From the IMG/VR virus record IMGVR_UViG_3300011862_000003: 64,000 nt of DNA, one strand, 5' to 3'. Each line of letters begins with the position of its first letter. Positions within the stretch are counted from its first letter, which is position 1. This DNA is from an uncultured virus (IMG/VR IMGVR_UViG_3300011862_000003). Lineage: Duplodnaviria > Heunggongvirae > Uroviricota > Caudoviricetes. The notes beneath the pieces were generated by a model. It had not been told where the DNA came from. It worked only from the letters and a program-made list of their open reading frames with translations, and made no database searches. Both the position numbers and the translations under genes were made by a program. Below are positions 1 through 64,000 of the stretch, piece by piece.

Positions 1-38
1 ATAAACTAATACATAATTCTATTCTACTATATCAATCC

Positions 39-1466
39 TTATAGGATAGAACGACCACCTTTAGGAGAACCTTTAGTAGGTTTATCTTCAGTAGTCACTT
101 GATCATTTTCTGTAGGAAGATCAAAAGAATCTAGATCAGATGGAACATCAGTTTGAAGTGATTCAGCTGTAAAATTTACTTCTTTTGAAAGAAATTCATC
201 AACATTATCTAAATTCAAGCCTTCAACAGAAGACAATGAACCTTCAACAGATGCCATAACAGACAATGAACGATGACGAGTGAACTCATTTAATACAACT
301 GTACCACGAAGGATACCATTTGCATTACCACCAACATCTTTAGTTGCTACCACAGGTAAATATTTACCACGGAAGAACACAGATTCGTTATTTTGAGTTG
401 CACTATCAAAGATTTCTGCTAAACCAGATTGATTAGGATTACGTGTATTCACATAACCTTGATCTTGACGACGTAAAAGAACAGTCGATTCATTACCAAA
501 CGAATCAGAAATGTAACCCAAACGAGTTGCTTCTTGACGTTTAGCACGAGTAATTGTTTCTTCAGTCGTATCATCATCACGACCTAACGTACGAAGACCA
601 GTAGAAAGTTCTGTATTCAATACATCAGACTTAGCATCTGAATCGATCTTAGCATAACCAAAGAATTCATTAATTACAGGCATATAACTAATGTGATGTT
701 GTAAAGCATCTACTGAATTGAAGAATGGATTTTCCACTTGCATTTCAGAATCACATGTTAATGCAGGTACTAATGAATTATCAGCTACAGAGATAACCTG
801 AGACAATGCTAATACACCAGATTCAATCAGAGCTGTCATCTTAGCTTGATACTCAGCATATAGCTTATCCATTACTTTACGATAAGCAACATTAGAAGCA
901 AGGTCAGTACCTTTAGCTTCAGCATCAGCTTTAAGAGCAGTATGTACTTCACGAATCTGTTGAGAGCATTGGTTATACTGAGCAATAATATTTGGATCAG
1001 CATGAATTGCAGGGATCGGAGCCAAACGTAACAAACCAGATACAATTACAGAGTTATATGGATTGTTGAAAACATTTCCAGCAGAACTTGTTTTCTTAGC
1101 AGCCATTAACTCATCAAATTTAAACGGGTTAGAGTTACGTACAATCTTACGATTATCATCATTGATTACTGCTTTATTATCCATAGATACTTGGATATAT
1201 TGCAGACGGTTACGATATGCAGATACATTCGAAACAGAATTGTGAATACGTAGAGGAGCTAAGTCATACTGTTGTAGTTCACCATCCTTAGGTAGATACA
1301 CCATATGTAAACGAGACATACGAGTTTCACCACGAAGGACGAATAACTGTTGAACAGTAAAATGACCTGGACTACGTTCACGGTCAATGTTAGAAACCAA
1401 GTCAGATTGGTAGTTTACCATAAGAGCTTGAGCGATTTGTGAAGCAGAGAATAGAGATTTTTTCAT
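39..1466 (-). CDS. hypothetical protein, 475 aa, acidic low-complexity C-terminal tail
   Basis: Long ORF with AGGT RBS; no recognisable motif. Confidence 0.8.
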   Translation of the reverse strand: MKKSLFSASQIAQALMVNYQSDLVSNIDRERSPGHFTVQQLFVLRGETRMSRLHMVYLPKDGELQQYDLAPLRIHNSVSNVSAYRNRLQYIQVSMDNKAVINDDNRKIVRNSNPFKFDELMAAKKTSSAGNVFNNPYNSVIVSGLLRLAPIPAIHADPNIIAQYNQCSQQIREVHTALKADAEAKGTDLASNVAYRKVMDKLYAEYQAKMTALIESGVLALSQVISVADNSLVPALTCDSEMQVENPFFNSVDALQHHISYMPVINEFFGYAKIDSDAKSDVLNTELSTGLRTLGRDDDTTEETITRAKRQEATRLGYISDSFGNESTVLLRRQDQGYVNTRNPNQSGLAEIFDSATQNNESVFFRGKYLPVVATKDVGGNANGILRGTVVLNEFTRHRSLSVMASVEGSLSSVEGLNLDNVDEFLSKEVNFTAESLQTDVPSDLDSFDLPTENDQVTTEDKPTKGSPKGGRSIL

Positions 1467-1658
1467 AGTGTTACCTATAATATAAGTGAAAGGATAGGAG
1501 TCATTCCTACTGTACAGGTAGTCATTACCTATAAGTACAGTTCTGTATCTAGTTATCTAAATACATATATAGTAATACTAGGGAGGGATCTAATACTACT
1601 ATATATGTAAATAGGTGTCTCTCTCCTATATATACATAAGAGGGAGACTGTTCATTTA

Positions 1659-2015
1659 TTAATCAATTACTAATAATTCTTCAATCTCTACTATATGATC
1701 TTTAGTAATATAGATAAAGAATTTTTCATTATCAGGACAATAATACTCTTCTTTTACCATATAGTCGTATGCTTTCTTTACATCAGCAAATCTATATAGT
1801 CTATCTAGTCTATTAACTTCTAAAGAGACATAATCATCATCATTGTCATACCCTTTATCATAAGAAGTTACAACATATTCTTCATGATATATATGACTAT
1901 ATAAACTATCTCTTAAGTAATAAGGAACACATTTTCCATCATGTACAGCATAGAAGAATCCTACTATAGTGTCATTTGATATAGAAGAAAAATTAATTGC
2001 AGTTCTAAGTTTCAT
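1659..2015 (-). CDS. hypothetical protein
   Basis: ORF with AGGT RBS. Confidence 0.7.
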   Translation of the reverse strand: MKLRTAINFSSISNDTIVGFFYAVHDGKCVPYYLRDSLYSHIYHEEYVVTSYDKGYDNDDDYVSLEVNRLDRLYRFADVKKAYDYMVKEEYYCPDNEKFFIYITKDHIVEIEELLVID

Positions 2016-2069
2016 AGTATACCTATTTGTTTCATGATAGAGTTTATAGTCTCAGTGTATATACATATA

Positions 2070-2423
2070 CTATAAAGACCTAATAAACTCCCATGCATCT
2101 AGACAAGTATATTTTACACCTGTTTTAACATTAGTAAGTACTAAACGATTTCTTAATAGAGAATCTAATTTACTACGAATCGCTATTAATTGTTCTATAC
2201 TATATACAGCCTTATTACCTTCAAATTGAGTAATATTGAAATTAGGTAAGAATAAGTTAACTCGTTCTACACCACCAACATTATAACTACTATAAGAAGT
2301 AATTATTTCTGTATCCATAGGACGTACAGATGTAAATCCAAAAAATGAATTAGCTGTATTACCATTACTAAATAAATATTCAACTTGATAATAGTTATTA
2401 TTACCATGTACACGAAGTTTCAT
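2070..2423 (-). CDS. hypothetical protein
   Basis: ORF with AGGAG RBS. Confidence 0.75.
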   Translation of the reverse strand: MKLRVHGNNNYYQVEYLFSNGNTANSFFGFTSVRPMDTEIITSYSSYNVGGVERVNLFLPNFNITQFEGNKAVYSIEQLIAIRSKLDSLLRNRLVLTNVKTGVKYTCLDAWEFIRSL

Positions 2424-2484
2424 TTTAATCTCCTAGGCAACTCGTCTTTACACCTGATAAGATGTCCTTAAACAAAATAAGTTG

Positions 2485-2754
2485 TTAAGGATAATAATGA
2501 TCTATAAAATCTTCTGCACATAAGTGAGAGAACATTTCTTCGTCCATATTAACAGCACGAGTAAGAGATCCAGTAATACTTCGTACAAACTTAAGATGTT
2601 TATAAAGATGACGTTTAAATCTACGAAAATCAGGTTGAGGTTCAACTAACATTTCAGGGAGGTCTGATTCAATTTCCACCCACCCATATTCTTCATTATA
2701 TATTACTATACATATAGAACCTATACGTAAGGTACGACTAGGATAATAGTTCAT
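2485..2754 (-). CDS. hypothetical protein
   Basis: ORF co-oriented with neighbours. Confidence 0.65.
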   Translation of the reverse strand: MNYYPSRTLRIGSICIVIYNEEYGWVEIESDLPEMLVEPQPDFRRFKRHLYKHLKFVRSITGSLTRAVNMDEEMFSHLCAEDFIDHYYP

Positions 2755-3181
2755 TATATTTCCATTGTGATTAATAAATATAAATATTCAAGAAAAACAC
2801 TTATATTTATTAACCTAAAAACATACCTCCGAGGCAACTAGTCTTTATAAAACTATATATACATAGAGTGAAAAGCATAGCGCGAGCGGAGCAAGCTAGG
2901 GGATGTAGGGTTGGTGAGCAGAGTAGGAAGAGTAATAGTCCGATGAGGAAGGTTATTAGTAAGATTATAATGAAAAGGGCTATCGTAATGATACGATTAT
3001 GCCCTTCACTATTAGAGTATACTGATTAATCCGATGAGTATCATAAGCTCAACAAGAGTAAACTCTTGAAGTTTCTTACAAATTGTCATCACTTTATCAC
3101 AAACAGCTGTAAATAATTTACTAAACATTTGAACCTCAATCTTAAGTCTTAGGGTACCGACTAGTATAGTACCCATATATC

Positions 3182-3577
3182 TTAAGCGTATTTAGTTTGA
3201 ATTTCGTTGAACTTAGTTACAGTTTTGTCTTTAAGAATAATTACTTTCTCTTTTAAATCAGACATTGTCCATTTAGGTGGATAGTTAATCCAGATAACTG
3301 TACCATCAGCCAACACTTTACGTTTTTTATAGCCGATCAGCATAGCTGCAGCAGTGAGAGTTAATGTCATAAAGAACGCAGAGAATGTAGAAATGATTAC
3401 ACCGCTGATTGTTCCAGACAATCCCATGTAAAGCATAATACCAACACCATATAGTAGATCTACCCACATCTTATAACCTAAGAAGGTCTTCAGATAATGG
3501 GTATCTACAGATGCAAGGATTACAAGGATCTCTATTGCAGATAAAACAGAAACGACTACTAGTAATGTAGTCGACAT
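3182..3577 (-). CDS. membrane protein (about 3 TM helices)
   Basis: Hydrophobic segments in translation. Confidence 0.75.
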   Translation of the reverse strand: MSTTLLVVVSVLSAIEILVILASVDTHYLKTFLGYKMWVDLLYGVGIMLYMGLSGTISGVIISTFSAFFMTLTLTAAAMLIGYKKRKVLADGTVIWINYPPKWTMSDLKEKVIILKDKTVTKFNEIQTKYA

Positions 3578-3583
3578 AGATTA

Positions 3584-3817
3584 TTACTCCGCATCAGAAG
3601 ATACAAAGAATTTCCATACAAGCCAACCTACAACAGCAGCACCTAGAGCTACAAGAGCCCAGCTAAGATAAGAAACCATAGCAGCAGACATACCTAGTGA
3701 CATAAGCCAAGGTGCTACATATGCAGCGATAACGCCATGATGAATAAGTTCCATTACAGCATAAGAAGCTACAGATACAGCTACTGTAGTGAGCATAGTT
3801 TTAGTTTGATGTTTCAT
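3584..3817 (-). CDS. small membrane protein
   Basis: Hydrophobic 77 aa ORF, GAGGT RBS. Confidence 0.75.
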   Translation of the reverse strand: MKHQTKTMLTTVAVSVASYAVMELIHHGVIAAYVAPWLMSLGMSAAMVSYLSWALVALGAAVVGWLVWKFFVSSDAE

Positions 3818-4050
3818 GACAGAGTTACCTCTTTAAAAAGTGTTTGAAAAGGAGTGTGTTACAAGTTACAACAGTTTTGATAGAACTGGGCCCTAGTCCC
3901 ATCATATAGAGAGGTTAGGTGGTAACCTCAACTATCTTAATAATTTTTAAACCAAGACTATCAATTTTTAACCATGCTGATTGATAGTCTTTTTCTATAA
4001 TAGTAATTGTTGTTGGTAGTTTATCAATAGCTACCACAGTTACATTAAAT

Positions 4051-4794
4051 TTAGGCATTGTGTTCATCACGGATGTCATTAAACTGACCATCGAGAACTT
4101 TACGAACTTCTGCCATTACAGTCTTTTGGATTAGACGATGAATGTATTTTTCATTGGAGAGTAAGGCTTCAGTGATACTGTCATGCACTTCTCCGTTGAA
4201 ATCAAATACTTCAACTTCTGCATTCTTAACCTGATCAATAAGGACAGGAATATTTAGTTCTGGAAGAATCTTAGTAACAGCTGAAGGTAAAGTTGTTAAT
4301 TCAGGTACTTTAATAGCACCGGCGACAGCTTCTACTACAGATACAGGTATACCTGCTTCTTTAGATTCTTTTTTAACTTTACGATCTTTAACCTTAACAG
4401 TTTTACGTACAAGTTTAATTAAGATACTAAGAGGTAATTTAATTTCTTTACCATCTACAGTAAAGGTAGCATGAGTGGTATCTATTTTAGTTGGTTCTAA
4501 ATAAGCAGTACCAATAGCAAAACCATATTCATTACTAGACTTAATTACGAATCCATCAGCATTTTCAGAACGTACACCTTTGGCTTCATAGCCTTGTACA
4601 TTGATTAAAGAACGAACTGGGATCCAATGACGAGGACCAGAACCAAAGCGAACAGATGCAGAGGTACCTTCAATTTCTACAACAAGAACTTCTTTACCAA
4701 TGAGAAAGTTTTTCTCTTGAGGAAATTTAGATACATTTTGTACTGTGTATTTTTTCTGAGTCTTTACTATAGAATCAGTATAGATAATAGACAT
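4051..4794 (-). CDS. hypothetical protein, possible N-terminal SH3-like beta-barrel
   Basis: GKEVLVVEIEGTSASVRFGSGPRHWIPVRSL resembles an SH3/KOW-type pattern; AGGA RBS. Confidence 0.7.
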   Translation of the reverse strand: MSIIYTDSIVKTQKKYTVQNVSKFPQEKNFLIGKEVLVVEIEGTSASVRFGSGPRHWIPVRSLINVQGYEAKGVRSENADGFVIKSSNEYGFAIGTAYLEPTKIDTTHATFTVDGKEIKLPLSILIKLVRKTVKVKDRKVKKESKEAGIPVSVVEAVAGAIKVPELTTLPSAVTKILPELNIPVLIDQVKNAEVEVFDFNGEVHDSITEALLSNEKYIHRLIQKTVMAEVRKVLDGQFNDIRDEHNA

Positions 4795-4814
4795 AGTATA
4801 AGTCCTATTGTGAA

Positions 4815-4868
4815 GTAATAATCCACAGATAGGATCGAATTAATCCAATCCTATCAATTGAGTATTAC
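4815..4868 (-). repeat. AAUU/UGUG structured intergenic element, copy 1
   Basis: Minus strand: GTAATACTC AATT GATAGGAT T GGA TTAA TTC G ATCCTATC TGTG GATTATTAC. Confidence 0.9.
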
Positions 4869-6274
4869 GCTGTAGCTGGTAGAACTACATGTACAGGTGT
4901 TTGTACGTGACCGGATTTAGCAATAGCTGCTGCTTTTGCAATAGCTTCTTGTTCCATTTGTTTAGCTTGTTCTGGAGAAACATCAATACGATCTTCTGCT
5001 TCAGTTTTAATGAACCAAGATTTAATCCAAGCACCAAAGCGTTTCATTTGTTTCCAAATGTTTGTGAAGAATGATTTGATACCTTTGTAGACACCTTTAA
5101 AGAATTCTACAATTTTACCATTTTTCTTTACTTGTACATCACCAGTTTCTTTATGTACTATTACTGATTCATTATCAGTAGTAGGTACTTCGAATGTACC
5201 AACAGATTCATCCTGAGCTCCAGATAAAGCAGAAGCCATAGCATGTACAGATGATTCTGTATTAGTCTTTTTATATTTCTCATTTACTTTAGCGAGAATT
5301 TTATCGACCATATGAGCATTATCAAACTTAGCATGAAGCTCAGGTTGAGAATACTTAGTAGTAGCAGTAAGGATACCCACTTTATCTACTGTTACACGAT
5401 TTGGATTATCAAGATCATGTAAAGATTTATAGAAGGCATCAGCCCAGCTACGTACTTTAGTACCTAATTCAGAACGAAGACTTAATAGTTCTTCACCATC
5501 AAATGCATCATTCATGCGAAGTAATACTTTTTCAATATCAGCCATATAAGGAATATGGAATGCAATATTGTGATCTACAGGGATAGCTACAGTTTCAGTA
5601 GCACCAGATACAGTGTGTTCTGCAATAGCCTGAGCAGTAGCAGTTACTTGAGTTTGTACTTCTGGTTTAATTGTTACTTGATTGGTAGTATTTTCAGTTG
5701 TCATTTCTTTCACCAGTTCTTGTTGTGTTTGTTCAGGAATTACTACTTCAGTTTCATTAGCATCAAGTTCAGATAGGCCGTCAATAGTAACAGCATTACC
5801 TTCTTGAGCAGTAGCTACAGCTTCAGTAATTTCAGCAATTGTTGGTTCAACTACTGGAGCAGGTTGATCAGGAGTTTTGTTAGTCGCTACTGGAGTAGTT
5901 TTCTTAGCAGCATTAGTACGTTTAGCCATAATTGGATCCTCATCATTATCGATTAAATTTTGAATGATTGCTGGCACTAGATGCCAATGTGGAAATTCTT
6001 TCTTTGTACGTTCTAATGTAGAATAGATTGTTTGATTAGAAAGAACTCCTGTAGGATCTTCTTTAATCGTATTAGCGTTAATACTAATCTTTACATTATT
6101 GTACAATTCACTGACAAACTTTTTTAAGTCTTCTAAGAGTTTAGCCTGTGAAGTTGGTGATTGATTGATAGGTTGTTTCATTTGACGAAGACAACCTTCA
6201 ATGTTTGCGTGTGATACTGCTAAGGCAGAATAGATATCTAGCCTTTCATTTCTAGGTTTTGGTTGTTTACTCAT
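4865..6274 (-). CDS. hypothetical protein, 469 aa, T/E/A/P-rich linker
   Basis: ORF with GGAGG RBS; possible internal start at 5929. Confidence 0.8.
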   Translation of the reverse strand: MSKQPKPRNERLDIYSALAVSHANIEGCLRQMKQPINQSPTSQAKLLEDLKKFVSELYNNVKISINANTIKEDPTGVLSNQTIYSTLERTKKEFPHWHLVPAIIQNLIDNDEDPIMAKRTNAAKKTTPVATNKTPDQPAPVVEPTIAEITEAVATAQEGNAVTIDGLSELDANETEVVIPEQTQQELVKEMTTENTTNQVTIKPEVQTQVTATAQAIAEHTVSGATETVAIPVDHNIAFHIPYMADIEKVLLRMNDAFDGEELLSLRSELGTKVRSWADAFYKSLHDLDNPNRVTVDKVGILTATTKYSQPELHAKFDNAHMVDKILAKVNEKYKKTNTESSVHAMASALSGAQDESVGTFEVPTTDNESVIVHKETGDVQVKKNGKIVEFFKGVYKGIKSFFTNIWKQMKRFGAWIKSWFIKTEAEDRIDVSPEQAKQMEQEAIAKAAAIAKSGHVQTPVHVVLPATA

Positions 6275-6295
6275 GAGTATCCCTCCAAACGTCCC

Positions 6296-6778
6296 TTATC
6301 GAGACGTTATATACTTAATTTTAACACCAGCATCCTTAGCTAATTTGATAGTACTTTGATATAAGTGACGATCTAATTTGTGTTGTTTATGCTCACCTTT
6401 ATAGATAAGAACAACATCAGATAGAGTACCACCATAACCATAGATACTAAATACAGAAGAGAGTAAGAGATCTTGATCCTCTTGTTCCCACTTCTTCATA
6501 TTAGGGAAGGACTGTAAAGCAATTTTATAAGCTTGAAGCTTTTGCTCTTCAGTTGGTGTTGGTAATTTCATTGTGAGTCCATAGAACTCATGAGATGGTA
6601 GATACATAAGTACCATATCATTATCAATGTTAACAGGACTATCAGCTCCACCATTACCATTAAAACGGATAGCATTTCCCATATCTAGAATACATTGAAC
6701 TACACCAGATATGTATAAACGATTATCACGTTTTAAATAGTAAGGAAGAATGAGAGTAGCAATAGCTATATCATCCAT
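6296..6778 (-). CDS. hypothetical protein
   Basis: ORF with AAGGAGG RBS. Confidence 0.75.
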   Translation of the reverse strand: MDDIAIATLILPYYLKRDNRLYISGVVQCILDMGNAIRFNGNGGADSPVNIDNDMVLMYLPSHEFYGLTMKLPTPTEEQKLQAYKIALQSFPNMKKWEQEDQDLLLSSVFSIYGYGGTLSDVVLIYKGEHKQHKLDRHLYQSTIKLAKDAGVKIKYITSR

Positions 6779-6902
6779 CTAATGCCTCCTTAATTTGTTT
6801 AAGGGTTGATAGTTCCACATGTTCAATAGGTAGTGCATAAGTCAGTACTTCTTCCAAAGTAGCGTCAGTCCAATTACCTAAATAACGGATAGGATCTTTC
6901 AT
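6771..6902 (-). CDS. small hypothetical protein, 43 aa (MKDPIRYLGNW...), not in ORF track
   Basis: ATGA overlap with upstream stop; fills the gap exactly. Confidence 0.6.
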   Translation of the reverse strand: MKDPIRYLGNWTDATLEEVLTYALPIEHVELSTLKQIKEALDG

Positions 6903-7225
6903 TTATTAGTTCCATGTAAAATGCGTAGATAAGATTTACCTAGCTTTGTTTTGAGAAATTCTTGATGTTGCTCTGCAAGTTGATTACGTTTTCTATCATT
7001 GTATTCAGATACAAATTGATCAAAAGGAAGTAATGGTAACTTATCGATTTCAGATTGAGGTGCATCTGAATCTTTAGGATTAAAGAATTCAAATAAAGGT
7101 GGACGTTCACCTCTTTGTACATATGGTTGAATATCACGATTATAAACTGTGGATGCTACACGAATAAGTATAAAAATACCCATTAAAGTAGCAGCACCTA
7201 CAGTCATTAAACCAAAGAATATCAT
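6899..7225 (-). CDS. protein with N-terminal membrane anchor
   Basis: Hydrophobic N-terminus; GGAGGT RBS. Confidence 0.75.
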   Translation of the reverse strand: MIFFGLMTVGAATLMGIFILIRVASTVYNRDIQPYVQRGERPPLFEFFNPKDSDAPQSEIDKLPLLPFDQFVSEYNDRKRNQLAEQHQEFLKTKLGKSYLRILHGTNK

Positions 7226-7377
7226 TTAACCTCCACATCATTTGCATGATCAAAATAATACCCATGAGTCCAGCAACTATACCATCCTTTAAACTTACAC
7301 CAGATTGTATAACGATCCTTAAAATAAAGAATGTTATCTCGAGTTATACGTAAGACACGAATAGTTCCTTCAGGCAT
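7222..7377 (-). CDS. small hypothetical protein, 51 aa (MPEGTIRVLR...), not in ORF track
   Basis: AGGAGG RBS; overlaps both neighbours translationally. Confidence 0.65.
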   Translation of the reverse strand: MPEGTIRVLRITRDNILYFKDRYTIWCKFKGWYSCWTHGYYFDHANDVEVK

Positions 7378-7645
7378 TTATAGCCTCCTTAGAACGTTTA
7401 AAGGTATTGGTAGCAGATTGCTTTTGTTCACGTAACCAATAATCAGGAAGTGTGAAACCATTTTCTATAGCTTTGTTATAATCTGTAGTGATGTCAAGAT
7501 AAGCAAGAGTACATACACCTTTCTCACTTACTTTACCAACAGGTTTAACATAGTGAAGATATGGACGTTTTTCCATAGATTCTTGTATAGCTTTAATAGC
7601 AACAACAGCTTCTTTACTATGAGCTTGAATAATAAATGTACTCAT
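7370..7645 (-). CDS. hypothetical protein (start moved to MSTFII)
   Basis: AGGAG RBS before 7645; the longer ORF start lies inside the hairpin element. Confidence 0.7.
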   Translation of the reverse strand: MSTFIIQAHSKEAVVAIKAIQESMEKRPYLHYVKPVGKVSEKGVCTLAYLDITTDYNKAIENGFTLPDYWLREQKQSATNTFKRSKEAINA

Positions 7646-7664
7646 AAGAGTATCTCCTAGTGTG

Positions 7665-7714
7665 TAATAGACCACATATACCATCTCCTAAGAAATGGTA
7701 TAAATTGTATATTA
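7665..7714 (-). repeat. AAUU/UGUG element, copy 2
   Basis: TAATATAC AATT TATACCAT T TC TTAG GA G ATGGTATA TGTG GTCTATTA. Confidence 0.9.
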
Positions 7715-8530
7715 ATCTTGAGTAATATCAACTAATGGTGATTGACCATAGAAAGCACGAATAGCTTTAACAAATGATACAGGTAAAGCTTCTTTACGAG
7801 CAGTATCCAGTAAAGTATCAGTAGACTTTAATACATGTGCTACTTTAATTTGACTTGCAGATATTTCACGCCCATCTTTATGAATACCATTTAGATAGTG
7901 AATGCTAAAGAAGTTTTCGTTTTCTTCGTCAGTAAAGAATGGTTCAGGGTTACTGAATTCAGAAGGGATAATAGTCCAATTGAAGTATTCAACAGATGAA
8001 CGAGCCTCTGTAGGTACATCATTAGCATCTACATGACGAATTTCTACGATTGGATCTATAGGGTCTTCTTCATTTTCATCTTTAGGGAACCACTTAGCTT
8101 CGAAAGCTTCAGATGCTTCTTCTTCATCACCGAAGATACAAGCTGCATCAGCAAGAGGTTTAAGAAGTTTAAGTGTTACACGTTCAGCTGCTTGGATACA
8201 TTCAGTTAAATACTCTTCATTAATACTGATGATAACTTCATCATCAGTTTTAGTCAGAGTGGCAACCTTAGTAGCTTTCTCTTTAATGTTAGAAAAGAAT
8301 GGAAGCTTAGTAGCAAATTCTTCAGCTTGTTTCAGAGCTTGTTTAGCTTTGTCAGCTCGGTATTGTTCTACAGGAATATCAAGAACTTCAGCATTTTTGA
8401 TAATAGATTTTTCTTCCTGAGCTTTAAGACCTTTATGAGTCTTTGAAATTTCACGAACATTTAAAGCAACAGTAGCCATTGAAGAAGCAACAGCATTAAG
8501 AAGATTAGCAGACATAGTAAGTTTTAACAT
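7712..8530 (-). CDS. hypothetical protein, 272 aa
   Basis: ORF with AAGGA RBS. Confidence 0.8.
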   Translation of the reverse strand: MLKLTMSANLLNAVASSMATVALNVREISKTHKGLKAQEEKSIIKNAEVLDIPVEQYRADKAKQALKQAEEFATKLPFFSNIKEKATKVATLTKTDDEVIISINEEYLTECIQAAERVTLKLLKPLADAACIFGDEEEASEAFEAKWFPKDENEEDPIDPIVEIRHVDANDVPTEARSSVEYFNWTIIPSEFSNPEPFFTDEENENFFSIHYLNGIHKDGREISASQIKVAHVLKSTDTLLDTARKEALPVSFVKAIRAFYGQSPLVDITQD

Positions 8531-8565
8531 GAGATATTTCCTTATGGAAGTTAGTTACAAAAGAG

Positions 8566-8618
8566 GTAATAGACCACATATACATACTCGTGAAGAATAT
8601 GTATAAATTGTATATTAC
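8566..8618 (-). repeat. AAUU/UGUG element, copy 3
   Basis: GTAATATAC AATT TATACATA T TC TTCAC GA G TATGTATA TGTG GTCTATTAC. Confidence 0.9.
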
Positions 8619-8995
8619 TTACCGAGGGAGAGTTTAGTACTAAATGCTAAAGCTAAGCCACCTGATACAGCTATACGTTTAGTGATGGCTTTCAGTTTAG
8701 AGTCAGCTGTTAACCAACCAGTAGATACACCAATAGAACATAATACTTTAAGAGGACTATGAGCAGGAGCAAGCAAAACCCCTTTAGCTAAATACTGTAC
8801 TAATGTATGTTCATTTTTATCAAGAGCAAGAGAACTACAATAAAGATTAATAGCAGTATTAACTGTCTTGGCAACGTTAGGTTCCATGTTCTTTAATAAT
8901 GCAGGACTAGTTAAATCCTCTGCTATTGGTTTAAGATAAGTAATAAGTAATTGAGAAACAGCAAAAACTTTAGACTTAAGAAGAGTAGCTGACAT
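8615..8995 (-). CDS. hypothetical protein, possibly membrane-associated
   Basis: GAGGT RBS; hydrophobic C-terminus. Confidence 0.7.
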   Translation of the reverse strand: MSATLLKSKVFAVSQLLITYLKPIAEDLTSPALLKNMEPNVAKTVNTAINLYCSSLALDKNEHTLVQYLAKGVLLAPAHSPLKVLCSIGVSTGWLTADSKLKAITKRIAVSGGLALAFSTKLSLGK

Positions 8996-8998
8996 GAG

Positions 8999-9139
8999 TT
9001 ATACCTCTGGAATTTGAATTACTGTAGTAACGAATTTATTAGGATAATACTCAGCACACTTACGACGAGCATGTTGAGACGAATTACCTTCTATTACCCA
9101 TGTACTAAGATCATAAAAAGTAATTAAATATTTATACAT
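8999..9139 (-). CDS. small hypothetical protein, 46 aa (MYKYLITFYD...), not in ORF track
   Basis: GGTGAG RBS; stop lies next to the RBS of the following gene. Confidence 0.55.
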   Translation of the reverse strand: MYKYLITFYDLSTWVIEGNSSQHARRKCAEYYPNKFVTTVIQIPEV

Positions 9140-9227
9140 AATCTCACCCGTTGAAAGGCAGAGCGCGAGCGCGAACCTTTCTCCGTCCGATTGTGGTGGT
9201 GGTTGAGAGGGTATTGGTACGATTGTG

Positions 9228-9737
9228 CTAAATTATGATCTTAGCTAATTCAAAACTGAAAGATTTTATGTCGGAGTTATCTAACACATTCTCAATACGT
9301 TTCAAATGAATCATTCCAGGATAATGCTGATGCAAATAAAGTAAAGCTTCTTTATATAGATTCTTACCTACTTGAGCTATAGCCCAATTATCACAGAACA
9401 ATTCTAAATCCATACCAGGAGCCATTGCTTGCCCTTCTTTAGTCCAATGAGCCATCTCATGGTAAACTAAAATATCAGTAATATGTTTAGGAATGGTACG
9501 ATCCCAAGTATAATTAATGATTATAATGACATGTTGGTTATCCACATATGATGCCATTTGAGGTAAATAGTGAGCACCAATACGTTTCACAATTACATCA
9601 TCAGCACGAATAATAGAATAGAGTTCTGTCTCTTCTATAGGTACTGCAGACATATGAGAACCACCAATAATACGTTCCACTTGTTCTTGGAATGCATTAA
9701 AGAAGTAAGCACCAAAGTTAAATCCAATACGATTCAT
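9228..9737 (-). CDS. putative zinc metallopeptidase (HEXXH)
   Basis: LVYHEMAH followed by ELFCD; GGAG RBS before MNRIG. Confidence 0.65.
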   Translation of the reverse strand: MNRIGFNFGAYFFNAFQEQVERIIGGSHMSAVPIEETELYSIIRADDVIVKRIGAHYLPQMASYVDNQHVIIIINYTWDRTIPKHITDILVYHEMAHWTKEGQAMAPGMDLELFCDNWAIAQVGKNLYKEALLYLHQHYPGMIHLKRIENVLDNSDIKSFSFELAKIII

Positions 9738-9755
9738 AAGAATCTCCAATGACTA

Positions 9756-9805
9756 ATAAACCACAATAGGATACGAGCCGAAACCCATATCCTATAATTG
9801 TTTAT
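9756..9805 (-). repeat. AAUU/UGUG element, copy 4 (UUCG loop)
   Basis: ATAAAC AATT ATAGGATA T GGGT TTCG GCTC G TATCCTAT TGTG GTTTAT. Confidence 0.9.
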
Positions 9806-10233
9806 CAGATAGTTTCAAATAGATTAAGAGCATGTTTGATAATACTCTCTTTCAGTTTGTTACGACCAATAGTAGGAACACCTTCGAAATCATTCTTAAC
9901 ACAAGTTACTACTTGTTGATAATAAGCCATTTCATTCGGAGTTTCATCACGCATGATTGCGCTCTGTTTGTTCCACATTGCAATTAAGTGTCCTATGATA
10001 ACGTTGTAGCTATCAGTAGGAGAAACCTCCTCAGAGAAGCTTACAAGCTCATCTAGAGCACTTGTGAGATGAACCCAACCCTGTTGTGATGCCATGTGAG
10101 TAAGAAGTTCTTTCCCAGCATCAACAGTATTGAGAGTAGTCTTACTAGATCCATCAAATCCAAAGGTAGCAAAAAGATTTTTACGACCCCAAGAATTCTG
10201 TGTAAATAGTAAGTTACCAAATTTATCAGACAT
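9805..10233 (-). CDS. hypothetical protein
   Basis: AGGAGG RBS. Confidence 0.75.
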   Translation of the reverse strand: MSDKFGNLLFTQNSWGRKNLFATFGFDGSSKTTLNTVDAGKELLTHMASQQGWVHLTSALDELVSFSEEVSPTDSYNVIIGHLIAMWNKQSAIMRDETPNEMAYYQQVVTCVKNDFEGVPTIGRNKLKESIIKHALNLFETI

Positions 10234-10237
10234 AGAA

Positions 10238-10324
10238 TTATCCTCCTATTAGTTGTCCGATGACTAAAAGCAACATAAGAATTAAAGCCACGATAGAATT
10301 ACCTATTGCACGTCTTAACCACAT
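10238..10324 (-). CDS. 28 aa hydrophobic peptide (MWLRRAIG...), not in ORF track
   Basis: AAGGA RBS; single TM-like segment. Confidence 0.45.
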   Translation of the reverse strand: MWLRRAIGNSIVALILMLLLVIGQLIGG

Positions 10325-10350
10325 AATACATCCTTGTACATAGCCAAAGA

Positions 10351-10494
10351 TTAAAGAGGGCCAGTACGCTCACGAAGAGTATAATGGCAAGAAGGAGTAA
10401 GTTCAGCAGTACATCGTTTATTTTCTTTATAAGCTATAACACCTAAACCAATAAGAGTTATGATAAGACCTAAGATTATATATCTGTCATTCAT
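10351..10494 (-). CDS. 47 aa membrane-anchored peptide (MNDRYIILG...), not in ORF track
   Basis: Overlaps upstream stop; GGAG RBS; TM segment. Confidence 0.55.
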   Translation of the reverse strand: MNDRYIILGLIITLIGLGVIAYKENKRCTAELTPSCHYTLRERTGPL

Positions 10495-10669
10495 CTGATT
10501 TCTCCACTACTTTACAATTATAAACTTCATTTGTATCTGGATTGAACTCACAATCTATATCAATATCTAATATAAATTTACGATCCTGAACAGGAGTAGA
10601 ATTAACTAATACCATTGCATTAGTAACAGAAGTTGAAATACAAATAATAAAAATTACTATGAGTTTCAT
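10487..10669 (-). CDS. small secreted protein
   Basis: Signal-peptide-like N-terminus; ATGA overlap. Confidence 0.6.
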   Translation of the reverse strand: MKLIVIFIICISTSVTNAMVLVNSTPVQDRKFILDIDIDCEFNPDTNEVYNCKVVEKSDE

Positions 10670-10875
10670 CGTTTAACCTTAAGTACTTTCATGAGATGAG
10701 AGAAAATTGTATATACAACATTTAGTATAACAAATGTACAAACCATAGTAAGAGCTAATAGAAATACCATTTCAATAACATGAATTTCATCACATTTAGC
10801 TACACGTGTTACTAGATTTAAAAACCAATAAGCTAATAAGATTTCTAATACAGTATATTGAGGTTTAATTAACAC
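10666..10875 (-). CDS. small membrane protein
   Basis: Two hydrophobic segments; GGAGG RBS. Confidence 0.55.
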   Translation of the reverse strand: MLIKPQYTVLEILLAYWFLNLVTRVAKCDEIHVIEMVFLLALTMVCTFVILNVVYTIFSHLMKVLKVKR

Positions 10876-11132
10876 GGGAGAGCCTCCAAGATATTAGCAA
10901 CAGAACTATAACCACCAGCAGTCATACGGTAACCAGGATGTTTCTTGTAATTAGTATGAGTGGTATGGTTAGTGAATTTAGTAAGAGACACGATAATATC
11001 GTATTCATGTGCATTACTTACAGGTTTATGATGCTTTGATTGATCATCCAATACATCAATAGCCATCTCAGTATAACGCTGACGAAGCTTATGAGAATGT
11101 TCTCTTCTTAAACCAACAACTAAAACTTTCAT
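10869..11132 (-). CDS. DUF2325-like small alpha/beta protein
   Basis: KVLVVG ... DIIVSLTKFTNH pattern; GGAG RBS. Confidence 0.55.
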   Translation of the reverse strand: MKVLVVGLRREHSHKLRQRYTEMAIDVLDDQSKHHKPVSNAHEYDIIVSLTKFTNHTTHTNYKKHPGYRMTAGGYSSVANILEALPC

Positions 11133-11155
11133 GTGTTTCTCCAATGAGATAAGTA

Positions 11156-11202
11156 ATTAATACACATATAGGAACCGTATAGATTCCTATAAATTTATTA
11201 AT
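11156..11202 (-). repeat. AAUU/UGUG element, copy 5
   Basis: ATTAATA AATT TATAGGAA T C TATAC G G TTCCTATA TGTG TATTAAT. Confidence 0.9.
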
Positions 11203-11593
11203 GACGACAAACTTTACGATACATAATAGTATCTAATTTAGATAACGGCTTGACATCCGTAGCTTTAATACCTTTCTTAGTTAGATCAGTATAAGAACTT
11301 TTTCCAAAATAAGGTACTTTGTGAATGCCAAGTTTAATAATCATCTTTTCGTTACATTCAAGTGCAACATAATCACTCTCCAATGAATATTTCTGTTTAC
11401 CATTAATAAAGAATTTAGTAGTACTATAATAGGCAAATCCATCATAGTGTTTAACTTCCTTAGGTCGATAGTATATCTCTTTATCTGCTTCTTTAGTTAC
11501 AAGAACAAAGCCTTCCTCCTTTAATATCTGTTGAGGAGTTTTAGCTCCCGCAATAGTAGATACTAAGAATAAAGATACTATTAGATATTTCAT
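11198..11593 (-). CDS. secreted/periplasmic protein (start moved to MKYLIV)
   Basis: Signal peptide MKYLIVSLFLVSTIAGA; two Cys that could form a disulfide. Confidence 0.7.
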   Translation of the reverse strand: MKYLIVSLFLVSTIAGAKTPQQILKEEGFVLVTKEADKEIYYRPKEVKHYDGFAYYSTTKFFINGKQKYSLESDYVALECNEKMIIKLGIHKVPYFGKSSYTDLTKKGIKATDVKPLSKLDTIMYRKVCRH

Positions 11594-11651
11594 AGCCATA
11601 GCCTTACAGTTAATACACATATACCTACTCATATGAATAGGCATAAATTTA

Positions 11652-11861
11652 TTAACGAGTGATACTAAATGTTGGAGCATGAATACTGTCAACAAATAAT
11701 TTACGAAGACGAGGTGTACGTCGATTTTTATATACGTCCTTTGATACTGAATACACAGCACCTATAACATCATCTTTAAGATAGACTTTACCTGTTTCTG
11801 AGTAAGGTGGAAGCTTAACCATCTTACCATTTAGTAAGACTAGTAGTTTGATCATTTTCAT
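11652..11861 (-). CDS. hypothetical protein
   Basis: ATGA overlap with upstream gene; AAGGTG RBS. Confidence 0.6.
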   Translation of the reverse strand: MKMIKLLVLLNGKMVKLPPYSETGKVYLKDDVIGAVYSVSKDVYKNRRTPRLRKLFVDSIHAPTFSITR

Positions 11862-12073
11862 AGATCACCTTTCTGTACAGCAGATTCAAAATAAGAGTAT
11901 AACCAATCATAAAAAGCTTTAGGAGGTTCTTTCTTAACTTGAGTGCGTACCTCTTTAGTTGCCCATTTATTGAAGTGAGACTTAAACATGGCATCGGGCC
12001 ATTGCTTTCTATAACCACGTTCATATTGAACATAGAGGCAGTAAGCATAGAAATCAGATTCAGAGAATATCAT
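11858..12073 (-). CDS. hypothetical protein
   Basis: ATGA overlap; AGGAG RBS. Confidence 0.65.
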   Translation of the reverse strand: MIFSESDFYAYCLYVQYERGYRKQWPDAMFKSHFNKWATKEVRTQVKKEPPKAFYDWLYSYFESAVQKGDL

Positions 12074-12723
12074 GAAGCAATCTCCTGTTGATATACTACT
12101 TTAAAAAATTTAGGAATATCGTATAACCATTCATGAGGATTGGTATAGATAAGTTTATTTTGTTTAGAAGCATTAATAGATACAGGTAAGCATTGAAAAT
12201 TATTCCAAACATGTAATCCACAAACAGTAGAATTTTGAAGAGGTATCATATGATCAACATGCCATTTAAAACTGAATAAAGATTCTCTTAATTTATTTAA
12301 AGACACAGCTTCTGTAAATACAAAATCAGTTAATTCACTTGAAATACTCATATTCGCACATTTTCGAATAGCGTGTCTTTTACTCATGTAAGCTTTAATT
12401 AAATTCGGATTATCTTTTCTCCAACGCATTGTACTTGCTTTAACAATTTCTGGAACACGTTTACGTCTACGTTTAGCTTTTTCATTTATCTTATCTGGAT
12501 TAGATTGTCTCCATTTCTTATTTCGAACAGCAACCTTTTCAGGATTATCTTTTTGCCATTGGCTCTTCCAATTGTTTCTATACTCTGCGCAGAGTATACA
12601 TAAGCAATCGCTATTTGAAATTTGTCTCGGAGATATAAAACCTCTTTTACAAATAGAGCCACTAAAATAAGTTTTAAAACCACGCTCTTTAGCTATAGCT
12701 CTAGGAATAGGTACAAAAAACAT
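12070..12723 (-). CDS. HNH homing endonuclease
   Basis: WHVDHMIPL...CGLHVWNNFQCL...NASKQN; N-terminal Cys pairs and W-x-x-x-NP repeats; GAGGT RBS. Confidence 0.9.
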   Translation of the reverse strand: MFFVPIPRAIAKERGFKTYFSGSICKRGFISPRQISNSDCLCILCAEYRNNWKSQWQKDNPEKVAVRNKKWRQSNPDKINEKAKRRRKRVPEIVKASTMRWRKDNPNLIKAYMSKRHAIRKCANMSISSELTDFVFTEAVSLNKLRESLFSFKWHVDHMIPLQNSTVCGLHVWNNFQCLPVSINASKQNKLIYTNPHEWLYDIPKFFKVVYQQEIAS

Positions 12724-12748
12724 AATAACCTCTACAACAATAAAACAA

Positions 12749-12793
12749 ATATACCACATATACTACCCATATAGAGTAGTATAAATTGTATAT
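12749..12793 (-). repeat. AAUU/UGUG element, copy 6
   Basis: ATATAC AATT TATACTAC T C TATAT G G GTAGTATA TGTG GTATAT. Confidence 0.9.
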
Positions 12794-12803
12794 CTAATCT
12801 TCT

Positions 12804-13034
12804 TTACTTCTTAGCGTCTTCACGACCATGTTCATATCCCAGATCAAATATAGAACTATGATTAGAATTAAGACCATCTTTAATTTTCTTAACACCATTT
12901 TTACCATCAAGATATGCCATGTCGTAGACACTACGCTCTTGTTGGCAAACTATACAAGGATGCAATCTCTTTTTACAATTAGAACAAGAGAAACTTACAA
13001 ATCGTTTACCATGCACAATACGAATAGAAATCAT
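12804..13034 (-). CDS. small zinc-binding protein
   Basis: CSNC and CIVC motifs; GGAGG RBS. Confidence 0.65.
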   Translation of the reverse strand: MISIRIVHGKRFVSFSCSNCKKRLHPCIVCQQERSVYDMAYLDGKNGVKKIKDGLNSNHSSIFDLGYEHGREDAKK

Positions 13035-13035
13035 C

Positions 13036-13314
13036 TTAATCCCCTCCAGTTAATTCATCAGGTGATATACGAGTACAATTTTTACAACGACTGTCAGGAA
13101 ATAAATATGGAACAACAGTACCACATTCATAACATTCAAAATGATTGGGTTCAAATTGTTGCACCCACACAAGAGCAGCTTCAACATGAGTAGAAGTATA
13201 CTCAAAGTCTGCATTCTCTTTTAAATACTTAGTAAGATCTTCTTCATTTCGTAAGCTCTTATTATTAAGTACAATATCACAGATTCTATAATAAGAATGA
13301 CTAGTTAGAGCCAT
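13036..13314 (-). CDS. zinc-ribbon protein
   Basis: CYEC...CKNC; AAGGAG RBS. Confidence 0.7.
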   Translation of the reverse strand: MALTSHSYYRICDIVLNNKSLRNEEDLTKYLKENADFEYTSTHVEAALVWVQQFEPNHFECYECGTVVPYLFPDSRCKNCTRISPDELTGGD

Positions 13315-13324
13315 TGTATTCTCC

Positions 13325-13537
13325 TTAATCTAATTGAATATACCCAGCTGGAAGTTTAATACCTTTGTAGAAATGATCTTTAATTACACGATCTACAATA
13401 TTACCAGCCTCATTTTGATATTCCCATTCAGAAATATTAACTTGATAACAAGCACTAACACCATAATCAGAACCATCTTTCTCTAACTCTGATTCAGTAT
13501 TAATGTAATCACCTTCCATTAAATATAAAGTAATCAT
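13325..13537 (-). CDS. hypothetical protein
   Basis: AGGGA RBS. Confidence 0.65.
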   Translation of the reverse strand: MITLYLMEGDYINTESELEKDGSDYGVSACYQVNISEWEYQNEAGNIVDRVIKDHFYKGIKLPAGYIQLD

Positions 13538-13549
13538 AGTTTTCCCTAT

Positions 13550-13606
13550 GTTAAATAATCCACATATAGCATCTCATATAGAAATGCTATAAATTGATTA
13601 ATTAAC
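13550..13606 (-). repeat. AAUU/UGUG element, copy 7
   Basis: TAATC AATT TATAGCAT T TC TATAT GA G ATGCTATA TGTG GATTA. Confidence 0.9.
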
Positions 13607-14083
13607 TATAACTGTATAGTCACAATTAATACAATTATAATACTCATAATAAGCTGAGCAGTGACTGAATGTTGTACCATGACCACAACGAGCACAACGG
13701 AATGTCTCTTGACCTTGATTAAGGCGATAGAGATTATCAACATCTTCCTTAAGTTTCTCTGGTATTTCATTATAAAATACAAAAGGTGCTTCAAGATTTA
13801 ACTCTTTACAAGCTTCTTGTAAATCATCAGTGAAATATACACCTTTTTTTTCTAAGTCTATAAGATGATATAGCCTTTCATTAGACAATACATCTTCATT
13901 AAACTTATTAAAGAAAGCTTTCCAACCATCCATACGAGCAGGAAGATAGTTTGCTGGATCTTGATTTGTATTCCAAAGAGGGTGGAACATATATAGATCT
14001 ACATCCCCAGCTGAACGATCAACTGAACTCATATACCATTCTCTTGCAATAGCTTCTTCTAGCTCATTTAGTTTAAAAAGCAT
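13598..14083 (-). CDS. protein with C-terminal zinc ribbon (start moved to MLFKLN)
   Basis: CARC...CINC; AGGAG RBS. Confidence 0.7.
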   Translation of the reverse strand: MLFKLNELEEAIAREWYMSSVDRSAGDVDLYMFHPLWNTNQDPANYLPARMDGWKAFFNKFNEDVLSNERLYHLIDLEKKGVYFTDDLQEACKELNLEAPFVFYNEIPEKLKEDVDNLYRLNQGQETFRCARCGHGTTFSHCSAYYEYYNCINCDYTVIVN

Positions 14084-14109
14084 GACATATCTCCTGTTCT
14101 TTGTCATTT

Positions 14110-14166
14110 TTAATTAACCACATATACTACCTCTTACTATGAGAAGTAGTATAAATTGTTAATTAA
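14110..14166 (-). repeat. AAUU/UGUG element, copy 8
   Basis: TTAATTAAC AATT TATACTAC T TCT CATAGTA AGA G GTAGTATA TGTG GTTAATTAA. Confidence 0.9.
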
Positions 14167-14447
14167 GGAATGAGAGCATAAACTGCTTCCATCGCTTTGA
14201 AGTTGCCCTCACAAGGTGAGACAGTCTTGTAGTATACATCACTATCCATATCAACAACGATGTAGATATCACCCAGTTCAGGATGACGACCTATCAATGT
14301 TAGCTCCCCATACTCTTCTTCAAGGACACGGAGTAGGTCTCCAATATCCTTTAGAGGCTTACCATCCAAATCTGAACAGTAATCTTGACCTTTATCTTCA
14401 AATGGAAGTACATCAGTTAAGAATTGGATAGCTTCTTGCTTGTTCAT
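14163..14447 (-). CDS. hypothetical protein (start moved to MNKQEA)
   Basis: AGGAG RBS. Confidence 0.7.
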   Translation of the reverse strand: MNKQEAIQFLTDVLPFEDKGQDYCSDLDGKPLKDIGDLLRVLEEEYGELTLIGRHPELGDIYIVVDMDSDVYYKTVSPCEGNFKAMEAVYALIP

Positions 14448-14478
14448 TGTATTTCTCCTATAGAAAATGAACGTATAT

Positions 14479-14532
14479 AAATAATCCACATAAGAGATCA
14501 GATCTTGACCTAATCCCTTAAATTGATTATTT
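14479..14532 (-). repeat. AAUU/UGUG element, copy 9
   Basis: AAATAATC AATT TAAGGGAT T AGGT CAAG ATCT G ATCTCTTA TGTG GATTATTT. Confidence 0.9.
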
Positions 14533-14760
14533 CATTGATAAATAGTTATCCCATTCATCAAATATACCGTCTGTATTAGGTTGAACATCTAATACATGAG
14601 TACGGTCTTTGTTTAGAAGATAGCAAGTAATACCTTCTTTAGTATCATAGAGATCTATAACATAATACTGATTACGGTATTCCTCATTATCCCCATCATA
14701 GCCTTTAACGCTATTGTGTAGGGTAAATCCCCATTTACTGAGGAAGTCCATTAATGTCAT
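14527..14760 (-). CDS. hypothetical protein
   Basis: AAGGAG RBS. Confidence 0.7.
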   Translation of the reverse strand: MTLMDFLSKWGFTLHNSVKGYDGDNEEYRNQYYVIDLYDTKEGITCYLLNKDRTHVLDVQPNTDGIFDEWDNYLSMK

Positions 14761-14788
14761 ATAGGTCTCCTTAAGAACCTTAAATTGA

Positions 14789-15100
14789 TTATTTAGTGAC
14801 TACACGTGTAACCATGATAATATGGCCTTTATCATTTCGAAGTGCAGTACTACCTGTATCAGGGGCAAAAGCTACACCAGAATATGAGCTATCTAATGCA
14901 TCTAGTACCATAGAAGATACTAGAAAATAACCAGATTCAGGAAGACCTGTTACTTTACCAGCTTTCCGAGAGATAACTGGAGTGCCACATGGTAGTACAA
15001 TTGGAAGTGCCTCTTCTTCCATCTCAACACGAGCAACTGTGCCTGATGGCTCGTAAACTACACCATTAATATTAATAGCATGAGGTGTTAAATTAATCAT
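14789..15100 (-). CDS. conserved-looking phage hypothetical protein (MINLTPH...)
   Basis: NLTPH...PSGTVARV...GLP...VSSMV...APDTG pattern recalled from phage hypotheticals; AGGAG RBS. Confidence 0.75.
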   Translation of the reverse strand: MINLTPHAININGVVYEPSGTVARVEMEEEALPIVLPCGTPVISRKAGKVTGLPESGYFLVSSMVLDALDSSYSGVAFAPDTGSTALRNDKGHIIMVTRVVTK

Positions 15101-15132
15101 GACATATCTCCTATAAGTGTCATTAAAAAGAA

Positions 15133-15182
15133 AATTAACCACATAAGGATACTACCGAAGTAATACCCTTAAATTGTTAATT
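15133..15182 (-). repeat. AAUU/UGUG element, copy 10 (cUUCGg loop)
   Basis: AATTAAC AATT TAAGGGTA T TAC TTCG GTA G TATCCTTA TGTG GTTAATT. Confidence 0.9.
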
Positions 15183-15377
15183 ATTCAGTGTATCAAGGAT
15201 ATATTGAACATCCCCTACACCATTGAAATTACTTCCATTATAGAAGACCATTCCAATCTTATGACCTTTATTATAGACAGTGGTCTCTGTCTTTTTCATC
15301 TCTTCGATGAACCCAGGGTAAATAGATAGTAATGTACAATTACCTGGTCTGTCTTTCAATACAAGACGTATAGTCAT
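15177..15377 (-). CDS. hypothetical protein (start moved to MTIRLV)
   Basis: AAGGAG RBS. Confidence 0.7.
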   Translation of the reverse strand: MTIRLVLKDRPGNCTLLSIYPGFIEEMKKTETTVYNKGHKIGMVFYNGSNFNGVGDVQYILDTLNN

Positions 15378-15400
15378 ACTGTTCTCCTTGAACATTGTTA

Positions 15401-15445
15401 AATAACCACATATGAGAGCTGCTTGAACTCTCATAAATTGTTATT
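15401..15445 (-). repeat. AAUU/UGUG element, copy 11
   Basis: AATAAC AATT TATGAGAG T T CAAGC A G CTCTCATA TGTG GTTATT. Confidence 0.9.
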
Positions 15446-15773
15446 CTACATGTGGCATCCAAGCTAATACTAGCTCTTCACCTGAGTCTTCATCAACGTG
15501 AAGAGAACCCAGATCTGTGACAGACACAATATGCCTATCCTCATTATTAATGGTAATAATGAAATCTAAATTCAAAACTGCAACCCAAACATCTGATGTA
15601 GTTCTGAATGGGTTAAGAATTGCATCTTTAGTCCATTCTTCAGATTTATTCACAATGGATGCTAAATCACAAAGTGTCTCATCAAATGAGAAAACTACTG
15701 GAACATCTGATGGTTTGTGGATTGATACATCAGATACTGGAGTCCAGTCGATTTTACCTTTAGATACTAACAT
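15441..15773 (-). CDS. hypothetical protein
   Basis: AGGAG RBS. Confidence 0.75.
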   Translation of the reverse strand: MLVSKGKIDWTPVSDVSIHKPSDVPVVFSFDETLCDLASIVNKSEEWTKDAILNPFRTTSDVWVAVLNLDFIITINNEDRHIVSVTDLGSLHVDEDSGEELVLAWMPHVE

Positions 15774-16053
15774 TTTTATCTCCTATGATAGTTAGTCTTC
15801 AGAAGTAATCCCGAGGTCTTCAGACCCCAGATGCCCACCTGAGCAAACACCCAAGTGAACAACACCTCAAGATGTGGCATGAACCAAATATGGAACAAAC
15901 CACACCATTCACTAATTGAAAAGCATGAGCGAGGAGCGACCTCACATGACAGTAAGATCGGCTTATCATCTCAATTTTATATGTACCAATACGATGCTTT
16001 TTGCGGTATTTGATACGGAGTTTTGACCGTAGCGTAGCGGAGGTCATACGGAG

Positions 16054-16845
16054 TTACGGAGTACAGCGAGCAATAGCTTCCTGAAAATAACCATTTACAT
16101 AATGAGCAACAGGAATAAAGAACCAGTGACGAGGCTGTTCATCCATTAACTGATTAAAAGAGTTATGTACTTCAATACAGAATTGCTTAGCTGCAGCTTT
16201 ATCTTGATTAGTTACAAACTCACCTTTGTACTTATTCCATACCGCTTTCACAACACCAGCAACATCCTCACGACCACGAGTAGCCTTTAATTGCAGCCCT
16301 TTCTTAATTTCATTCACAAAGAACTGGAAATCTACAGTAGGTACATCTTGTACAGGCATAACATCCATAATCACATAATCATTTAATGTATCCTCTGCTA
16401 CATAGATATTATCTGGCATTGGTGGTACAGGGATATCACGAATAGCTTGTTCCATATCTTCAGGAACCCATAAGTCTTCCATAGTAGAAGGACCTTCCCA
16501 AGATGATACTGGTTTAGGTGGTTCAATCTTCTCCTGAACTAAGTTAGGGTTAACAATATCATAGCGACGACGAGGCTTGACTTTAAACTTATCAAGCACT
16601 GCATTACGTTTAACTGGTCGAGACATTTGTTCTTTAACCTCAGGTAATTCAACCTTAGCTTTAGTATCTACAAAGATTTCGATACCAGCTTTAGCTGCTA
16701 ATTGCTTATACCCAACAATAGAACGACATGCAGCTGTATAAAACTCTACAGCATCTTTAAGTTTATTTAATTCCTCAGTTGTTGCTGATACAACACGGTT
16801 TAATACATTACGAGGAGCCATTGTACGAGAAGCTAAAATAATCAT
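16054..16845 (-). CDS. hypothetical protein directly downstream of the RNAP-like gene (start moved to MIILAS)
   Basis: AGGA RBS; the longer start overlaps a terminator. Confidence 0.75.
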   Translation of the reverse strand: MIILASRTMAPRNVLNRVVSATTEELNKLKDAVEFYTAACRSIVGYKQLAAKAGIEIFVDTKAKVELPEVKEQMSRPVKRNAVLDKFKVKPRRRYDIVNPNLVQEKIEPPKPVSSWEGPSTMEDLWVPEDMEQAIRDIPVPPMPDNIYVAEDTLNDYVIMDVMPVQDVPTVDFQFFVNEIKKGLQLKATRGREDVAGVVKAVWNKYKGEFVTNQDKAAAKQFCIEVHNSFNQLMDEQPRHWFFIPVAHYVNGYFQEAIARCTP

Positions 16846-16863
16846 GATAATAATCCTATTAAT

Positions 16864-16900
16864 AAAAGAAAAAGAAAAGGGCAAGCCAAAGCTCACCCTT
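16864..16900 (-). terminator. intrinsic terminator after RNAP-like gene
   Basis: AAGGGTGAGC TTTG GCTTGCCCTT followed by a U-rich tract on the minus strand. Confidence 0.75.
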
Positions 16901-16907
16901 ATTACTA

Positions 16908-19900
16908 TTAAACACTACCAAATGAACGAACTAATGCTTTAAGAATAAAAGCATACATAGATTTAGAATCAATACCATCAATTGCTGATGCATATGCACC
17001 TTCATAGTTGAATGATTCTTCTACCTTTTCTCCAGCTAGTTCCAATGCAAGTGCTTCAAAACGTTTTGAGTTATTAACACGAGCATTGAAGATATTATAT
17101 GCTGGCATGCTATTAGCTTTCTTAAGATTAGCACAGTAATACAGAGCTTCTGTCATTACCTCTGCTAAATCCATATCAACATCCCAACCTTCAGCAGTGA
17201 AGAAAGACATTAAACGTTCCTTAATAGCATTAAGAGTTGCATTGCGGTTTTGCTCTGCAGTCTTAGCACCTTGATCTTTAAAGCTATTTAAACGACCAAC
17301 AGCAATCATATCCATAAGGTTTTCTTTTGCAGCTTTACCGTTTTGCTTGATATTATCCATTGCTTCAACCTGACATAGGTAAGAAACAGTAGAGATAATG
17401 CGATGGCGAAGCTTGCTATTAACTTCTACAATAGCTCCTTTAGTTGTAATGAAAGATTGAACACCTTCAAGAATAGTTTCGTACACATATTTGGTAGCAG
17501 TATATTTACCAATGTTATCTTTAGCATTACCAGCGGCAAAGATAGCAGCTTGAAACTCTTCCATAGTTGCTTCATGTAAGTCACGTTCTTTACGAAGAGT
17601 ATTACCTGCACGTTCTTTCTCTAAGAAGTTGAGGAAAGACTTCTCATTGAATTGACCACGAGGACCACGGAATAATGGTAATTGATAACCATCATTAGTA
17701 AATTGATGTAAGTCACCATCACAGTCATTTTGCATGATCATGATAGTTTCTACACTCATAAAACATGCTTTACGCATGGCAAAGTTAACAATATCCGAAC
17801 CCATATCTGTTTCAAACATCATGTAACCAGCAAATGCATCCTCAAAATATGCAGGGTATTTAACACCATTTACTTTAAGAGAGCCAGGGAAAGTATATTT
17901 ATTACCTTCTTCGTCAGTAGGCATGAACATAGATCCATCAGTAACTTCTACCTCATATACTTCCATGTCTGGATTTAAAGAAGGTAGCATCAATTGATAT
18001 GTACCTACAGTGTATAAGTGACCAAAGTTCTTACCTAATAACCGAGACTGTAGTTTCGCTTGTAAGAATTTACCTTCACCATTAAGCTTATTAACTTGTA
18101 CTGAATAGTCTACAGAAAACTCAGTAGGATTAATATTAATAGCTTGTTTAACTGATTCCAAAACATCCTTTAAGAAACCAGTAGCAACAAATGATTTATC
18201 CGTTTCAATAGAGTGTAATGGATTGTACAAAAAGTTATGTGTTGGAACATAAACTTTAGTACCATTGAAATTGATTTCAACCCATTCAGCAGCTTTTGAT
18301 TCAGAGTCATGTTGGAACAGACCGAGAATACCTGAACGTAACTCAAGAGGATATGTAGCTACATCTAGAAGTAACTCTACTGAGTTTTCTTTAGCAGCAC
18401 AAATCATCATATTAGCGATATCTTTAGCATCTACACGAGATACAACATTGTAGTTAGATGTAAGATACTGAGCAGCTAATACTTTACCAGCACGACCTTT
18501 AGGCATGTTATCGATAACAGTGCGAATTAAACGAGTAACATGTTTATGACCTCTCCACATTACTGCAGTTTGGAATAAAGATGCTGTATGGCGAGTGATG
18601 TTCGCTTTCTCTTCAATGATTTCTTCTTCTAATGCTTGTTGAATATAATCAACCATAGAAAATGATTCATCCGCAGTAGCAAGTGACATAGCATAATCAC
18701 GGAAACCATTCGGAACCGATACAACACCTGATAAGTTAGAAGCACGTTCAAGTACTGAATCATTATCAGTATTCTCACCTGCCCATTGGTATTGTTCTAC
18801 CATAAGAGCATTTGTGATTTGTACTGGAATATTAACCCAAATACCTTTAAGTTCTTCACCTTGGAAGATTACTGTTTCAAGTAATCTCTCTTCAATAGCT
18901 TTACGATATGCTTTGATATAAGCAACACCTTCAGGATTTTCTTTCTTGTTAAATACAGTTAGAGATTTGAACTCTTTACCAAGAAGAGACAATAAACCTA
19001 AGAAACCACCCTTAAATGCAGCAGGTCCAATCAAACCACAACCTGGATATGCAGCTTCAAAATCAGAATCAAAGTGAGTACCAGCTTTAACACCACCCTT
19101 AAACATACGAGAAGTGATACGTGATAAACCATAACGGTCAAAGAACATCTCAGGAAGCATAGCACAACCAGTCATGAGAATATCGTTAGAACGAGGAGTA
19201 GTACCACAAGCTGGATCATAAGCAACGAAGAACTTGTAAGTACCTGCATGCCAACCATTGTTTTTCTCTTGCTTATCAGCACGAGCAATAGCTTTATTGA
19301 TATTCTCAATAGCAAATACTTTTCCACCTTGGAACTCAATCAATGCTGCAACATTGTTGATATCAGTTAAATAACCTGATTTAGCTTCTTGCAAAGATAC
19401 CATACCAGACAATTGACCATATACTTTAAATAAATGGTAAGCAGGATATGGAAGATCAACAAGTTTACCATTTAAGGTAATAGCTACAACTTTACGTTTT
19501 AACTCAGATACGTCATCTAGAAGTTTATCAAGATTGATCTTGTTAACTTTAAGCATAAAAATCTTGTTAAATACTGAACCAGCTACATCTGTAACATCTT
19601 CGTTATAAACAATAGTTACTTTACCATTGTCATCTGTAACAGGACGTTCATTGTGAAATACAACACGAGCCATAGTTTTCAGTACACCTGCTTTTACATC
19701 CACTGATGTGATACCTACAGAGCGATCGTTCTTAACAACATGTTGTGTACCATTAGTATATGTAATAACAGTACCTGCTTTAGCAGTTAGTACAACTGCA
19801 CCATAACGAACAGTAACACACACTGGTTGGTCAATTGATGGTACATAGATCAAGTCTAAGTTCTTATTGGAGTAAGACTTAGAAGAGATGATCTCTTCAT

Positions 19901-20597
19901 CAGTTAAACAACGGAATACATTAGTAATATTGTTAATACCCCATAGAAACTCTTCTACTAAAGAATCACCTAAGTTATTTACATGGCTATAGAAACGAAG
20001 AGAATCTTCCATATACTTAGCATTAGTAACTCTGTAGTTAGGAGCACTGTTTACTGGCGTTTGAGCCTTAAATTGAGCAAGGCGTTTGAAACCACGAGAG
20101 TACTCAAGGATAGCACGAAGAACTTGTTGACCTTCAACAGTATCTAAGCCCATTTCTTTTAAAACCTTAACCGCATTGATAAAGCCTAATGCTTTAGACA
20201 ATACATAAATAAGCTCTGCTTTAGATGATTCAGCAGCTGCAGCTTCCATGTCAATAAGACATGCTTGAATATATGCTTGAGATGCACGGTTGGCATCATT
20301 TTCAAACTTCGCATCAATTTCTTTAAAAATAGAGTCAAATTCTGACATATCTACATCTCCTACAGGGTTAATAGTATTTAACACGTTCTCAAACATTTCA
20401 GTATCCTCTTCTTCAGTTGGTAAGTCCATAACATTGAAATTCAAAGCAGCGGTACGAACATTTTTCATAGTTCCGTCTGATAGTTGAATAGCTGTCCAAC
20501 CTCCACGTTTCATTTCCACTACTGTTACAGGCACATTATTAAGAAGTGCAGTTGTGTTAACGATAGCTTGAGCGATTGCTGTTTTAACTGTATTCAT
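16908..20597 (-). CDS. putative single-chain two-barrel RNA polymerase (early arm, likely non-virion)
   Basis: NDCDGD (DCDGD at 17712-17726) preceded by GVKYP; RITSRMFKGGVK resembles the beta-barrel lysine motif; GGAG RBS before MNTVKT. Confidence 0.7.
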   Translation of the reverse strand: MNTVKTAIAQAIVNTTALLNNVPVTVVEMKRGGWTAIQLSDGTMKNVRTAALNFNVMDLPTEEEDTEMFENVLNTINPVGDVDMSEFDSIFKEIDAKFENDANRASQAYIQACLIDMEAAAAESSKAELIYVLSKALGFINAVKVLKEMGLDTVEGQQVLRAILEYSRGFKRLAQFKAQTPVNSAPNYRVTNAKYMEDSLRFYSHVNNLGDSLVEEFLWGINNITNVFRCLTDEEIISSKSYSNKNLDLIYVPSIDQPVCVTVRYGAVVLTAKAGTVITYTNGTQHVVKNDRSVGITSVDVKAGVLKTMARVVFHNERPVTDDNGKVTIVYNEDVTDVAGSVFNKIFMLKVNKINLDKLLDDVSELKRKVVAITLNGKLVDLPYPAYHLFKVYGQLSGMVSLQEAKSGYLTDINNVAALIEFQGGKVFAIENINKAIARADKQEKNNGWHAGTYKFFVAYDPACGTTPRSNDILMTGCAMLPEMFFDRYGLSRITSRMFKGGVKAGTHFDSDFEAAYPGCGLIGPAAFKGGFLGLLSLLGKEFKSLTVFNKKENPEGVAYIKAYRKAIEERLLETVIFQGEELKGIWVNIPVQITNALMVEQYQWAGENTDNDSVLERASNLSGVVSVPNGFRDYAMSLATADESFSMVDYIQQALEEEIIEEKANITRHTASLFQTAVMWRGHKHVTRLIRTVIDNMPKGRAGKVLAAQYLTSNYNVVSRVDAKDIANMMICAAKENSVELLLDVATYPLELRSGILGLFQHDSESKAAEWVEINFNGTKVYVPTHNFLYNPLHSIETDKSFVATGFLKDVLESVKQAININPTEFSVDYSVQVNKLNGEGKFLQAKLQSRLLGKNFGHLYTVGTYQLMLPSLNPDMEVYEVEVTDGSMFMPTDEEGNKYTFPGSLKVNGVKYPAYFEDAFAGYMMFETDMGSDIVNFAMRKACFMSVETIMIMQNDCDGDLHQFTNDGYQLPLFRGPRGQFNEKSFLNFLEKERAGNTLRKERDLHEATMEEFQAAIFAAGNAKDNIGKYTATKYVYETILEGVQSFITTKGAIVEVNSKLRHRIISTVSYLCQVEAMDNIKQNGKAAKENLMDMIAVGRLNSFKDQGAKTAEQNRNATLNAIKERLMSFFTAEGWDVDMDLAEVMTEALYYCANLKKANSMPAYNIFNARVNNSKRFEALALELAGEKVEESFNYEGAYASAIDGIDSKSMYAFILKALVRSFGSV

Positions 20598-20725
20598 GAT
20601 GTATTCTCCTAAGTAATTGACGGTCATCACACCGATTAAGCATTATTGCTTATATTATGTATACAAACTCGTATATACATATATAAACAACCTAGTTTTA
20701 TAAGAGACTAGGTAAACTCTATATA

Positions 20726-20896
20726 TTACTTAGCTAGACGAGAGATTTCTTTCTCATATAGCGATTCAAAAAGATCAAACATATTATCATCGAAATGTTC
20801 GATATTAATAAGTTCACCTTCGCCTTGTGTTACAATGAAATTTTCTACATTAGCACGTACAGCATCGAAGATTTCTTTATGTTGAGCAGCTTTCAT
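20726..20896 (-). CDS. 56 aa hypothetical protein, first gene of left arm (start moved to MKAAQH)
   Basis: AGGAG RBS. Confidence 0.65.
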   Translation of the reverse strand: MKAAQHKEIFDAVRANVENFIVTQGEGELINIEHFDDNMFDLFESLYEKEISRLAK

Positions 20897-21196
20897 CTGG
20901 TATTCTCCTAAAAATGAGACATGTGTATCGGAAGTGATACTTATCATGTTGTACCTTACCAAGGGTACGGGGGCAGACCAGCATGGGGGCCTATCACCCA
21001 TCACACCAACCTCACACATATAAACCTGGTCCATTTTAAAAAAATTTATAAAAAATCAGCCCCCTTTGCGACCATCGCGGTCCTGTACATAAGTTGTATG
21101 TTTTGCCACCTTTACTTTTCGTAATTACAGCTGTATAGTAATACAAAATGGGGAGGGGTACATGTATCACCCTTTCTCTATTTTGTGAGGTGATAA
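20897..21196. other. strand-switch intergenic region; candidate genome terminus/packaging or divergent control region
   Basis: Coding strand flips here; G-runs (GGGTACGGGGGC...GGGGGCC) followed by A/T tracts (AAAAAAATTTATAAAAAA). Confidence 0.5.
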
Positions 21197-21826
21197 ATGG
21201 ATACTTTAGAATTAAAAGAAAACTTTATTAAGAAGAGTAGGTCCAAATTTGGATCAAAGTTTTTATTTAATAAAGTAGACTATGTTAATTATCATACAAA
21301 GGTTACTATCACTTGTCCTGTACATGGCGATATTAATATGACACCTGATGCACATATTAAATCTAAGTATGGTTGTAAGCAGTGTGCTACTGCATTAGCT
21401 CCTAAATTGAATTCTGGGGATTTATCCCCAGCTAAAACAACTGAAGAGTTTATTGCTGAAGCATCTGTTATACATAACAACAAATATATTTATACTAATA
21501 CTATTTACAAGAATAGATTAAGCCCTATTTCAATAATTTGCCCTAAGCATGGTGAATTCACTCTTCCTCAAGCAAGTAGACATCTTGAGGGGAGGGGTTG
21601 TAAACAGTGTTATCTTGAGGCTATGTTTCTTTCCAGAGAAGAATATATAGCCCAAGCAAATGATAAACACAACAACTATTACTCATATGAAAATATGACA
21701 TATGTTGGTAAAAAGAAACATATTACTGTTACATGTCCTATTCATGGTGATTTCGTTATTAATGCTGAGAAGCACTCTAAAGGTGCTAAATGTAAAAAAT
21801 GTAGAATGATCTCTAAAAAGGTATAA
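21197..21826 (+). CDS. homing-endonuclease-associated zinc-binding repeat protein (3x CPxHG repeats), no nuclease domain visible
   Basis: Three repeats of Y..Y....K..ITCPxHG.F....H..G.CxxC. Confidence 0.75.
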   Translation: MDTLELKENFIKKSRSKFGSKFLFNKVDYVNYHTKVTITCPVHGDINMTPDAHIKSKYGCKQCATALAPKLNSGDLSPAKTTEEFIAEASVIHNNKYIYTNTIYKNRLSPISIICPKHGEFTLPQASRHLEGRGCKQCYLEAMFLSREEYIAQANDKHNNYYSYENMTYVGKKKHITVTCPIHGDFVINAEKHSKGAKCKKCRMISKKV

Positions 21827-21887
21827 CAGATTATTTATATACCTGGAACTGCTGTAGTCTCCAGTTATAAGTAGAGGAAATACAAAT

Positions 21888-22169
21888 ATGTCTAACCCAA
21901 TGGTTAACATTATGGTAGGAACAACTGCAGCTGGGGTTGCAGGAGGTCTTGGGTATGGTGTATATAATAAGAATTATGGTGTAGGTGCTTATGGAGCAAA
22001 TATTAATGATCCATACATTGGCTATTCGGATTATGTTATACACGGTGCAGCTCTAGGTGCTGCAGCTGGACTAGCTTCTGCTGGTCTTCGCTATCAAGCG
22101 CACCAAAAGAAGCTCGAACAACTCTCCGAGCCTACAAAGCATATGCTAAGAATGCTTGGAGCTGAATAA
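21888..22169 (+). CDS. glycine-zipper small protein, candidate internal virion protein
   Basis: GxxxG-rich hydrophobic segments; GAGGA RBS. Confidence 0.7.
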   Translation: MSNPMVNIMVGTTAAGVAGGLGYGVYNKNYGVGAYGANINDPYIGYSDYVIHGAALGAAAGLASAGLRYQAHQKKLEQLSEPTKHMLRMLGAE

Positions 22170-22629
22170 GTGTCTAATAGAGGATAAGATTTTGAACACT
22201 TTCGCTAGACTATGTATAGCACTTTTAATTACACTACCTGTGTCTGCAATGGCTGGTAGCTACCTTACTGATAAAGTAGATCAAGTTATCAACTGGGGAT
22301 TTTGGTGTATCTTATTAGGTGCTCTCGCAGGAGGAATAGCTTCTACTTTTATTCAGACAGAAGTGGATGAGAAATTAACTCACGACAAATTAGCTAAATT
22401 AGTTATTGGTACTGGTTTAGGATTCTTTGCTTGCCTTTCTTGGGTAGCTTACTATCCTGACACTACTATGATGAAATTGGCATTGCCTTCATTTGTACTT
22501 GGATGTCTTGGTGCTCCAATTATAGTATTTTTACTTACTTGGGCTTCTGATGCTCGTACATTTGATAAAGCAAGCAAAACACTAAATAAACGTCTCGGAT
22601 TTGATGAGGACGACAATCAAAATGGTTAA
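22156..22629 (+). CDS. putative holin / multi-pass membrane protein (start uncertain)
   Basis: 3-4 TM segments, charged C-terminus, upstream of endolysin. Confidence 0.55.
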   Translation: MELNKCLIEDKILNTFARLCIALLITLPVSAMAGSYLTDKVDQVINWGFWCILLGALAGGIASTFIQTEVDEKLTHDKLAKLVIGTGLGFFACLSWVAYYPDTTMMKLALPSFVLGCLGAPIIVFLLTWASDARTFDKASKTLNKRLGFDEDDNQNG

Positions 22630-22912
22630 TACTTTAGCTTTTCTAGCTATTGTGATGTGTGCCCTAGGAATAGGGCTATGCATCTATTTGCTAGCAACTA
22701 AAAAGATTGATACAAAACTACCTTCCAGTAATATGCTTATATGTTTTTTTGGACTGGGTTGGTTAAGTTTTTTGATGCAATCTTTAGTTCATTTAAGTTT
22801 AGGTTGTTTTTTTGGAATTCTTTGTTTCTTTATAGGATTCGCAATCTGGGCGTATAAACATTTAAAAATTGTAGACATTGTCTACAGAACATTTCATATA
22901 CAAGGAGAATAA
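22601..22912 (+). CDS. putative holin/antiholin-type membrane protein (probable start 22622)
   Basis: 3 TM segments, next to lysis genes. Confidence 0.5.
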   Translation: MMRTTIKMVNTLAFLAIVMCALGIGLCIYLLATKKIDTKLPSSNMLICFFGLGWLSFLMQSLVHLSLGCFFGILCFFIGFAIWAYKHLKIVDIVYRTFHIQGE

Positions 22913-22914
22913 CT

Positions 22915-23265
22915 ATGTTTAATCCAATGAAAAATGTAAACAGTGCTTGGACTACTTTAGGTGGTAAAGATAAAGCTAGTCTCGGCATACATAATAGTTT
23001 ACTTCAAATGAGTAGTATGTCTTATGGCTCTGCTACTGCTTGGGGTGCTGGTATTGGTGGTGCTTATGGTGGCGTTGAAGGTGCATTATCTTATGATGGT
23101 TCATTTTTAGGAGGAGCCGTTCATGGAGCTATGGTTGGCGCAGCAGGTGGAGCGGGTGGTCGTTTTGCTAGTGGACTTTATGCAAAAGGATCTGGTGGCA
23201 CTATTGGTGATTCAAGCGGAAGATTTGCTTGGAAACACTTTTCTACAGGCTGGGATACCCCGTAA
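22915..23265 (+). CDS. glycine-zipper protein, candidate internal virion protein
   Basis: GAGIGGAYGG...GAMVGAAGG; AAGGAG RBS. Confidence 0.7.
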   Translation: MFNPMKNVNSAWTTLGGKDKASLGIHNSLLQMSSMSYGSATAWGAGIGGAYGGVEGALSYDGSFLGGAVHGAMVGAAGGAGGRFASGLYAKGSGGTIGDSSGRFAWKHFSTGWDTP

Positions 23266-23273
23266 AATTAAAT

Positions 23274-23303
23274 AAACCCAACCATAACTTGGTTGGGTTT
23301 TTT
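23274..23303 (+). terminator. intrinsic terminator
   Basis: AAACCCAACCA TAACT TGGTTGGGTTT TTT. Confidence 0.8.
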
Positions 23304-23413
23304 ATTAAGAATTATTAACTACTCTGATTACCACATCTACAGGTACTTTGGTAGCCGTGGCCTTATTAGTTAATAATTCGCTAAAGTTTATATAACAGTA
23401 ACAGGAGTATAAT

Positions 23414-24118
23414 ATGAACGTTAAAGAATTACAGATTTGGTTAAATGCTCATGGAGCTACACCAAAATTAAAAGAAGATGGTATCGGAGGCACAAAAACT
23501 AAAGAAGCTATCTTACAAGTATTTACAAATAAAAATGCTAAGGCAGTAACAGAAGATGAATTAAAATCACTATCAGTTTCACTAGGAGATACAAATACAA
23601 AACGTATTAAAGCCGTATCTGCTGTAGAAAGTGGAGGTAATGGTTGGTTTACATCTGGATTACCTAAAATCTTGTACGAAAGACATTATTTCTATCGCCT
23701 TACTTCTGATGTCATTAAAAAATTATCTGGATGGTTTATAAATAAATCTGCTGGAGGTTACACAATAGATGAGAATAAAAATGGTATAAATGACAGTTGG
23801 GAAAAGCTTGCAGACGCTGCTTGTAAAGATCCTGATGCTGCTTTTCAATCAGTAAGTATTGGTAAATTTCAGGTTATGGGTTCTCATTACAAAATGCTAG
23901 GCTTTTCTCACCCTATTGAAATGTTATGGGCTGCAACTAGATCCGAATATGAACACTACAAAATGCTAGTTGGGTACATTAAAGGAACAAATTTAACTAA
24001 AGCTTATAATTCCCTGAGTACTGATCCGGAGTCATGTAGAGCTTTTGCTAAAGGATACAATGGACCTGCATACACTAAATATAATTATCATTTAAAATTA
24101 GCTAAAGCAATGAGGTAA
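23414..24118 (+). CDS. endolysin: peptidoglycan-binding domain plus DUF3380-type N-acetylmuramidase
   Basis: LQIWLN...EDGIGG.KT binding domain; AVES, ILYERH, SIGKFQVMG, FAKGYNGP. Confidence 0.9.
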   Translation: MNVKELQIWLNAHGATPKLKEDGIGGTKTKEAILQVFTNKNAKAVTEDELKSLSVSLGDTNTKRIKAVSAVESGGNGWFTSGLPKILYERHYFYRLTSDVIKKLSGWFINKSAGGYTIDENKNGINDSWEKLADAACKDPDAAFQSVSIGKFQVMGSHYKMLGFSHPIEMLWAATRSEYEHYKMLVGYIKGTNLTKAYNSLSTDPESCRAFAKGYNGPAYTKYNYHLKLAKAMR

Positions 24119-24126
24119 ATAAATAT

Positions 24127-24573
24127 ATGAAGCACAGTCATAAAGCTATAGATATTATTCAAAAGTCTAGAAAACTATTGACTGTCGCTTCTTCTCTCTG
24201 GAATGATAGAATATACATTGGATACAGTCATCTTATACATGTTAGTGATGGTCTCTCTGATGTTAAAAAAATGAGCAAGAGAGAAGCGACAGAACTATTA
24301 GAAAAAGACTTAACAAAGATATCCAAACAAGTAAGTAAAGTACTTGAGAACGATCTAACTCAAAATCAGTTTGATGCAGTTGTTTGCCTGGTGTATGATA
24401 TCGGAATTAAATCTTTTATATCATCTGGGCTAAAAGATATGTTAAACAGGGGTGAATTTATAGAAGCAAGTCTTAAGTTTAGACAATGGTCTAGATACAA
24501 AAAGACCCCTATATATCAACTTATTAAGTCACGAAAAATGGAGATGACTTTGTTCGACACTCCTACTGATTGA
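24127..24573 (+). CDS. GH24 lysozyme-like protein, catalytic motif degenerate
   Basis: YIGYSH, LTQNQFDAVVCLVYDIG, SRKME match GH24; no Glu at the usual FEG position. Confidence 0.75.
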   Translation: MKHSHKAIDIIQKSRKLLTVASSLWNDRIYIGYSHLIHVSDGLSDVKKMSKREATELLEKDLTKISKQVSKVLENDLTQNQFDAVVCLVYDIGIKSFISSGLKDMLNRGEFIEASLKFRQWSRYKKTPIYQLIKSRKMEMTLFDTPTD

Positions 24574-24582
24574 GGTATAACT

Positions 24583-25888
24583 ATGGACAAAATGAAACAG
24601 ATGCAGGATATTATGAAACTGCAACAAACTATTGCAGAGGCTAGGGAATCAAGTAAAAATAAGATTCCTGTTGAAGAAGTAATTGAGGAAAAAGAAGTAG
24701 TAAACACATTACCTACTACTTATATCTCTGCTAACCAACTAAAACTATCTGCTAAAGAATTAACACATAAAGTTTCATACCTAGATCGTCTTAGACAAGA
24801 TGATGATAGATATGAGAAACTTCAAATAGCTGAAGAAAAAGCTAAGAAGATCCGAAGAGGATTAACAAGACTAANNNNNNNNNNNNNNNNNNNNNNNNNN
24901 NNCAGGTACTGCAGCTGTAGTCCCATTAAAGTGTAACGGACCAGAATGTAGTTTTAAAGCTACCTGCCTAGTAGGTGATACAGAAGTCCTCCTTAAAGGC
25001 GGTAAAAGACGATTTATTAAAAATATGCAGATTAATGATATTATTTATTCTTTCAATATTACTACTCAACAACTTCAAGTTGATAGAGTAACTAATGTAA
25101 AAAATATGGGGATAAAAGCTGTATATAAAATAATTACTCAGTATGGTAATACTATTGAGGCTACGAATGACCATCCATTCTTATCTGAAAATGAGGAAGG
25201 GAAACTTTTTTGGAATACTATCGATGCAGGTCTTACACCAGGCTCTACTATACTTGTAGAAGATTTTGATCAAAGATATGCAGAAGATATTTATTCAATT
25301 GGTGATGCGTATCGTGATAAAGTGATTTCTATTGAATATGCTGGCCTTAAAGAAGTCTTTGATATCACTGTCGAAGGAAATCATAACTTTGTTGCTAATA
25401 ATTTTATAGTGCATAACTGTCCTTATTATCTAGAAGGTGTAGCTCCAGTAGGTCTTGCTTGTTTAGTAGAATTACAGTTAATTGAATATTGGATGGAAAA
25501 GTATCAAAATGAATTTAATATTGATGATAATTCCATTACTGATATGCATATGATTTCAAGGTTATGTGAATACGATATTTATGACATGCGTGTAACAAGG
25601 TATCTAGCAGAACACGATCAAACATTATTAGTAGATTTTATTTCATCTTATTCTGAAGATGGTGATCCTATTAGTAATAAAGCTACTTCAGCGGCATTTG
25701 AAGTTAAAGAGCGTATTGATAGGCTTCGTTCTAAGACATTAAAAGAATTAATGGCTACTCGTGAAGCTAAGGCTAAGATTCTCACTACAGTTGCTAATAA
25801 TACATCTAATATGAATTTAGCACAGATGAAACAAAAGTTTGATGAACTTGTAAAAGAGAAAACAGACTTAAAAATAGTTAATCCCTAA
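24583..25888 (+). CDS. intein-containing zinc-binding protein, candidate terminase small subunit (one gene across the N gap)
   Basis: Frame after the gap reads GTAAVVPLKCNGPECSFKAT-[intein]-CPYYLEGVAPVGLAC; helical C-terminus KELMATREAK; frame offset explained by estimated gap length. Confidence 0.6.
24875..24902. other. assembly gap (28 N)
   Basis: Run of N. Confidence 1.
24965..25417 (+). mobile_element. mini-intein, 151 aa, no endonuclease domain
   Basis: Block A CLVGDTEVLL, block B EATNDHPF, blocks F/G VFDITVEGNHNFVANNFIVHN, +1 Cys. Confidence 0.93.
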
Positions 25889-25973
25889 GGAGTCAATATG
25901 ATCCCAATTAGATCAGAGACAGATAAAAGATTAATAGGTCACTTAAAAAAGAAATCAAGGAAGAAAAAAATTC

Positions 25974-26417
25974 ATGTCTACTTCAACAAAAAGAGTTCCT
26001 CACGGACAATCTAAATACATTCAAGGTAACTTCTATAGTGAAAAGAATGACAGTACCTTCCCATATAAGTCTTCATATGAATTAGCATACTTAGAAAAAC
26101 TTGAGAAATCTGATAAAGTTCTTAAGTATTTATATGAACCTTTTGAGGTAGGCTATGTAGACTACCACGCTAAGAATAGGATGTATAGGCCTGACTTTAT
26201 GGTATTACATGAAGACGGTTCTATACTTATTACCGAAATTAAACCTGAAGCAATGCTAGAAGATTTTGATGTACAAGCTAAAGCTAAAGCTGCAGAAGCT
26301 TTTATTAAGGAAAAATATAAAGGTCTTGATATCAAATATAAGTTTATTACGGAAAAGAATCTATTTAAAGATATTGCAGACTATGCAAAATTTATTAAGA
26401 GGGTAAAAGAAAAGTGA
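25974..26417 (+). CDS. TnsA-like PD-(D/E)xK nuclease (T4 gp4-like head completion nuclease)
   Basis: YKSSYE...YEP..V.Y...YRPDF...EIKP. Confidence 0.85.
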   Translation: MSTSTKRVPHGQSKYIQGNFYSEKNDSTFPYKSSYELAYLEKLEKSDKVLKYLYEPFEVGYVDYHAKNRMYRPDFMVLHEDGSILITEIKPEAMLEDFDVQAKAKAAEAFIKEKYKGLDIKYKFITEKNLFKDIADYAKFIKRVKEK

Positions 26418-28042
26418 GCAATATAAATCAGAATAATGGATCTAATTCGTTTGATGATTTTTTTGATAGACTAGCTTCTTTCGATACAGAAACCACTGGT
26501 ATCGATACAAGAAAAGATAGGATATGGCAAGCTGGTTTTACTAAGCAAGGGATTGATACTGAAGAAGTGGTCAATCCCTTTTTTACTTTTGATCAAGCTA
26601 AAAAAATCTTTGAACCAGAAGATCTAGATGTAGATACATTTAAAGATAGGATGATAAATGGAAATGGTAAGTTCTCAAGAAAAGCTTATCAAGCTGGAAA
26701 CTTTAATTCATTATTAGTTAAACATTTTACTGGTAAAACCATACCAGGGGCTGAAGAACTCTCTAACTCCTTATCTGATACACTAGATAAGACACTAGGT
26801 CATCTATCTATGGGAGATGTATTAGTACTACAGAACCATAACTTCGAGAACAAACTAATACAGAAGGGGTATGAGGACGGTTTAATAGAAAAGAGTACAT
26901 ACCAACGACTACAAGATAAGATGGAATTTCTTAAAGTAGACCAACGTACAGGCAGCACTCTGGGGTTACTCCAGGTTCCTACGGAAGTCTCTAATGCAGC
27001 ACAGAAAGCATCCTTCATATATAATACACAGTACCTAGATAATATAAGAGACCAACGTAGAACATTTTCTAGATATAAGGATACAATGAATGATGTCATA
27101 GATGCATATAAGAATGCCATACAGAGACCAGACAGGGGTGCTATAGTTATAGAGCAGATGGATGTTACTAAGGCACTATATGCAAATGCTATTAGTCTAG
27201 GATATATGGATAATAGGCATGCTAATATAGGACTTAATATTGAATTCTTAAATGATGTCTTATTTGATGGTAAGCTAGAAGCACATACAGCACTATCGGA
27301 TAGTAAGGATACTGTAGACGTGTTTAAGAAGACATGGGGTATGGTGGAAGAGTTACGTTCTGGTGCAGTAAGTGATGAAACTAAGAAACTCCTTGTATCT
27401 ATAAACGAGAAACAGTATAAGGAAGTCCATAAGCAATTTATGAAGTCTGTGGATAGTGTACTTAATGATTTTGATACAAAAGGTTATACTAGATACTCCC
27501 GTAGGGGTTCATTCTATGCCCCACAGCGTAGCATTTATGATGCCTCGACTGGTAACATTAGTCTCATTAATGGTGCGTCTGTGGGGCACAATGAAGCTAA
27601 TAAAGGGAAGATCTCAGCCCTCGACACTGCTCTGGCTAACATTGAGAGTAGATATGCTGAACATGGAAATGCAGATATACGTGCAGACTACTTAGAAAAG
27701 ATTAGAACTTCTTATCATAATAACGGATTACAAAAAACTATGTTATTAGCAAATAAGATGCAATCTAATTTCAAACTAGATGATCTTCCTATAGCTAAAG
27801 CTGTTAATACTAATCCAGCATGGTGGAAAGAAAAAACTACTATGTTTGGTAAAGAGATGAATAAAGGAACTAAGACAGGTCTGATAGCTGGGAGTCTATT
27901 AGCTCTTGGTTATATGACTCTCAAAGACTCTCCTGTTAAAAGAGAAGAGAATTCATACGTAGCTCAACAATTTTATGACGAACAGTATTTAGGTACAGAG
28001 TTTGTCAATTTCAATGAAAGAAATAAGCATTATATGTACTAA
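26414..28042 (+). CDS. DEDDh 3'-5' exonuclease-domain protein with C-terminal TM-like segment
   Basis: FDTETTG (ExoI), QNHNFE (ExoII), AHTALSD (ExoIII); GLIAGSLLALGY near C-terminus. Confidence 0.75.
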   Translation: MSNINQNNGSNSFDDFFDRLASFDTETTGIDTRKDRIWQAGFTKQGIDTEEVVNPFFTFDQAKKIFEPEDLDVDTFKDRMINGNGKFSRKAYQAGNFNSLLVKHFTGKTIPGAEELSNSLSDTLDKTLGHLSMGDVLVLQNHNFENKLIQKGYEDGLIEKSTYQRLQDKMEFLKVDQRTGSTLGLLQVPTEVSNAAQKASFIYNTQYLDNIRDQRRTFSRYKDTMNDVIDAYKNAIQRPDRGAIVIEQMDVTKALYANAISLGYMDNRHANIGLNIEFLNDVLFDGKLEAHTALSDSKDTVDVFKKTWGMVEELRSGAVSDETKKLLVSINEKQYKEVHKQFMKSVDSVLNDFDTKGYTRYSRRGSFYAPQRSIYDASTGNISLINGASVGHNEANKGKISALDTALANIESRYAEHGNADIRADYLEKIRTSYHNNGLQKTMLLANKMQSNFKLDDLPIAKAVNTNPAWWKEKTTMFGKEMNKGTKTGLIAGSLLALGYMTLKDSPVKREENSYVAQQFYDEQYLGTEFVNFNERNKHYMY

Positions 28043-28051
28043 GAGGTAGAC

Positions 28052-30736
28052 ATGGGAATATTTAGAAATCCTTATAGGGTTCAAGATAGTAGTGCAAATC
28101 ATACTAGTTACTCACCAGCAGGGACATCTTTACTGAAGGGTATACAAGGTAGTCATAATTTTATTAACCAAGGCTTAATAAATGAGAAGTTATTTACAAA
28201 GAAAAGAGATCCATATGAATCTAATATTAGGCGAGCAATTCGTGAAAAACGAATATTAAATAATACTCAAAAAGCTCAAGCCTTCTTCAGAAAGCGTGCT
28301 GAAGCAGCTAATAAAGGTGGAACTATATCTAAGCACACTTTTAGAAGTAGTCTAGGAAAAATTCAATCGATTAGTGAAGTTGAGAATATTACATATGAAG
28401 GGCGAGAAGCTTTAGTAAATCGTAATAGATTAAGAACTCAGCAGATAAGAAATAGAGCTGCTAGTAATCTTGATAAAGTTTATAATAAAACTTCTAATGG
28501 TGTTAGTACTGAGAAAGAATATAGAAAAAGACTTCATCGAAGAAAAGTAAGGACTTGGAAGAAAGGTAGTGCAGCCTATAAACGATTTGATGACCAATGG
28601 AAACAGATGGGACACAAACAACGTCTTGATTTTGTAGGACCTCAAACTCAACATCCAGGAAAGAAACCAGGTAATGGTTATAAAAATAGAACAATAAATG
28701 CGAGAAATTATTGGAACACTGCTTTACGTGATGCTAGAGATAATAGAGGTACTGCGTATACTCGAGCTGCAGCGAAAGCTTCCTATGATGCTATGGCTAG
28801 AAAACGTATTGAAAATCCTAGAACATCTGCTGGTAGGTTAAGACAAAATGCTTTAGGTATAGCTAGAGAATATAAAGACGGATCGCAACTTAGAGGGGCA
28901 ACTGCTAGACTAACTTCTATGTTTGAAGCAAAAGCTGCAAGAAGAGCTGAGATAGCATCTGGGGCTAGAAAAGCTTTGGGCCCAAATGGTTTAGGAAGAG
29001 GGGCTTTATTTACATCTAATAAGGGATATACGCAAGCTACTACTGATAATTTAGCAAATTTAAGAGGAATGAAGTTTACCGAAGTAAACTACAAAGAACC
29101 TGATTTTTTTCAGAAAACATGGGAAACTATAAAAGAAAAAGCTAAGCCCTTTATTGAGGGTAAGGTAGATTCAGCTAATGATTTAATGACTGCTAGATTT
29201 AATGGCATGGATGAGACTGCATCGGGTGTTAGAGGTTATGGAGGAATTAACAAAGCTAAGACAAGAACTGCAGTTTTAGATGGTATTAGTGAATTAGATA
29301 AAGGAAGACTTCCTGAATCTGATAGAAAAAGTCCTGATGAATTAATGAAAGAGCGACGTTTAGAGAACTTGAAACAAAAGTACCCTCTAGGTGAGATGGC
29401 TATCCGTAAAGATAATGTAGATGGGACAACTAAGTATAAACCTATTAATAGTCTATTAGATACTGATAAGTTAATATCAGAAGGGAAGGTTCTTAATTCA
29501 ATAGAGAGTACAGCAGTAGAGAGAGGTTGGTGGAAAACTAAAGAAAAGGTAAAAGATCTTTTAAATGGTAATTTTAAATTTGAAGGTTCGCCTAAATATG
29601 GAACCCCTGAATTAGATCGATGGAAGAAAATGCATCGAAATGAAGCTGCTAAGAGAGTTAGAAATTTCGGTGATAATGTTGACCCATTCCACGAATCAGC
29701 TGGTAATACACATGTTCAACGAATGAGGGATCTCCAAAATTCTATACGATCTAGAATCGGTGGAGATGACATCAAAGGCCATTTCAAAAAACAAAGAGAT
29801 AAAGTACATCAACAACGAGCAGCTTTCTATGAAAAACTTCAAGCTGGTGACAATAAACAAGCAGTCTTTTTTAATACTCGTCATTTAGACTCACCTGAGT
29901 GGAAGGAATTTGATAAACAATTAGCATATATAGATAGAAAGCAAGCACAAGCCGAGAGAGTACTCAATTGGAAGAATCCTTATGAGTTTGAGCATAAAAA
30001 AACATTTATGCCTTCGGAAGGTACTAATGGATATGGTTTAGGTTTCGGTAATTTTATGAAAGCCTCAAGATCTGAACTAGGAGTACGTGGTTTAGGTTTT
30101 GCTGTAGGTGTTGGTGGTGGTGAAGCATTAGCAAATAGTTTTGGTATTATGACTACTAATCAAAAGTTACATTTAAAAACCTATGGTCAAAATGGTATAC
30201 TAAGTAAGATAATGACCCCAGGGATACAAACTGCAGGTCTAGCTTATGGTTCATTAATGTATACAGCTATGACTGGTGGGGAGATTAGTGAATTTGCAAT
30301 AAATCAATTATCAGCTGCCTTAGGCCTACAAGGTTGGCGTGTTGGATCCTCTTTTGGTGGAATGTTAGGTAAAGAACGTTTAGTTCAAGGTAGTTCAAGG
30401 ACTGCAGGTTCAATAACTAATGGTATTAAAAGTGGAGTACGTACTGGTATTACCAGAGGTGCTGCAGGTCTTCTTGGAGGTCTTACAGGTTTTGCTGTAG
30501 GTGTGGCAGCTGTACAATCAGCAGCTTGGGCTATAAAAGATTTGGCTAGTAATAGATCTACAATTCGTAAAGTAGCAAAAGAGTTTTCAACAAGAACAGG
30601 AACAATTGATACAGGATATAGTAAACAAAGCTTAACGTCTAAACAGATGGCACTTAGTAAACTCGCTAAGAGTGGATTAAATGATAGGGCTATGTTACTA
30701 GGTAATGAAGCAAGAACAATGAAAGGATTAATGTAA
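28052..30736 (+). CDS. large basic protein with Gly-rich hydrophobic C-terminus; candidate internal/ejection virion protein
   Basis: R/K-rich N-terminal half; GxxxG segments; lies before terminase. Confidence 0.65.
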   Translation: MGIFRNPYRVQDSSANHTSYSPAGTSLLKGIQGSHNFINQGLINEKLFTKKRDPYESNIRRAIREKRILNNTQKAQAFFRKRAEAANKGGTISKHTFRSSLGKIQSISEVENITYEGREALVNRNRLRTQQIRNRAASNLDKVYNKTSNGVSTEKEYRKRLHRRKVRTWKKGSAAYKRFDDQWKQMGHKQRLDFVGPQTQHPGKKPGNGYKNRTINARNYWNTALRDARDNRGTAYTRAAAKASYDAMARKRIENPRTSAGRLRQNALGIAREYKDGSQLRGATARLTSMFEAKAARRAEIASGARKALGPNGLGRGALFTSNKGYTQATTDNLANLRGMKFTEVNYKEPDFFQKTWETIKEKAKPFIEGKVDSANDLMTARFNGMDETASGVRGYGGINKAKTRTAVLDGISELDKGRLPESDRKSPDELMKERRLENLKQKYPLGEMAIRKDNVDGTTKYKPINSLLDTDKLISEGKVLNSIESTAVERGWWKTKEKVKDLLNGNFKFEGSPKYGTPELDRWKKMHRNEAAKRVRNFGDNVDPFHESAGNTHVQRMRDLQNSIRSRIGGDDIKGHFKKQRDKVHQQRAAFYEKLQAGDNKQAVFFNTRHLDSPEWKEFDKQLAYIDRKQAQAERVLNWKNPYEFEHKKTFMPSEGTNGYGLGFGNFMKASRSELGVRGLGFAVGVGGGEALANSFGIMTTNQKLHLKTYGQNGILSKIMTPGIQTAGLAYGSLMYTAMTGGEISEFAINQLSAALGLQGWRVGSSFGGMLGKERLVQGSSRTAGSITNGIKSGVRTGITRGAAGLLGGLTGFAVGVAAVQSAAWAIKDLASNRSTIRKVAKEFSTRTGTIDTGYSKQSLTSKQMALSKLAKSGLNDRAMLLGNEARTMKGLM

Positions 30737-30738
30737 AT

Positions 30739-32613
30739 ATGACAACAAAAATTAATATGGTAGAAGAAACTGATGAAGGGCTTTCAGAAGAGAATAAGAG
30801 AATTCTTAAACTTTCTGAACTCCCTTGGAGGGAATACCTAGCCGATAAAAACTATGGTAGAGATATTAATACCATGTGTGAAGAATGTGTAGCAAAACAA
30901 ATTAAAGAACATGGTAAAAGAGTTATCCCATGTAAAGGTTTAGCAAATGCTAAAAGCATGCTAGGTGAAGAAGTTTATGATAATTTAACTAGTACATATA
31001 CTGAAGAAGAAGTAGAATTACTTAACGCTATTTATGATCCTTATGCATATATGGAAGCATATTTAGATTCTGAAAAGAAAGGGAGACCTGATAGACGTTT
31101 TATTAGACGTTGGTATCAAGAACGAGTTATTAGATGTACTGCTCAATCTAAGGTAGTTCGTATGGGTCGTCGTACTGGTAAAACAATGGCACTGGCTATT
31201 CTAATCTTACATAAGGTTCTAACCAATACCAATTATCGTGTACTTTTAGTATCACCTTTTGCTGTACAAACAGAAGAAGTTGTAGATAATATTAAAAACC
31301 TCTGTACTCTTTTACCAGAAAACCCATTAGTTAGCTCTAAGGCGTCACCTAACCATGTATTAACGTTTAATACGGGATCGGTATTAAAAGGGTTTACAGC
31401 GTCAACTGATGCAAACTCAGTACGTGGTCAGCCAGGTCATCTGTTAGTATTGGATGAGATTGATGATATTCCTGAGAAAGCTATGATTTCTATTATGGGT
31501 ATTAAAATGGATAACCCTAACGTGGAGATCTGGAGATCTGGTACACCTAAAGGCGAAATGAATTTACATAAAGCTGAACAAGATATTACATCCAAGTCTT
31601 TCCATTATCCATCATTTGTTATTCCACATTATGATGACAAACTAGATAAAGAGTTAAGGGAAGAATTAGGGGAGATTGGTTTTGTACAAGAAACAATGGC
31701 TGAATTTGGTTTAGTTTCTAATGGTGTATTCCAGACAATGTTTTTACAAAAAGCACAACAACGTAGTCAATTTATTACTGTTGAGGACGTATTTAAGGAT
31801 CGTAATAGATATATTATTATTATCGGTGTTGACTGGAACCATGATCAAGTAGGCACACGTATTGTAGTTATCGCTTATGATAAATTAAATCCTCAGTTTA
31901 AAGTTATTGAAAAAGAGGCTGTATCTCAAGTAGGATATACACAACAAGCAGCAATGGAAAAGATTATCCATCTTAACCGTAAATATAATGTAGACCATAT
32001 CTTTTGCGATGAAGGTTTTGGTGCTACTCAGATAGGGGATTTAAAAAGGGTTGGTGAAGCAGCAGTTGGTGTACTACCAAAAGGCCATCCAGATCTTAAA
32101 CTATTGGATGTACAAGCAGTTAACTTTTCATCTAATACTGAATTTAAAGATCCTATTTCTGGAGATATCTATAAAACACCTACTAAACAGTTTGCAGTGC
32201 AAAATACAGTAGTAATGTTGGAGAGAGATTTACTCTCGTTGCACCCTAAAGAAGATAATGATATCATTCTACAGATGAAGAACTATATCGAGAAATCGAG
32301 GAATAAAGGTAAAATTGTTTATTCCTACATTAGTAAAAAGATTGGTGACCATGACCTTGATGCCTTAATGATAGGCTTATATGGTTATAGAAAAATATAT
32401 TCAACATTATTTGAAGGATCAGTGTTTCAAGCGATGATTAAATTTGCTAATAAAGCTGATCCTAATATGGATGGATCTGGTGCAATCGAATCTTTTTCGG
32501 AAGATATTCTTCCTCATGTACAAATTAAATTCAGCAAAGCACCTAAACATTTTAGCTCAAGAACATCTAAGATGGGAGGTCTTAATTCTAGGAATAGGAG
32601 TAGTTTTAGATGA
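30739..32613 (+). CDS. terL: terminase large subunit
   Basis: Walker A MGRRTGKT, Walker B LVLDEID, SGTP motif III, nuclease IGVDWN...DHDLDA. Confidence 0.95.
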   Translation: MTTKINMVEETDEGLSEENKRILKLSELPWREYLADKNYGRDINTMCEECVAKQIKEHGKRVIPCKGLANAKSMLGEEVYDNLTSTYTEEEVELLNAIYDPYAYMEAYLDSEKKGRPDRRFIRRWYQERVIRCTAQSKVVRMGRRTGKTMALAILILHKVLTNTNYRVLLVSPFAVQTEEVVDNIKNLCTLLPENPLVSSKASPNHVLTFNTGSVLKGFTASTDANSVRGQPGHLLVLDEIDDIPEKAMISIMGIKMDNPNVEIWRSGTPKGEMNLHKAEQDITSKSFHYPSFVIPHYDDKLDKELREELGEIGFVQETMAEFGLVSNGVFQTMFLQKAQQRSQFITVEDVFKDRNRYIIIIGVDWNHDQVGTRIVVIAYDKLNPQFKVIEKEAVSQVGYTQQAAMEKIIHLNRKYNVDHIFCDEGFGATQIGDLKRVGEAAVGVLPKGHPDLKLLDVQAVNFSSNTEFKDPISGDIYKTPTKQFAVQNTVVMLERDLLSLHPKEDNDIILQMKNYIEKSRNKGKIVYSYISKKIGDHDLDALMIGLYGYRKIYSTLFEGSVFQAMIKFANKADPNMDGSGAIESFSEDILPHVQIKFSKAPKHFSSRTSKMGGLNSRNRSSFR

Positions 32614-33017
32614 CTTATGTAATCAATACTGTAGAATCTATAAATGAATTAGCACTAGCTCTCTATGATGATAGAGATGAAGTTCTAAGAGAAGTGACAG
32701 AGAATGATTTAGTGTTCCCTGTCTTTTCAAATAAAAGGATTATCAAGAGGCTATATCTTATAGGTGAGTTTCTTTATAAGAAACAAATAACAGTATCTGT
32801 ATCAACAGATAATACACAATATATAGCAAAAGTAGTTATAGGTAGAGAAGATATTCGTTATAGTGATTTTATCGAATATACTAATACGCATAGTACCACA
32901 TATGATACGAGTCCTTATAAATATTTAAATGCTTTGCCAGTAGATATCTACATAGAATCATTAGGTTTTAGTTCAGAAGATGTAAGTATCGAAATTGATC
33001 TTAAAGTTGAGGATTAA
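32610..33017 (+). CDS. hypothetical virion protein
   Basis: ATGA overlap with terL. Confidence 0.7.
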   Translation: MTYVINTVESINELALALYDDRDEVLREVTENDLVFPVFSNKRIIKRLYLIGEFLYKKQITVSVSTDNTQYIAKVVIGREDIRYSDFIEYTNTHSTTYDTSPYKYLNALPVDIYIESLGFSSEDVSIEIDLKVED

Positions 33018-33018
33018 C

Positions 33019-33813
33019 ATGAAAGTTATTGATAATATTACATTTGGATTAGGTTATTATGATCCAAGAGTTGATGGTATTAAAGAAGTATCAGATATTA
33101 AAATAAGTATTAATCCTTTTGAAACTAAAACTTATAAGTTTTATATATATGGTCAGAAAATTACTAACAATAGTATTATAAATATTGTTAGTAATATCGA
33201 ATCTCTTGTCCAAGCAAATAAAGTTGCCTTATCTATGTCAGCAACAAATGGAAGAAAATTTTGGACTAATAGTGATACACAGATAACCAGAGATGGAGTT
33301 AATTTATATCCACTACTAGTCACTATAACTAACACACACTATTCAGAATTAAATACCAACTTAATTCTAGATTTATCTCTACAGTCAACTATAGGTTCAA
33401 AAGCTACATCATTAAGTTATTATGGTGACTTAATTGATAAGGATAACTATAAAGTTCTTCCACGAGATGTAGAAAATAAATCAAAACGTACAGTAGTTAT
33501 AGATCCTAGACCTGATGGTGCTGATTATACATATTTATCTTATTCATCAGGAGATACATTAATATTCTTAGACGATAATACTGCCATCCCTTATACACCA
33601 GTAAGTCCACAAGTAGTTCAAAGTATGGCAGCTATGTCTATGCCTGATGCTGGTTATTATTTATGGGATGATGGTGAAATTATAGATTGGGATACAGATA
33701 TTAATACAGAAGTATCACAAACAAATGCAATAGCAGATGATAAAGGAAATAAATTAGTTTCAGATGATGGCATCGGATATCAATCAGAAGATAATAAGAT
33801 AGAAGGAGAATAA
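33019..33813 (+). CDS. hypothetical virion protein (start MKVIDN)
   Basis: GAGGA RBS; beta-rich. Confidence 0.7.
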   Translation: MKVIDNITFGLGYYDPRVDGIKEVSDIKISINPFETKTYKFYIYGQKITNNSIINIVSNIESLVQANKVALSMSATNGRKFWTNSDTQITRDGVNLYPLLVTITNTHYSELNTNLILDLSLQSTIGSKATSLSYYGDLIDKDNYKVLPRDVENKSKRTVVIDPRPDGADYTYLSYSSGDTLIFLDDNTAIPYTPVSPQVVQSMAAMSMPDAGYYLWDDGEIIDWDTDINTEVSQTNAIADDKGNKLVSDDGIGYQSEDNKIEGE

Positions 33814-33814
33814 T

Positions 33815-34066
33815 ATGACAGAAGAAGGTCTAGCATTATATAAGGAAGCTATAGAAGCTTCCGAAGACCTCAGATTAAAATTGAGTAAAGTTAGAATTAA
33901 AATAGAAGGTAGTAAGAGTCCTAAGGTTATTAAAGCTATTAAAGAAATATTTGGTGAATCTTATATCACTGATAAAGGGGATGCATATCTAACATATGAT
34001 ATGTATTGCTCTGTTGTAAATTTAATAAGAGTTTTAGGTAATACTACAGCAATGGAGGCGATATGA
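33815..34066 (+). CDS. hypothetical protein
   Basis: AAGGAG RBS. Confidence 0.7.
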   Translation: MTEEGLALYKEAIEASEDLRLKLSKVRIKIEGSKSPKVIKAIKEIFGESYITDKGDAYLTYDMYCSVVNLIRVLGNTTAMEAI

Positions 34067-34569
34067 GTAATTTAAACTTTTCAGCATTCTTAGATTCGTA
34101 TCAAGATACATATGCAGATAAAGATATAGCAGAAGCTTATATGCAAATGTATCAATACGCAGCAGAAGATTTTACATCTCATCCAGATATGGCAATGTAT
34201 ATTAAAGCTGTAACAGCTTGGATGACATCTGTTGATTCAAGATTAACACAACAGATGTCATTAATATCCTCGCATACTCATAGGATTCCTCCTCACTCTC
34301 ATCCAGGAGGTCATGGTGGACCAACACCATTAGTAACTATGAATCCTATTAATGCTGCATCTATTAAGTGGGCTGCTATTCCTTATCCTGCATATATTAA
34401 TACAACACTTACCAAACCTAATATGTTTGGTAACTTTATTATGGTGAGTATAGCATCAGAAGGTAACATTTTTCCTAAGATTAGAAGAGCATTACCTATA
34501 CCTATTACATTGCGACCATTACTATCACCTGCATTACAAGATGCATTAACAGCAGTAATTGGAGGTTAA
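34063..34569 (+). CDS. virion protein with HxH motifs (spike-tip-like)
   Basis: HTHRIPPHSHPGGHGGPT after a coiled coil. Confidence 0.6.
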   Translation: MSNLNFSAFLDSYQDTYADKDIAEAYMQMYQYAAEDFTSHPDMAMYIKAVTAWMTSVDSRLTQQMSLISSHTHRIPPHSHPGGHGGPTPLVTMNPINAASIKWAAIPYPAYINTTLTKPNMFGNFIMVSIASEGNIFPKIRRALPIPITLRPLLSPALQDALTAVIGG

Positions 34570-34570
34570 T

Positions 34571-36241
34571 ATGGAATTAAGTTATACCGAGCAGAACTTC
34601 AATTCATCCGAAATTCTTTATAGTGCTCAATTGATTGCTGATACTTTTGCAGAATCTTTAAAACAGAATAACTGTTTACTGATGTTAACAGCTGCTCTCC
34701 ATCAAGAATTAAATGACGCTATTAATGATTATAAAGATTTAGATAAGATTGCAACAGATAGTAATAATAACACTAATGTAGAAAGATTTGATGATACTAT
34801 TTTAGATTCCATACAAGAAGCAGTGCAGGCAAGTAAGGATAGATGTTATTCATGTAAATTAACTATGCCTGTTTTAGATTTCGATATGAATCTTGATGCA
34901 GTATTAGGAAAATTAAGAGGTATGTTAGATACCTATGTAAATATCTTTAAGATAGGTAAGCTAGACTTATGTCAAGCTGCATATGCAATGTCCAAATCCT
35001 GTCTTCCTGATATATTAAAACTTATTGTATTACTGATTACAGCATATGCTTCTATTATGATGTTAAAAAGTATTGCAAGTATTTCAATATTAGCTTTTAT
35101 TAAAGGAATTATTAGTGCTTTATTAGAGAAAATTTTTTCATCACTAAAAATGACTATCTCTATCGGAAGCACAAATACACAATGTATTATTGAAGCTCTA
35201 AGAGAGATTGCAGATACACTATTACCAACAGAGGAAAGAATTTTAGCTCAATTAGATAGAGATTCTAAAATAGCTCTAGGTCAAGATGAGAAGACACTAA
35301 ATGGTAGTTCATCTGCATTTGCTAATGACTATATTGGTGCTGTTAGTGATGCTCTGAGTAGATCTGATTCTGAACTTTCTCGTATTGATGGTTTTATTGA
35401 GAATACAGAAAAAAAGATTAATGATATTTTTAAAATTATTATTGGTGTTTTTGATGAAGGCATGGAAGAATTAAATGCTTATATCCAAAACCTATTAGCA
35501 TTTAAATCTACTTTTGAATGTGAAGCTAAAAGAAGTGGTACAGATATTCAGGATGTAATTGATAAAGTAAATAAACTTATTCAAGTATTAAACTTATTAA
35601 GTGCTGTTGCAATGGGTATTGCTAAAAAAGACGCAAGAGAAAAGATATGTAGTTCACAGAAACGTATTGATGCGATTTCTGATATTACAGTTGAAGATGT
35701 TCAAATGAAAGATATCGTAGAAGAGTACTACGGAAAAGAAGCGGAAATTGTAGAAAACCCTGAAACAGGGATCCAAATTATTATCTATGATAAACCAAAA
35801 GAACCATTATTACCTAAAATCGATCTGTTAAATTGTTCAATTAATGATTTTATTGATGCTCATAGTATTGATAATATTATTAAGATAGCTGAAGACGAAG
35901 TTCGAAATGAAGTAGAGAATCCAAAAACTATTCAAAGAAATGAAGATAGTGTTAAAATTGGAGAAGGTACCTATGTAGTCAATAAGCCAACTCCTGAGCA
36001 GTTGACAAATATTAGTAACATAGTTAACATTCTTTACGATGATCCAGCAACACGTGATAATACAGCTGAAGAGATCGTGTCTAGTTTAATAGACGAACCT
36101 GTGTCTGAAGACATTGTAAACATAATTGGAACACAAGGTGTTTCAGATTTATTCAAAGAAACTAATAACTCAGATAATATATCTATTAATTGTAGAAGTA
36201 TTGATGATGTTATGAGTATTCTAAATCAAATAAGGAGATAA
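34571..36241 (+). CDS. helical, Cys-containing protein with central hydrophobic segment
   Basis: GGAGGT RBS before MELSYT; directly upstream of portal. Confidence 0.7.
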   Translation: MELSYTEQNFNSSEILYSAQLIADTFAESLKQNNCLLMLTAALHQELNDAINDYKDLDKIATDSNNNTNVERFDDTILDSIQEAVQASKDRCYSCKLTMPVLDFDMNLDAVLGKLRGMLDTYVNIFKIGKLDLCQAAYAMSKSCLPDILKLIVLLITAYASIMMLKSIASISILAFIKGIISALLEKIFSSLKMTISIGSTNTQCIIEALREIADTLLPTEERILAQLDRDSKIALGQDEKTLNGSSSAFANDYIGAVSDALSRSDSELSRIDGFIENTEKKINDIFKIIIGVFDEGMEELNAYIQNLLAFKSTFECEAKRSGTDIQDVIDKVNKLIQVLNLLSAVAMGIAKKDAREKICSSQKRIDAISDITVEDVQMKDIVEEYYGKEAEIVENPETGIQIIIYDKPKEPLLPKIDLLNCSINDFIDAHSIDNIIKIAEDEVRNEVENPKTIQRNEDSVKIGEGTYVVNKPTPEQLTNISNIVNILYDDPATRDNTAEEIVSSLIDEPVSEDIVNIIGTQGVSDLFKETNNSDNISINCRSIDDVMSILNQIRR

Positions 36242-36247
36242 CTATAA

Positions 36248-37837
36248 GTGAACGTAGTTTTAAATACTAACCTACGCAATACTCATAGTTTCAGTATCGA
36301 AGATGCTCAAAAAGCTATTCAATTTAAACAGGTAGGTACCCCTAATTATCGATATATTGTACATCGATTAATGGGGTTTTCTCCTGAAGAATATACAGAT
36401 ATGGAGTATGACTTATCTGAGTCATCACGTATTATTGATACTGAAGCATATGTTTCAGAAACCTTTAGAAAGAAAAGACAACTAATTGTAAAAAATGGTT
36501 TTATTTTTGATAGTGAAGATAAAAAGAATCTTGAGTACATTAAACAAAGGTTAGAAGAATTTGAATTCGTAACACAACAAACTTTCCGAGATCTACTAGC
36601 TGAAATTGTAGAAAATATGGTTAATTATAATAATTGTTTTATTCTTAAATATAGGAAAGAAGAATCATCTAGTGGTGAAATTAGATCAATCCCAAGTGGT
36701 AAAGAATTTAAACCTATTGCAGGATTATACGTATTAGCTTCTCCTACAATAGATACTGCAAATGATGCGAAGTCTGGTAGAATTATTAAGTACCGTCATA
36801 GAATTACAGACAAGTATAGTAAACAGTTTAGACCAACAGATATCTATCATATCTATGAAAACAGACGCACTGGTATGACTATTGGTACACCACCCCTTGA
36901 GGCTGTACGAGATGATATTTTAACGCTAAGAAGTATTGAACAATATACAGAAGATATGATTCGTAAGAATGCTTCTCCCTTTGTACATGTTAAAGTAGGT
37001 AATGATGCACAACCAGCTAGGTTACTTGGTGATGGTTCTTCTGAAGTTGATATCTATAGTAGTATTATTGATAATATGGAATACACTGGTGGTGTAGCTA
37101 CACCACATAGAGTAGAAATAGATTATAAAGGTTCAGAGTCTAGAGCTATGAGGTTAGAGTCATATCTTGCTTATTTTAAAGCAAGAGTTCTCTCAGGCTT
37201 ATCTATATCTGAAGCAGATTTAGGTGGTACTCAAAATGGTGATGGTGTTTTTGAATCATTACGAGAAGACGTAAGAGCTTATCAAGATACTATTTCTAAT
37301 TTTATTACTAATTATATTTTTACAGAATTACTTCTTGAATCACCTAGATATAAGAATAAATTTTATATTCCAACTGAAGAAAGAGTTTATCTTAAATTCC
37401 TTGAAGCTGATGAAGATAGACGTATTAAACTAGAATCTCATGCTTTAAACTTATTTGTATCGGGACTGATATCTAAAGAAGCTGCAATTAGGAATACTAC
37501 CTATGATGTAGCAGATTTACAACCTGATCCTCCAGTTGAAGATAATTCAAAAGTTAATAAAAATAATAGTGTAAAAGCATCTATTAGGAATAACGTAATA
37601 TCTCCAACTAACCAACACACACCTAAAACTGCTATTAAAGATAGTCTTCAATATGATAACTATTACGACGCAGACTTTGAAAAATTCAAAGTAAATATTG
37701 AAAATACATTCCCTCGTTTTAACGGATTCAATAGGTTTGTGAAACAATTGCATAAGAAAGCATCTGAAATACGTGAACAACATGATAGAAACTATGTAAA
37801 TCAATTCATAGAATCAGCATTGTTGTCAGCTATGTAA
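36248..37837 (+). CDS. portal protein
   Basis: DIYHI...G.TIGTPPLEAV...PFVHVKVG pattern; size and position before protease and MCP. Confidence 0.8.
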   Translation: MNVVLNTNLRNTHSFSIEDAQKAIQFKQVGTPNYRYIVHRLMGFSPEEYTDMEYDLSESSRIIDTEAYVSETFRKKRQLIVKNGFIFDSEDKKNLEYIKQRLEEFEFVTQQTFRDLLAEIVENMVNYNNCFILKYRKEESSSGEIRSIPSGKEFKPIAGLYVLASPTIDTANDAKSGRIIKYRHRITDKYSKQFRPTDIYHIYENRRTGMTIGTPPLEAVRDDILTLRSIEQYTEDMIRKNASPFVHVKVGNDAQPARLLGDGSSEVDIYSSIIDNMEYTGGVATPHRVEIDYKGSESRAMRLESYLAYFKARVLSGLSISEADLGGTQNGDGVFESLREDVRAYQDTISNFITNYIFTELLLESPRYKNKFYIPTEERVYLKFLEADEDRRIKLESHALNLFVSGLISKEAAIRNTTYDVADLQPDPPVEDNSKVNKNNSVKASIRNNVISPTNQHTPKTAIKDSLQYDNYYDADFEKFKVNIENTFPRFNGFNRFVKQLHKKASEIREQHDRNYVNQFIESALLSAM

Positions 37838-37851
37838 AAGGTCTATATACT

Positions 37852-39651
37852 ATGAAAGTAAATTCAGTAGAAACTATTTCAATGAATAAATTACACATTG
37901 AAGATTCAGCAAAGAAACCTGTTTCATTAAAAATTGAAGCAGCTCATGCTGGTATTGTTAATGGTAATTATATTTTTTATACCCCTAAAGCATTAAGGGA
38001 AGGAAGTAAGTCTCTAAAAGAGTTTTTTAAACCATTACAGAAAAAGCATTTTGACAAAACATTAGGATATATTTATGATGCAGTTTTTGAAGAAAAACAT
38101 GTATCTGATTATCAACGTGATATCGAGATTGCAAGTACACCTGAAGAATTAGGTAAAGCAGTAAAAGCTTATTACTACTCAGAAGAGTATCATAAAAATA
38201 AAGAAGGGTTTGGAGTCCTAGTTTCAAAAGCTCGTCTATATGATGATGAAAAGATTAGTAAGTTAGCTCATAATGATAGAGGATATGTTTCTATCGCTGG
38301 TGATTCTAATTCAGCTGTTTGTAGTATCTGTTACGGTAATGCAGCAGAATGTGAACATGACTTAGGTTCTAGATACGGTAACGAAATTTGTTTCGCTATT
38401 GCAGATAGTCTTGAGTTGGATCATATTTCTTTTGAAGATATTCCAGCAAATTGGAAAACAAACACACTTATTATTACTGATTCACAAGTACTAGGTAAAG
38501 TAGAATTAATAGAAGAAGGACAAACAATGAAATTAACATTAGATGCATTTAAAGAAAGTTTAGGTAATGTAGAGAATATCCTAACTGAACTCAATTTATC
38601 TGAACACTTAGAAGCATATAAAGCAGACGTAGAAGCTGCAAAAGGTGGTGATTTTCTTTTCCCTAAAGAAAAACTGTTGCCATTACAAACTAAACTAGGC
38701 GTTATCGTTGCAACCAAGCTTCTTGATAATCTTGAAGATGGTACCGACAAAGATACAGTTGCAACTTTAGTTACTAAAGAATATACTAAATTACTAGGTG
38801 AGACTTCTATTGAAGAAGCTGTAGAACAACTAGTTGTAGTTGAACCAGAACAAGTAGAAGAAACTCCAGAAGAACTACCAACTGAAGGTACAGAACCTGT
38901 AGTAGTTGAAGTAACTGAAGAGACAGAAGCCGGTGAAGAAAAACTAGAAATTACTGATGCTGATCAGATGGTTTTAAAAATTGTTGACAGTTTATCTAAT
39001 CTAGTAGATACTAAGCTTGCTGATTTGCAATCTAAAGTAGAATCACTTATGATTCAAGATAAAGCACAGCATCAGAATAAAATCTATGAAGATCATATTG
39101 ATGCGTTGAAACAAGATTTAGTGTTAGCTTCTACAACTGAAGCTCAACTTACAGAAGAACTTCGTAAAAGTCTATTAGGTCAGATTTCTCTTCTTAAACA
39201 AGTTGATACTGGGTCTGAGTATTATCAAAAACTTGAAACCCGTTCAGTAAAAGAGTTACAATTAACTCTTGAGGATCATATTGCTTTACAAACTGGTAGT
39301 GGATCTGTTACATTTGCACCTGCAAGTGAAACTATTGTAGAATCTACACCTGCTGATGCAGCTACACTAGCTGTCACTGATTCTCAAAAACAAGTTAGCG
39401 AACAAGTAGTTGAAGAACAAGTAGATGTTACTGAAGCTGTTGCTTCTATGTCTTCAGAAGAAGACGACAATAAAGCAACTCTTCAAATTACAGATGCTGA
39501 TACTGTAGTTAGCAAACTCGTATCGGAGCTTGGTGATCGTATGTTGGGTAGAACAGAATATGCTGCTCTTTATAAATCAACTGCATCTGAGCATGGTATT
39601 GCTACAGCTAAAAAACTTCACGCTGTTTTAAAACAACAATTCAAAATTTAA
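37852..39651 (+). CDS. prohead protease / scaffold fusion
   Basis: VSIAG..AVCSIC...CEH...ISFEDIPA protease-like domain plus acidic coiled coil; recurring ITD/IKD/IED motifs. Confidence 0.75.
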   Translation: MKVNSVETISMNKLHIEDSAKKPVSLKIEAAHAGIVNGNYIFYTPKALREGSKSLKEFFKPLQKKHFDKTLGYIYDAVFEEKHVSDYQRDIEIASTPEELGKAVKAYYYSEEYHKNKEGFGVLVSKARLYDDEKISKLAHNDRGYVSIAGDSNSAVCSICYGNAAECEHDLGSRYGNEICFAIADSLELDHISFEDIPANWKTNTLIITDSQVLGKVELIEEGQTMKLTLDAFKESLGNVENILTELNLSEHLEAYKADVEAAKGGDFLFPKEKLLPLQTKLGVIVATKLLDNLEDGTDKDTVATLVTKEYTKLLGETSIEEAVEQLVVVEPEQVEETPEELPTEGTEPVVVEVTEETEAGEEKLEITDADQMVLKIVDSLSNLVDTKLADLQSKVESLMIQDKAQHQNKIYEDHIDALKQDLVLASTTEAQLTEELRKSLLGQISLLKQVDTGSEYYQKLETRSVKELQLTLEDHIALQTGSGSVTFAPASETIVESTPADAATLAVTDSQKQVSEQVVEEQVDVTEAVASMSSEEDDNKATLQITDADTVVSKLVSELGDRMLGRTEYAALYKSTASEHGIATAKKLHAVLKQQFKI

Positions 39652-39682
39652 TAGATAATCCTTATTCGGAGAATAAAATATT

Positions 39683-40561
39683 ATGGCAAATTTCAATGAT
39701 TTAGTTAGCACTCGTCAATCTGTAGCTGGCTTCCAAATCCCACAAGCACCAATGGTTCCAAACAATGGTTTATCTGATGGTATCGCACCTGCAGGTACAT
39801 TCATTGTAGCTCCATACTTACCACTAGTACGTTACAATGAAGATAAATTCACTCATGTAGTTGTTGGTTCGGGTAAGCCTGTAGCTCTTGATTCTAATGG
39901 TCACGTAGTTCCTGCTGGTCTTCGTTTAGATACAACTGGTATTGTTAAATATACTCAAGTTGACGTTGACAATGGCGTACGTAATGCTAAAGGTGAATTA
40001 GTTACAGTTGGTGAAGCAGTAACTGCATCTTTTGCAGAAGCTGGTATTACCGTTGGTCCACACATTGGTGTAGCACCTTACGACTACTTCCGTCATGCTG
40101 GTGGTGATAACTTAACGCCTACAAAAACAACTTATATTAACTTTAACCCACAACCAGTTATTGCTGTACTTCGTGATTACCACATGCAATACCCTGTAGT
40201 TGCTGATGCTGATACTGTACGTGCTGCTGCTCTTAAAGGTATTTCTGCTGTTGTAGCTAAGAAAGCTGACATCCAGTTTGGTGGTTTCGTAACTTATGAT
40301 GCTGAATCAAACTTTGTAATTGATTCTGATCCAAGTTTTGCTAACACTATTGGTCAAATTACTGGTCTACGTGTTTACAAAGATGACACAACTGGTAAAG
40401 TAGTTGGTAATCATAACTTACTTGATCGTGTTATTGCTCCTAATGCAGCTACACAATCAGTTCTTAATCAAGTAGCTAATGCTTCTAATGATGGTATGGG
40501 TTCATTTATCACTTATTCAGGTGGTTGGGCTGTTGCTGAAATTGGTTTAATTAACCGTTAA
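39683..40561 (+). CDS. capsid decoration / minor head protein
   Basis: Directly upstream of MCP; high-expression codon bias. Confidence 0.65.
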   Translation: MANFNDLVSTRQSVAGFQIPQAPMVPNNGLSDGIAPAGTFIVAPYLPLVRYNEDKFTHVVVGSGKPVALDSNGHVVPAGLRLDTTGIVKYTQVDVDNGVRNAKGELVTVGEAVTASFAEAGITVGPHIGVAPYDYFRHAGGDNLTPTKTTYINFNPQPVIAVLRDYHMQYPVVADADTVRAAALKGISAVVAKKADIQFGGFVTYDAESNFVIDSDPSFANTIGQITGLRVYKDDTTGKVVGNHNLLDRVIAPNAATQSVLNQVANASNDGMGSFITYSGGWAVAEIGLINR

Positions 40562-40622
40562 TTCAGAACCTCAAATATATACATAAAAAATCGTAATTAA
40601 TTAGATAAAGGAAATATAAAAT

Positions 40623-41819
40623 ATGTCTACTGCATTAGAAATTAAAGACTTTGGTGAACTTGTACAAAACAATGGTAAAGTTAATGATGTTAAATTTACA
40701 ATCCAAGACGCTCTAGCAACACCAAATGGTCCTCAAGCATTAGGTAAAATGTATACTGAAATCGTTCAGCAAGTTATTGAAGCTGAATCACTAGGTCTTC
40801 GCCTAGTACGTAAAATCCGTCACGACGATATCGTTGGTGAATCAACATCTTTCAAATGGATTGGTGCTGGTAATATTCCTAATGTAGAACGTGCCGAGTC
40901 AGGTGAATATCCAGAATTCAGTATCCAAATGGGTAAATCAGCTACTGTTCGCGCTCAATTCTTACAACGCGGTCTAGTAGTTAAAATCACTCAAGAAGAT
41001 ATTAAATATTCACGTTGGGATATCATCCGTGAACATATCACTCAAGCATCACTTGCTCTTGCTCGTGCTAAAGAAAAACTAATTTTCTCTGTATTTGAAC
41101 AAGCTGGTGTTATTATTTTTGATAATACTGATACTACTGGTGTTAAATCTATCAAAGGTGTAGCTAACGGCCGTGACCGTTTCGGTAACAAAAATGGTGC
41201 TCTTACTTATGAAGATCTAGTAGATATGGTTGCTACTATGAACTCTAATGGTTATAACCCAGATGTTGTTCTTGTTCACCCTCTATCACTTCCAGCGTTC
41301 CAAAAAGACCCTATGCTTCGTCATATGGGCTTCGTAACAGGTAACCCACAAGCGTTCCTGAACACTGGTAAAACAGCTCCTAATGCTTATGCAAATGGTA
41401 CTGTAGATACTTGGAGACGCCAACAACGTGCTGCTACTGGTAATGGTCAGTTACTTGACGATGTAGAACAAAGTTTACTTTCAACTACTACTCCTAACTT
41501 CCCATCATTCCACCCATTATCTGGTATGACTGTTATTGCTTCTAACCTGGTTCCATTCGATGCTGCTGCTCGTACTACTAGCATTATGCTTTTAGATACA
41601 TCTGCTACTGCTATCCTGAATGAACAAACTCCATTAACAGTTGATTCATGGGATGAACATAGCCGTGAGATCGTTGCTGTACGTATCAAAGAGTCTTACT
41701 CTGTTGACGTAATTGACGAAGGTCGTGGTATTGCTGTTGCTAAGAACATTCCACTTGTTCCTAACGAGCTTTACGTAGATCCACAAGTTGTTATTCAAGC
41801 TGCTGACTTAGCGAAGTAA
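40623..41819 (+). CDS. major capsid protein (HK97 fold)
   Basis: AESGEYPE...GLVVKITQEDI...LARAKE; size, synteny, strong terminator. Confidence 0.9.
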   Translation: MSTALEIKDFGELVQNNGKVNDVKFTIQDALATPNGPQALGKMYTEIVQQVIEAESLGLRLVRKIRHDDIVGESTSFKWIGAGNIPNVERAESGEYPEFSIQMGKSATVRAQFLQRGLVVKITQEDIKYSRWDIIREHITQASLALARAKEKLIFSVFEQAGVIIFDNTDTTGVKSIKGVANGRDRFGNKNGALTYEDLVDMVATMNSNGYNPDVVLVHPLSLPAFQKDPMLRHMGFVTGNPQAFLNTGKTAPNAYANGTVDTWRRQQRAATGNGQLLDDVEQSLLSTTTPNFPSFHPLSGMTVIASNLVPFDAAARTTSIMLLDTSATAILNEQTPLTVDSWDEHSREIVAVRIKESYSVDVIDEGRGIAVAKNIPLVPNELYVDPQVVIQAADLAK

Positions 41820-41835
41820 TTGAATAATTAATCTG

Positions 41836-41862
41836 AGGGGAGGGATATCCCTCCCCTTTTTT
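41836..41862 (+). terminator. intrinsic terminator after MCP
   Basis: AGGGGAGGG ATAT CCCTCCCCT TTTTT. Confidence 0.9.
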
Positions 41863-41887
41863 ATTACATGTAAACAAAGGAGACAAA

Positions 41888-42265
41888 ATGAAAATTGCAT
41901 TAACAAAACCTTCATTCTATTTTAATGATCCTATTAACCTTACACCTTATGTACGCTCTATCGATGTAGACTTAGCTTCTCTAGATAATGACGTAGTACG
42001 TAAACTTAATCTTGGTGTTGTTACTGGTGTTGTTGAAATTACAGAAGGCGGTGAAGACTTTAAGGCTCGTATTGATGCTCTTGCCCCTAAGGAAGAGGCT
42101 AAAGTTGAAACTGTAGAAGAAACTAAGACTGTTGAAGTTAAAGTTGAAACAAAAGAAAAAGTAGATGTAGATGTTAAAGAAGAAGTTAAAGTTGAACAAC
42201 CTGATACCTCTAAACGTAAAACTACTACCACTACTAAGAAACCAACTACTACTAAAAAAGTATAA
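41888..42265 (+). CDS. hypothetical protein with E/K/T-rich tail
   Basis: AAGGAG RBS. Confidence 0.75.
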   Translation: MKIALTKPSFYFNDPINLTPYVRSIDVDLASLDNDVVRKLNLGVVTGVVEITEGGEDFKARIDALAPKEEAKVETVEETKTVEVKVETKEKVDVDVKEEVKVEQPDTSKRKTTTTTKKPTTTKKV

Positions 42266-42282
42266 TTCTATAGAGAGGTAAT

Positions 42283-43341
42283 ATGATAGATATCAAGATA
42301 CTTAATAGTGATAAAGAGTTAGGTTCTTTTCCTATTACTCAATCCATTAAGTTAAGCTCAAATACGGAGCTAGATACTACGTCACTGAATGATCATATTA
42401 TTCTTTTTAGAACTGTACCTGAGAAAGGGCTCGTCAGTTTAGTAGAGCCCTACTCTTATACCGTTGGCTATATTAAAGAGAAATTCTCAACAATTGATCT
42501 TACATTTTCTCAAGAACAAGAAAATGATTTATATACTATTACTGTTACTCCTACTAAAGCTTTAAGCTTAGACTCAGATTATATTTTATATATAACTAAA
42601 AATGTACTAGCTAGTAATAACACAGTAAATAAGGTAGTATCTAAATCTAATTCCACACTTAAAATTTCAGTAATTCCTCCTATTATCGATCACGTAGTTC
42701 CAGTTGTAGTTAAGACTACTTCTAAATTTTCAGATGGTAATAATTTGGTTACTTTCTTAATAGGTTCTCAGGAAGTCACTCTAAATTTAAAACAGAATAA
42801 GACAGTATCTATTAATAAGGTAACTTATATCTTTGAGGATACAGTGTATGTAGCTGGTGAATCTTTTGAAATTACAGTTACTACTGCAACAGATAACTCT
42901 ATTATAGAGGATACTCTTTATAAATTTAGAACAGCTCCATCTGAAAGTATTAAAGTAATAGATAGTCAAAAACCGTCTTCTAGTATTAATACTCAAGACA
43001 TCTTAAACTTTTACAATAAAGTTTCATCTATTAAAGAGTCAATCACAATAGTTCCTAAATATATTGCTCCTAATATTTTTTCTTTCACACTTCCAGAAGG
43101 TTATAACTTGAATAGTGATAAGAGTATAGAAGTAACTATTAGAGAAGCTTTTAATAATTATTTATTAAAAGACCTCGAATTATATGAAAACAAAAACTAC
43201 ACCTTATATATCTACCAAGAAGACTCTGAAGTTTTTATTGAAACGGTTTATAACGAGGATAGTTTAGATAGTATTCAGGTCCTTGATGATGATTCTAATC
43301 CCCTACTATTTAAAAACAAGTCAAGAGGTAGATCAGTATGA
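42283..43341 (+). CDS. virion protein, Ig-like (Big_5-type) features
   Basis: ITVTPTKALSLDSDYIL...YKFRT pattern. Confidence 0.6.
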   Translation: MIDIKILNSDKELGSFPITQSIKLSSNTELDTTSLNDHIILFRTVPEKGLVSLVEPYSYTVGYIKEKFSTIDLTFSQEQENDLYTITVTPTKALSLDSDYILYITKNVLASNNTVNKVVSKSNSTLKISVIPPIIDHVVPVVVKTTSKFSDGNNLVTFLIGSQEVTLNLKQNKTVSINKVTYIFEDTVYVAGESFEITVTTATDNSIIEDTLYKFRTAPSESIKVIDSQKPSSSINTQDILNFYNKVSSIKESITIVPKYIAPNIFSFTLPEGYNLNSDKSIEVTIREAFNNYLLKDLELYENKNYTLYIYQEDSEVFIETVYNEDSLDSIQVLDDDSNPLLFKNKSRGRSV

Positions 43342-43649
43342 GTTTAAGGATCTATACAGATGTTGATAGAGATGTACAATTAACAGAATATATTACAATC
43401 GGAACACCTAATAAACTCTACATTAAAAATATAGGTAATCGTACTATTAATCTATATAGAGTAAAGGTTAATAAAACAGATGTAAGTTTTGTTGGATGGT
43501 TTACTGAAAGTAATAAATCTGATGTATTAGTTACAAATAGAGTGATTAGTCCAGGAGAGTATATTGAATTTTATCTACAATCTATAGATACATCTGATAT
43601 ACTAATTAAATCAAAAAGTATTGTAGATATAAGTATGGAGTATGTATGA
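43338..43649 (+). CDS. small beta-rich virion protein
   Basis: ATGA overlap. Confidence 0.65.
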   Translation: MSLRIYTDVDRDVQLTEYITIGTPNKLYIKNIGNRTINLYRVKVNKTDVSFVGWFTESNKSDVLVTNRVISPGEYIEFYLQSIDTSDILIKSKSIVDISMEYV

Positions 43650-44350
43650 ATATTAATCTAAAATTAACTCTACCTATTATTAATGAGCAAGGTGAAGAAA
43701 AAGATATTAAACTTGATAGTAATATTTTTCTAACTCCTTACTATGCTACAGAAGAAGATATAATCCCTACATTCCCCATGTTTGAGGAAGAAGATCTACC
43801 TATTTTACGTAAAGTTATATTCAATGCATCATTGACTGTTAATAGGATTACAAGTAAAGTAGAAGAATGGAAGTTATTAACAAATAAAGAGTTATTTGCA
43901 TTACGTAGAGATTATGTTATATGCTTGTCAACAAACGAATTTGCTAAAAGACTTAATTCTGAAAATATTAAAGCTAAATCTCAAAGTAAAACTTTAGGTG
44001 ACTTTACTGTTTCTACTTCACAAACTAATGATAATACTGTCTTAAATAAGATTTTCTCAGACTCTAGTAAATGTGTTAGAGAATTAGAAAAACTATTAAA
44101 TGACGCAGAACAAGATCGTATAATTCCTGTTGACTTTGTTAAAGGAAGATATAACTTAGCCAATATCCAAGCAAATGATCGCTTATGGTGGTTAAAAGAT
44201 TTGGGTGGTGGTTCTAGAGTGATTGATGGATATGCTAGTAATAAATTCTGGTACAAAGGAAATCAATATAAAGCTGCTACATTGAATAGGGACTCTTATG
44301 CTAATGGTATGAGTGTACTAGACTATTATAGGAGAGGGAATGAAGAATAA
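43646..44350 (+). CDS. putative head-tail adaptor
   Basis: SKTLGDFTVS motif; position after capsid genes. Confidence 0.55.
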   Translation: MNINLKLTLPIINEQGEEKDIKLDSNIFLTPYYATEEDIIPTFPMFEEEDLPILRKVIFNASLTVNRITSKVEEWKLLTNKELFALRRDYVICLSTNEFAKRLNSENIKAKSQSKTLGDFTVSTSQTNDNTVLNKIFSDSSKCVRELEKLLNDAEQDRIIPVDFVKGRYNLANIQANDRLWWLKDLGGGSRVIDGYASNKFWYKGNQYKAATLNRDSYANGMSVLDYYRRGNEE

Positions 44351-44840
44351 TCTTGATCTACGAGATGAACTGTATACTTTATTATTCACAGATAAAGAGA
44401 CAGATAAGATAAGCAGGCCTGTAATATGGACAGCTTATCGACGTAATGGGAAAGATAAAATTAACTGTTCTGCCTGTAATCCACATAATCAAGGTTATGT
44501 AGAGGGTCAACTTGGTTGTCCTTACTGTGATGGTAAGGGTTACATGTGGGATCAAAAGATAATTGAAGGTTACATGTATAAACAAAATGAGGGTAAAGAT
44601 AGATATAATCTAAATATGCTATCTAATGCTGGTAAATCTAACACAACTTCTTATGTACTAGTTACTCCTTTTGACATTGAACCTATGATCGAAGATACTA
44701 TATCAATAATTAAATTAAACTCCGATAATAAGATAGAAGTTCCAATACAGATAAAAGAAACTGTAAAAGTTGTTTATAGTAGAAACATGAAAGCTAGTCA
44801 GAATGATAAAGACTTTCATATATCTTACCTAGGAGGTTAA
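44340..44840 (+). CDS. putative head closure/neck protein with zinc motif
   Basis: CSAC...CPYCDGKG; synteny. Confidence 0.55.
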   Translation: MKNNLDLRDELYTLLFTDKETDKISRPVIWTAYRRNGKDKINCSACNPHNQGYVEGQLGCPYCDGKGYMWDQKIIEGYMYKQNEGKDRYNLNMLSNAGKSNTTSYVLVTPFDIEPMIEDTISIIKLNSDNKIEVPIQIKETVKVVYSRNMKASQNDKDFHISYLGG

Positions 44841-44842
44841 TT

Positions 44843-45523
44843 ATGTCTGGTAGTATATTTGCTGAAATTAAGAAATTTCAAGAGGACTTAACTCCAGCAC
44901 AAAATATTGAAATTAGTGACGATGATGTATTATCAGAGAAATTCTCTTTTGGGAATAATATTTATAATCTCTTTAATGCTCTGTCGAAACTATTTGAAGA
45001 ATTAGATCTTTTGTCTAATAATCCAAAAGATAATAAAAATAAATTTAGATTCATACATGCTTTTCCTGATATGATTAAAGATGATGGATCTAATGTAGTC
45101 ACATATAATATAGTAAAAAGAAACCCAAGAGTAACACAGAACTATAGTGTTAATACGAGGAGTGTTACAAAAAGTAAAGCTACCTCGGTAGGAGAAACTT
45201 ACAATGCTGTTACAGGTAGTGTAGATGAATTCTATAAACTAGAGTTTGATAATGTTATCTCTATAACAATTTTTTCAAAAAAAGCTAGAGTACTTAATAA
45301 TCTATCTAGAGTCATTGAGTCTATATTTTTAAAATATTCTAGCTTTATTAAACAGTTTGTAGATGAAAGTATCTATTTAGGTATGAGTGATATTCGTTAT
45401 CTAGATAGATATGATGAGCAAGAACCTATCTATGCTCGTGAATTACAGTTCAAGGTATTAACCACTGAAGTGTATAAGCAAGAGTTAGAACAGGCTAAGT
45501 CTATAGACATACAACTTAAATAA
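44843..45523 (+). CDS. putative tail terminator/completion protein
   Basis: Directly before sheath. Confidence 0.55.
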   Translation: MSGSIFAEIKKFQEDLTPAQNIEISDDDVLSEKFSFGNNIYNLFNALSKLFEELDLLSNNPKDNKNKFRFIHAFPDMIKDDGSNVVTYNIVKRNPRVTQNYSVNTRSVTKSKATSVGETYNAVTGSVDEFYKLEFDNVISITIFSKKARVLNNLSRVIESIFLKYSSFIKQFVDESIYLGMSDIRYLDRYDEQEPIYARELQFKVLTTEVYKQELEQAKSIDIQLK

Positions 45524-45549
45524 ATTTTTATTAATTAAAAGGAAATAAA

Positions 45550-47544
45550 ATGTCAAGAGTTGGTATTACTTCTGAAATCTTAGATGGTAAATTGAATCCA
45601 CGTGCAAGCTTACCTGAGGACGTAGTTCTTGTAATTAGCCGTGCAACAACTGGACCATCTAATCAGTTGTATAATGTTTCTGATACAGAGACAGCAAAAC
45701 AAATTTTTGGTGCTAACTCACCAATCATTCAATTAATGAAACATGCTTATGCTGGTGGTGCTAAAAACGTAGCACTTTATCGTATCGGTGGCCGCTCAGC
45801 TAGTATTGATAACCTATTCGGTGAATATACTACTCTACGTACTTATGCTGCATCAGTTAATGCTGGTTCTACTCTAAGTGTTTATGCAGGTCCTCGTAAT
45901 AACGATCCTGAAACATCTATCGTAATCGTGTACGACGGTGCTAAAATTGTTTACTCTAACTCTCCAGGTCAAGAAATTGATTTAGGTGTAGTTTCTCTAG
46001 ATGGTTTTGAATCTGCGTCTTTCCCTTACGTTATTGGTAAACTTGGTGCACCAGTTCCATTTAAAGATGTAGTAAATAACCTTAAAGCAAAAACTATCGA
46101 ATCATTCGTAGGTGATGCTACTGTTAAAGAATTCACACTTAAAAAGACAAATGGTGAAATCGTTCAAGTAGTTCTTACTGCTGGTGAAGTAATTAGCACT
46201 CTTCGTGAAGGTACTGATTATACATACGCAGCGGGTGTAGTAACTCTTGTTAAAGCTCCTGCTAAAGATGCTGTAGTTCAAGTAGCATACGCTAGTGCAG
46301 TTACTGCTGCTGAGTTTAATATTACCTATACTAAAGGTGAAGACAACATGGGTGCTTCTCTGAATAAACTGTATGAACTTTATGATACAGCTTTTGTAGA
46401 GCTTGAAGCATATGATGTATTCTCTGCTGTTATTGAAGATCTTTTCGGTGCTCGTAATATTGCATCAGGTGATGACTCTTCAGAAGATCGTTTAACTTAT
46501 GTTATTCGTGAAGAAGCAGAAGATGGTTTCAACTATGTATGGTCAGATCATAAATCAGTTTATCAATTGCTAACAAATCCATCAGAAACTACTACTGATG
46601 TTGCTCTTGCAGCTCTTGATACTAATGGTACACCAATCGTTGTTACTCAATATAATGAAGTAGACTTTGCACACCGTCTTGCGATGTGGGCATGGACTCA
46701 ATCTGATATTGCTCACTATGTAAATGGTGTTATTGGTCCTAAAGGTCCAAAAGCTAATTATACAATTGCTATTAACCGTTGGGTTGGTAAAGCTCCTACT
46801 AAAGATATCTATGGTAAGATCATCGTAAATGGTGAAGGTCTATTAGGTAATCGTTTCATGGTAGGTACTACTACTCAATCAGCTGGTTTCTATGCAACTG
46901 ATACTGGTTATCCAGATGGTGATCCACTATATGACAGTTCAGGTACTATTATAGATATTGGTAAACATTTGAGTATTCCTGTTCTTCCTGTATACATGGC
47001 ATCTGACCTTTATACTTCAGCAGGAGCTACTACTCGTTCTGGTGCTGCAGCTTATGCTGGTTTACTGACTCAAGTATCTCCAGGTGATTCTACAACTAAC
47101 ATTGTAATCCCAGGTGTTACACCAATTTTCAAATTAAAAGCTAACAAAATCCAAGCTCTTTCTGACTCTGGCTATGTAGTTTTTGAAGAGAAAACTAAAG
47201 GTCTTACAGTTTATTCTGGTGATCTTGCAACTTCAGATGCTTCTGATTTTGATTACGTTTCAACAGCTATTGCTATCACTCACGTACTGAAAAGCTTACG
47301 TGACATCATTGACCCTTACATTGGTAAAGGTATCAGTGCTACCATGATGGCTGCTCTTTATAACGCAATTGATGTTAATCTTAAAGCAGCTGTTACTTTA
47401 GGTTATATTAATGGTTACTCATTTAACCTGTTAGGCTCTGATGCCAACAGCCTTAAACTTCCATTAAGCATTCAACCTAAGCATGAGTTACGTCACGTTA
47501 ATATCGTAGTTTCTCTTGCTGAACAAGACTTATATAGTATCTAA
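45550..47544 (+). CDS. tail sheath protein
   Basis: ISRATTGPSN N-terminus; C-terminal YIGK...IQPKHELRHVNIVV; size and synteny. Confidence 0.88.
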   Translation: MSRVGITSEILDGKLNPRASLPEDVVLVISRATTGPSNQLYNVSDTETAKQIFGANSPIIQLMKHAYAGGAKNVALYRIGGRSASIDNLFGEYTTLRTYAASVNAGSTLSVYAGPRNNDPETSIVIVYDGAKIVYSNSPGQEIDLGVVSLDGFESASFPYVIGKLGAPVPFKDVVNNLKAKTIESFVGDATVKEFTLKKTNGEIVQVVLTAGEVISTLREGTDYTYAAGVVTLVKAPAKDAVVQVAYASAVTAAEFNITYTKGEDNMGASLNKLYELYDTAFVELEAYDVFSAVIEDLFGARNIASGDDSSEDRLTYVIREEAEDGFNYVWSDHKSVYQLLTNPSETTTDVALAALDTNGTPIVVTQYNEVDFAHRLAMWAWTQSDIAHYVNGVIGPKGPKANYTIAINRWVGKAPTKDIYGKIIVNGEGLLGNRFMVGTTTQSAGFYATDTGYPDGDPLYDSSGTIIDIGKHLSIPVLPVYMASDLYTSAGATTRSGAAAYAGLLTQVSPGDSTTNIVIPGVTPIFKLKANKIQALSDSGYVVFEEKTKGLTVYSGDLATSDASDFDYVSTAIAITHVLKSLRDIIDPYIGKGISATMMAALYNAIDVNLKAAVTLGYINGYSFNLLGSDANSLKLPLSIQPKHELRHVNIVVSLAEQDLYSI

Positions 47545-47558
47545 TAGGAGATTAAGAT

Positions 47559-48230
47559 ATGGCAGATACAATTGACCAAGGCTACTACATCTCAAAATCT
47601 GGTACTGAAATCCAAGCGGTATTTAATGGCGTTAAATTCGGTGACCTGCATATGATTAAATATGCAGTTCAACGTGATGTAGCTAACGTTCATGTAATGG
47701 GTACAGTGGATGCAGTATCTGTAGCTAAAGGTAAACGTTCTACTACTGGTGCTTGCGTATTCGCAGTGTTTGAAAAAGACCGTCTACTTGAGGCAGTTAA
47801 AGATAAAGAAGTTTTTCTAACTAGTCATGAGTTAGTTAACTACGGTGGTTCTAAACAAACTGGCGGTGTTAATAATACTTTAGATAGTAAAGCTAATGTA
47901 GCTATTCAATCAGGTGGTACAATTCGTCCATCTACAGCTTTTGATGGCAGTTCAGATTCTTCTGTTTTCAGTAGTTTTGGTGAGACTCGTGCTCCTACAC
48001 TGATTGACCAAATCCCACCATTCGATATCGTATTGGTAGGTATTTCAGAATCATCTGGTCATGCTTCACGTATGGTTATCCATGGTGTACAATTTAACAG
48101 TGATCAAGGTGGTTCTAGCGTTGATGATTTATTACTTGAACGTCAAGTAACATTCATTGCTAAACGTATTAGTCCATGGGAATCACTAGCAACTTTAGCA
48201 AATGGTTCTTCTTCTGGTATTAGTCGTTAA
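47559..48230 (+). CDS. tail tube protein
   Basis: Follows sheath; AKGKRSTTG, DQIPPFDI, SVDD...TFIA. Confidence 0.8.
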   Translation: MADTIDQGYYISKSGTEIQAVFNGVKFGDLHMIKYAVQRDVANVHVMGTVDAVSVAKGKRSTTGACVFAVFEKDRLLEAVKDKEVFLTSHELVNYGGSKQTGGVNNTLDSKANVAIQSGGTIRPSTAFDGSSDSSVFSSFGETRAPTLIDQIPPFDIVLVGISESSGHASRMVIHGVQFNSDQGGSSVDDLLLERQVTFIAKRISPWESLATLANGSSSGISR

Positions 48231-48237
48231 GAAACCT

Positions 48238-48268
48238 AAAGGGAGACTCAATTGAGTCTCCCTTTTTT
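48238..48268 (+). terminator. intrinsic terminator after tube gene
   Basis: AAAGGGAGACTC AATT GAGTCTCCCTTTTTT. Confidence 0.9.
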
Positions 48269-48285
48269 ATTATAAGGAGAAAAAT

Positions 48286-49032
48286 ATGAGTAATAAAACT
48301 GAATATGATATAGAACGATTTTTAAATAAAAGGAGTGCTCCTGATGTAAGTTATGAACAAGAACAAACTTATATACCAATTCCTGGTACAACTGTAAGAG
48401 TATTATTAGAATTTCCTCAATACAACATAGATGGAAAGTCAGCAGTAATTCAATTAGATGATGTAATGACTATTTCATTCTCATCTCATAGAGTTAAAGC
48501 ACCTGTAACAACTTTAGGACAAGTATCTGTAAATGGCTTTGGATTAGGTACACGTATGGTAGCTGGATCTATTATCCGTTCAATTTTTACCACAGATAAT
48601 TTGACTGCTTTACAGGCTAAGATTTTTCTTGAAGATCAAGATAATATTAAAAATAGATTAGCAGGACTAGATCAAAACTTACCATCAGGTTTACCAATGA
48701 AAGAAAGAATATCCATCATTCAAGATGACTTGACGGCTTTTAATATTCACATATATTCTATATCAGAATATACTGCTCAGATTGGAGAAACATACACACC
48801 ACGAGAAAGATTTGATACTATTATTGGAGCTACTATTACTAATACTGGACAAGTCTATTCTATTGAAGATTTAATTACAGAGAGTACTATTTCATTTCAA
48901 GCTAAAGCTTTTCGTTCTTCTACTAATATTACAGATTATTCTAGAGGTTATGGAGAAAATACAGCATTCCCTACAGTATCCTCATTGCTAAACAAATCTA
49001 AAGAACAATCAAAAATTAATTTAACTTCTTAA
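48286..49032 (+). CDS. tube-like baseplate/initiator protein
   Basis: Tube-paralog motifs GLGTRMVAGS, DDLTAFNI, SIED...SFQA. Confidence 0.65.
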   Translation: MSNKTEYDIERFLNKRSAPDVSYEQEQTYIPIPGTTVRVLLEFPQYNIDGKSAVIQLDDVMTISFSSHRVKAPVTTLGQVSVNGFGLGTRMVAGSIIRSIFTTDNLTALQAKIFLEDQDNIKNRLAGLDQNLPSGLPMKERISIIQDDLTAFNIHIYSISEYTAQIGETYTPRERFDTIIGATITNTGQVYSIEDLITESTISFQAKAFRSSTNITDYSRGYGENTAFPTVSSLLNKSKEQSKINLTS

Positions 49033-49042
49033 GGAGAAGACT

Positions 49043-49711
49043 ATGGCAAACACTGTAATACCAATGTATGATCATTACTTTACAGCAGTAGATGTAACAG
49101 TAGATTTAGTTTATCCATCAACTGGTAATAGAGTTAATATTGATAAAGCTGTTGCTATTGCATATACACATAATGTATCATCGGTTCCAATATATACTCT
49201 TGGAACACTAGTACCTTATTTTTTCTCTAAAGGTAATTCCTTAGTTCAAGGTCAACTAGATATCGCTTTTAAAAGTACAGATTACATGAGAACTGCTATA
49301 AACTATTTAATATCAGCAAACACAAATTATAAGGTTACATATCAAGGATCTTTAAATAGACCAACTGAAGATGATCCCGACAAGACTAAGATTGTTTCTT
49401 ATGTGGGTGATTACTCTAGTGATAAGCTAGTACTAGAAGAACTTAATGCAATGAGTACAGAAGAGTATGCAAATCTTACACAAAAGATGGACTTACAAGG
49501 CGTAGCTATGAAAGAAAAATCTTTAATAACAGTTCCAGGATTATTAAACATAGTAATCACATATAACAATGCAAATTCAAATATGAGTGGATCTCACTCT
49601 ACTATTACAATAGAGGGAGTTAAATTTGTATCACAATCATCAGGAATCAGTTCACATGACGATACTGCGTTAGTAGATCGTTTCTCATTTATGGCAAGGA
49701 ATATTAAATAA
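49043..49711 (+). CDS. tube-like baseplate/initiator protein
   Basis: PIYTLG...SKGNSLVQG...SFMARNI, paralogous to tube. Confidence 0.65.
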   Translation: MANTVIPMYDHYFTAVDVTVDLVYPSTGNRVNIDKAVAIAYTHNVSSVPIYTLGTLVPYFFSKGNSLVQGQLDIAFKSTDYMRTAINYLISANTNYKVTYQGSLNRPTEDDPDKTKIVSYVGDYSSDKLVLEELNAMSTEEYANLTQKMDLQGVAMKEKSLITVPGLLNIVITYNNANSNMSGSHSTITIEGVKFVSQSSGISSHDDTALVDRFSFMARNIK

Positions 49712-50199
49712 TGGAAGTACGTAACAATAAGAAAAAAGCACAAGCAGAAGAAGTGTATATCCCACCACAAGCTACAGAAGAAGATTTTCAACAGTATGAA
49801 CCACAGATTAGTCCAGAAGATCAAAAACTAATGGAAATTCATGGTTCTCTAGTTGAAGTCTATGGGGATCAAGCACCAATGCTATCTCAGTTAGAAGCAT
49901 GGAAAAAACGTTGGGGACAAATACATGTTTCTAAGATAGGTGCAGATAGAAAAGAATATTATATTTGGAGAACATTGCTTCGCTTTGAATACAAAGAGAT
50001 GACTAAAGGTGGTGCCCATGAAGACTCAGATAGTTTTAATGAGATGCTAGTAGAGAAATGCGCACTATATCCTCTCTATGATTTTACATTCAAAAACAAA
50101 AGTGATGCGGGTGTTATTACTACACTAGGTCAACAAATTGCTTATAAATCTGGTTTCGTAAGTCCTCAAGAAGCACTATCACTAATCTACATTGCCTAA
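49711..50199 (+). CDS. tail assembly chaperone
   Basis: WKKRWG...YIWRTL..FEY...KSGF; position before tape measure. Confidence 0.65.
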   Translation: MEVRNNKKKAQAEEVYIPPQATEEDFQQYEPQISPEDQKLMEIHGSLVEVYGDQAPMLSQLEAWKKRWGQIHVSKIGADRKEYYIWRTLLRFEYKEMTKGGAHEDSDSFNEMLVEKCALYPLYDFTFKNKSDAGVITTLGQQIAYKSGFVSPQEALSLIYIA

Positions 50200-50209
50200 G
50201 GAGTAATAT

Positions 50210-50740
50210 ATGTTTTTAACCTCAGGAACTTCTTACTATTCTATTCCATTACTTAATATTAATCTTACATGTAAAAGTAAAAATATAATACAAGATCCTA
50301 ATATAAAATTTAAGTTATTGTCTTTTTCAGATCTAACAAAAATCGATATCTTATTATCTTCTAATATAAGTATGTCTGAAATTTATGACGAGATTTGTCA
50401 TAAGTGTATTTTAGGTATTCTATACCATGAAGGAGAGGAGATTGATTTTGAAAGAAGTCCTGCTGGGGTTTTAGAACATCTAGGTGAAAAGATCTTATAT
50501 CACAGTAGAGATATTATTAAAGATATACAAAAGACATTCGAAATCTTTAGTTCAAATATAACTTTACTAGATCAGATACAAGCTTTTGTATCAAGATATA
50601 CTTGTACACCTCTTAAAGAAATTAGAGACTTACCTCTGGATCAATTACTCAGGGATTTCAGTATAGTACAAGCAGCTTTTCCTAATGAAATTCAACCTAT
50701 AGTATTAGAGGAAGAGAAAGTCAGTAAGGTAGGTGGCTAA
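50210..50740 (+). CDS. second tail assembly chaperone-like protein
   Basis: Shares the PAGV/AGVI motif with the preceding gene; synteny. Confidence 0.55.
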   Translation: MFLTSGTSYYSIPLLNINLTCKSKNIIQDPNIKFKLLSFSDLTKIDILLSSNISMSEIYDEICHKCILGILYHEGEEIDFERSPAGVLEHLGEKILYHSRDIIKDIQKTFEIFSSNITLLDQIQAFVSRYTCTPLKEIRDLPLDQLLRDFSIVQAAFPNEIQPIVLEEEKVSKVGG

Positions 50741-53700
50741 TGACAGATTTATTTAGTTCAGCACAATCTGCTGAAACTCAAATTGAGGAGAATCGTAGAG
50801 ACGGTCTCCTCAATGCTGCTATAGCTGGATCTACCTTTGGTACTAGTGCTTATCTACTAAAAAAGTACGGAGGTGAAGATTCAACATTAGCTAATTTTTA
50901 TCAAAAACTCTTAGGTACTGAATTCTTACAGAGACAACTAAATAATGCGCCAACATGGATTAATTCTAATGGTGGTGTATTTACTAATCAGTCCGTAATG
51001 AAATCATTACTGTCTCAATTAATGGCTATCGAAGAAGCCTCTCCTTTACATGTACTTCGTACTCTTCAATTAAGTAATATTTTCCAACCATTTGTAGATA
51101 TAACTCAATCCAAACAAGAGATTATTTTCTCCGAACGTAAGATTCGTAACCAAAGACATTTCTATGAATCTCTTATTAATTTTGCTAATAAAGATCTAGA
51201 TGATAAAGTAAGATCTGCTAAAATTCAGCAGGCTCTGAAAGAAGGTATGGTTTATCGAGGCGGTAAAATGTATGGTCTTAAAAATGGAGCTATTGATTTA
51301 GATAATATACTTGTTAATCAAGCGAGATTAATAACATCTAATATTAGGCAAGGTGAAATTAATTCTCCTAATATGATGTTTCTTAATTTTACAAAAAATA
51401 TTGGAGCTAGTGTAGATCTAGATGCTATGAAGGCTGACCCTATTACAATTATCGGGGCACGTACAAGAGGAGAACTTATCGGGAAATGGGGTCAAAGTTG
51501 GGCAAGATACTCTTTAGAAATGGGTATGAAGTCTTTAGATAACCCTTTAGCAGGTTTTGAAGAAATGCTTAAAGGTGTTGGGGTAGATCAAACATCTTTC
51601 TTTGATAGTAAGTTTTGGAGTACAGCTAAGAAATTTACAAATATTCAATTAGGTACTAATGGCAACTATGATTTGTCGATAAGAGATTCTTTAAGACGTT
51701 CAGCTAAAAATGTAGCCGTTAAATCTACAGCAGTAGCTCTAGGTTATGAAGTTACTGATTCTGTTTTAAGATCAGTATCTGGACCTGATGGATTATTCTC
51801 TGAAGGTATATATACAGGTCTTACTAATCTATATGCTGGAACTAGAATTAAATTTGCAGAAGTCTGGTCAGATAGGTTTCAAGGTTATAAAGAATCTCAG
51901 GAACAAGCAGCACAAGGTTCAACAAATTTAATGACTCTAATGGCATTACCTTTAGGTGGAGCACTATTTGGAGCACAAATGAGCTACTTTGGAAGAATGG
52001 GTAAAACTCTTACAAGCAATACTGATGAAGCTGCTAAAATATATAATGTATCTAAACCATCAGAATTATTATCCAAAGTAGGTATTGATAGTAAACTTAA
52101 ACCTATGAAGAGAAATGCTTTCATAGGGGCTCTAGCAGGCGCTGCAGTAGCTCTTCCATTCTTGCCTGGGGCTTTGGTAGGGACAAGCTCAGAAGAGCTC
52201 AGATCGCTTTACAGTGGCGAGAAAGAGGTAGCTCAAAAAGCTAACAGATGGTGGATGTTTGGTGGTAGTTCTTGGGAAGGAACTCATACTCAATATTTTT
52301 CAAAACATAAGGTAGCAAGAGTTAATGCTGATGCAGTAGATAAAGTTAGATATGGGGATGATGATACTAAAAAGAAATTAAATCCACTATTACACCCTCT
52401 ATCATATATTAAAGATCCGTACCGCTATGAAAAGATGCATGCTGAAGACATGCCTTATCCAGTATGGGGTATGGATGTAGGGTATGGTTCAATATATGGT
52501 AAATTATATGAAAGAACTATTGGACAGATTATTAAACCAGACCTTGTTAATCCAGCAGTCAGAGATTTAGCTGAATCAGTGTCGGATGCTTCTACTCTTA
52601 AAATGGGTATTTTAAAAGCTACTAAAAACTTTATATTAGGTAATAAAGAACAAACTGGAAATTCTTTTGCAGTCCCAGTAGGATTAGATTCTAAAGATAA
52701 AGGCTTAATTTCTGATGGTGTTATGGCAGCACCACCTTCAGCTAGATTTAATCCTAACCAAGAAGGCTTAGGATTAACTTATCAAGCAGGTGTTGATTTA
52801 ATTGGTTTAAAAGGTTGGACACTATCTATGCCACTTGCAGCTATAGGTATAGAGCCAAGAAACGCTCCACTACAATTAGCAAGATCAGGAGAAGCCACAT
52901 CAGCAGCGAGGGATCTATTAGATGAGAACGTAGGGGATATGTTTGGATTTGGTGAATTTCAACGTAAGATCTTAGGAACATCTTCAGGATCTCTACCTGA
53001 AAGATTAAACCCATTAGTGAATGATATGGTGCATTGGTTACCAAGTTCTGATAATCAATATTACATAAACTTTAAAAAGGGTAACCCCTATGATCATATT
53101 AAGAATGGTGAGGAACGTCTTCCTGGTGTAGGATTAGCCGCTCTTAACCCTGAACTACAAGGAGTAGAACCAGAAGATTATTCTTTAGTATATAAATATA
53201 AGGTGTTATCAGATGTAGCTAAAGGCTCACGTGAGCATATTAGAGCTAGACAACAAGCATTATCCGCTTATACTGCTGGAGACTTATCTAAGAGAGAAGT
53301 AGAAATTGTTAAACAAACAATGGAACAAGAAGTAGAACGAGATAACAGAAAAGACTTTTATAAACCATCTACAGAACGAGATAGATTTGGTTTTGGTCCT
53401 GTTGGTTATATACAAAGTTCAGTGTGGGATTTTGTAGCCAGAAATGGTGAATCTCCTACAGAGATGTTAACTCCTATTAGACCTATGGCTAAATTTATGC
53501 ATAAGCGTACTGCTATCGAAGACTATGTTGCTACTCAATTAGGAGGTAGTGATGCAGGTATTTGGACTAACCCTTATTCACACTTTATAAAACCAGCAGC
53601 TAATAAAACTAGGTTAGTTGTAGATAGATCTTTTAAAGGTGAAGAGGTTGTAGAGAAAGAAAATATTGATGAATACTTTGATAAGCTAGATCATCTACGT

Positions 53701-54528
53701 AATAGACGTAATGGTACAGGAATGCAAGATTTTAATTCCACTGTATCATCATCACTTTCAGGATTAAATACAAAAGAAAAAGTATTAAAATTTAAGAAAT
53801 CTTTATCAGATAGTGAAAGAGATTATTTTGAATCTTTCTCTAAAGAAACTGATAAGAAAAAACGTGAAATGATCAGATCTATTCTCCCTGGAAATGTAGC
53901 TAGAGGTTATGAACAAATTTGGAGAAACGTTGATATAGCAGAAGAGACTAGAGCTAAAGGAGGTAGTGTACAAAAGGCACTAGCTGAAGACTTACATAAA
54001 CAAACTCTAAAACTACAAGATGTTTTTGCAGTTGCTTTATCTAAAGAAGAGTTGGAATCTGTCAAACACTCTGTCTATAATAATAGAGACAGCTATGCTA
54101 ACATGGGTTTTTCAAGAAGTGATCGTATTAAATATTCAGCCGATGAAGCTATTCGTTTAAAAATGGCAGATATGGAAGCAGCAACTCATCTTAGAAATAG
54201 TACTGGAGTACCCAGTAGTAAATTCATGGGATGGGACCCTAGATTAAAAACAGATGATATTAAAATCAGAACATTATCAGTTGGTAATGAAGATTTACGT
54301 AGATTTGGTTTCTGGCAAAAAGATGAAGATAGGATGAATCGTATACCAGCTTTAAAAAGTGAAGATGAGGTTATTCAGTCTATTGATAGAATCAAAGCAA
54401 GCATGAGAGCAAACACTATAATGAAAAGGCAGATAGAAATGACAATGTTTAATAATGGCTTTAAAGCTTCTCGAATAGATGTTGTTGATGCCAATTATGG
54501 TAATTTAAGAATACAAGAGGAAAAGTAA
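50740..54528 (+). CDS. tape-measure-like / ejected membrane-associated protein
   Basis: Follows chaperones; several Gly/Ala TM-like segments. Confidence 0.6.
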   Translation: MTDLFSSAQSAETQIEENRRDGLLNAAIAGSTFGTSAYLLKKYGGEDSTLANFYQKLLGTEFLQRQLNNAPTWINSNGGVFTNQSVMKSLLSQLMAIEEASPLHVLRTLQLSNIFQPFVDITQSKQEIIFSERKIRNQRHFYESLINFANKDLDDKVRSAKIQQALKEGMVYRGGKMYGLKNGAIDLDNILVNQARLITSNIRQGEINSPNMMFLNFTKNIGASVDLDAMKADPITIIGARTRGELIGKWGQSWARYSLEMGMKSLDNPLAGFEEMLKGVGVDQTSFFDSKFWSTAKKFTNIQLGTNGNYDLSIRDSLRRSAKNVAVKSTAVALGYEVTDSVLRSVSGPDGLFSEGIYTGLTNLYAGTRIKFAEVWSDRFQGYKESQEQAAQGSTNLMTLMALPLGGALFGAQMSYFGRMGKTLTSNTDEAAKIYNVSKPSELLSKVGIDSKLKPMKRNAFIGALAGAAVALPFLPGALVGTSSEELRSLYSGEKEVAQKANRWWMFGGSSWEGTHTQYFSKHKVARVNADAVDKVRYGDDDTKKKLNPLLHPLSYIKDPYRYEKMHAEDMPYPVWGMDVGYGSIYGKLYERTIGQIIKPDLVNPAVRDLAESVSDASTLKMGILKATKNFILGNKEQTGNSFAVPVGLDSKDKGLISDGVMAAPPSARFNPNQEGLGLTYQAGVDLIGLKGWTLSMPLAAIGIEPRNAPLQLARSGEATSAARDLLDENVGDMFGFGEFQRKILGTSSGSLPERLNPLVNDMVHWLPSSDNQYYINFKKGNPYDHIKNGEERLPGVGLAALNPELQGVEPEDYSLVYKYKVLSDVAKGSREHIRARQQALSAYTAGDLSKREVEIVKQTMEQEVERDNRKDFYKPSTERDRFGFGPVGYIQSSVWDFVARNGESPTEMLTPIRPMAKFMHKRTAIEDYVATQLGGSDAGIWTNPYSHFIKPAANKTRLVVDRSFKGEEVVEKENIDEYFDKLDHLRNRRNGTGMQDFNSTVSSSLSGLNTKEKVLKFKKSLSDSERDYFESFSKETDKKKREMIRSILPGNVARGYEQIWRNVDIAEETRAKGGSVQKALAEDLHKQTLKLQDVFAVALSKEELESVKHSVYNNRDSYANMGFSRSDRIKYSADEAIRLKMADMEAATHLRNSTGVPSSKFMGWDPRLKTDDIKIRTLSVGNEDLRRFGFWQKDEDRMNRIPALKSEDEVIQSIDRIKASMRANTIMKRQIEMTMFNNGFKASRIDVVDANYGNLRIQEEK

Positions 54529-54531
54529 TAA

Positions 54532-57500
54532 ATGGCAATAAATCCTAGAATGGCATCTGTAGTAACAGGTGCTGCTTTAGGGGCATATACTAGTGATATC
54601 ACTGATAACCCTTTAACAGGTCTTATGAGTACAGGTATTGGTGCAGGAGTAGGTTCTTTACTTATTCTACCTAAAAGAGATATTAAAGATATGTCCCAAG
54701 TATCATTTGGAGCTAAGTTAGATAATGATGCAATATTAACTAGAGCTAGATCAGGAGTTAGTACTCAAGTTCAAACAGCTCAGACTAAGTATCAAAATAA
54801 AATTGACGAAATATTCAGTTTATATAATAAAGTTGCTGGTGGGGTTAATGTTACTGATGAAGAAAAAACACTATTAAGTGGATATAAGACAAACCTTAAC
54901 AATATTAAAAGTATTGTTAAAGATAATATTATGAACTTTCCTACGGATTTTGATACTAATCCTCAAATGTTTATTGATGCTCTTAAACGATTAAATGATG
55001 ATAAATTAGTTAAGCAAATTACTCCTTTACTGAGTGCTGATGAGTTCCATCTATCTAATCTACATGCTGTTTCTGGAAACATACCTATGGTTGGTATGTT
55101 TGAAAGAAGTATTAAAGATACTTCTAATTCAGAGAAAATTAGAGAACTTGCAAAAGTATTTCAACAACAAATGGGTAATTCATTAGAAGAAGCTACTGAA
55201 AAAGCTCAAATGATAGTAGAAAGATCTATAGGTGCTATTAAAGTTAAAAATGGATCAGTACTCATTTCAGACAGAGCTGACAAAGGGAGAGCTATTGAAA
55301 TACCTATTACACATTATGATAAAAATGGAATCAGATATCATAATGCAGGAGATGGTAAAGCAACTTCAGTTAAAGGATTTACACCTTATGCTAAGATGCT
55401 TGTAGATGAATCAGGTGTAAAAATAAATGGTCAATTAAAGACTGTAACTGCAAATGAAGTCTTAAGAGGTATGGCTCCAGAGATGATGTTACAGTTCTTA
55501 GATAAAGACATGCCTATATCTTCTTTAATGAAAGATATTAAAAGTCACTTTGCATACGATCCTAATGAAGTTAGTCATGAATTCATCGGTGGTGCTAACT
55601 TTGAAGCTAAATCTCCAACTTTTATTAATAATTCATTAACTGTAAAAACAGATAAAATATTAAATGTAGATGACTCTTTAAATATTAATAGTAAACGCCC
55701 ATTCAGAAGAATGGAACAAATGGCAACGAAAAGTAATAATGCAGCCGAAGCTAATAAAGTAAGAACAGACTTATACCGTTACATACCAAATGCGAGATCA
55801 TTGACTTTAGGTATATCAGGTAATTCCGCTACAGATATTAACTCAGCAGGATTAGGTACTATTAGTCTATTCCCACCACAAGAAAGAAATATTAGTAGTA
55901 GTGTATTGAGACAAACAGTTCCAGAAGCTCCTACTAGAGGGGCTCAAGCTATACAACAAGTCTTTGGACCTAAAGGATCTAATATTCTTTATAGTAGCGC
56001 ACAAGTACTTGGAAAATTAGATATTGCTGACGAAGAAGCATTTAATAAATTATCTGTTGCTTTATTAGGTGATAATTCAAAAGTATTAGGGGATGGTTTT
56101 GGTTTGTATAATAGAGGGCACAGTGAACTATTCGCTAATAAATCTATGAAAGATATTAAGATACCTCTTAGTACGAATACTATTATTAAAGATAAAGTCT
56201 TATTTGAAGCTTTAGAAAGCGGTGATATAAATAGTTATATTCAAACTAATGGTCCTATCCAAGTAGGGAATGGTGTTTTAGGTTACACTCCTGATGGAAA
56301 ACCTATTGAGATAGGTAGACAACATGGTTCAGGAAGAATTGTTAATGCTTTCCTTCAACAAGAGAAAAACAACTTAGTCTTAAGGGCGGAGACAGTTTTT
56401 AATCCTAATTCTGAAAATCTTGTTAAATTATTTTCAACAGGATCTAAAGCATTAGCTTCTGGTGTAAAAAAGAGTGACTTTGAATTACTAACTGCTTTAG
56501 GTTCATTAATGAATCAAGAACAAATAGACTTCAAAAATGATCAAATACACTTAGGGAAAAGAGCTTCTAATCAATTAAAATCATTCTTTAATAAGAAAAC
56601 TTCTATGTCTTTAGATGAAGTTAGGAAAGTTGCAGAGAATGATCCAAGATTTATGCAAAGTTTTGGAAATAAAGATGTATCTATAATTACAAGTGCTAAG
56701 CGTACAGGTATGAAAGATCTTCAAACTTTATTAGATGGTAAAGGAAATATTGCAGAACTATTACAAAAATCTGGTGCTCAAAAATTAATAGATGCGGGTA
56801 AAGATAAACGTTCTGCTACAATTGCTGGATTTTTAACTTTAGAAACTAAAGCTTCAGAAGATATTACAAGTCATGTAACAAGTAATTTATTAGCACCACT
56901 ACAGAAAGTAAAAGAAGGCGTAGCAGGTAAAGCAGACCTCGCAAGAATTAATACATATCTACAAAATGGTCTAATACCACAAGCTATTACAAATGCATCT
57001 GATCAGGCTCTTATTGATGATGCGATAAATAGAGTATCTTCTGCTTTCCGTACTGTTATGATATCTGATGGATTTGTAGGTACAAATAGAGATATAGCAA
57101 TGGATAATCTCTATAAGTTTGTTGAGATGTCAGGGGTATCTGCAGATTTATCTAGAGGTTTCTCAACAACTATAGGTTCTACTAACAAAGGCTCTTCTAT
57201 TGTAGGTGCTGGAAATAATGCAAGAGTATCATGGAATGCTTATACTAATATGCGTTTGTCAGGTTTCAGTAAGACTCAATTAGGTTGGTTAGGTGAAATT
57301 AATCAAGATCTCTTATATGAAATGCAAGGAGTTTTAGATGAAGTTAAACATAAAGGATATAGAACATCTATTAACGACCTTATATCAGGATCTGAAAGTG
57401 TTGCTGAATCTCTATTAGCAGATTCTCTACCAGAGGAACGTTTAACTAAGTTTGAAAACACATTCTCAGGCTTTGATACAAAAAATAATCCATATTTAAC

Positions 57501-59397
57501 TTATGATCTTAAATATGATAAATCTGAAATTAAGTCCTTAAACTTCAGTTTAATCAGTACAAATCGTAATGGTAAATACGAGGTAAACGATAAACAAGTT
57601 ATTAAAGAACTAGATAAACATCGTTTGAATATTATGTCTCTTGATATTCAATTACAAAAAGCAATTAATCCTAATACTAAGAAAATGGTAGAAGAAGAAT
57701 TACAAGATGCATTAAAAACTTATGAAACATATGCTAGAAGTATGTTCAGCGGTGATAATAATATACTTAAAAATGCTTTAAGTTTGTATACAGATGCTTC
57801 TTCTATTACTGTGGCACAACCTATTGGTGGGGTTGCTAAAGACTTAATCGAATCAATCGAAAGAAATTCAGATGGATCTTATAAAGCTATTGCTAATAAA
57901 GGTTTTATGTCTACAGAAGGAATAGAGCATTTAGCTAGTGCTATGGGTGTTAATAAATCAGATATTGTTTATCAATCTGTAATTGAAAAAGGTTTTGAAA
58001 ATTCTTCATTAAAACGTGCTGGTTATATGGAAGGTAGACAATTTATTCCATTTAGTATTATGTCTACTCGTGAACCTGCACAGGGTATTTTATCTAGTCA
58101 ATTTATGGAAGTTCTGATGGATCCTTCGATTAAAGGTGGTAAGTATTCATTACATGTAGCACAAGGTCAGTATGGTTTCTCAGTAGGTATGAATGGTGAC
58201 TTTGACCAAGATACTTTACAAGTTATTACTAAAAAATTTAATAGTTATGAACATGGGGAATTATCTAGGGTTTCAAATAATATACGAGAAGCACATAAAC
58301 CGTATCTAAATGTAGAAGGTGATATGTCACCTAAGAATCAAAATAAAAGTATTAAAGCTTTATCAGAATTTGATTCAGTAGCTGATTTTGATTCTTATCA
58401 GATGTTAGCTAGTACTAAAGGTAAAATTAGAAAAACATTCTCTCCAATGGCTACAACTATGGCAATGAATTATATGTCTGCATTAGAACTAGAATATGGA
58501 GATGATGTTGATAAGAAAACTTTAGGACGTATTGGTACATATAGATCTATTGAAAACTTGATTAAATCTTCACATATTGATACAGAAAGTTTTAAAGGAG
58601 CTACTCAACCAATTGAGGAATTACACTTAGCTAGAGAAACTTTCTTAAATAAAGGTGGAGATGTAAAATCGTATAAAACAGCTATGCAACAATATCTTCC
58701 TGATGTTCTAGGTATGGATCATACTCAAAAGAGTCTTGCAGCTGAAGAAGCTAAGCGATTAGAATTGAATAAAACTATTAACCAAGCTGTTGATATCATT
58801 ATTCAAGCTGAATTAAACCATGCTAAGACTATAAATAGAAAAGCTACTTCACCTGTTAGTATAGATAAAATTGGTAGTCTTTCTAACTTATCTAGTTCTA
58901 CAGAAGAAGCATTGGCTCATCTTGATATGTTTGATATTAATCGTCAAGTAGATATGAAGCGAAGTTCACGTCAGTTGTATCAAGGGGTAAATGATGCTAT
59001 AGTTGAAACTATAAAGAGTAATAAATCACTACTTGCAGTAGGTGCTGCAGCATTAGTAGGTATCAATTTAATGGGACGATCTGAGCCAAGTTTTTCAGAC
59101 TCGAGGGCAAATATGCGTCAACATAGTACGCAAATGCTTCAAGCTCCTAGAAACTTAGATGATATTGAAACAGGTATTGAAACCAATCCTACACGATCTG
59201 CATATATTCAACCTAAATCTTATACCAATTCTAAATCTGTTAATGTTCAAGGACAGTTTATAGAAGATGGTTATAATAATTATAATCAATTCACATCAAT
59301 GCTCGATCCATCTCTAGATAGCCAAACAATGAATTTAAACTCAGCCATATTTGGAGGAGGTCTACGTTCAGCTAGATTAGATATAACAGACTTATAA
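54532..59397 (+). CDS. putative virion-associated single-chain two-barrel RNA polymerase
   Basis: STREP...MNGDFDQD (DFDQD at 58198-58212); VKLFSTGSK lysine motif; inside tail operon; Gly-rich TM-like termini. Confidence 0.7.
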   Translation: MAINPRMASVVTGAALGAYTSDITDNPLTGLMSTGIGAGVGSLLILPKRDIKDMSQVSFGAKLDNDAILTRARSGVSTQVQTAQTKYQNKIDEIFSLYNKVAGGVNVTDEEKTLLSGYKTNLNNIKSIVKDNIMNFPTDFDTNPQMFIDALKRLNDDKLVKQITPLLSADEFHLSNLHAVSGNIPMVGMFERSIKDTSNSEKIRELAKVFQQQMGNSLEEATEKAQMIVERSIGAIKVKNGSVLISDRADKGRAIEIPITHYDKNGIRYHNAGDGKATSVKGFTPYAKMLVDESGVKINGQLKTVTANEVLRGMAPEMMLQFLDKDMPISSLMKDIKSHFAYDPNEVSHEFIGGANFEAKSPTFINNSLTVKTDKILNVDDSLNINSKRPFRRMEQMATKSNNAAEANKVRTDLYRYIPNARSLTLGISGNSATDINSAGLGTISLFPPQERNISSSVLRQTVPEAPTRGAQAIQQVFGPKGSNILYSSAQVLGKLDIADEEAFNKLSVALLGDNSKVLGDGFGLYNRGHSELFANKSMKDIKIPLSTNTIIKDKVLFEALESGDINSYIQTNGPIQVGNGVLGYTPDGKPIEIGRQHGSGRIVNAFLQQEKNNLVLRAETVFNPNSENLVKLFSTGSKALASGVKKSDFELLTALGSLMNQEQIDFKNDQIHLGKRASNQLKSFFNKKTSMSLDEVRKVAENDPRFMQSFGNKDVSIITSAKRTGMKDLQTLLDGKGNIAELLQKSGAQKLIDAGKDKRSATIAGFLTLETKASEDITSHVTSNLLAPLQKVKEGVAGKADLARINTYLQNGLIPQAITNASDQALIDDAINRVSSAFRTVMISDGFVGTNRDIAMDNLYKFVEMSGVSADLSRGFSTTIGSTNKGSSIVGAGNNARVSWNAYTNMRLSGFSKTQLGWLGEINQDLLYEMQGVLDEVKHKGYRTSINDLISGSESVAESLLADSLPEERLTKFENTFSGFDTKNNPYLTYDLKYDKSEIKSLNFSLISTNRNGKYEVNDKQVIKELDKHRLNIMSLDIQLQKAINPNTKKMVEEELQDALKTYETYARSMFSGDNNILKNALSLYTDASSITVAQPIGGVAKDLIESIERNSDGSYKAIANKGFMSTEGIEHLASAMGVNKSDIVYQSVIEKGFENSSLKRAGYMEGRQFIPFSIMSTREPAQGILSSQFMEVLMDPSIKGGKYSLHVAQGQYGFSVGMNGDFDQDTLQVITKKFNSYEHGELSRVSNNIREAHKPYLNVEGDMSPKNQNKSIKALSEFDSVADFDSYQMLASTKGKIRKTFSPMATTMAMNYMSALELEYGDDVDKKTLGRIGTYRSIENLIKSSHIDTESFKGATQPIEELHLARETFLNKGGDVKSYKTAMQQYLPDVLGMDHTQKSLAAEEAKRLELNKTINQAVDIIIQAELNHAKTINRKATSPVSIDKIGSLSNLSSSTEEALAHLDMFDINRQVDMKRSSRQLYQGVNDAIVETIKSNKSLLAVGAAALVGINLMGRSEPSFSDSRANMRQHSTQMLQAPRNLDDIETGIETNPTRSAYIQPKSYTNSKSVNVQGQFIEDGYNNYNQFTSMLDPSLDSQTMNLNSAIFGGGLRSARLDITDL

Positions 59398-59411
59398 CAT
59401 GAGGTAAATAA

Positions 59412-62400
59412 ATGTCTGACAATGTATTAACTAAGGAAGAGTTTATTATCAATGATATCGAGATGGGCATTGCCCCATCCGATATCCAATTATTTGATGA
59501 TAATTATATTTTCGAACAATCTTTTTTACGTTCTAATTCAGTTTATTGCTATAGATCTAAATACTCAGATACTAAAGTAATTCTGAATTTTCCTTTTCAA
59601 ATCGGACCTTTTCAGGATAATGACGACCACAATCACACTGAAAATTGTCTAAAATTAATAACTGAATTAAATAATTATCCATTCTGCTTTATCAAAAGCA
59701 ATAGAATAAAAACATACGTCTCACCAATGATGATCTCTAGTACTGGTTACTTAATGTTTGCAGTAGAAGAGTTAGCTCTTGTCCAGTCTGCAACTGCTTC
59801 GAATATAATGTTCTTAGAAGTTACCCTTCGCTATTTTAACCATGTTCCTTTAACTTCTGACTTTGAATTTGTAGATAATAATACAGTTATTAAATCTGGT
59901 ACCAAAGCTTTAAGTAATAAAGACTATTTAACCTATGAAAGAGAGATGCTTCAAAGAGTTAGTCCTATTAAAGTTTCTAGTTTAAAAGCTTCATCTGTAT
60001 GGTCAGATTATATGAATCCTAAGATTAATAGATTATACGACAAACTAGCTGAAACTAAGATCTTAAGCGCAACAAGTTCAAGTACTAGTGAGTTAAATCC
60101 TGGGTTAGATGTTAATCTCTATCTTCCGATGATATTAACTAATGCAGCCAGAGCTAAACAATTAGTTCAGGAGGATGATGGATCATTTATTGGACCTGAT
60201 TCCAAATCTGTTATTGTTACTGATATAGATAATATCGATGGCATGTCATTACCTAATCTATTAACAGAAATGTTCAATCAAGATTTTAGAGACGACGAAG
60301 AGAAAAAAGCTTCTAAGGAAAAAGCAGAGAACATAGTTAAGGTTATTGATAATCCTTATTATTCTCCTGAAGAAGTTGAAAAGAGAATTAAAAAAGGAGT
60401 GATGGAAGATAATACAGGGAAGCTAGATAAAGAGTATGAACCTAACTCTATTAAAACAGGTTCTAAAGAAGTATTTATTAATTATTCTAGTGTATCTTTG
60501 AGTCAATTAGGATTTGCTATTCAAAAGATAGAAGTAAGAAAAAGAAATATGTTAGCTTCACATAAAATAGGTTCTTATAAACACCCTGTTATTCAGTATA
60601 TGGGTAAAGTTCCATCTAAAGTAGTTATTCAATTCTCTAATCCTAATGATGGTATATATGAAGTAGATGATGTAGGTATCGGAGCATTTCTAACGAATGC
60701 TTTTCAAATCATAGATGAAAATAGATTATTTTATCCTGAAGCTGATGTATATAATCATGTAAAAATTCAATCATTAGCAACTATTCTTTTAGGTACTGAG
60801 TCAGTATTACCTAATCAAAACATGCTTTCAGCTAGTGCAGATCAATCTGGAATTGAAAATGTTATTTATTCATTTACAGAAACTAATTCAGAAGAGTTTA
60901 TTAAACAATTCCAAATGGAAGCTTCTGGTGCAAGATCTATGACTAAAGCATATGAAGATATTTTTGGTATTGTTATTAGTTGGTTAGAGAATTTTAAAGA
61001 TTCTATGTCAACTGGTAAATTAAGCTCATTATCTAAAGATCCAAATCAAGTAGAAAATTCATTAAAGATCTTGTCCGTCATAACTGAGACAGTATCTAAA
61101 GCCCTATCTGAATTAGGGTATAAAGAATCGCTTGATGATGTAGCAATACAGTATGCATTAAAACTAATAAGTGAAGGTCAATTAGCACTATCTAATGAAA
61201 ATACTAATTTAAAATTACATAAAGTAACAGAAAATCCTTTAGGTTCAGGATTAACTTTATATATGTCTGGTGAATCCTATACAGCAACATTAACTGAAAA
61301 AGAGAAAAAAGAAGAAGTTATTACAGGAAATAAAGCTACAGGTTTTAATGGGTTTGTACAAACAATGCTCCAAATAAACTCTGATGACATAGCAGAAGCA
61401 TATTTACCAGGTATTACAGAAGCAGGTAAAAAAGTAGCTAAAACAGAAAAACTTAAACAATCTGGTGAATTAGTACAGAAAAAGGTTTTACCTGGAATCT
61501 ATGCTTCTTGGTTAAGTGCTTATAGTTTAGCGATACTTCAATCAAGAAGAGCAGCTAAAGAAGGTAGAACAACAGCCCTTAAAAACGTTATCTTCAAGCC
61601 AAGTAATATGTTTGATACTTATTTAATGAATGCTGCGGCACTTATTAATGCATCTGTAGATTCTGATCCAGCATCTGCAAAATTATCTGCAGGTCAAAAA
61701 GATTTCTTGAAAAATTTAAGTGATATTTATATTGGAAGCTTATATGGACAAAATATTGAAGACTTACATTTAGAAGATCTTTCTCCTGATTATTCAAGAG
61801 AGAAAGATGTACTTATTCAAAGTACTGATCCATTTTTCTTTATTTATACTCCTGATACTTTAGGTACAGAGATGATTGATTTCTATAACGCTAGTTATGG
61901 AGAAGAAAAATTAAATCCTACAATTAATGCAATAGAAGATGGTAAAAATGAACCAGCTATTACTGGAGCAGATGCTCTTTTAAATGTAGAGTATAGAAAA
62001 ATATCAGAAGTAGACTTTAATGCTGAAACTTTCCCATACTATAATACAGATGGAGAAGAGTATGCTTCTGGTTATGGATTCCAAGTGACTATGAATGAGG
62101 ATGCTAAAAGAGCTATTGAAAGTGCTTTAGCTAAATATGGATTATCAGGTGATCAAGAATTCCGTAGATATATGTATAAAGTAGCTCAAGTTGAAAGTGC
62201 TATGGGAACTAATCTTAAAAGTGGTACAGGAGCAGCAGGTCTATTCCAATTCACTGAAGTAGCAATACAACAGATTATGATGATCAATAATAAAGTATTT
62301 GCTGGGAGAGGTTTAGTTAACTTATCTAAAGAAGCTGCAATAGGTCCAGCTCGTGATTTAAAACGTCAAGCTAATTTTAGTAAGGACTTCCAATTAAGTG

Positions 62401-64000
62401 CTGATATGTTTATTGAATTATTTAAATACCATGGTGGTAAAAAGATTAATCCAAAAACAGGTAAATTTGATGAAGCCTATACTTTTGCATACCATAATAT
62501 CGGTATGGGAGGAGGAGATGAGATAGGTGCATACCTAAGTAATGGTAAGGCAAACCCTACTTCACAATCAGCTAAGAATGCTATGACAGGTAATCGTGCT
62601 TCTCACAGTAATACCAATGCTTCGTGGTATAGCATCTTTAGTCAAAAATTTGCGAATATTAATCCAGACCTTATCATGAAAACAAGTAGTGCAGAAGGTA
62701 TTCCATTAAAGTCTGCAAGTAATCAAGCAGTTTTAAGCTCTACAGGTACTAAAGCCAATGCACAAAATTTAGTTAATACTGCAATGTCTAGAGTGGCATC
62801 AGGTAATAAAACTGATAATATTTTAATGCTACAGAAAAATACTGTACAACAAAATAAACAAGTACAAAGTACACCTAAGGCTATACAACAAGTTGGTACT
62901 AAATTAAACGGTACCGTTAAAAATGTTGTAGATGGAGATACATTTGATTTTGCATACGTAGCTAACGGTAAAACTATAGTACAACGTATTCGTTTACAAG
63001 GAGTAGAGACAGAAGAGACATCTCAGAATGCAAAATATAATGAAAAGACAAGAGATTGGGGAGAAGTAGCTAAAGTAGAATTAGGTAATATGCTGAGGCC
63101 GGGATCTAAAGTTTCTGTCAGTATAACTAATAATGATCAGAAAGAGTATCAAGAAGGAGATAGTACTGGAAGGCTTGTAGGTGTTGTAACTACTGCAGAT
63201 GGAAAAGATCCTGGGTTAGAATTATTTAAACAAGGTCTTGCAAGACCTTTTGAAGGGTTAGCAGTATCAAGAGAATATAATGAGGCTCTTAAAGCTGCAC
63301 AAAATGCTGGTAAAGGTCAATGGAGTAAGCAAACCGTTGAAGAATATAACTCAGCACAAGCAAAAAAAGCTACAAGTTCCAAGAAATATAAAGCTGCAAC
63401 TGCTACAGCAAATGAGTCTGAAATCTCTTCAACAGCTAAATATAATTTTTACCAACCATTTCAAAATGGTGCGAGATTTAAAACATCATCTGATTTTACT
63501 TATGGAAAACCACGTCAAGATATCAAAAGAAATTCACCTCATAATGGTATTGATATAGCATGTCCAGTTGGGACTACAGTAGTTGCTGCTGCTGCAGGTA
63601 TAGCTCAAAAGTCTTTTCAACAAGGTGGTGCAGGGTTGTATGTAAAAATAGATCATGGTAATGGTTTTACAACTACGTACATGCATTTAAGTTCAGCTAG
63701 TGTAAGTTCAGGACAGAGAGTTGCAACTGGTCAACCTATTGGTTTATCTGGTGGTGCTAAAGGTAATGTAAATTCAGGTTCATCTACGGGTCCTCATTTA
63801 CATTATGAAGTTCGTTATAAAGGAAGACCTATACATCCATATTCAACTAAAAAACCTATTAGTGAATATACTTCTGGTGAAATTTATGAGGGAGATGGTA
63901 ATTTAGGTGTAGCTCAGGAATCTAAAGGGCCTTATATGAGTTTGTCATATGATCCTAGACCAAACATTAATGAAGAAAATACAGTATATAATGAAAATGC
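59412..64000 (+). CDS. large baseplate-hub/tail lysin-like protein (runs off window): SLT + SNase nuclease + M23 peptidase
   Basis: GAGGT RBS, ATG at 59412; in-frame VAQVES...GLFQF (about 62181), VVDGDT...RIRLQG (about 62931), HNGID...YMHL...GPHLHYEV (about 63540). Confidence 0.85.
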   Translation, partial: MSDNVLTKEEFIINDIEMGIAPSDIQLFDDNYIFEQSFLRSNSVYCYRSKYSDTKVILNFPFQIGPFQDNDDHNHTENCLKLITELNNYPFCFIKSNRIKTYVSPMMISSTGYLMFAVEELALVQSATASNIMFLEVTLRYFNHVPLTSDFEFVDNNTVIKSGTKALSNKDYLTYEREMLQRVSPIKVSSLKASSVWSDYMNPKINRLYDKLAETKILSATSSSTSELNPGLDVNLYLPMILTNAARAKQLVQEDDGSFIGPDSKSVIVTDIDNIDGMSLPNLLTEMFNQDFRDDEEKKASKEKAENIVKVIDNPYYSPEEVEKRIKKGVMEDNTGKLDKEYEPNSIKTGSKEVFINYSSVSLSQLGFAIQKIEVRKRNMLASHKIGSYKHPVIQYMGKVPSKVVIQFSNPNDGIYEVDDVGIGAFLTNAFQIIDENRLFYPEADVYNHVKIQSLATILLGTESVLPNQNMLSASADQSGIENVIYSFTETNSEEFIKQFQMEASGARSMTKAYEDIFGIVISWLENFKDSMSTGKLSSLSKDPNQVENSLKILSVITETVSKALSELGYKESLDDVAIQYALKLISEGQLALSNENTNLKLHKVTENPLGSGLTLYMSGESYTATLTEKEKKEEVITGNKATGFNGFVQTMLQINSDDIAEAYLPGITEAGKKVAKTEKLKQSGELVQKKVLPGIYASWLSAYSLAILQSRRAAKEGRTTALKNVIFKPSNMFDTYLMNAAALINASVDSDPASAKLSAGQKDFLKNLSDIYIGSLYGQNIEDLHLEDLSPDYSREKDVLIQSTDPFFFIYTPDTLGTEMIDFYNASYGEEKLNPTINAIEDGKNEPAITGADALLNVEYRKISEVDFNAETFPYYNTDGEEYASGYGFQVTMNEDAKRAIESALAKYGLSGDQEFRRYMYKVAQVESAMGTNLKSGTGAAGLFQFTEVAIQQIMMINNKVFAGRGLVNLSKEAAIGPARDLKRQANFSKDFQLSADMFIELFKYHGGKKINPKTGKFDEAYTFAYHNIGMGGGDEIGAYLSNGKANPTSQSAKNAMTGNRASHSNTNASWYSIFSQKFANINPDLIMKTSSAEGIPLKSASNQAVLSSTGTKANAQNLVNTAMSRVASGNKTDNILMLQKNTVQQNKQVQSTPKAIQQVGTKLNGTVKNVVDGDTFDFAYVANGKTIVQRIRLQGVETEETSQNAKYNEKTRDWGEVAKVELGNMLRPGSKVSVSITNNDQKEYQEGDSTGRLVGVVTTADGKDPGLELFKQGLARPFEGLAVSREYNEALKAAQNAGKGQWSKQTVEEYNSAQAKKATSSKKYKAATATANESEISSTAKYNFYQPFQNGARFKTSSDFTYGKPRQDIKRNSPHNGIDIACPVGTTVVAAAAGIAQKSFQQGGAGLYVKIDHGNGFTTTYMHLSSASVSSGQRVATGQPIGLSGGAKGNVNSGSSTGPHLHYEVRYKGRPIHPYSTKKPISEYTSGEIYEGDGNLGVAQESKGPYMSLSYDPRPNINEENTVYNEN

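Follow-up and report, generated by a model that had tools for sequence, protein, structure and literature searches.

An intercistronic, covarying RNA hairpin repeated through the early arm of an uncultured jumbo phage resembles phage T7 RNase III sites and lies at mosaic gene boundaries

Conserved hairpins that lie between early genes or cistrons and shape the ends of mRNA are familiar from the RNase III sites in the early mRNA of the Bacillus phages SP82 and SPO1 and from REP-type stabilizers. According to the available text of PMC3867540 and PMC1540722, the ideal substrate of Escherichia coli RNase III is 22 bp long and at least 11 bp are required from the cut to the terminal loop. The distal box is described as a stringent U.G, with UA/UG as the canonical form, and a G-C pair at position 2 of the proximal box as blocking binding (PMC1540722, available text), while the distal box is not conserved across RNase III substrates in general (PMC3867540, available text). 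These criteria were defined on the T7 site R1.1 with the E. coli enzyme and may not match the preferences of the host of the phage studied here, which, as far as can be told, is not E. coli, the host of T7. A second kind of intergenic repeat, the promoter-early stem-loop (PeSL) of T4-type phages, consists of a terminator stem-loop, then a sigma-70-type -35/-10 promoter and then a Shine-Dalgarno sequence (PMC4122927).

We analyzed a window of 64,000 nucleotides (64 kb) from an uncultured virus of the Caudoviricetes (IMG/VR record IMGVR_UViG_3300011862_000003), the early arm of which carries what appears to be a new family of this familiar kind of signal, similar in architecture to the T7 sites that RNase III cuts. 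Scanning the 64 kb for the motif together with its pairing recovered 12 full elements at 4814-15449, all on the minus strand, which is the coding strand of the early arm; the sole extra match, a 7-of-8 hit at 25512-25568 on the plus strand, is attributed to chance. The 11 elements listed in a preliminary description of this DNA are all real, but its count was short, as it missed the copy at 11606-11659; one half copy is present besides the 12. With a covariance model (CM), which that description had proposed building, the 12 copies receive 56-68 bits; their own reverse strands come next (at most 21.7 bits), and unrelated sites reach at most 16.3 bits. The features are given below from the highest to the lowest coordinates, each full copy with its AATT..TGTG core in parentheses.

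15397-15449, minus strand: c15407 (core 15407-15439), upper stem of 10 bp, U.G at pair 9, loop CAAGC, structure recovered by folding, stop codon TAA (15441-15443) within the 5' arm; CM 62.3 bits
15130-15185, minus strand: c15140 (core 15140-15175), 12-bp upper stem, cUUCGg loop; CM 61.9 bits
about 14761-14791, minus strand: half copy, with a stop codon, the 5' arm of the lower stem, AATT and only 5 nt of the upper stem, from its start
14477-14534, minus strand: c14487 (core 14487-14524), 13-bp upper stem, loop CAAG; CM 63.0 bits
14109-14167, minus strand: c14119 (core 14119-14157), 12-bp upper stem, 7-nt loop; CM 66.4 bits, z = -6.6 versus shuffles
13551-13605, minus strand: c13561 (core 13561-13595); CM 68.0 bits, z = -5.55
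12745-12797, minus strand: c12755 (core 12755-12787), directly upstream of the EndoVII/HNH-like open reading frame (ORF) 12070-12726; CM 63.4 bits
11606-11659, minus strand: c11616 (core 11616-11649), the copy absent from the earlier list; CM 61.3 bits
11153-11205, minus strand: c11163 (core 11163-11195); CM 63.1 bits
9752-9809, minus strand: c9762 (core 9762-9799), first upper pair A-U, UUCG loop; CM 56.2 bits
8565-8619, minus strand: c8575 (core 8575-8609), upstream of ORF 7712-8530; CM 67.3 bits
7663-7716, minus strand: c7673 (core 7673-7706), downstream of ORF 7712-8530; CM 68.2 bits
4814-4869, minus strand: c4824 (core 4824-4859), the last of the array, first upper pair G-C, upstream of ORF 4051-4794; CM 64.2 bits

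Each hairpin is built from a lower stem of 7-9 bp (with one mismatch in 3 copies), an AAUU/UGUG internal loop, an upper stem of 10-13 bp (10 bp in three copies, 11 bp in four, 12 bp in three and 13 bp in two) and a terminal loop of 4-7 nt, giving 17-26 contiguous helix positions, or 20-26 if the lower-arm mismatch of the three copies is allowed. Single-sequence minimum free energy folds recover this structure in all 12 copies, with stabilities of -17 to -26 kcal/mol. AATT, TGTG and a U.G at pair 9 of the upper stem occur without exception in the window copies, the first upper pair varies (U-A in 10 copies, A-U in 1 and G-C in 1) and two loops are UUCG, all as the preliminary description had reported. 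Its observation that the stems differ between copies and stay paired also holds, with 96.8% of 216 cells paired against 64.8% in shuffles. Double changes occur at 17 of the 18 pairs, none of 500 shuffles reached the observed covariation values, and pairing falls to 34-46% once the 3' partner is shifted by 1-3 columns. Across 38 copies from 6 contigs, 97.0% of positions are paired and the internal-loop columns are invariant in 33-37 of the 38; pair 9 is U.G in 35 of 37 copies, pair 10 is U-A in 25 of 37 (7 of 12 in the window), and pair 3 is A/U in all 38 (U-A or A-U in the 12 window copies), while pair 11 is C-G in 5 of the 12. The wobbles form only on the coding strand, as had been claimed: the variable pairs of the window copies include 8 G.U and no A.C, and over the 38 copies the ratio of G.U/U.G to A.C/C.A is 30 to 0. 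This bias favors structure on the transcript strand, in line with the original claim of an RNA structure, and selection on structure at that level is supported.

The elements lie between the cistrons of a co-directional array of small early genes; their orientation always follows transcription, and every site comes after a stop codon and ahead of a Shine-Dalgarno sequence. Ten copies had been said to overlap or abut the upstream stop codon, and the overlap is confirmed with a corrected figure, the stop codon lying within the 5' lower arm in 11 of the 12; the sole exception is c12755, where the stop of the upstream gene comes 19 nt before AATT. The same arrangement is seen in 18 of 23 copies in other contigs. 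In all 12 window copies the next start codon follows the lower stem by 12-35 nt, which agrees with the earlier placement of the hairpins shortly before the next ribosome-binding site. The accompanying suggestion that they control translation reinitiation is left without specific support, since in no copy does the hairpin include the Shine-Dalgarno sequence.

Searches beyond the window with the CM, which had likewise been proposed at the outset, located the element in related phages and further afield. Two related jumbo-phage contigs hold 15 and 7 copies, and matches also occur in three unrelated smaller phage contigs (G003-G005, 41-46% GC) and a few metagenome contigs; the GC content of the phages that carry it spans 27-46%. 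In the GC-richer family members G004 and L362/L377, C-G replaces U.G. The CM finds no element in Acinetobacter phage ME3, the closest isolate, nor in bacterial genomes among the matches listed. Rfam 15 gave no match in the window at the gathering score, and over 4000-21300 at E ≤ 1 it gave only three chance-level matches (two miRNA families and one plastid group II intron family). No protein is common to all element-bearing contigs at a BLASTP threshold of 1e-5, and a phage RNase III was not found in G001, G002, G003, G005 or ME3; since unrelated phages carry the element, a conserved host enzyme fits these observations.

We compared the element with T7 sites that were folded alike, taking the helix positions of R1.1 from the numbering in the available text of PMC1540722 and from the folded T7 sequence. 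Both show the same stem-loop-stem form: the T7 sites R0.3, R0.5 and R1.1 likewise have an invariant internal loop (ACUC/UAUGA) between variable stems, and both types are intercistronic in an early polycistronic message, run to about two helical turns and have A/U pairs beside the loop; in R0.5, too, the lower 5' arm contains the stop codon of the gene upstream. The 7-9 bp, 4 loop positions and 10-13 bp of the window elements give a helix of about two turns (about 20-22 bp), with the internal loop at the expected target site, where it separates two covarying helices in each of the 12 copies, and the distance to the terminal loop reaches at least 11 bp when the U.U loop position is counted with the upper stem. 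The proximal box is free of the inhibitory G-C, with A/U at pair 3 and G-C at pair 1 in only 1 of 12 copies. The distal box, for which U.G with its U on the 5' strand is expected about 9-10 bp from the site, is likewise present, as the U.G at pair 9 of all 12, a feature that is not universal among RNase III substrates; in R1.1, helix position 9 is U.G, position 10 is U-A and position 11 is C-G, where the window elements have U.G at 9 and mostly U-A at 10. We consider this match suggestive, not diagnostic, because the distal box is not general, R0.5 has C-G instead of U.G at position 9, and G004, L362 and L377 have C-G as well. The differences from T7 are also clear. The loop is a symmetric 4x4 AAUU/UGUG rather than the 4/5 ACUC/UAUGA, the upper stem has 10-13 bp rather than 9-10 bp, and 12 copies occupy 10.6 kb compared with 5 (R0.3, R0.5, R1, R1.1 and R1.3) in about 7 kb. 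Unlike the T7 sites, the element occurs in several unrelated phages and at mosaic boundaries. We found no sequence homology to the T7 sites, and because both loop and stem sequences differ we regard the element as an analogue, not a homologue, of them.

We consider it reasonably probable that the hairpins are intercistronic processing and stabilizer sites of a host-RNase III type that double as recombination boundaries. They would form in a long early transcript made by host RNA polymerase, each offering host RNase III a substrate of about two turns. The AAUU/UGUG loop itself can form an A-U and a U.G pair, bordered by A.G and U.U; above it, four A/U-rich pairs would act as the proximal box, and the invariant U.G (pair 9) with the usual U-A (pair 10) as the distal box. 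Cleavage, the enzyme and the exact cut site are all predicted from the T7 analogy: as in R1.1, the loop would confine the enzyme to one strand and so direct a single cut inside UGUG, either in its middle (UG-UG) or before its last nucleotide (UGU-G). This would leave a protective hairpin at the 3' end of the upstream cistron and give the downstream cistron a free leader, rich in A/U, that begins 12-35 nt ahead of the start codon. The processing signal envisaged in the preliminary description is retained here in its RNA structure, its intercistronic place and its R1.1-type determinants, but the dedicated phage factor it had entertained is not, given the lack of a common protein or a phage RNase III and the coincidence of its "strict" features with generic RNase III determinants.

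It is quite improbable, in our assessment, that the hairpins remain uncut and act as REP-like barriers to 3' exonucleases (following RNase E cleavage of the A/U-rich spacer) or produce graded expression along the arm as weak terminators or pause sites. Their stability and their location after each stop codon would suit a stabilizer, yet such roles leave unexplained the invariant unpaired loop, the fixed U.G and a covarying lower stem, in which the "U-tract" would be base-paired. That no copy has a U-tract, as first described, holds strictly, although a lenient scan flags 4 of the 12 as terminator-like because the 3' arm is U-rich; the tail itself starts with UGUGG and is not U-rich. Twelve serial terminators with 12-35 nt to the next start would silence the arm, as promoters are not enriched (63 sigma-70-like sites found versus 85 expected), and those 12-35 nt leave no room for a promoter at the hairpins. 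We rejected an intrinsic (Rho-independent) terminator, which calls for a G+C-rich hairpin with a U-tract immediately behind it, as the upper stems are A/U-rich and the UGUGG tail then pairs with the 5' arm. Even less can be said for a selfish, mobile MITE-, REP- or PATE-like palindrome spreading between genes, or for a DNA-level site (recognized by a recombinase or homing endonuclease, or used by a phage polymerase as a hairpin promoter) with an incidental RNA role, which we hold to be very unlikely. The many copies, the half copies, the unrelated phage carriers and the mosaic-boundary location would fit such an element, and the window has HNH-type endonuclease genes at 12070-12726 and 21197-21826, with one HNH family common to the window, G002 and G003; the constant orientation with transcription, always between stop codon and Shine-Dalgarno sequence, and the wobble pairs on the sense strand only nevertheless argue against it, as does the lack of bacterial genomes among the matches listed. 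A Y1 (HUH) transposase (PF01797) was not found in G001, G002, G003, G005 or ME3, where the control was positive, nor a polymerase beta-like gene in G001, G002 or ME3. With no PF01797 in those five and every copy co-oriented with the genes, a palindrome derived from REP/RAYT or IS200/IS605 was rejected.

The AAUU-UAU/AUA-UGUG core is the most widely conserved part of the element, and to our knowledge RNase III does not require this sequence, so the core may point to another factor. An RNA-binding protein or an endoribonuclease other than RNase III, encoded by phage or host, could bind or cut there, or the loop could be catalytic, with the stems only presenting the core; we judge this unlikely. 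The near-invariant loop columns and the retention of the core even with GC-rich stems and a lost U.G (G004, L362 and L374) speak for such a factor, but T7 sites keep an invariant loop too, though RNase III cuts them. Two small early proteins (10869-11132 and 3182-3577) are present in the element-bearing relatives G001 and G002 and absent from ME3, which has no element; the sequence of one marks it as a membrane protein, however, and the other has a sub-threshold DUF2325 hint, and no protein is shared by all carriers. A 4x4 loop is also very small for a ribozyme, and no Rfam ribozyme matched. A bolder proposal, which we put forward as doubtful, sees the element as a portable cassette for "gene punctuation": an RNA-processing site with a core recognized by a dedicated nuclease or recombination factor, or itself reactive, that would carry small early genes between unrelated phages. 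If true, this would make the element an RNA-based counterpart of PeSLs and not a plain RNase III site.

For host-RNase III-type sites that double as recombination boundaries, the repeat of about 55 nt would itself be a crossover point through which phages lose, gain and rearrange gene cassettes, because the same sequence flanks many small genes. Four orthologous genes compared between the window and G001 keep the element on the same side while the order of the cassettes differs: the G001 ortholog of the gene upstream of c14119 keeps an element, those of the EndoVII/HNH-like ORF 12070-12726 and of ORF 4051-4794 are also preceded by one, and that of ORF 7712-8530 has elements on both sides. Contig joints of related strains fall within elements, which may be explained in part by the aligner assigning a short repeat to a different copy or by assembly breaks at repeats. 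As judged from these sequence comparisons, the element marks mosaic boundaries where relatives exchange genes. The preliminary description mentioned neither this role nor the occurrence in partly unrelated phages.

As far as the available descriptions of the PeSLs of T4-type phages go (PMC2839356, PMC4122927), the likeness extends to short repeated regulatory cassettes that lie in a plastic region, between early ORFs that are small and for the most part unknown, to a position beside indels or exchanges between relatives, and to degraded half copies. Unlike PeSLs, the element has only 12-35 nt from hairpin to start codon, no promoter consensus and a conserved internal loop; PeSL identity was thus rejected for want of the promoter, the placement at indel or exchange boundaries being shared. 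The half copy of the window (14761-14791), which the CM missed and which was read by eye from the sequence, is identical to the 5' half of c14487 and is fused directly to the Shine-Dalgarno sequence of the next gene.

The intergenic element of the early arm is genuine and represents an RNA hairpin family that has not been catalogued. A scan of the window for AATT, 16 to 49 nt and TGTG, in which 7 or more of the first 8 inner positions had to pair, returned 12 sites from 4824 to 15439, all on the minus strand, together with one 7-of-8 chance match on the plus strand. The preliminary description had counted 11 elements; all 11 were recovered, and that total was too low by one, the twelfth lying at 11616-11649. 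A looser pattern gave 57 matches where 114 were expected. MAFFT brought the 12 copies into register without editing (alignment A1), and in the resulting 18-pair structure 96.8% of 216 cells are paired, compared with 64.8% in shuffles. Both sides have changed in 17 of the 18 pairs, none of 500 shuffles reached any observed measure, and shifting the 3' partner by 1 to 3 columns reduces pairing to 34-46%, which confirms the earlier view that the stems vary from copy to copy and stay paired. AATT, TGTG and the U.G at upper pair 9, previously called invariant in the smaller set, are so in all 12 copies. RNAalifold gave the same fold with additional A-U and U.G pairs within the internal 'loop', and single-sequence folds recovered the consensus structure in every copy, with upper stems of 10-13 bp, terminal loops of 4-7 nt and energies of -16.9 to -26.0 kcal/mol; three copies folded against shuffled controls had z values of -2.8, -5.6 and -6.6.

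A covariance model and an Rfam search had been proposed as checks on the family. The model (R1), run over the whole window with no filters, gave the 12 copies 56-68 bits; next came the reverse complements of these sites (at most 21.7 bits), and unrelated sites reached at most 16.3 bits. No Rfam family matched anywhere in the window. We also read from the sequence a half copy at about 14761-14791, made up of the 5' arm and stop codon plus AATT and another 5 nt. Its bases are the same as those of the 5' half of c14487 (copies are named by the lower coordinate of the AATT..TGTG core), and it is joined straight to the next ribosome-binding site.

At variable pairs, the 12 copies of the window show 8 G.U and no A.C, and the 38 copies known from six contigs show 30 G.U/U.G and no A.C/C.A in an alignment fitted to a covariance model that favors G.U. 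The claim that wobbles form only on the coding strand is thus borne out, and the orientation of the element is fixed independently by the asymmetric AATT/TGTG. Because the wobbles are one-sided and the motif sets the orientation on its own, what is under selection is the single-stranded sense sequence, most simply mRNA.

The window has a G+C content of 33.8%. Its minus-strand genes, from about 39 to 21034, are mostly small ORFs with no PHROG or Pfam match, and a plus-strand arm starting at 21197 encodes an HNH endonuclease, endolysin, large terminase, portal and major capsid protein. The terminase shares 75.6% identity, across 98% of its length, with its counterpart in the 234.9-kb jumbo phage vB_AbaM_ME3 of Acinetobacter, and the next relatives fall to about 31% identity or below. 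A DNA similarity search with positions 4000-16000 found no nucleotide-level match among isolate phages, and no tRNA genes were found in the window.

Each element is tightly placed between two genes. The upstream stop codon lies 4-8 nt before AATT, within the 5' lower arm, in 11 of the 12 copies (19 nt before it in c12755), and the next gene, equipped with a Shine-Dalgarno sequence, starts 12-35 nt past the lower stem, in agreement with the earlier placement of the elements shortly before the next ribosome-binding site. According to the ORF list and the sequence, from 4.8 to 15.5 kb every gap longer than 25 nt contains an element, apart from 9140-9227 and the gap with the half copy. The former (minus strand, between ORFs 9228-9737 and 8999-9139) is an 88-nt GC-rich noncoding stretch in a 34% GC genome and is the array's sole long gap that lacks an element. 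No Rfam family matches this stretch, in which a GAAAGG...CCTTTC hairpin encloses a CGCGCTCGCGC core.

This arrangement bears on two conventional readings of an intergenic hairpin. A sigma-70 promoter in or after the hairpin is ruled out by spacing and by the absence of a consensus: the interval from hairpin to gene is too short for a -35/-10 promoter, and sigma-70-like sites are rarer than in shuffles (63 versus 85.2 +/- 9.6). The plus-strand sequence TATAAATT, which is T4-late-like, was set aside as a promoter, with no plus-strand genes beyond it and wobbles that favor the minus strand. Four of the 12 copies pass a lenient terminator rule, solely on account of their U-rich 3' arm.

A dedicated phage factor, which the preliminary description had entertained, finds no support among the genomes that carry the element. 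All-against-all BLASTP of the 1,656 ORFs of the six element-bearing contigs yielded no protein family common to all six; the sole linking family is HNH, which joins the window, G002 and G003. With a positive control, the RNase III domain PF14622 had no match in G001, G002, G003, G005 or ME3. The Y1 transposase family PF01797 likewise had no match in these five, and the RNA polymerase beta domain PF00562 had none in G001, G002 or ME3. Two small early proteins, from minus-strand ORFs 10869-11132 (87 aa, with a sub-threshold DUF2325 hint) and 3182-3577 (131 aa, plainly a membrane protein), are present in G001 and G002 and were not found in ME3, but because so few genomes are involved this co-occurrence with the element is weak. 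By terminase, the element-free ME3 is nonetheless the closer relative. The HNH/DUF723 protein of ORF 21197-21826 (plus strand) belongs to a family with 4 copies in G002 and a member in G003, an unrelated provirus.

Relatives of the element were found with a pattern-seeded scan of IMG/VR followed by the covariance model, and occur in at least the contigs given here.

Viral contigs other than the window that carry the element, with copies at E<=0.5
G001: 183.7 kb, 27% G+C; capsid protein 69% identical to that of the window; 15 copies
G002: 242.6 kb, 33% G+C; capsid protein 53% identical to that of the window; 7 copies
G003: 35-kb provirus, 44% G+C; no capsid or terminase similarity to the window; 1 copy
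G004: 10.6-kb fragment, 46% G+C; no capsid or terminase similarity to the window; 2 copies
G005: 62-kb contig with terminal repeats, 41.5% G+C; no capsid or terminase similarity to the window; 1 copy

With the window, these contigs hold at least 38 copies. Further pattern scans placed members in other viral contigs (L362/L377, L374 and L404) and, among the matches listed, in metagenome contigs (L430, L445, L448/L449 and L516). In bacterial and archaeal genomes, none of the 120 listed matches to an 18-base pattern passed the strict hairpin filter; among them locus L154, a near-miss under looser limits with 9 of 9 upper but 4 of 6 lower pairs, was left uncounted. No prior description of the element was found in the published literature. 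The element adds to phage biology an uncatalogued, strongly covarying RNA family with at least 38 copies in six phage contigs, more in metagenomes and none in Rfam. The pattern CAATTTATG...CATATGTGG gave 46 matches, of which most failed the hairpin filter; many were provirus-sized contigs (within L360-L405) with a non-hairpin match of equal length (33 nt), probably conserved coding sequence from a single prophage group, unrelated to the element.

Across the 38 copies 97.0% of cells are paired, with U.G at pair 9 in 35 of 37 copies and U-A at pair 10 in 25 of 37. GC-richer members have G+C-rich stems and replace U.G with C-G, yet they retain AATT-TAT...ATA-TGTG. Gene context was checked for 23 of the 26 copies outside the window, leaving out the three weakest: the upstream stop codon falls within the 5' arm in 18, and a Shine-Dalgarno sequence and start codon were recognized 10-72 nt downstream in 19. 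The internal loop can vary within one genome, as a sub-family in G001 (98380-98434, 97661-97717, 95531-95589 and 100181-100239) has 5x5 loops (AAUUA opposite UGYUG/UGCUA) in three of its four copies and keeps the U.G. The whole ME3 record contains no element match, and the best covariance-model score in 81,329 of its bases searched without filters was 18.4 bits; its intergenic gaps contain ordinary terminators and other hairpins. Directly before the gp150 ribosome-binding site, and just downstream of a classic terminator, ME3 carries a hairpin with about 19 bp and near-perfect pairing (record positions ~227120-227180, 42121-42181 in locus L002), a possible double-stranded RNA signal of another kind in this element-free relative.

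The closest known parallels are RNase III substrates. The sections of the Nicholson review (PMC3867540) drawn on here give 22 bp for an ideal E. coli substrate, describe loops or mismatches at the target site that restrict cutting to one strand and leave a protective 3' hairpin, count five such signals in the T7 early precursor of ~7000 nt, and report no conservation of the distal box among substrates. The portions of Pertzev and Nicholson 2006 (PMC1540722) that we used set a cut-to-loop minimum of 11 bp and a proximal box of 4 bp, in which G-C at position 2 abolishes binding and at position 4 abolishes cutting; the distal box requires U.G at its second position (canonical form UA/UG), and changing UG to GU or AU carries a more than 30-fold cost. 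From these numbers (pairs 9:30, 12:27 and 13:26, a 6-nt 5' product and a GCAA loop) and the T7 sequence, we infer that helix positions 9, 10 and 11 of the T7 site R1.1 are U.G, U-A and C-G. The window element has U.G, U-A and C-G at these upper pairs in 12, 7 and 5 of 12 copies, and by this inferred mapping shares the 'UUC...GAG' top of R1.1; its upper pairs 1-3 are all A/U save one G-C at pair 1. In our folds of the T7 early intergenic regions, R0.3, R0.5 and R1.1 each have a lower stem of about 9 bp, an upper stem of 9-10 bp and an identical internal loop, ACUC/UAUGA. R0.5 carries the gene 0.4 stop codon in its lower 5' arm, as the window element does its upstream stop, but has C-G at position 9 where the window element has U.G. 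Together with the reported lack of distal-box conservation, that C-G limits the comparison.

We consider it reasonably probable that the element serves as a host-RNase III-type processing and stabilizing site between early cistrons, the likeliest of its possible roles, with a cut predicted to fall inside UGUG. The copies would then form a natural substrate set of fixed geometry (U.G at pair 9, A/U proximal box, defined loop) that makes RNase III recognition rules testable outside E. coli.

A secondary role, as a boundary for gene-cassette exchange, is better documented. Seven early ORFs of the window have homologs in the G001 element array, in the order A, D, E, F, B, G, C versus A to G, and for four of them (14163-14449, 12070-12726, 7712-8530 and 4051-4794) the element is on the same side in both genomes, with stems that differ between the two. 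When contigs with related strains from four metagenome runs were aligned to the window, joints fell inside elements, among them 14126 to 15170 (separated by 22 other bases), 14131 to 15170, 12756 to 7666 and 14126 to 13587. One run had unjoined ends at 14095, 14106 and 15380 and left 14369-15019 uncovered. Some of this may come from the aligner, which can match a short repeat to the wrong copy, or from assemblies that break at repeats. The contig joints and the half copy resemble the exchange-boundary pattern of the promoter-early stem-loops (PeSLs) of T4-type phages (PMC4122927), in which, unlike in the window elements, a sigma-70 promoter follows the stem-loop. The element would also tie mRNA processing signals to modular early-gene exchange in ME3-like jumbo phages, akin to PeSLs in T4-type phages, and its covariance model can be used in annotation to flag gene boundaries and cassette junctions in their poorly understood early arms.

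Three other features of the minus-strand arm deserve mention. ORF 12070-12726 has a PHROG 'endonuclease VII' match at 1.3e-13 and an element on its upstream side; its G001 ortholog is 46% identical and likewise has an element before it. At the head of the arm, upstream of ORF 20726-20896, about 200 nt of partly GC-rich noncoding sequence (20898-21100, minus strand) may serve as leader or promoter region, or form a structured RNA; Rfam at E<=1 gave nothing inside it and a weak group II intron match just downstream, at 20724-20772. Between the hairpin array and the divergent promoter region lies ORF 16908-20630 (minus strand), which encodes a 1240-aa protein with no family match and with 26% identity over 924 aa to a G001 ORF.

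Follow-up and report, generated by a model that had tools for sequence, protein, structure and literature searches.

A predicted single-chain two-barrel RNA polymerase in the tail operon of a phage related to the jumbo phage ME3

The tail operon of an uncultured phage related to the Acinetobacter jumbo phage ME3 contains a gene for a 1621-aa protein (54532..59397, plus strand) with motifs of two-barrel RNA polymerases, which raises the question of whether a transcribing enzyme is built into the tail and delivered with the DNA. The gene lies in the tape-measure slot of the window, the whole 64,000-nucleotide stretch analysed here (IMG/VR record IMGVR_UViG_3300011862_000003), and its ortholog ME3_36 is annotated as 'hypothetical'. 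A sequence-only reading had proposed a packaged, ejected and possibly membrane-tethered polymerase that opens a two-enzyme cascade.

Fold and conservation of the 1621-aa protein

The motifs STREP, GMNGDFDQD and VKLFSTGSK, on which this proposal was based, were present at residues 1178, 1219 and 631, and TGAALGA, GIGAGVGSLL and LLAVGAAALVGINL started at 12, 35 and 1500. The catalytic residues in the first three motifs were near-invariant in an alignment of 97 sequences (the query and 96 homologs of at least 1200 aa; 12 shorter matches were left out). D1223 was found in 96 sequences, D1225, D1227, R1180 and P1182 in all 97, and the basic residues K632 and K639 in 94 and 88, respectively. Four of the 102 Asp columns were at least 90% conserved, three of them in the DxDxD motif, and the catalytic set stayed near-invariant with identity falling to about 19%. 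Since shuffles of the protein contained DxDxD in 278 of 1000 cases and R/KxP..DxDxD in 74 of 1000, the motifs by themselves are weak, and it is the conservation in the family that makes the polymerase site real. The replacement of Gly by Gln in DFDQD, which had been singled out, is true of this protein but not special, as the position is free across the 97 sequences (Q 31, A 17, F 10, G 10, Y 8, N 6). R1180 and P1182 also place [RK]xP 20-100 residues ahead of DxDxD, the filter of Supplementary Data 4 in PMC10770324.

The family is unannotated and comprises 101 clusters at 50% identity. Pfam gave no family match to the 1621-aa protein at E 0.01 and PHROGs likewise none, tape-measure families included. 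A PDB sequence search with a 12-homolog profile returned 0 matches, and the ESM Atlas search returned nothing usable.

The structure was then predicted from 51 sequences (pLDDT 91.7, pTM 0.89). This model replaced one from 15 sequences which was poor at the active site (pLDDT <50, model residues 789-798), with no Foldseek match at E 0.001 and a best structural Z of 7.9. In a wide structural search with the new model, the best 17 of the 50 matches listed were all RNA polymerases (Z 8.4-10.2) and covered both barrels, so the double-psi barrel (DPBB) fold, for which structure prediction had been suggested as a check, was found. The Z scores were middling (best 10.2, rmsd 4-10 A). Foldseek matches to beta' had probabilities of 0.96-1.00. 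Its two top rows were efflux pumps (probability 0.4, TM 0.08), and such rows were dismissed for both the new and the earlier model (TM 0.06-0.09, rmsd about 38 A). Both barrels lie in one ORF, and whole-model alignments were obtained to QDE-1, gp62, gp96 and gp66.

All parts of the chain are encoded on the plus strand. At the N-terminus, a Gly-rich hydrophobic hairpin (residues about 10-47; 54559..54672) keeps its pattern across the family, with G13, G17 and G37 at 89-95% in the 97 sequences. Residues 200-440 (55129..55851), delimited by sequence conservation, probably correspond to the N-terminal domain found in single-chain polymerases. The beta-like half with the first barrel follows (residues 445-891; 55864..57204; R452, R460, D521, K632, K639). 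Model residues 1-447 aligned with the second subunit of Pol I (4c2m_B; Z 8.5, rmsd 5.3, 258 aligned) and with 8qma_A (Z 7.9), which identifies a beta-type DPBB with two basic residues, K632 and K639; we take these to correspond, residue by residue, to the lysines of the cellular polymerases. Structural matches define a clamp-like connector (residues about 925-1083; 57304..57780) with the invariant K1080 at its end: model residues 481-639 aligned with the archaeal clamp 3qqc_A (Z 6.0, rmsd 4.9, 138 aligned) and 495-816 with residues 8-409 of AR9 beta' (Z 10.2).

The beta'-type barrel with DxDxD (residues about 1087-1255; 57790..58296; REP at 58069-58077, DFDQD at 58198-58212) was identified by structure and conservation. 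Model residues 641-811 matched stand-alone DPBB structures (Z 6.5-7.9), and a profile paired REP/DFDQD with RNP/DYDGD of AR9 beta' (E 0.038). Behind it, long helices (58378..58575; model helices 839-878 and 882-900) carry R1300, K1301, E1341-N-L-I-K1345 and H1348, with E1341 and K1345 each in 97/97 sequences; from the domain order this is presumably the bridge-helix region. The chain ends in a Gly/Ala hydrophobic helix (1496-1518), a linker and a small terminal motif (59017..59394). These results confirmed the protein as a single-chain two-barrel RNA polymerase by fold and conservation, with catalysis itself being predicted.

Tail-operon position and the ends of the chain

The genes around the polymerase are tail genes on the same strand. 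Upstream lie the tail sheath, three tube-like genes and two tail-chaperone genes (45550..50740), followed by the gene of a 1262-aa virion protein (50740..54528), the ortholog of 0305phi8-36 gp145. Downstream is the baseplate hub (59412..63998, cut by the window end), which has SLT, nuclease-like and M23 domains. The order tape-measure-like gene, polymerase, hub was thus as described before. The polymerase gene stood behind the same tail gene in 17/17 loci (4/4 and 13/13), a count that includes several near-duplicates, and within the 13-locus set the hub was directly next in all nine loci reaching that far. The 1262-aa protein is a rival candidate for the true tape measure, and the polymerase slot itself, too, carries the tape-measure annotation in 0305phi8-36.

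In 0305phi8-36, the slot between the gp145 and hub orthologs holds gp146, a putative tape measure detected in virions by mass spectrometry, and the neighbours 145-147 include mass-spectrometry virion proteins. The C-terminal hydrophobic helix of gp146 is similar by eye, but the protein has 2537 aa, lacks DxDxD and did not match the family of the 1621-aa protein significantly. Since the only slot protein seen by mass spectrometry thus shows no polymerase features, the virion evidence is positional. The slot proteins WH1 gp095 and KLEB27-3 gp034 carry RYP, DxDGD and QDxISSKK, and 190 of their columns aligned with the polymerase family (E 5.9e-4, probability 29%); a literature search on WH1, Edson, MTATph1 or KLEB27-3 found no papers. 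Because the tail-operon position is fixed and the slot is that of the virion protein gp146, it is likely that the polymerase is packaged in the virion and ejected.

The crAss-like and phiKZ-like virion polymerases are cargo stored in the head or neck. Such storage is unlikely here; the protein would be packaged and ejected, with its hydrophobic ends as part of an entry channel, and would not be a tape measure. The chain does offer little 'tape', as the polymerase and the conserved N-domain leave only about 200 residues at the N-terminus and 170 at the C-terminus, and slot-protein and gp145-like lengths in the family showed no clear co-variation (rho 0.45, p 0.22, 9 pairs). However, the gene position argues for the tail, and the C-terminus resembles other slot proteins; the best non-family match of a profile of residues 1478-1621 among 1016 ORFs was the C-terminus of WH1 gp095 (iE 0.012). 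Head or neck storage also departs from tail assembly solely in the place where the protein is kept.

Ejection itself meets a difficulty, as the globular clamp-bearing core, about 1000 of the 1621 residues, would need unfolding to go through the tail tube. A folded core of this kind is hard to accommodate in a tail, the catalytic evidence is silent on the place of action, and the gp145 ortholog, directly behind the chaperones, could be the sole tape measure. An active polymerase that is expressed late and works in the infected cell (in late transcription, priming or packaging-linked transcription), instead of being delivered by the particle, is nevertheless unlikely: a late-transcription enzyme has little to gain from lying midway in its own target operon, and the constant position in all 17 loci, the virion proteins among 145-147 and the conserved hydrophobic ends all favour a particle protein.

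The Gly-rich hydrophobic ends had been read as membrane-like. They are present and their pattern is conserved, but their hydrophobicity is only moderate, with 19-residue Kyte-Doolittle peaks of 1.63 and 1.39. The family medians were 1.25 (N) and 1.31 (C) compared to 0.91 mid-chain (97 sequences), and peaks of at least 1.6 occurred in 13/97 N-termini and 7/97 C-termini. Conserved, amphipathic ends that are mostly below transmembrane hydrophobicity thus suggest membrane tethering only weakly, and the C-terminal segment 59017..59394 is a candidate baseplate or membrane anchor. A terminal tag common to 22915, 26414, 28052 and the polymerase was unsupported by profile search.

Comparison with known polymerases

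A cascade of N4-like logic built from two-barrel enzymes had been put forward. A second polymerase-like gene is present, but the arrangement is not new; its closest precedent is not N4 but the Thermus siphophage P23-45, in which gp96 is a tape-measure-fused virion RNAP and gp64 a non-virion RNAP (Chaban et al., bioRxiv 10.1101/2022.12.01.518664; PMC10770324). Both phages have a single-chain two-barrel polymerase at the tape-measure locus and, in the early region, another single-chain polymerase, and the model matched gp96 (Z 7.2, rmsd 5.3, 322 aligned) and P74 gp62 (Z 8.8, rmsd 4.2, 306 aligned). The present phage differs in having a contractile tail, in being a jumbo phage and in its relation to an Acinetobacter phage. 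Its polymerase makes up most of 1621 aa, whereas that of gp96 is the N-terminal fifth of 5002 aa, and its predicted model has a clamp-like module (Z 6.0 and 10.2), while gp96 is flat and clampless, to pass the tail tube (Chaban et al., PMC10770324). There was also no sequence match to the P23-45 chains of solved structure, gp96 being absent among the 10 sequences listed at E up to 10 for the 51-sequence profile against the PDB. The two polymerases of P23-45 cluster together, whereas the two in the window showed no similarity pairwise or by profile (E 0.47), which gives no evidence for duplication.

The other systems are more distant in context or architecture. The podovirus cargo protein gp66 of phi14:2 has a non-Gly motif as well, DFDID. 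This crAss-like protein (PDB 6VR4) is a single-chain two-barrel enzyme (Z 6.5, rmsd 5.1, 404 aligned) but has no sequence match and another gene context. AR9 beta' was the best single structural and profile match, and phiKZ/AR9 are likewise jumbo myophages with a two-polymerase cascade, but their polymerases are split over several subunits. N4 (Schitoviridae) also uses an injected and then a second phage polymerase, but its virion RNAP has an unrelated T7-type palm fold and was absent among the 50 structural matches listed; the two-barrel fold of the predicted model would exclude a T7-like palm polymerase. The YonO-like/RdRP family (0305phi8-36 gp99; PMC2147016, PMC7824862) has both barrels in one chain and belongs to the same broad phage lineage, but gp99 lies in the non-structural arm of 0305phi8-36, and PF05183 matched neither the 1621-aa protein nor G001 (1/5 records, 0305phi8-36 only). 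It is highly improbable that the two-barrel domain copies RNA templates, makes primers, or serves as a scaffold that has retained its catalytic site and pulls DNA into the cell: QDE-1 (Z 10.0) and RDR2 (Z 9.3) are among the best whole-chain matches and the fold is neutral as to template, but DNA-dependent enzymes tie as structural matches, the clamp-like module is present and the assayed single-chain phage relatives are DNA-dependent.

The early region and the proposed transcription program

The proposed second single-chain polymerase-like gene (KYPA ... DCDGD; 16908..20597, minus strand) was confirmed in the early region as a candidate non-virion RNAP. Its residues K913, P915, D958, D960, G961 and D962 were found in 10/10 sequences, and its Atlas feature score to RdRP-family clusters, the group it resembles, was 0.95. 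Both G002 and G003 contain the gene, and G001 opens with the first 58 positions of it (3/4 records); co-occurrence with the tail polymerase was shown in close relatives only. Its profile matched 0/4 Firmicutes phages and 0/5 distant fragments, the latter being 12-40% complete and hence uninformative. A PDB sequence search gave no match, nor did the profile match the tested stretch of 0305phi8-36 gp99. The ME3 GenBank record lacks the gene through a 17-kb gap, which means that the 'complete' ME3 genome is short of about 17 kb, early polymerase included. A third polymerase candidate was found outside the window, in relatives.

Twelve RNA hairpins, each with a 4x4 internal loop, lie in the intergenic spaces that follow the early polymerase gene (4814..15449, minus strand) and are probable RNase III-type processing sites. 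N4-type DNA promoters are disfavoured, as the loops vary whereas the sense strand keeps an invariant U-G pair. The motif GGAC[CT]AGGTT (21023..21032, minus strand), ahead of the early operon where the direction of transcription switches, likewise precedes the operon in G002 (56850) and G003 (87144) and is a candidate promoter or genome end. TATATGTATATA was rejected as a promoter, having no clear positional pattern in relatives. The contig depth in X2 (one sample, flat depths) was 335-374 in the early region compared to 192 over 21-31 kb, which does no more than hint at a terminal repeat. The phage was contained in three DNA runs of one sample and in no RNA run among those listed.

The early 20 kb contained 69 sigma70-like sites compared to 91 +/- 9 in shuffles, the best site scoring 10/12, and no sigma factor gene was found. 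These results, together with the third polymerase candidate, would be consistent with a possible independence from host RNAP. In P23-45, which follows the same logic, late genes are still transcribed by host RNAP (Chaban et al., PMC10770324), and this counts against assuming independence here.

We consider it probable that the 1621-aa protein is an active DNA-dependent polymerase that is assembled into the tail, ejected, and transcribes the early operon before the second polymerase acts. It would be synthesised late together with the tail proteins, and its terminal segments would integrate it into the particle as the tape-measure-slot protein. Upon sheath contraction it would be ejected along with the DNA and would transcribe the first-entering early operon, from a start near 21 kb leftward across the second polymerase gene and a series of small genes. 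The long transcripts would be cleaved at the repeated hairpins, and the second polymerase, perhaps with the third seen in relatives, would then serve later genes. The hydrophobic ends may keep the polymerase at the entry site, but a role in assembly or as part of a channel is just as possible.

A bolder reading is conceivable but somewhat unlikely, namely that ME3-like jumbo myophages have fully host-independent transcription by three unrelated single-chain two-barrel polymerases (tail-lumen virion, early and later), the slot being an enzyme-delivery cassette. The clamp-bearing virion enzyme would then be a tail-lumen protein, stored unfolded and refolded on ejection, and its two ends would anchor it at the membrane, where it would transcribe and draw in the first DNA. 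The early enzyme would be encoded beside the genome end and the third would serve later genes; the cassette would be common to the whole lineage, the Bacillus phages WH1, Edson and KLEB27-3 among them, and would have an origin separate from P23-45.

No description of a tail-operon polymerase of this kind was found in the literature, and to our knowledge one unrelated heat-loving phage is the only one for which tail-delivered two-barrel transcription has been proven. A survey published in 2021, which covered 224 jumbo phages, named only two group-3 phages with their own polymerase (PMC7824862); phages counted as lacking one can carry two or three, and a large unannotated family of very diverged two-barrel polymerases is added. 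If the enzyme is packaged, tail-delivered transcription would no longer be confined to one thermophilic siphophage but would include contractile tails, which raises the question of how a 1000-residue clamp-bearing enzyme passes the tail tube and refolds. WH1, Edson and KLEB27-3 are cultured relatives with the same slot, which makes this question testable.

Predicted fold and catalytic residues of the tail polymerase

According to gene and domain annotation, the + strand from about 21 kb carries terminase, portal, capsid, sheath, tube-like and hub genes, and the − strand carries small genes reading leftwards. The window is thus a portion of a large contractile-tailed phage genome. The 1621-aa protein (54532-59397, + strand) fell into no Pfam or PHROG family in domain searches. 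Against 50,697 phage records it had two matches, both from Acinetobacter phage ME3 (38.5% over 99% of the length), where the counterpart is annotated "hypothetical". A word search found 13 homologs, and a profile run against 1.84 billion representatives found 101 related clusters, 75 of them at E 1e-30 or better.

The sequence-only reading had called this protein RNA polymerase-like from its motifs. All of the quoted motifs were found at their places in the ORF. DxDxD also arose in 278 of 1000 shuffles of the protein, and the motifs alone are weak evidence. Conservation was read from an alignment of the query and 96 homologs of at least 1200 aa (n = 97; 12 shorter homologs were left out). The three Asp residues were kept in 96 (D1223), 97 (D1225) and 97 (D1227) sequences, and R1180, P1182, K1080, E1341 and K1345 in all 97. 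K632, K639 and D521 were kept in 94, 88 and 92, respectively. Since only 14 of the 1621 columns reached 95%, conservation is centred on these sites. The conserved residues follow an order that we take to be that of the catalytic residues of cellular beta and then beta'.

A first model from 15 sequences was of poor quality and gave only hints in structure searches. With 51 sequences, residues 445-1440 were modelled at a pLDDT of 91.7 and a pTM of 0.89. RNA polymerases filled rows 1-17 of a search against 48,161 representative chains (Z 8.4-10.2). These rows included the largest subunits of Pol I, II, III and IV, QDE-1, RDR2 and P74 gp62, and the best match was beta' of the jumbo phage AR9 (Z 10.2, rmsd 5.6, 249 aligned). 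The N-terminal half of the model resembled second-largest subunits (4c2m_B, Z 8.5), positions 641-811 of the model matched free double-psi barrels, and gp96 (Z 7.2) and gp66 (Z 6.5) stood lower. Foldseek gave 58 matches at E 0.001, and most of the matches listed were beta'-type chains (probability 0.96-1.00). The efflux pumps in its first two rows were rejected for their negligible TM. AR9 beta' was also the best PDB sequence for the family profile (E 0.038), with REP and DFDQD lining up with RNP and DYDGD. In the predicted model the connector joining the two barrels resembled clamp modules (3qqc_A, Z 6.0), whereas gp96 of Thermus phage P23-45 is clampless in the available text of its description. 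Although the Z scores are middling, predicted fold, motif order and conservation concur, and the protein is almost certainly a polymerase.

The slot between gp145 and the hub

The gene just before the tail polymerase gene was the gp145 ortholog (50740..54528 in the window) at all four close loci and at all 13 further loci, and the hub came next in all 9 of the further loci that extend to it. Two loci repeating earlier ones were excluded from the 13, and several near-duplicates remain. The hub of the window (59412-63998, + strand) combines SLT, staphylococcal-nuclease-like and M23 domains.

The slot's occupant in Bacillus phage 0305phi8-36 is ORF146 (gp146), which is annotated as a hypothetical tape measure and was found in the virion by mass spectrometry. 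The available text of the source bases the tape-measure assignment mainly on tail length (PMC2147016). ORF146 had no DxDxD and no significant match to the polymerase family. The slot proteins of Bacillus phages WH1 (gp095, L037:14389-21936) and KLEB27-3 (gp034, L038:8800-16104), of 2515 and 2434 aa, are annotated merely as "structural proteins"; that of Edson is 94% identical to WH1. The host of KLEB27-3 is B. australimaris. The two share RYP, DxDGD and QDxISSKK, and their alignment with the tail polymerase family spans 190 columns (E 5.9e-4, probability 29%). The KLEB27-3 protein also had a sub-cut-off Pfam RNA_pol_Rpb1_2 match (E 0.015), and a DEDDh-like exonuclease was recognized by eye at both N-termini. 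Both look like exonuclease-plus-polymerase fusions. The slot protein of Moorella phage MTATph1 (L036:15330-22686) had an exonuclease match and no DxDxD; an IS21-type transposase pair follows its gene. Many members of the lineage thus have a polymerase in this slot, but not every one does.

Other genes of the virion region were also noted. At 24583-25888 (+), a 28-base N run (24875-24902) breaks the frame upstream of an intein-like segment (PF14890), and this is probably a single intein-containing gene. A DnaQ-like exonuclease gene lies amid virion genes at 26414-28042 (+); its product has a C-terminal hydrophobic helix and only a weak PHROG match. Upstream of the terminase, 28052-30736 (+) encodes a very basic 894-aa protein with a Gly-rich, hydrophobic C-terminal part, and its conservation in ME3 is confined to the C-terminal 400 aa.

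Further candidate polymerase genes and early-region signals

A second polymerase-like gene had been proposed at 16908-20597 (−). KxPA and DxDGD were kept in 10 of 10 aligned sequences, and the Atlas feature score was 0.95 to clusters that are 76% PF05183. Pairwise and profile comparison found no similarity between this putative early polymerase and the tail polymerase. The gene is whole in the related genomes G002 and G003, and at the start of the ME3 record (G001) it is cut after 58 positions. G002 shares 99.4% identity with G001 and bridges both ends of that record with 17,111 extra bases unmatched there. The "complete" ME3 record KU935715.1 begins within the early polymerase gene and is without the ~17.1 kb found in G002:C1:57459-74569. 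According to its announcement, ME3 was sequenced with 454 reads and has unknown ends; a polymerase is not mentioned there (PMC5000817). The ME3 isolate has reportedly been lost (PMC8878043).

When 93 long ORFs were scanned for the motif pattern, G003:143543-146959 (RAP ... DIDGD) was flagged, beside chance matches such as terminases. In ME3 the orthologous gene is split into ME3_309 and ME3_307 by an insertion, directly downstream of the RNP motif, with an endonuclease gene (ME3_308, per RefSeq). This candidate gene (RAP/RNP ... DxDGD) had a further match in Acinetobacter phage record MG366115.1. The candidate had no Pfam match and matched the early-polymerase profile weakly (E 1.6e-4; hhalign probability 4.7%); as a third polymerase it is a lead only.

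Sigma70-like sites in the early region were fewer than by chance (69 vs 91 ± 9). Those scoring at least 11/12 numbered 1 in the window, 5 in G001 and 15 in G003, against 5-10, 18-28 and 19-27 in crude shuffles (three each). Sigma70_r2 was found in none of the three ME3-type records, two of which are incomplete, and WH1 carries one. Two good sites upstream of a head gene in G003 count against host independence. So does P23-45, whose late genes use the host polymerase in the available text (bioRxiv 10.1101/2022.12.01.518664). Fully host-independent transcription is on balance doubtful.

A repeated RNA hairpin with a 4x4 internal loop occurred in 12 intergenic copies at 4814-15449 (−), and in 0 of 60 shuffles. 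G003 had 12 pattern matches (93718-139750), 11 with the lower stem, and G002 had one (64799-64854). Over 22 copies, 17 of 20 pairs showed compensatory change and one U-G pair was invariant; there was no Rfam match. The hairpins presumably resemble T7 early sites, and are probable RNase III-type processing sites. An internal loop within two helical turns restricts RNase III to a single cut, leaving a protective 3' hairpin, in the available text of PMC1540722. The hairpins imply long early transcripts, consistent with the scarce strong promoters, and are uninformative on which polymerase makes them.

Upstream of the early operon, a short motif (21023-21032, −) and a C-rich tract (20965-20975) are conserved in three genomes and sit where GC skew switches. 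In one sample of a related strain, contig depth was ~1.4-1.9 times higher at 11000-19000 than at 21000-31000, and a long terminal repeat is possible.

Termini, packaging and the proposed scheme

In the 97 sequences the modelled core had a median length of 995 residues, with medians of 455 residues before it and 173 beyond it; conserved residues 200-440 are probably part of the enzyme. Hydrophobic peaks were conserved at both termini (medians 1.25 at the N- and 1.31 at the C-terminus vs 0.91 mid-chain), and a terminal peak of at least 1.6 occurred in only 13 N-termini and 7 C-termini. Among 1016 ORFs, the best non-family match of the C-terminal profile was WH1 gp095 (iE 0.012), and gp146 was not picked up. 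A terminal tag common to the polymerase and the 26414-28042 product was unsupported by profile search. Membrane tethering through these termini is possible, though the less probable reading.

The predicted fold, the catalytic set, the slot and the co-occurrence with the early polymerase in close relatives are established for the tail polymerase. It is likely to be packaged somewhere within the particle. We propose that it would be synthesised late, assembled into the particle and ejected, would transcribe the early operon and would then hand over; this scheme as a whole is likely. The precedent is P23-45, with its tape-measure-fused virion polymerase gp96 and non-virion gp64, in the available text of bioRxiv 10.1101/2022.12.01.518664 and PMC10770324. 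By analogy the tail polymerase may function like gp96, yet it lies outside the gp96 family.

The available supplements of the P23-45 study (PMC10770324), family alignments aside, contain none of twelve names or accessions for ME3, WH1, KLEB27-3 and 0305phi8-36. The available part of a 2021 jumbo phage survey gives no polymerase for ME3-type phages except 0305phi8-36 and c-st (PMC7824862), and the available text of Acinetobacter phage surveys and a 2026 review gives none for ME3. No description of the family was found in the literature searched, whose coverage mostly excludes subscription papers. Judged from sequence conservation and the predicted structure, a real, unannotated polymerase family occupies the tape-measure slot of ME3/0305phi8-36-like myophages.
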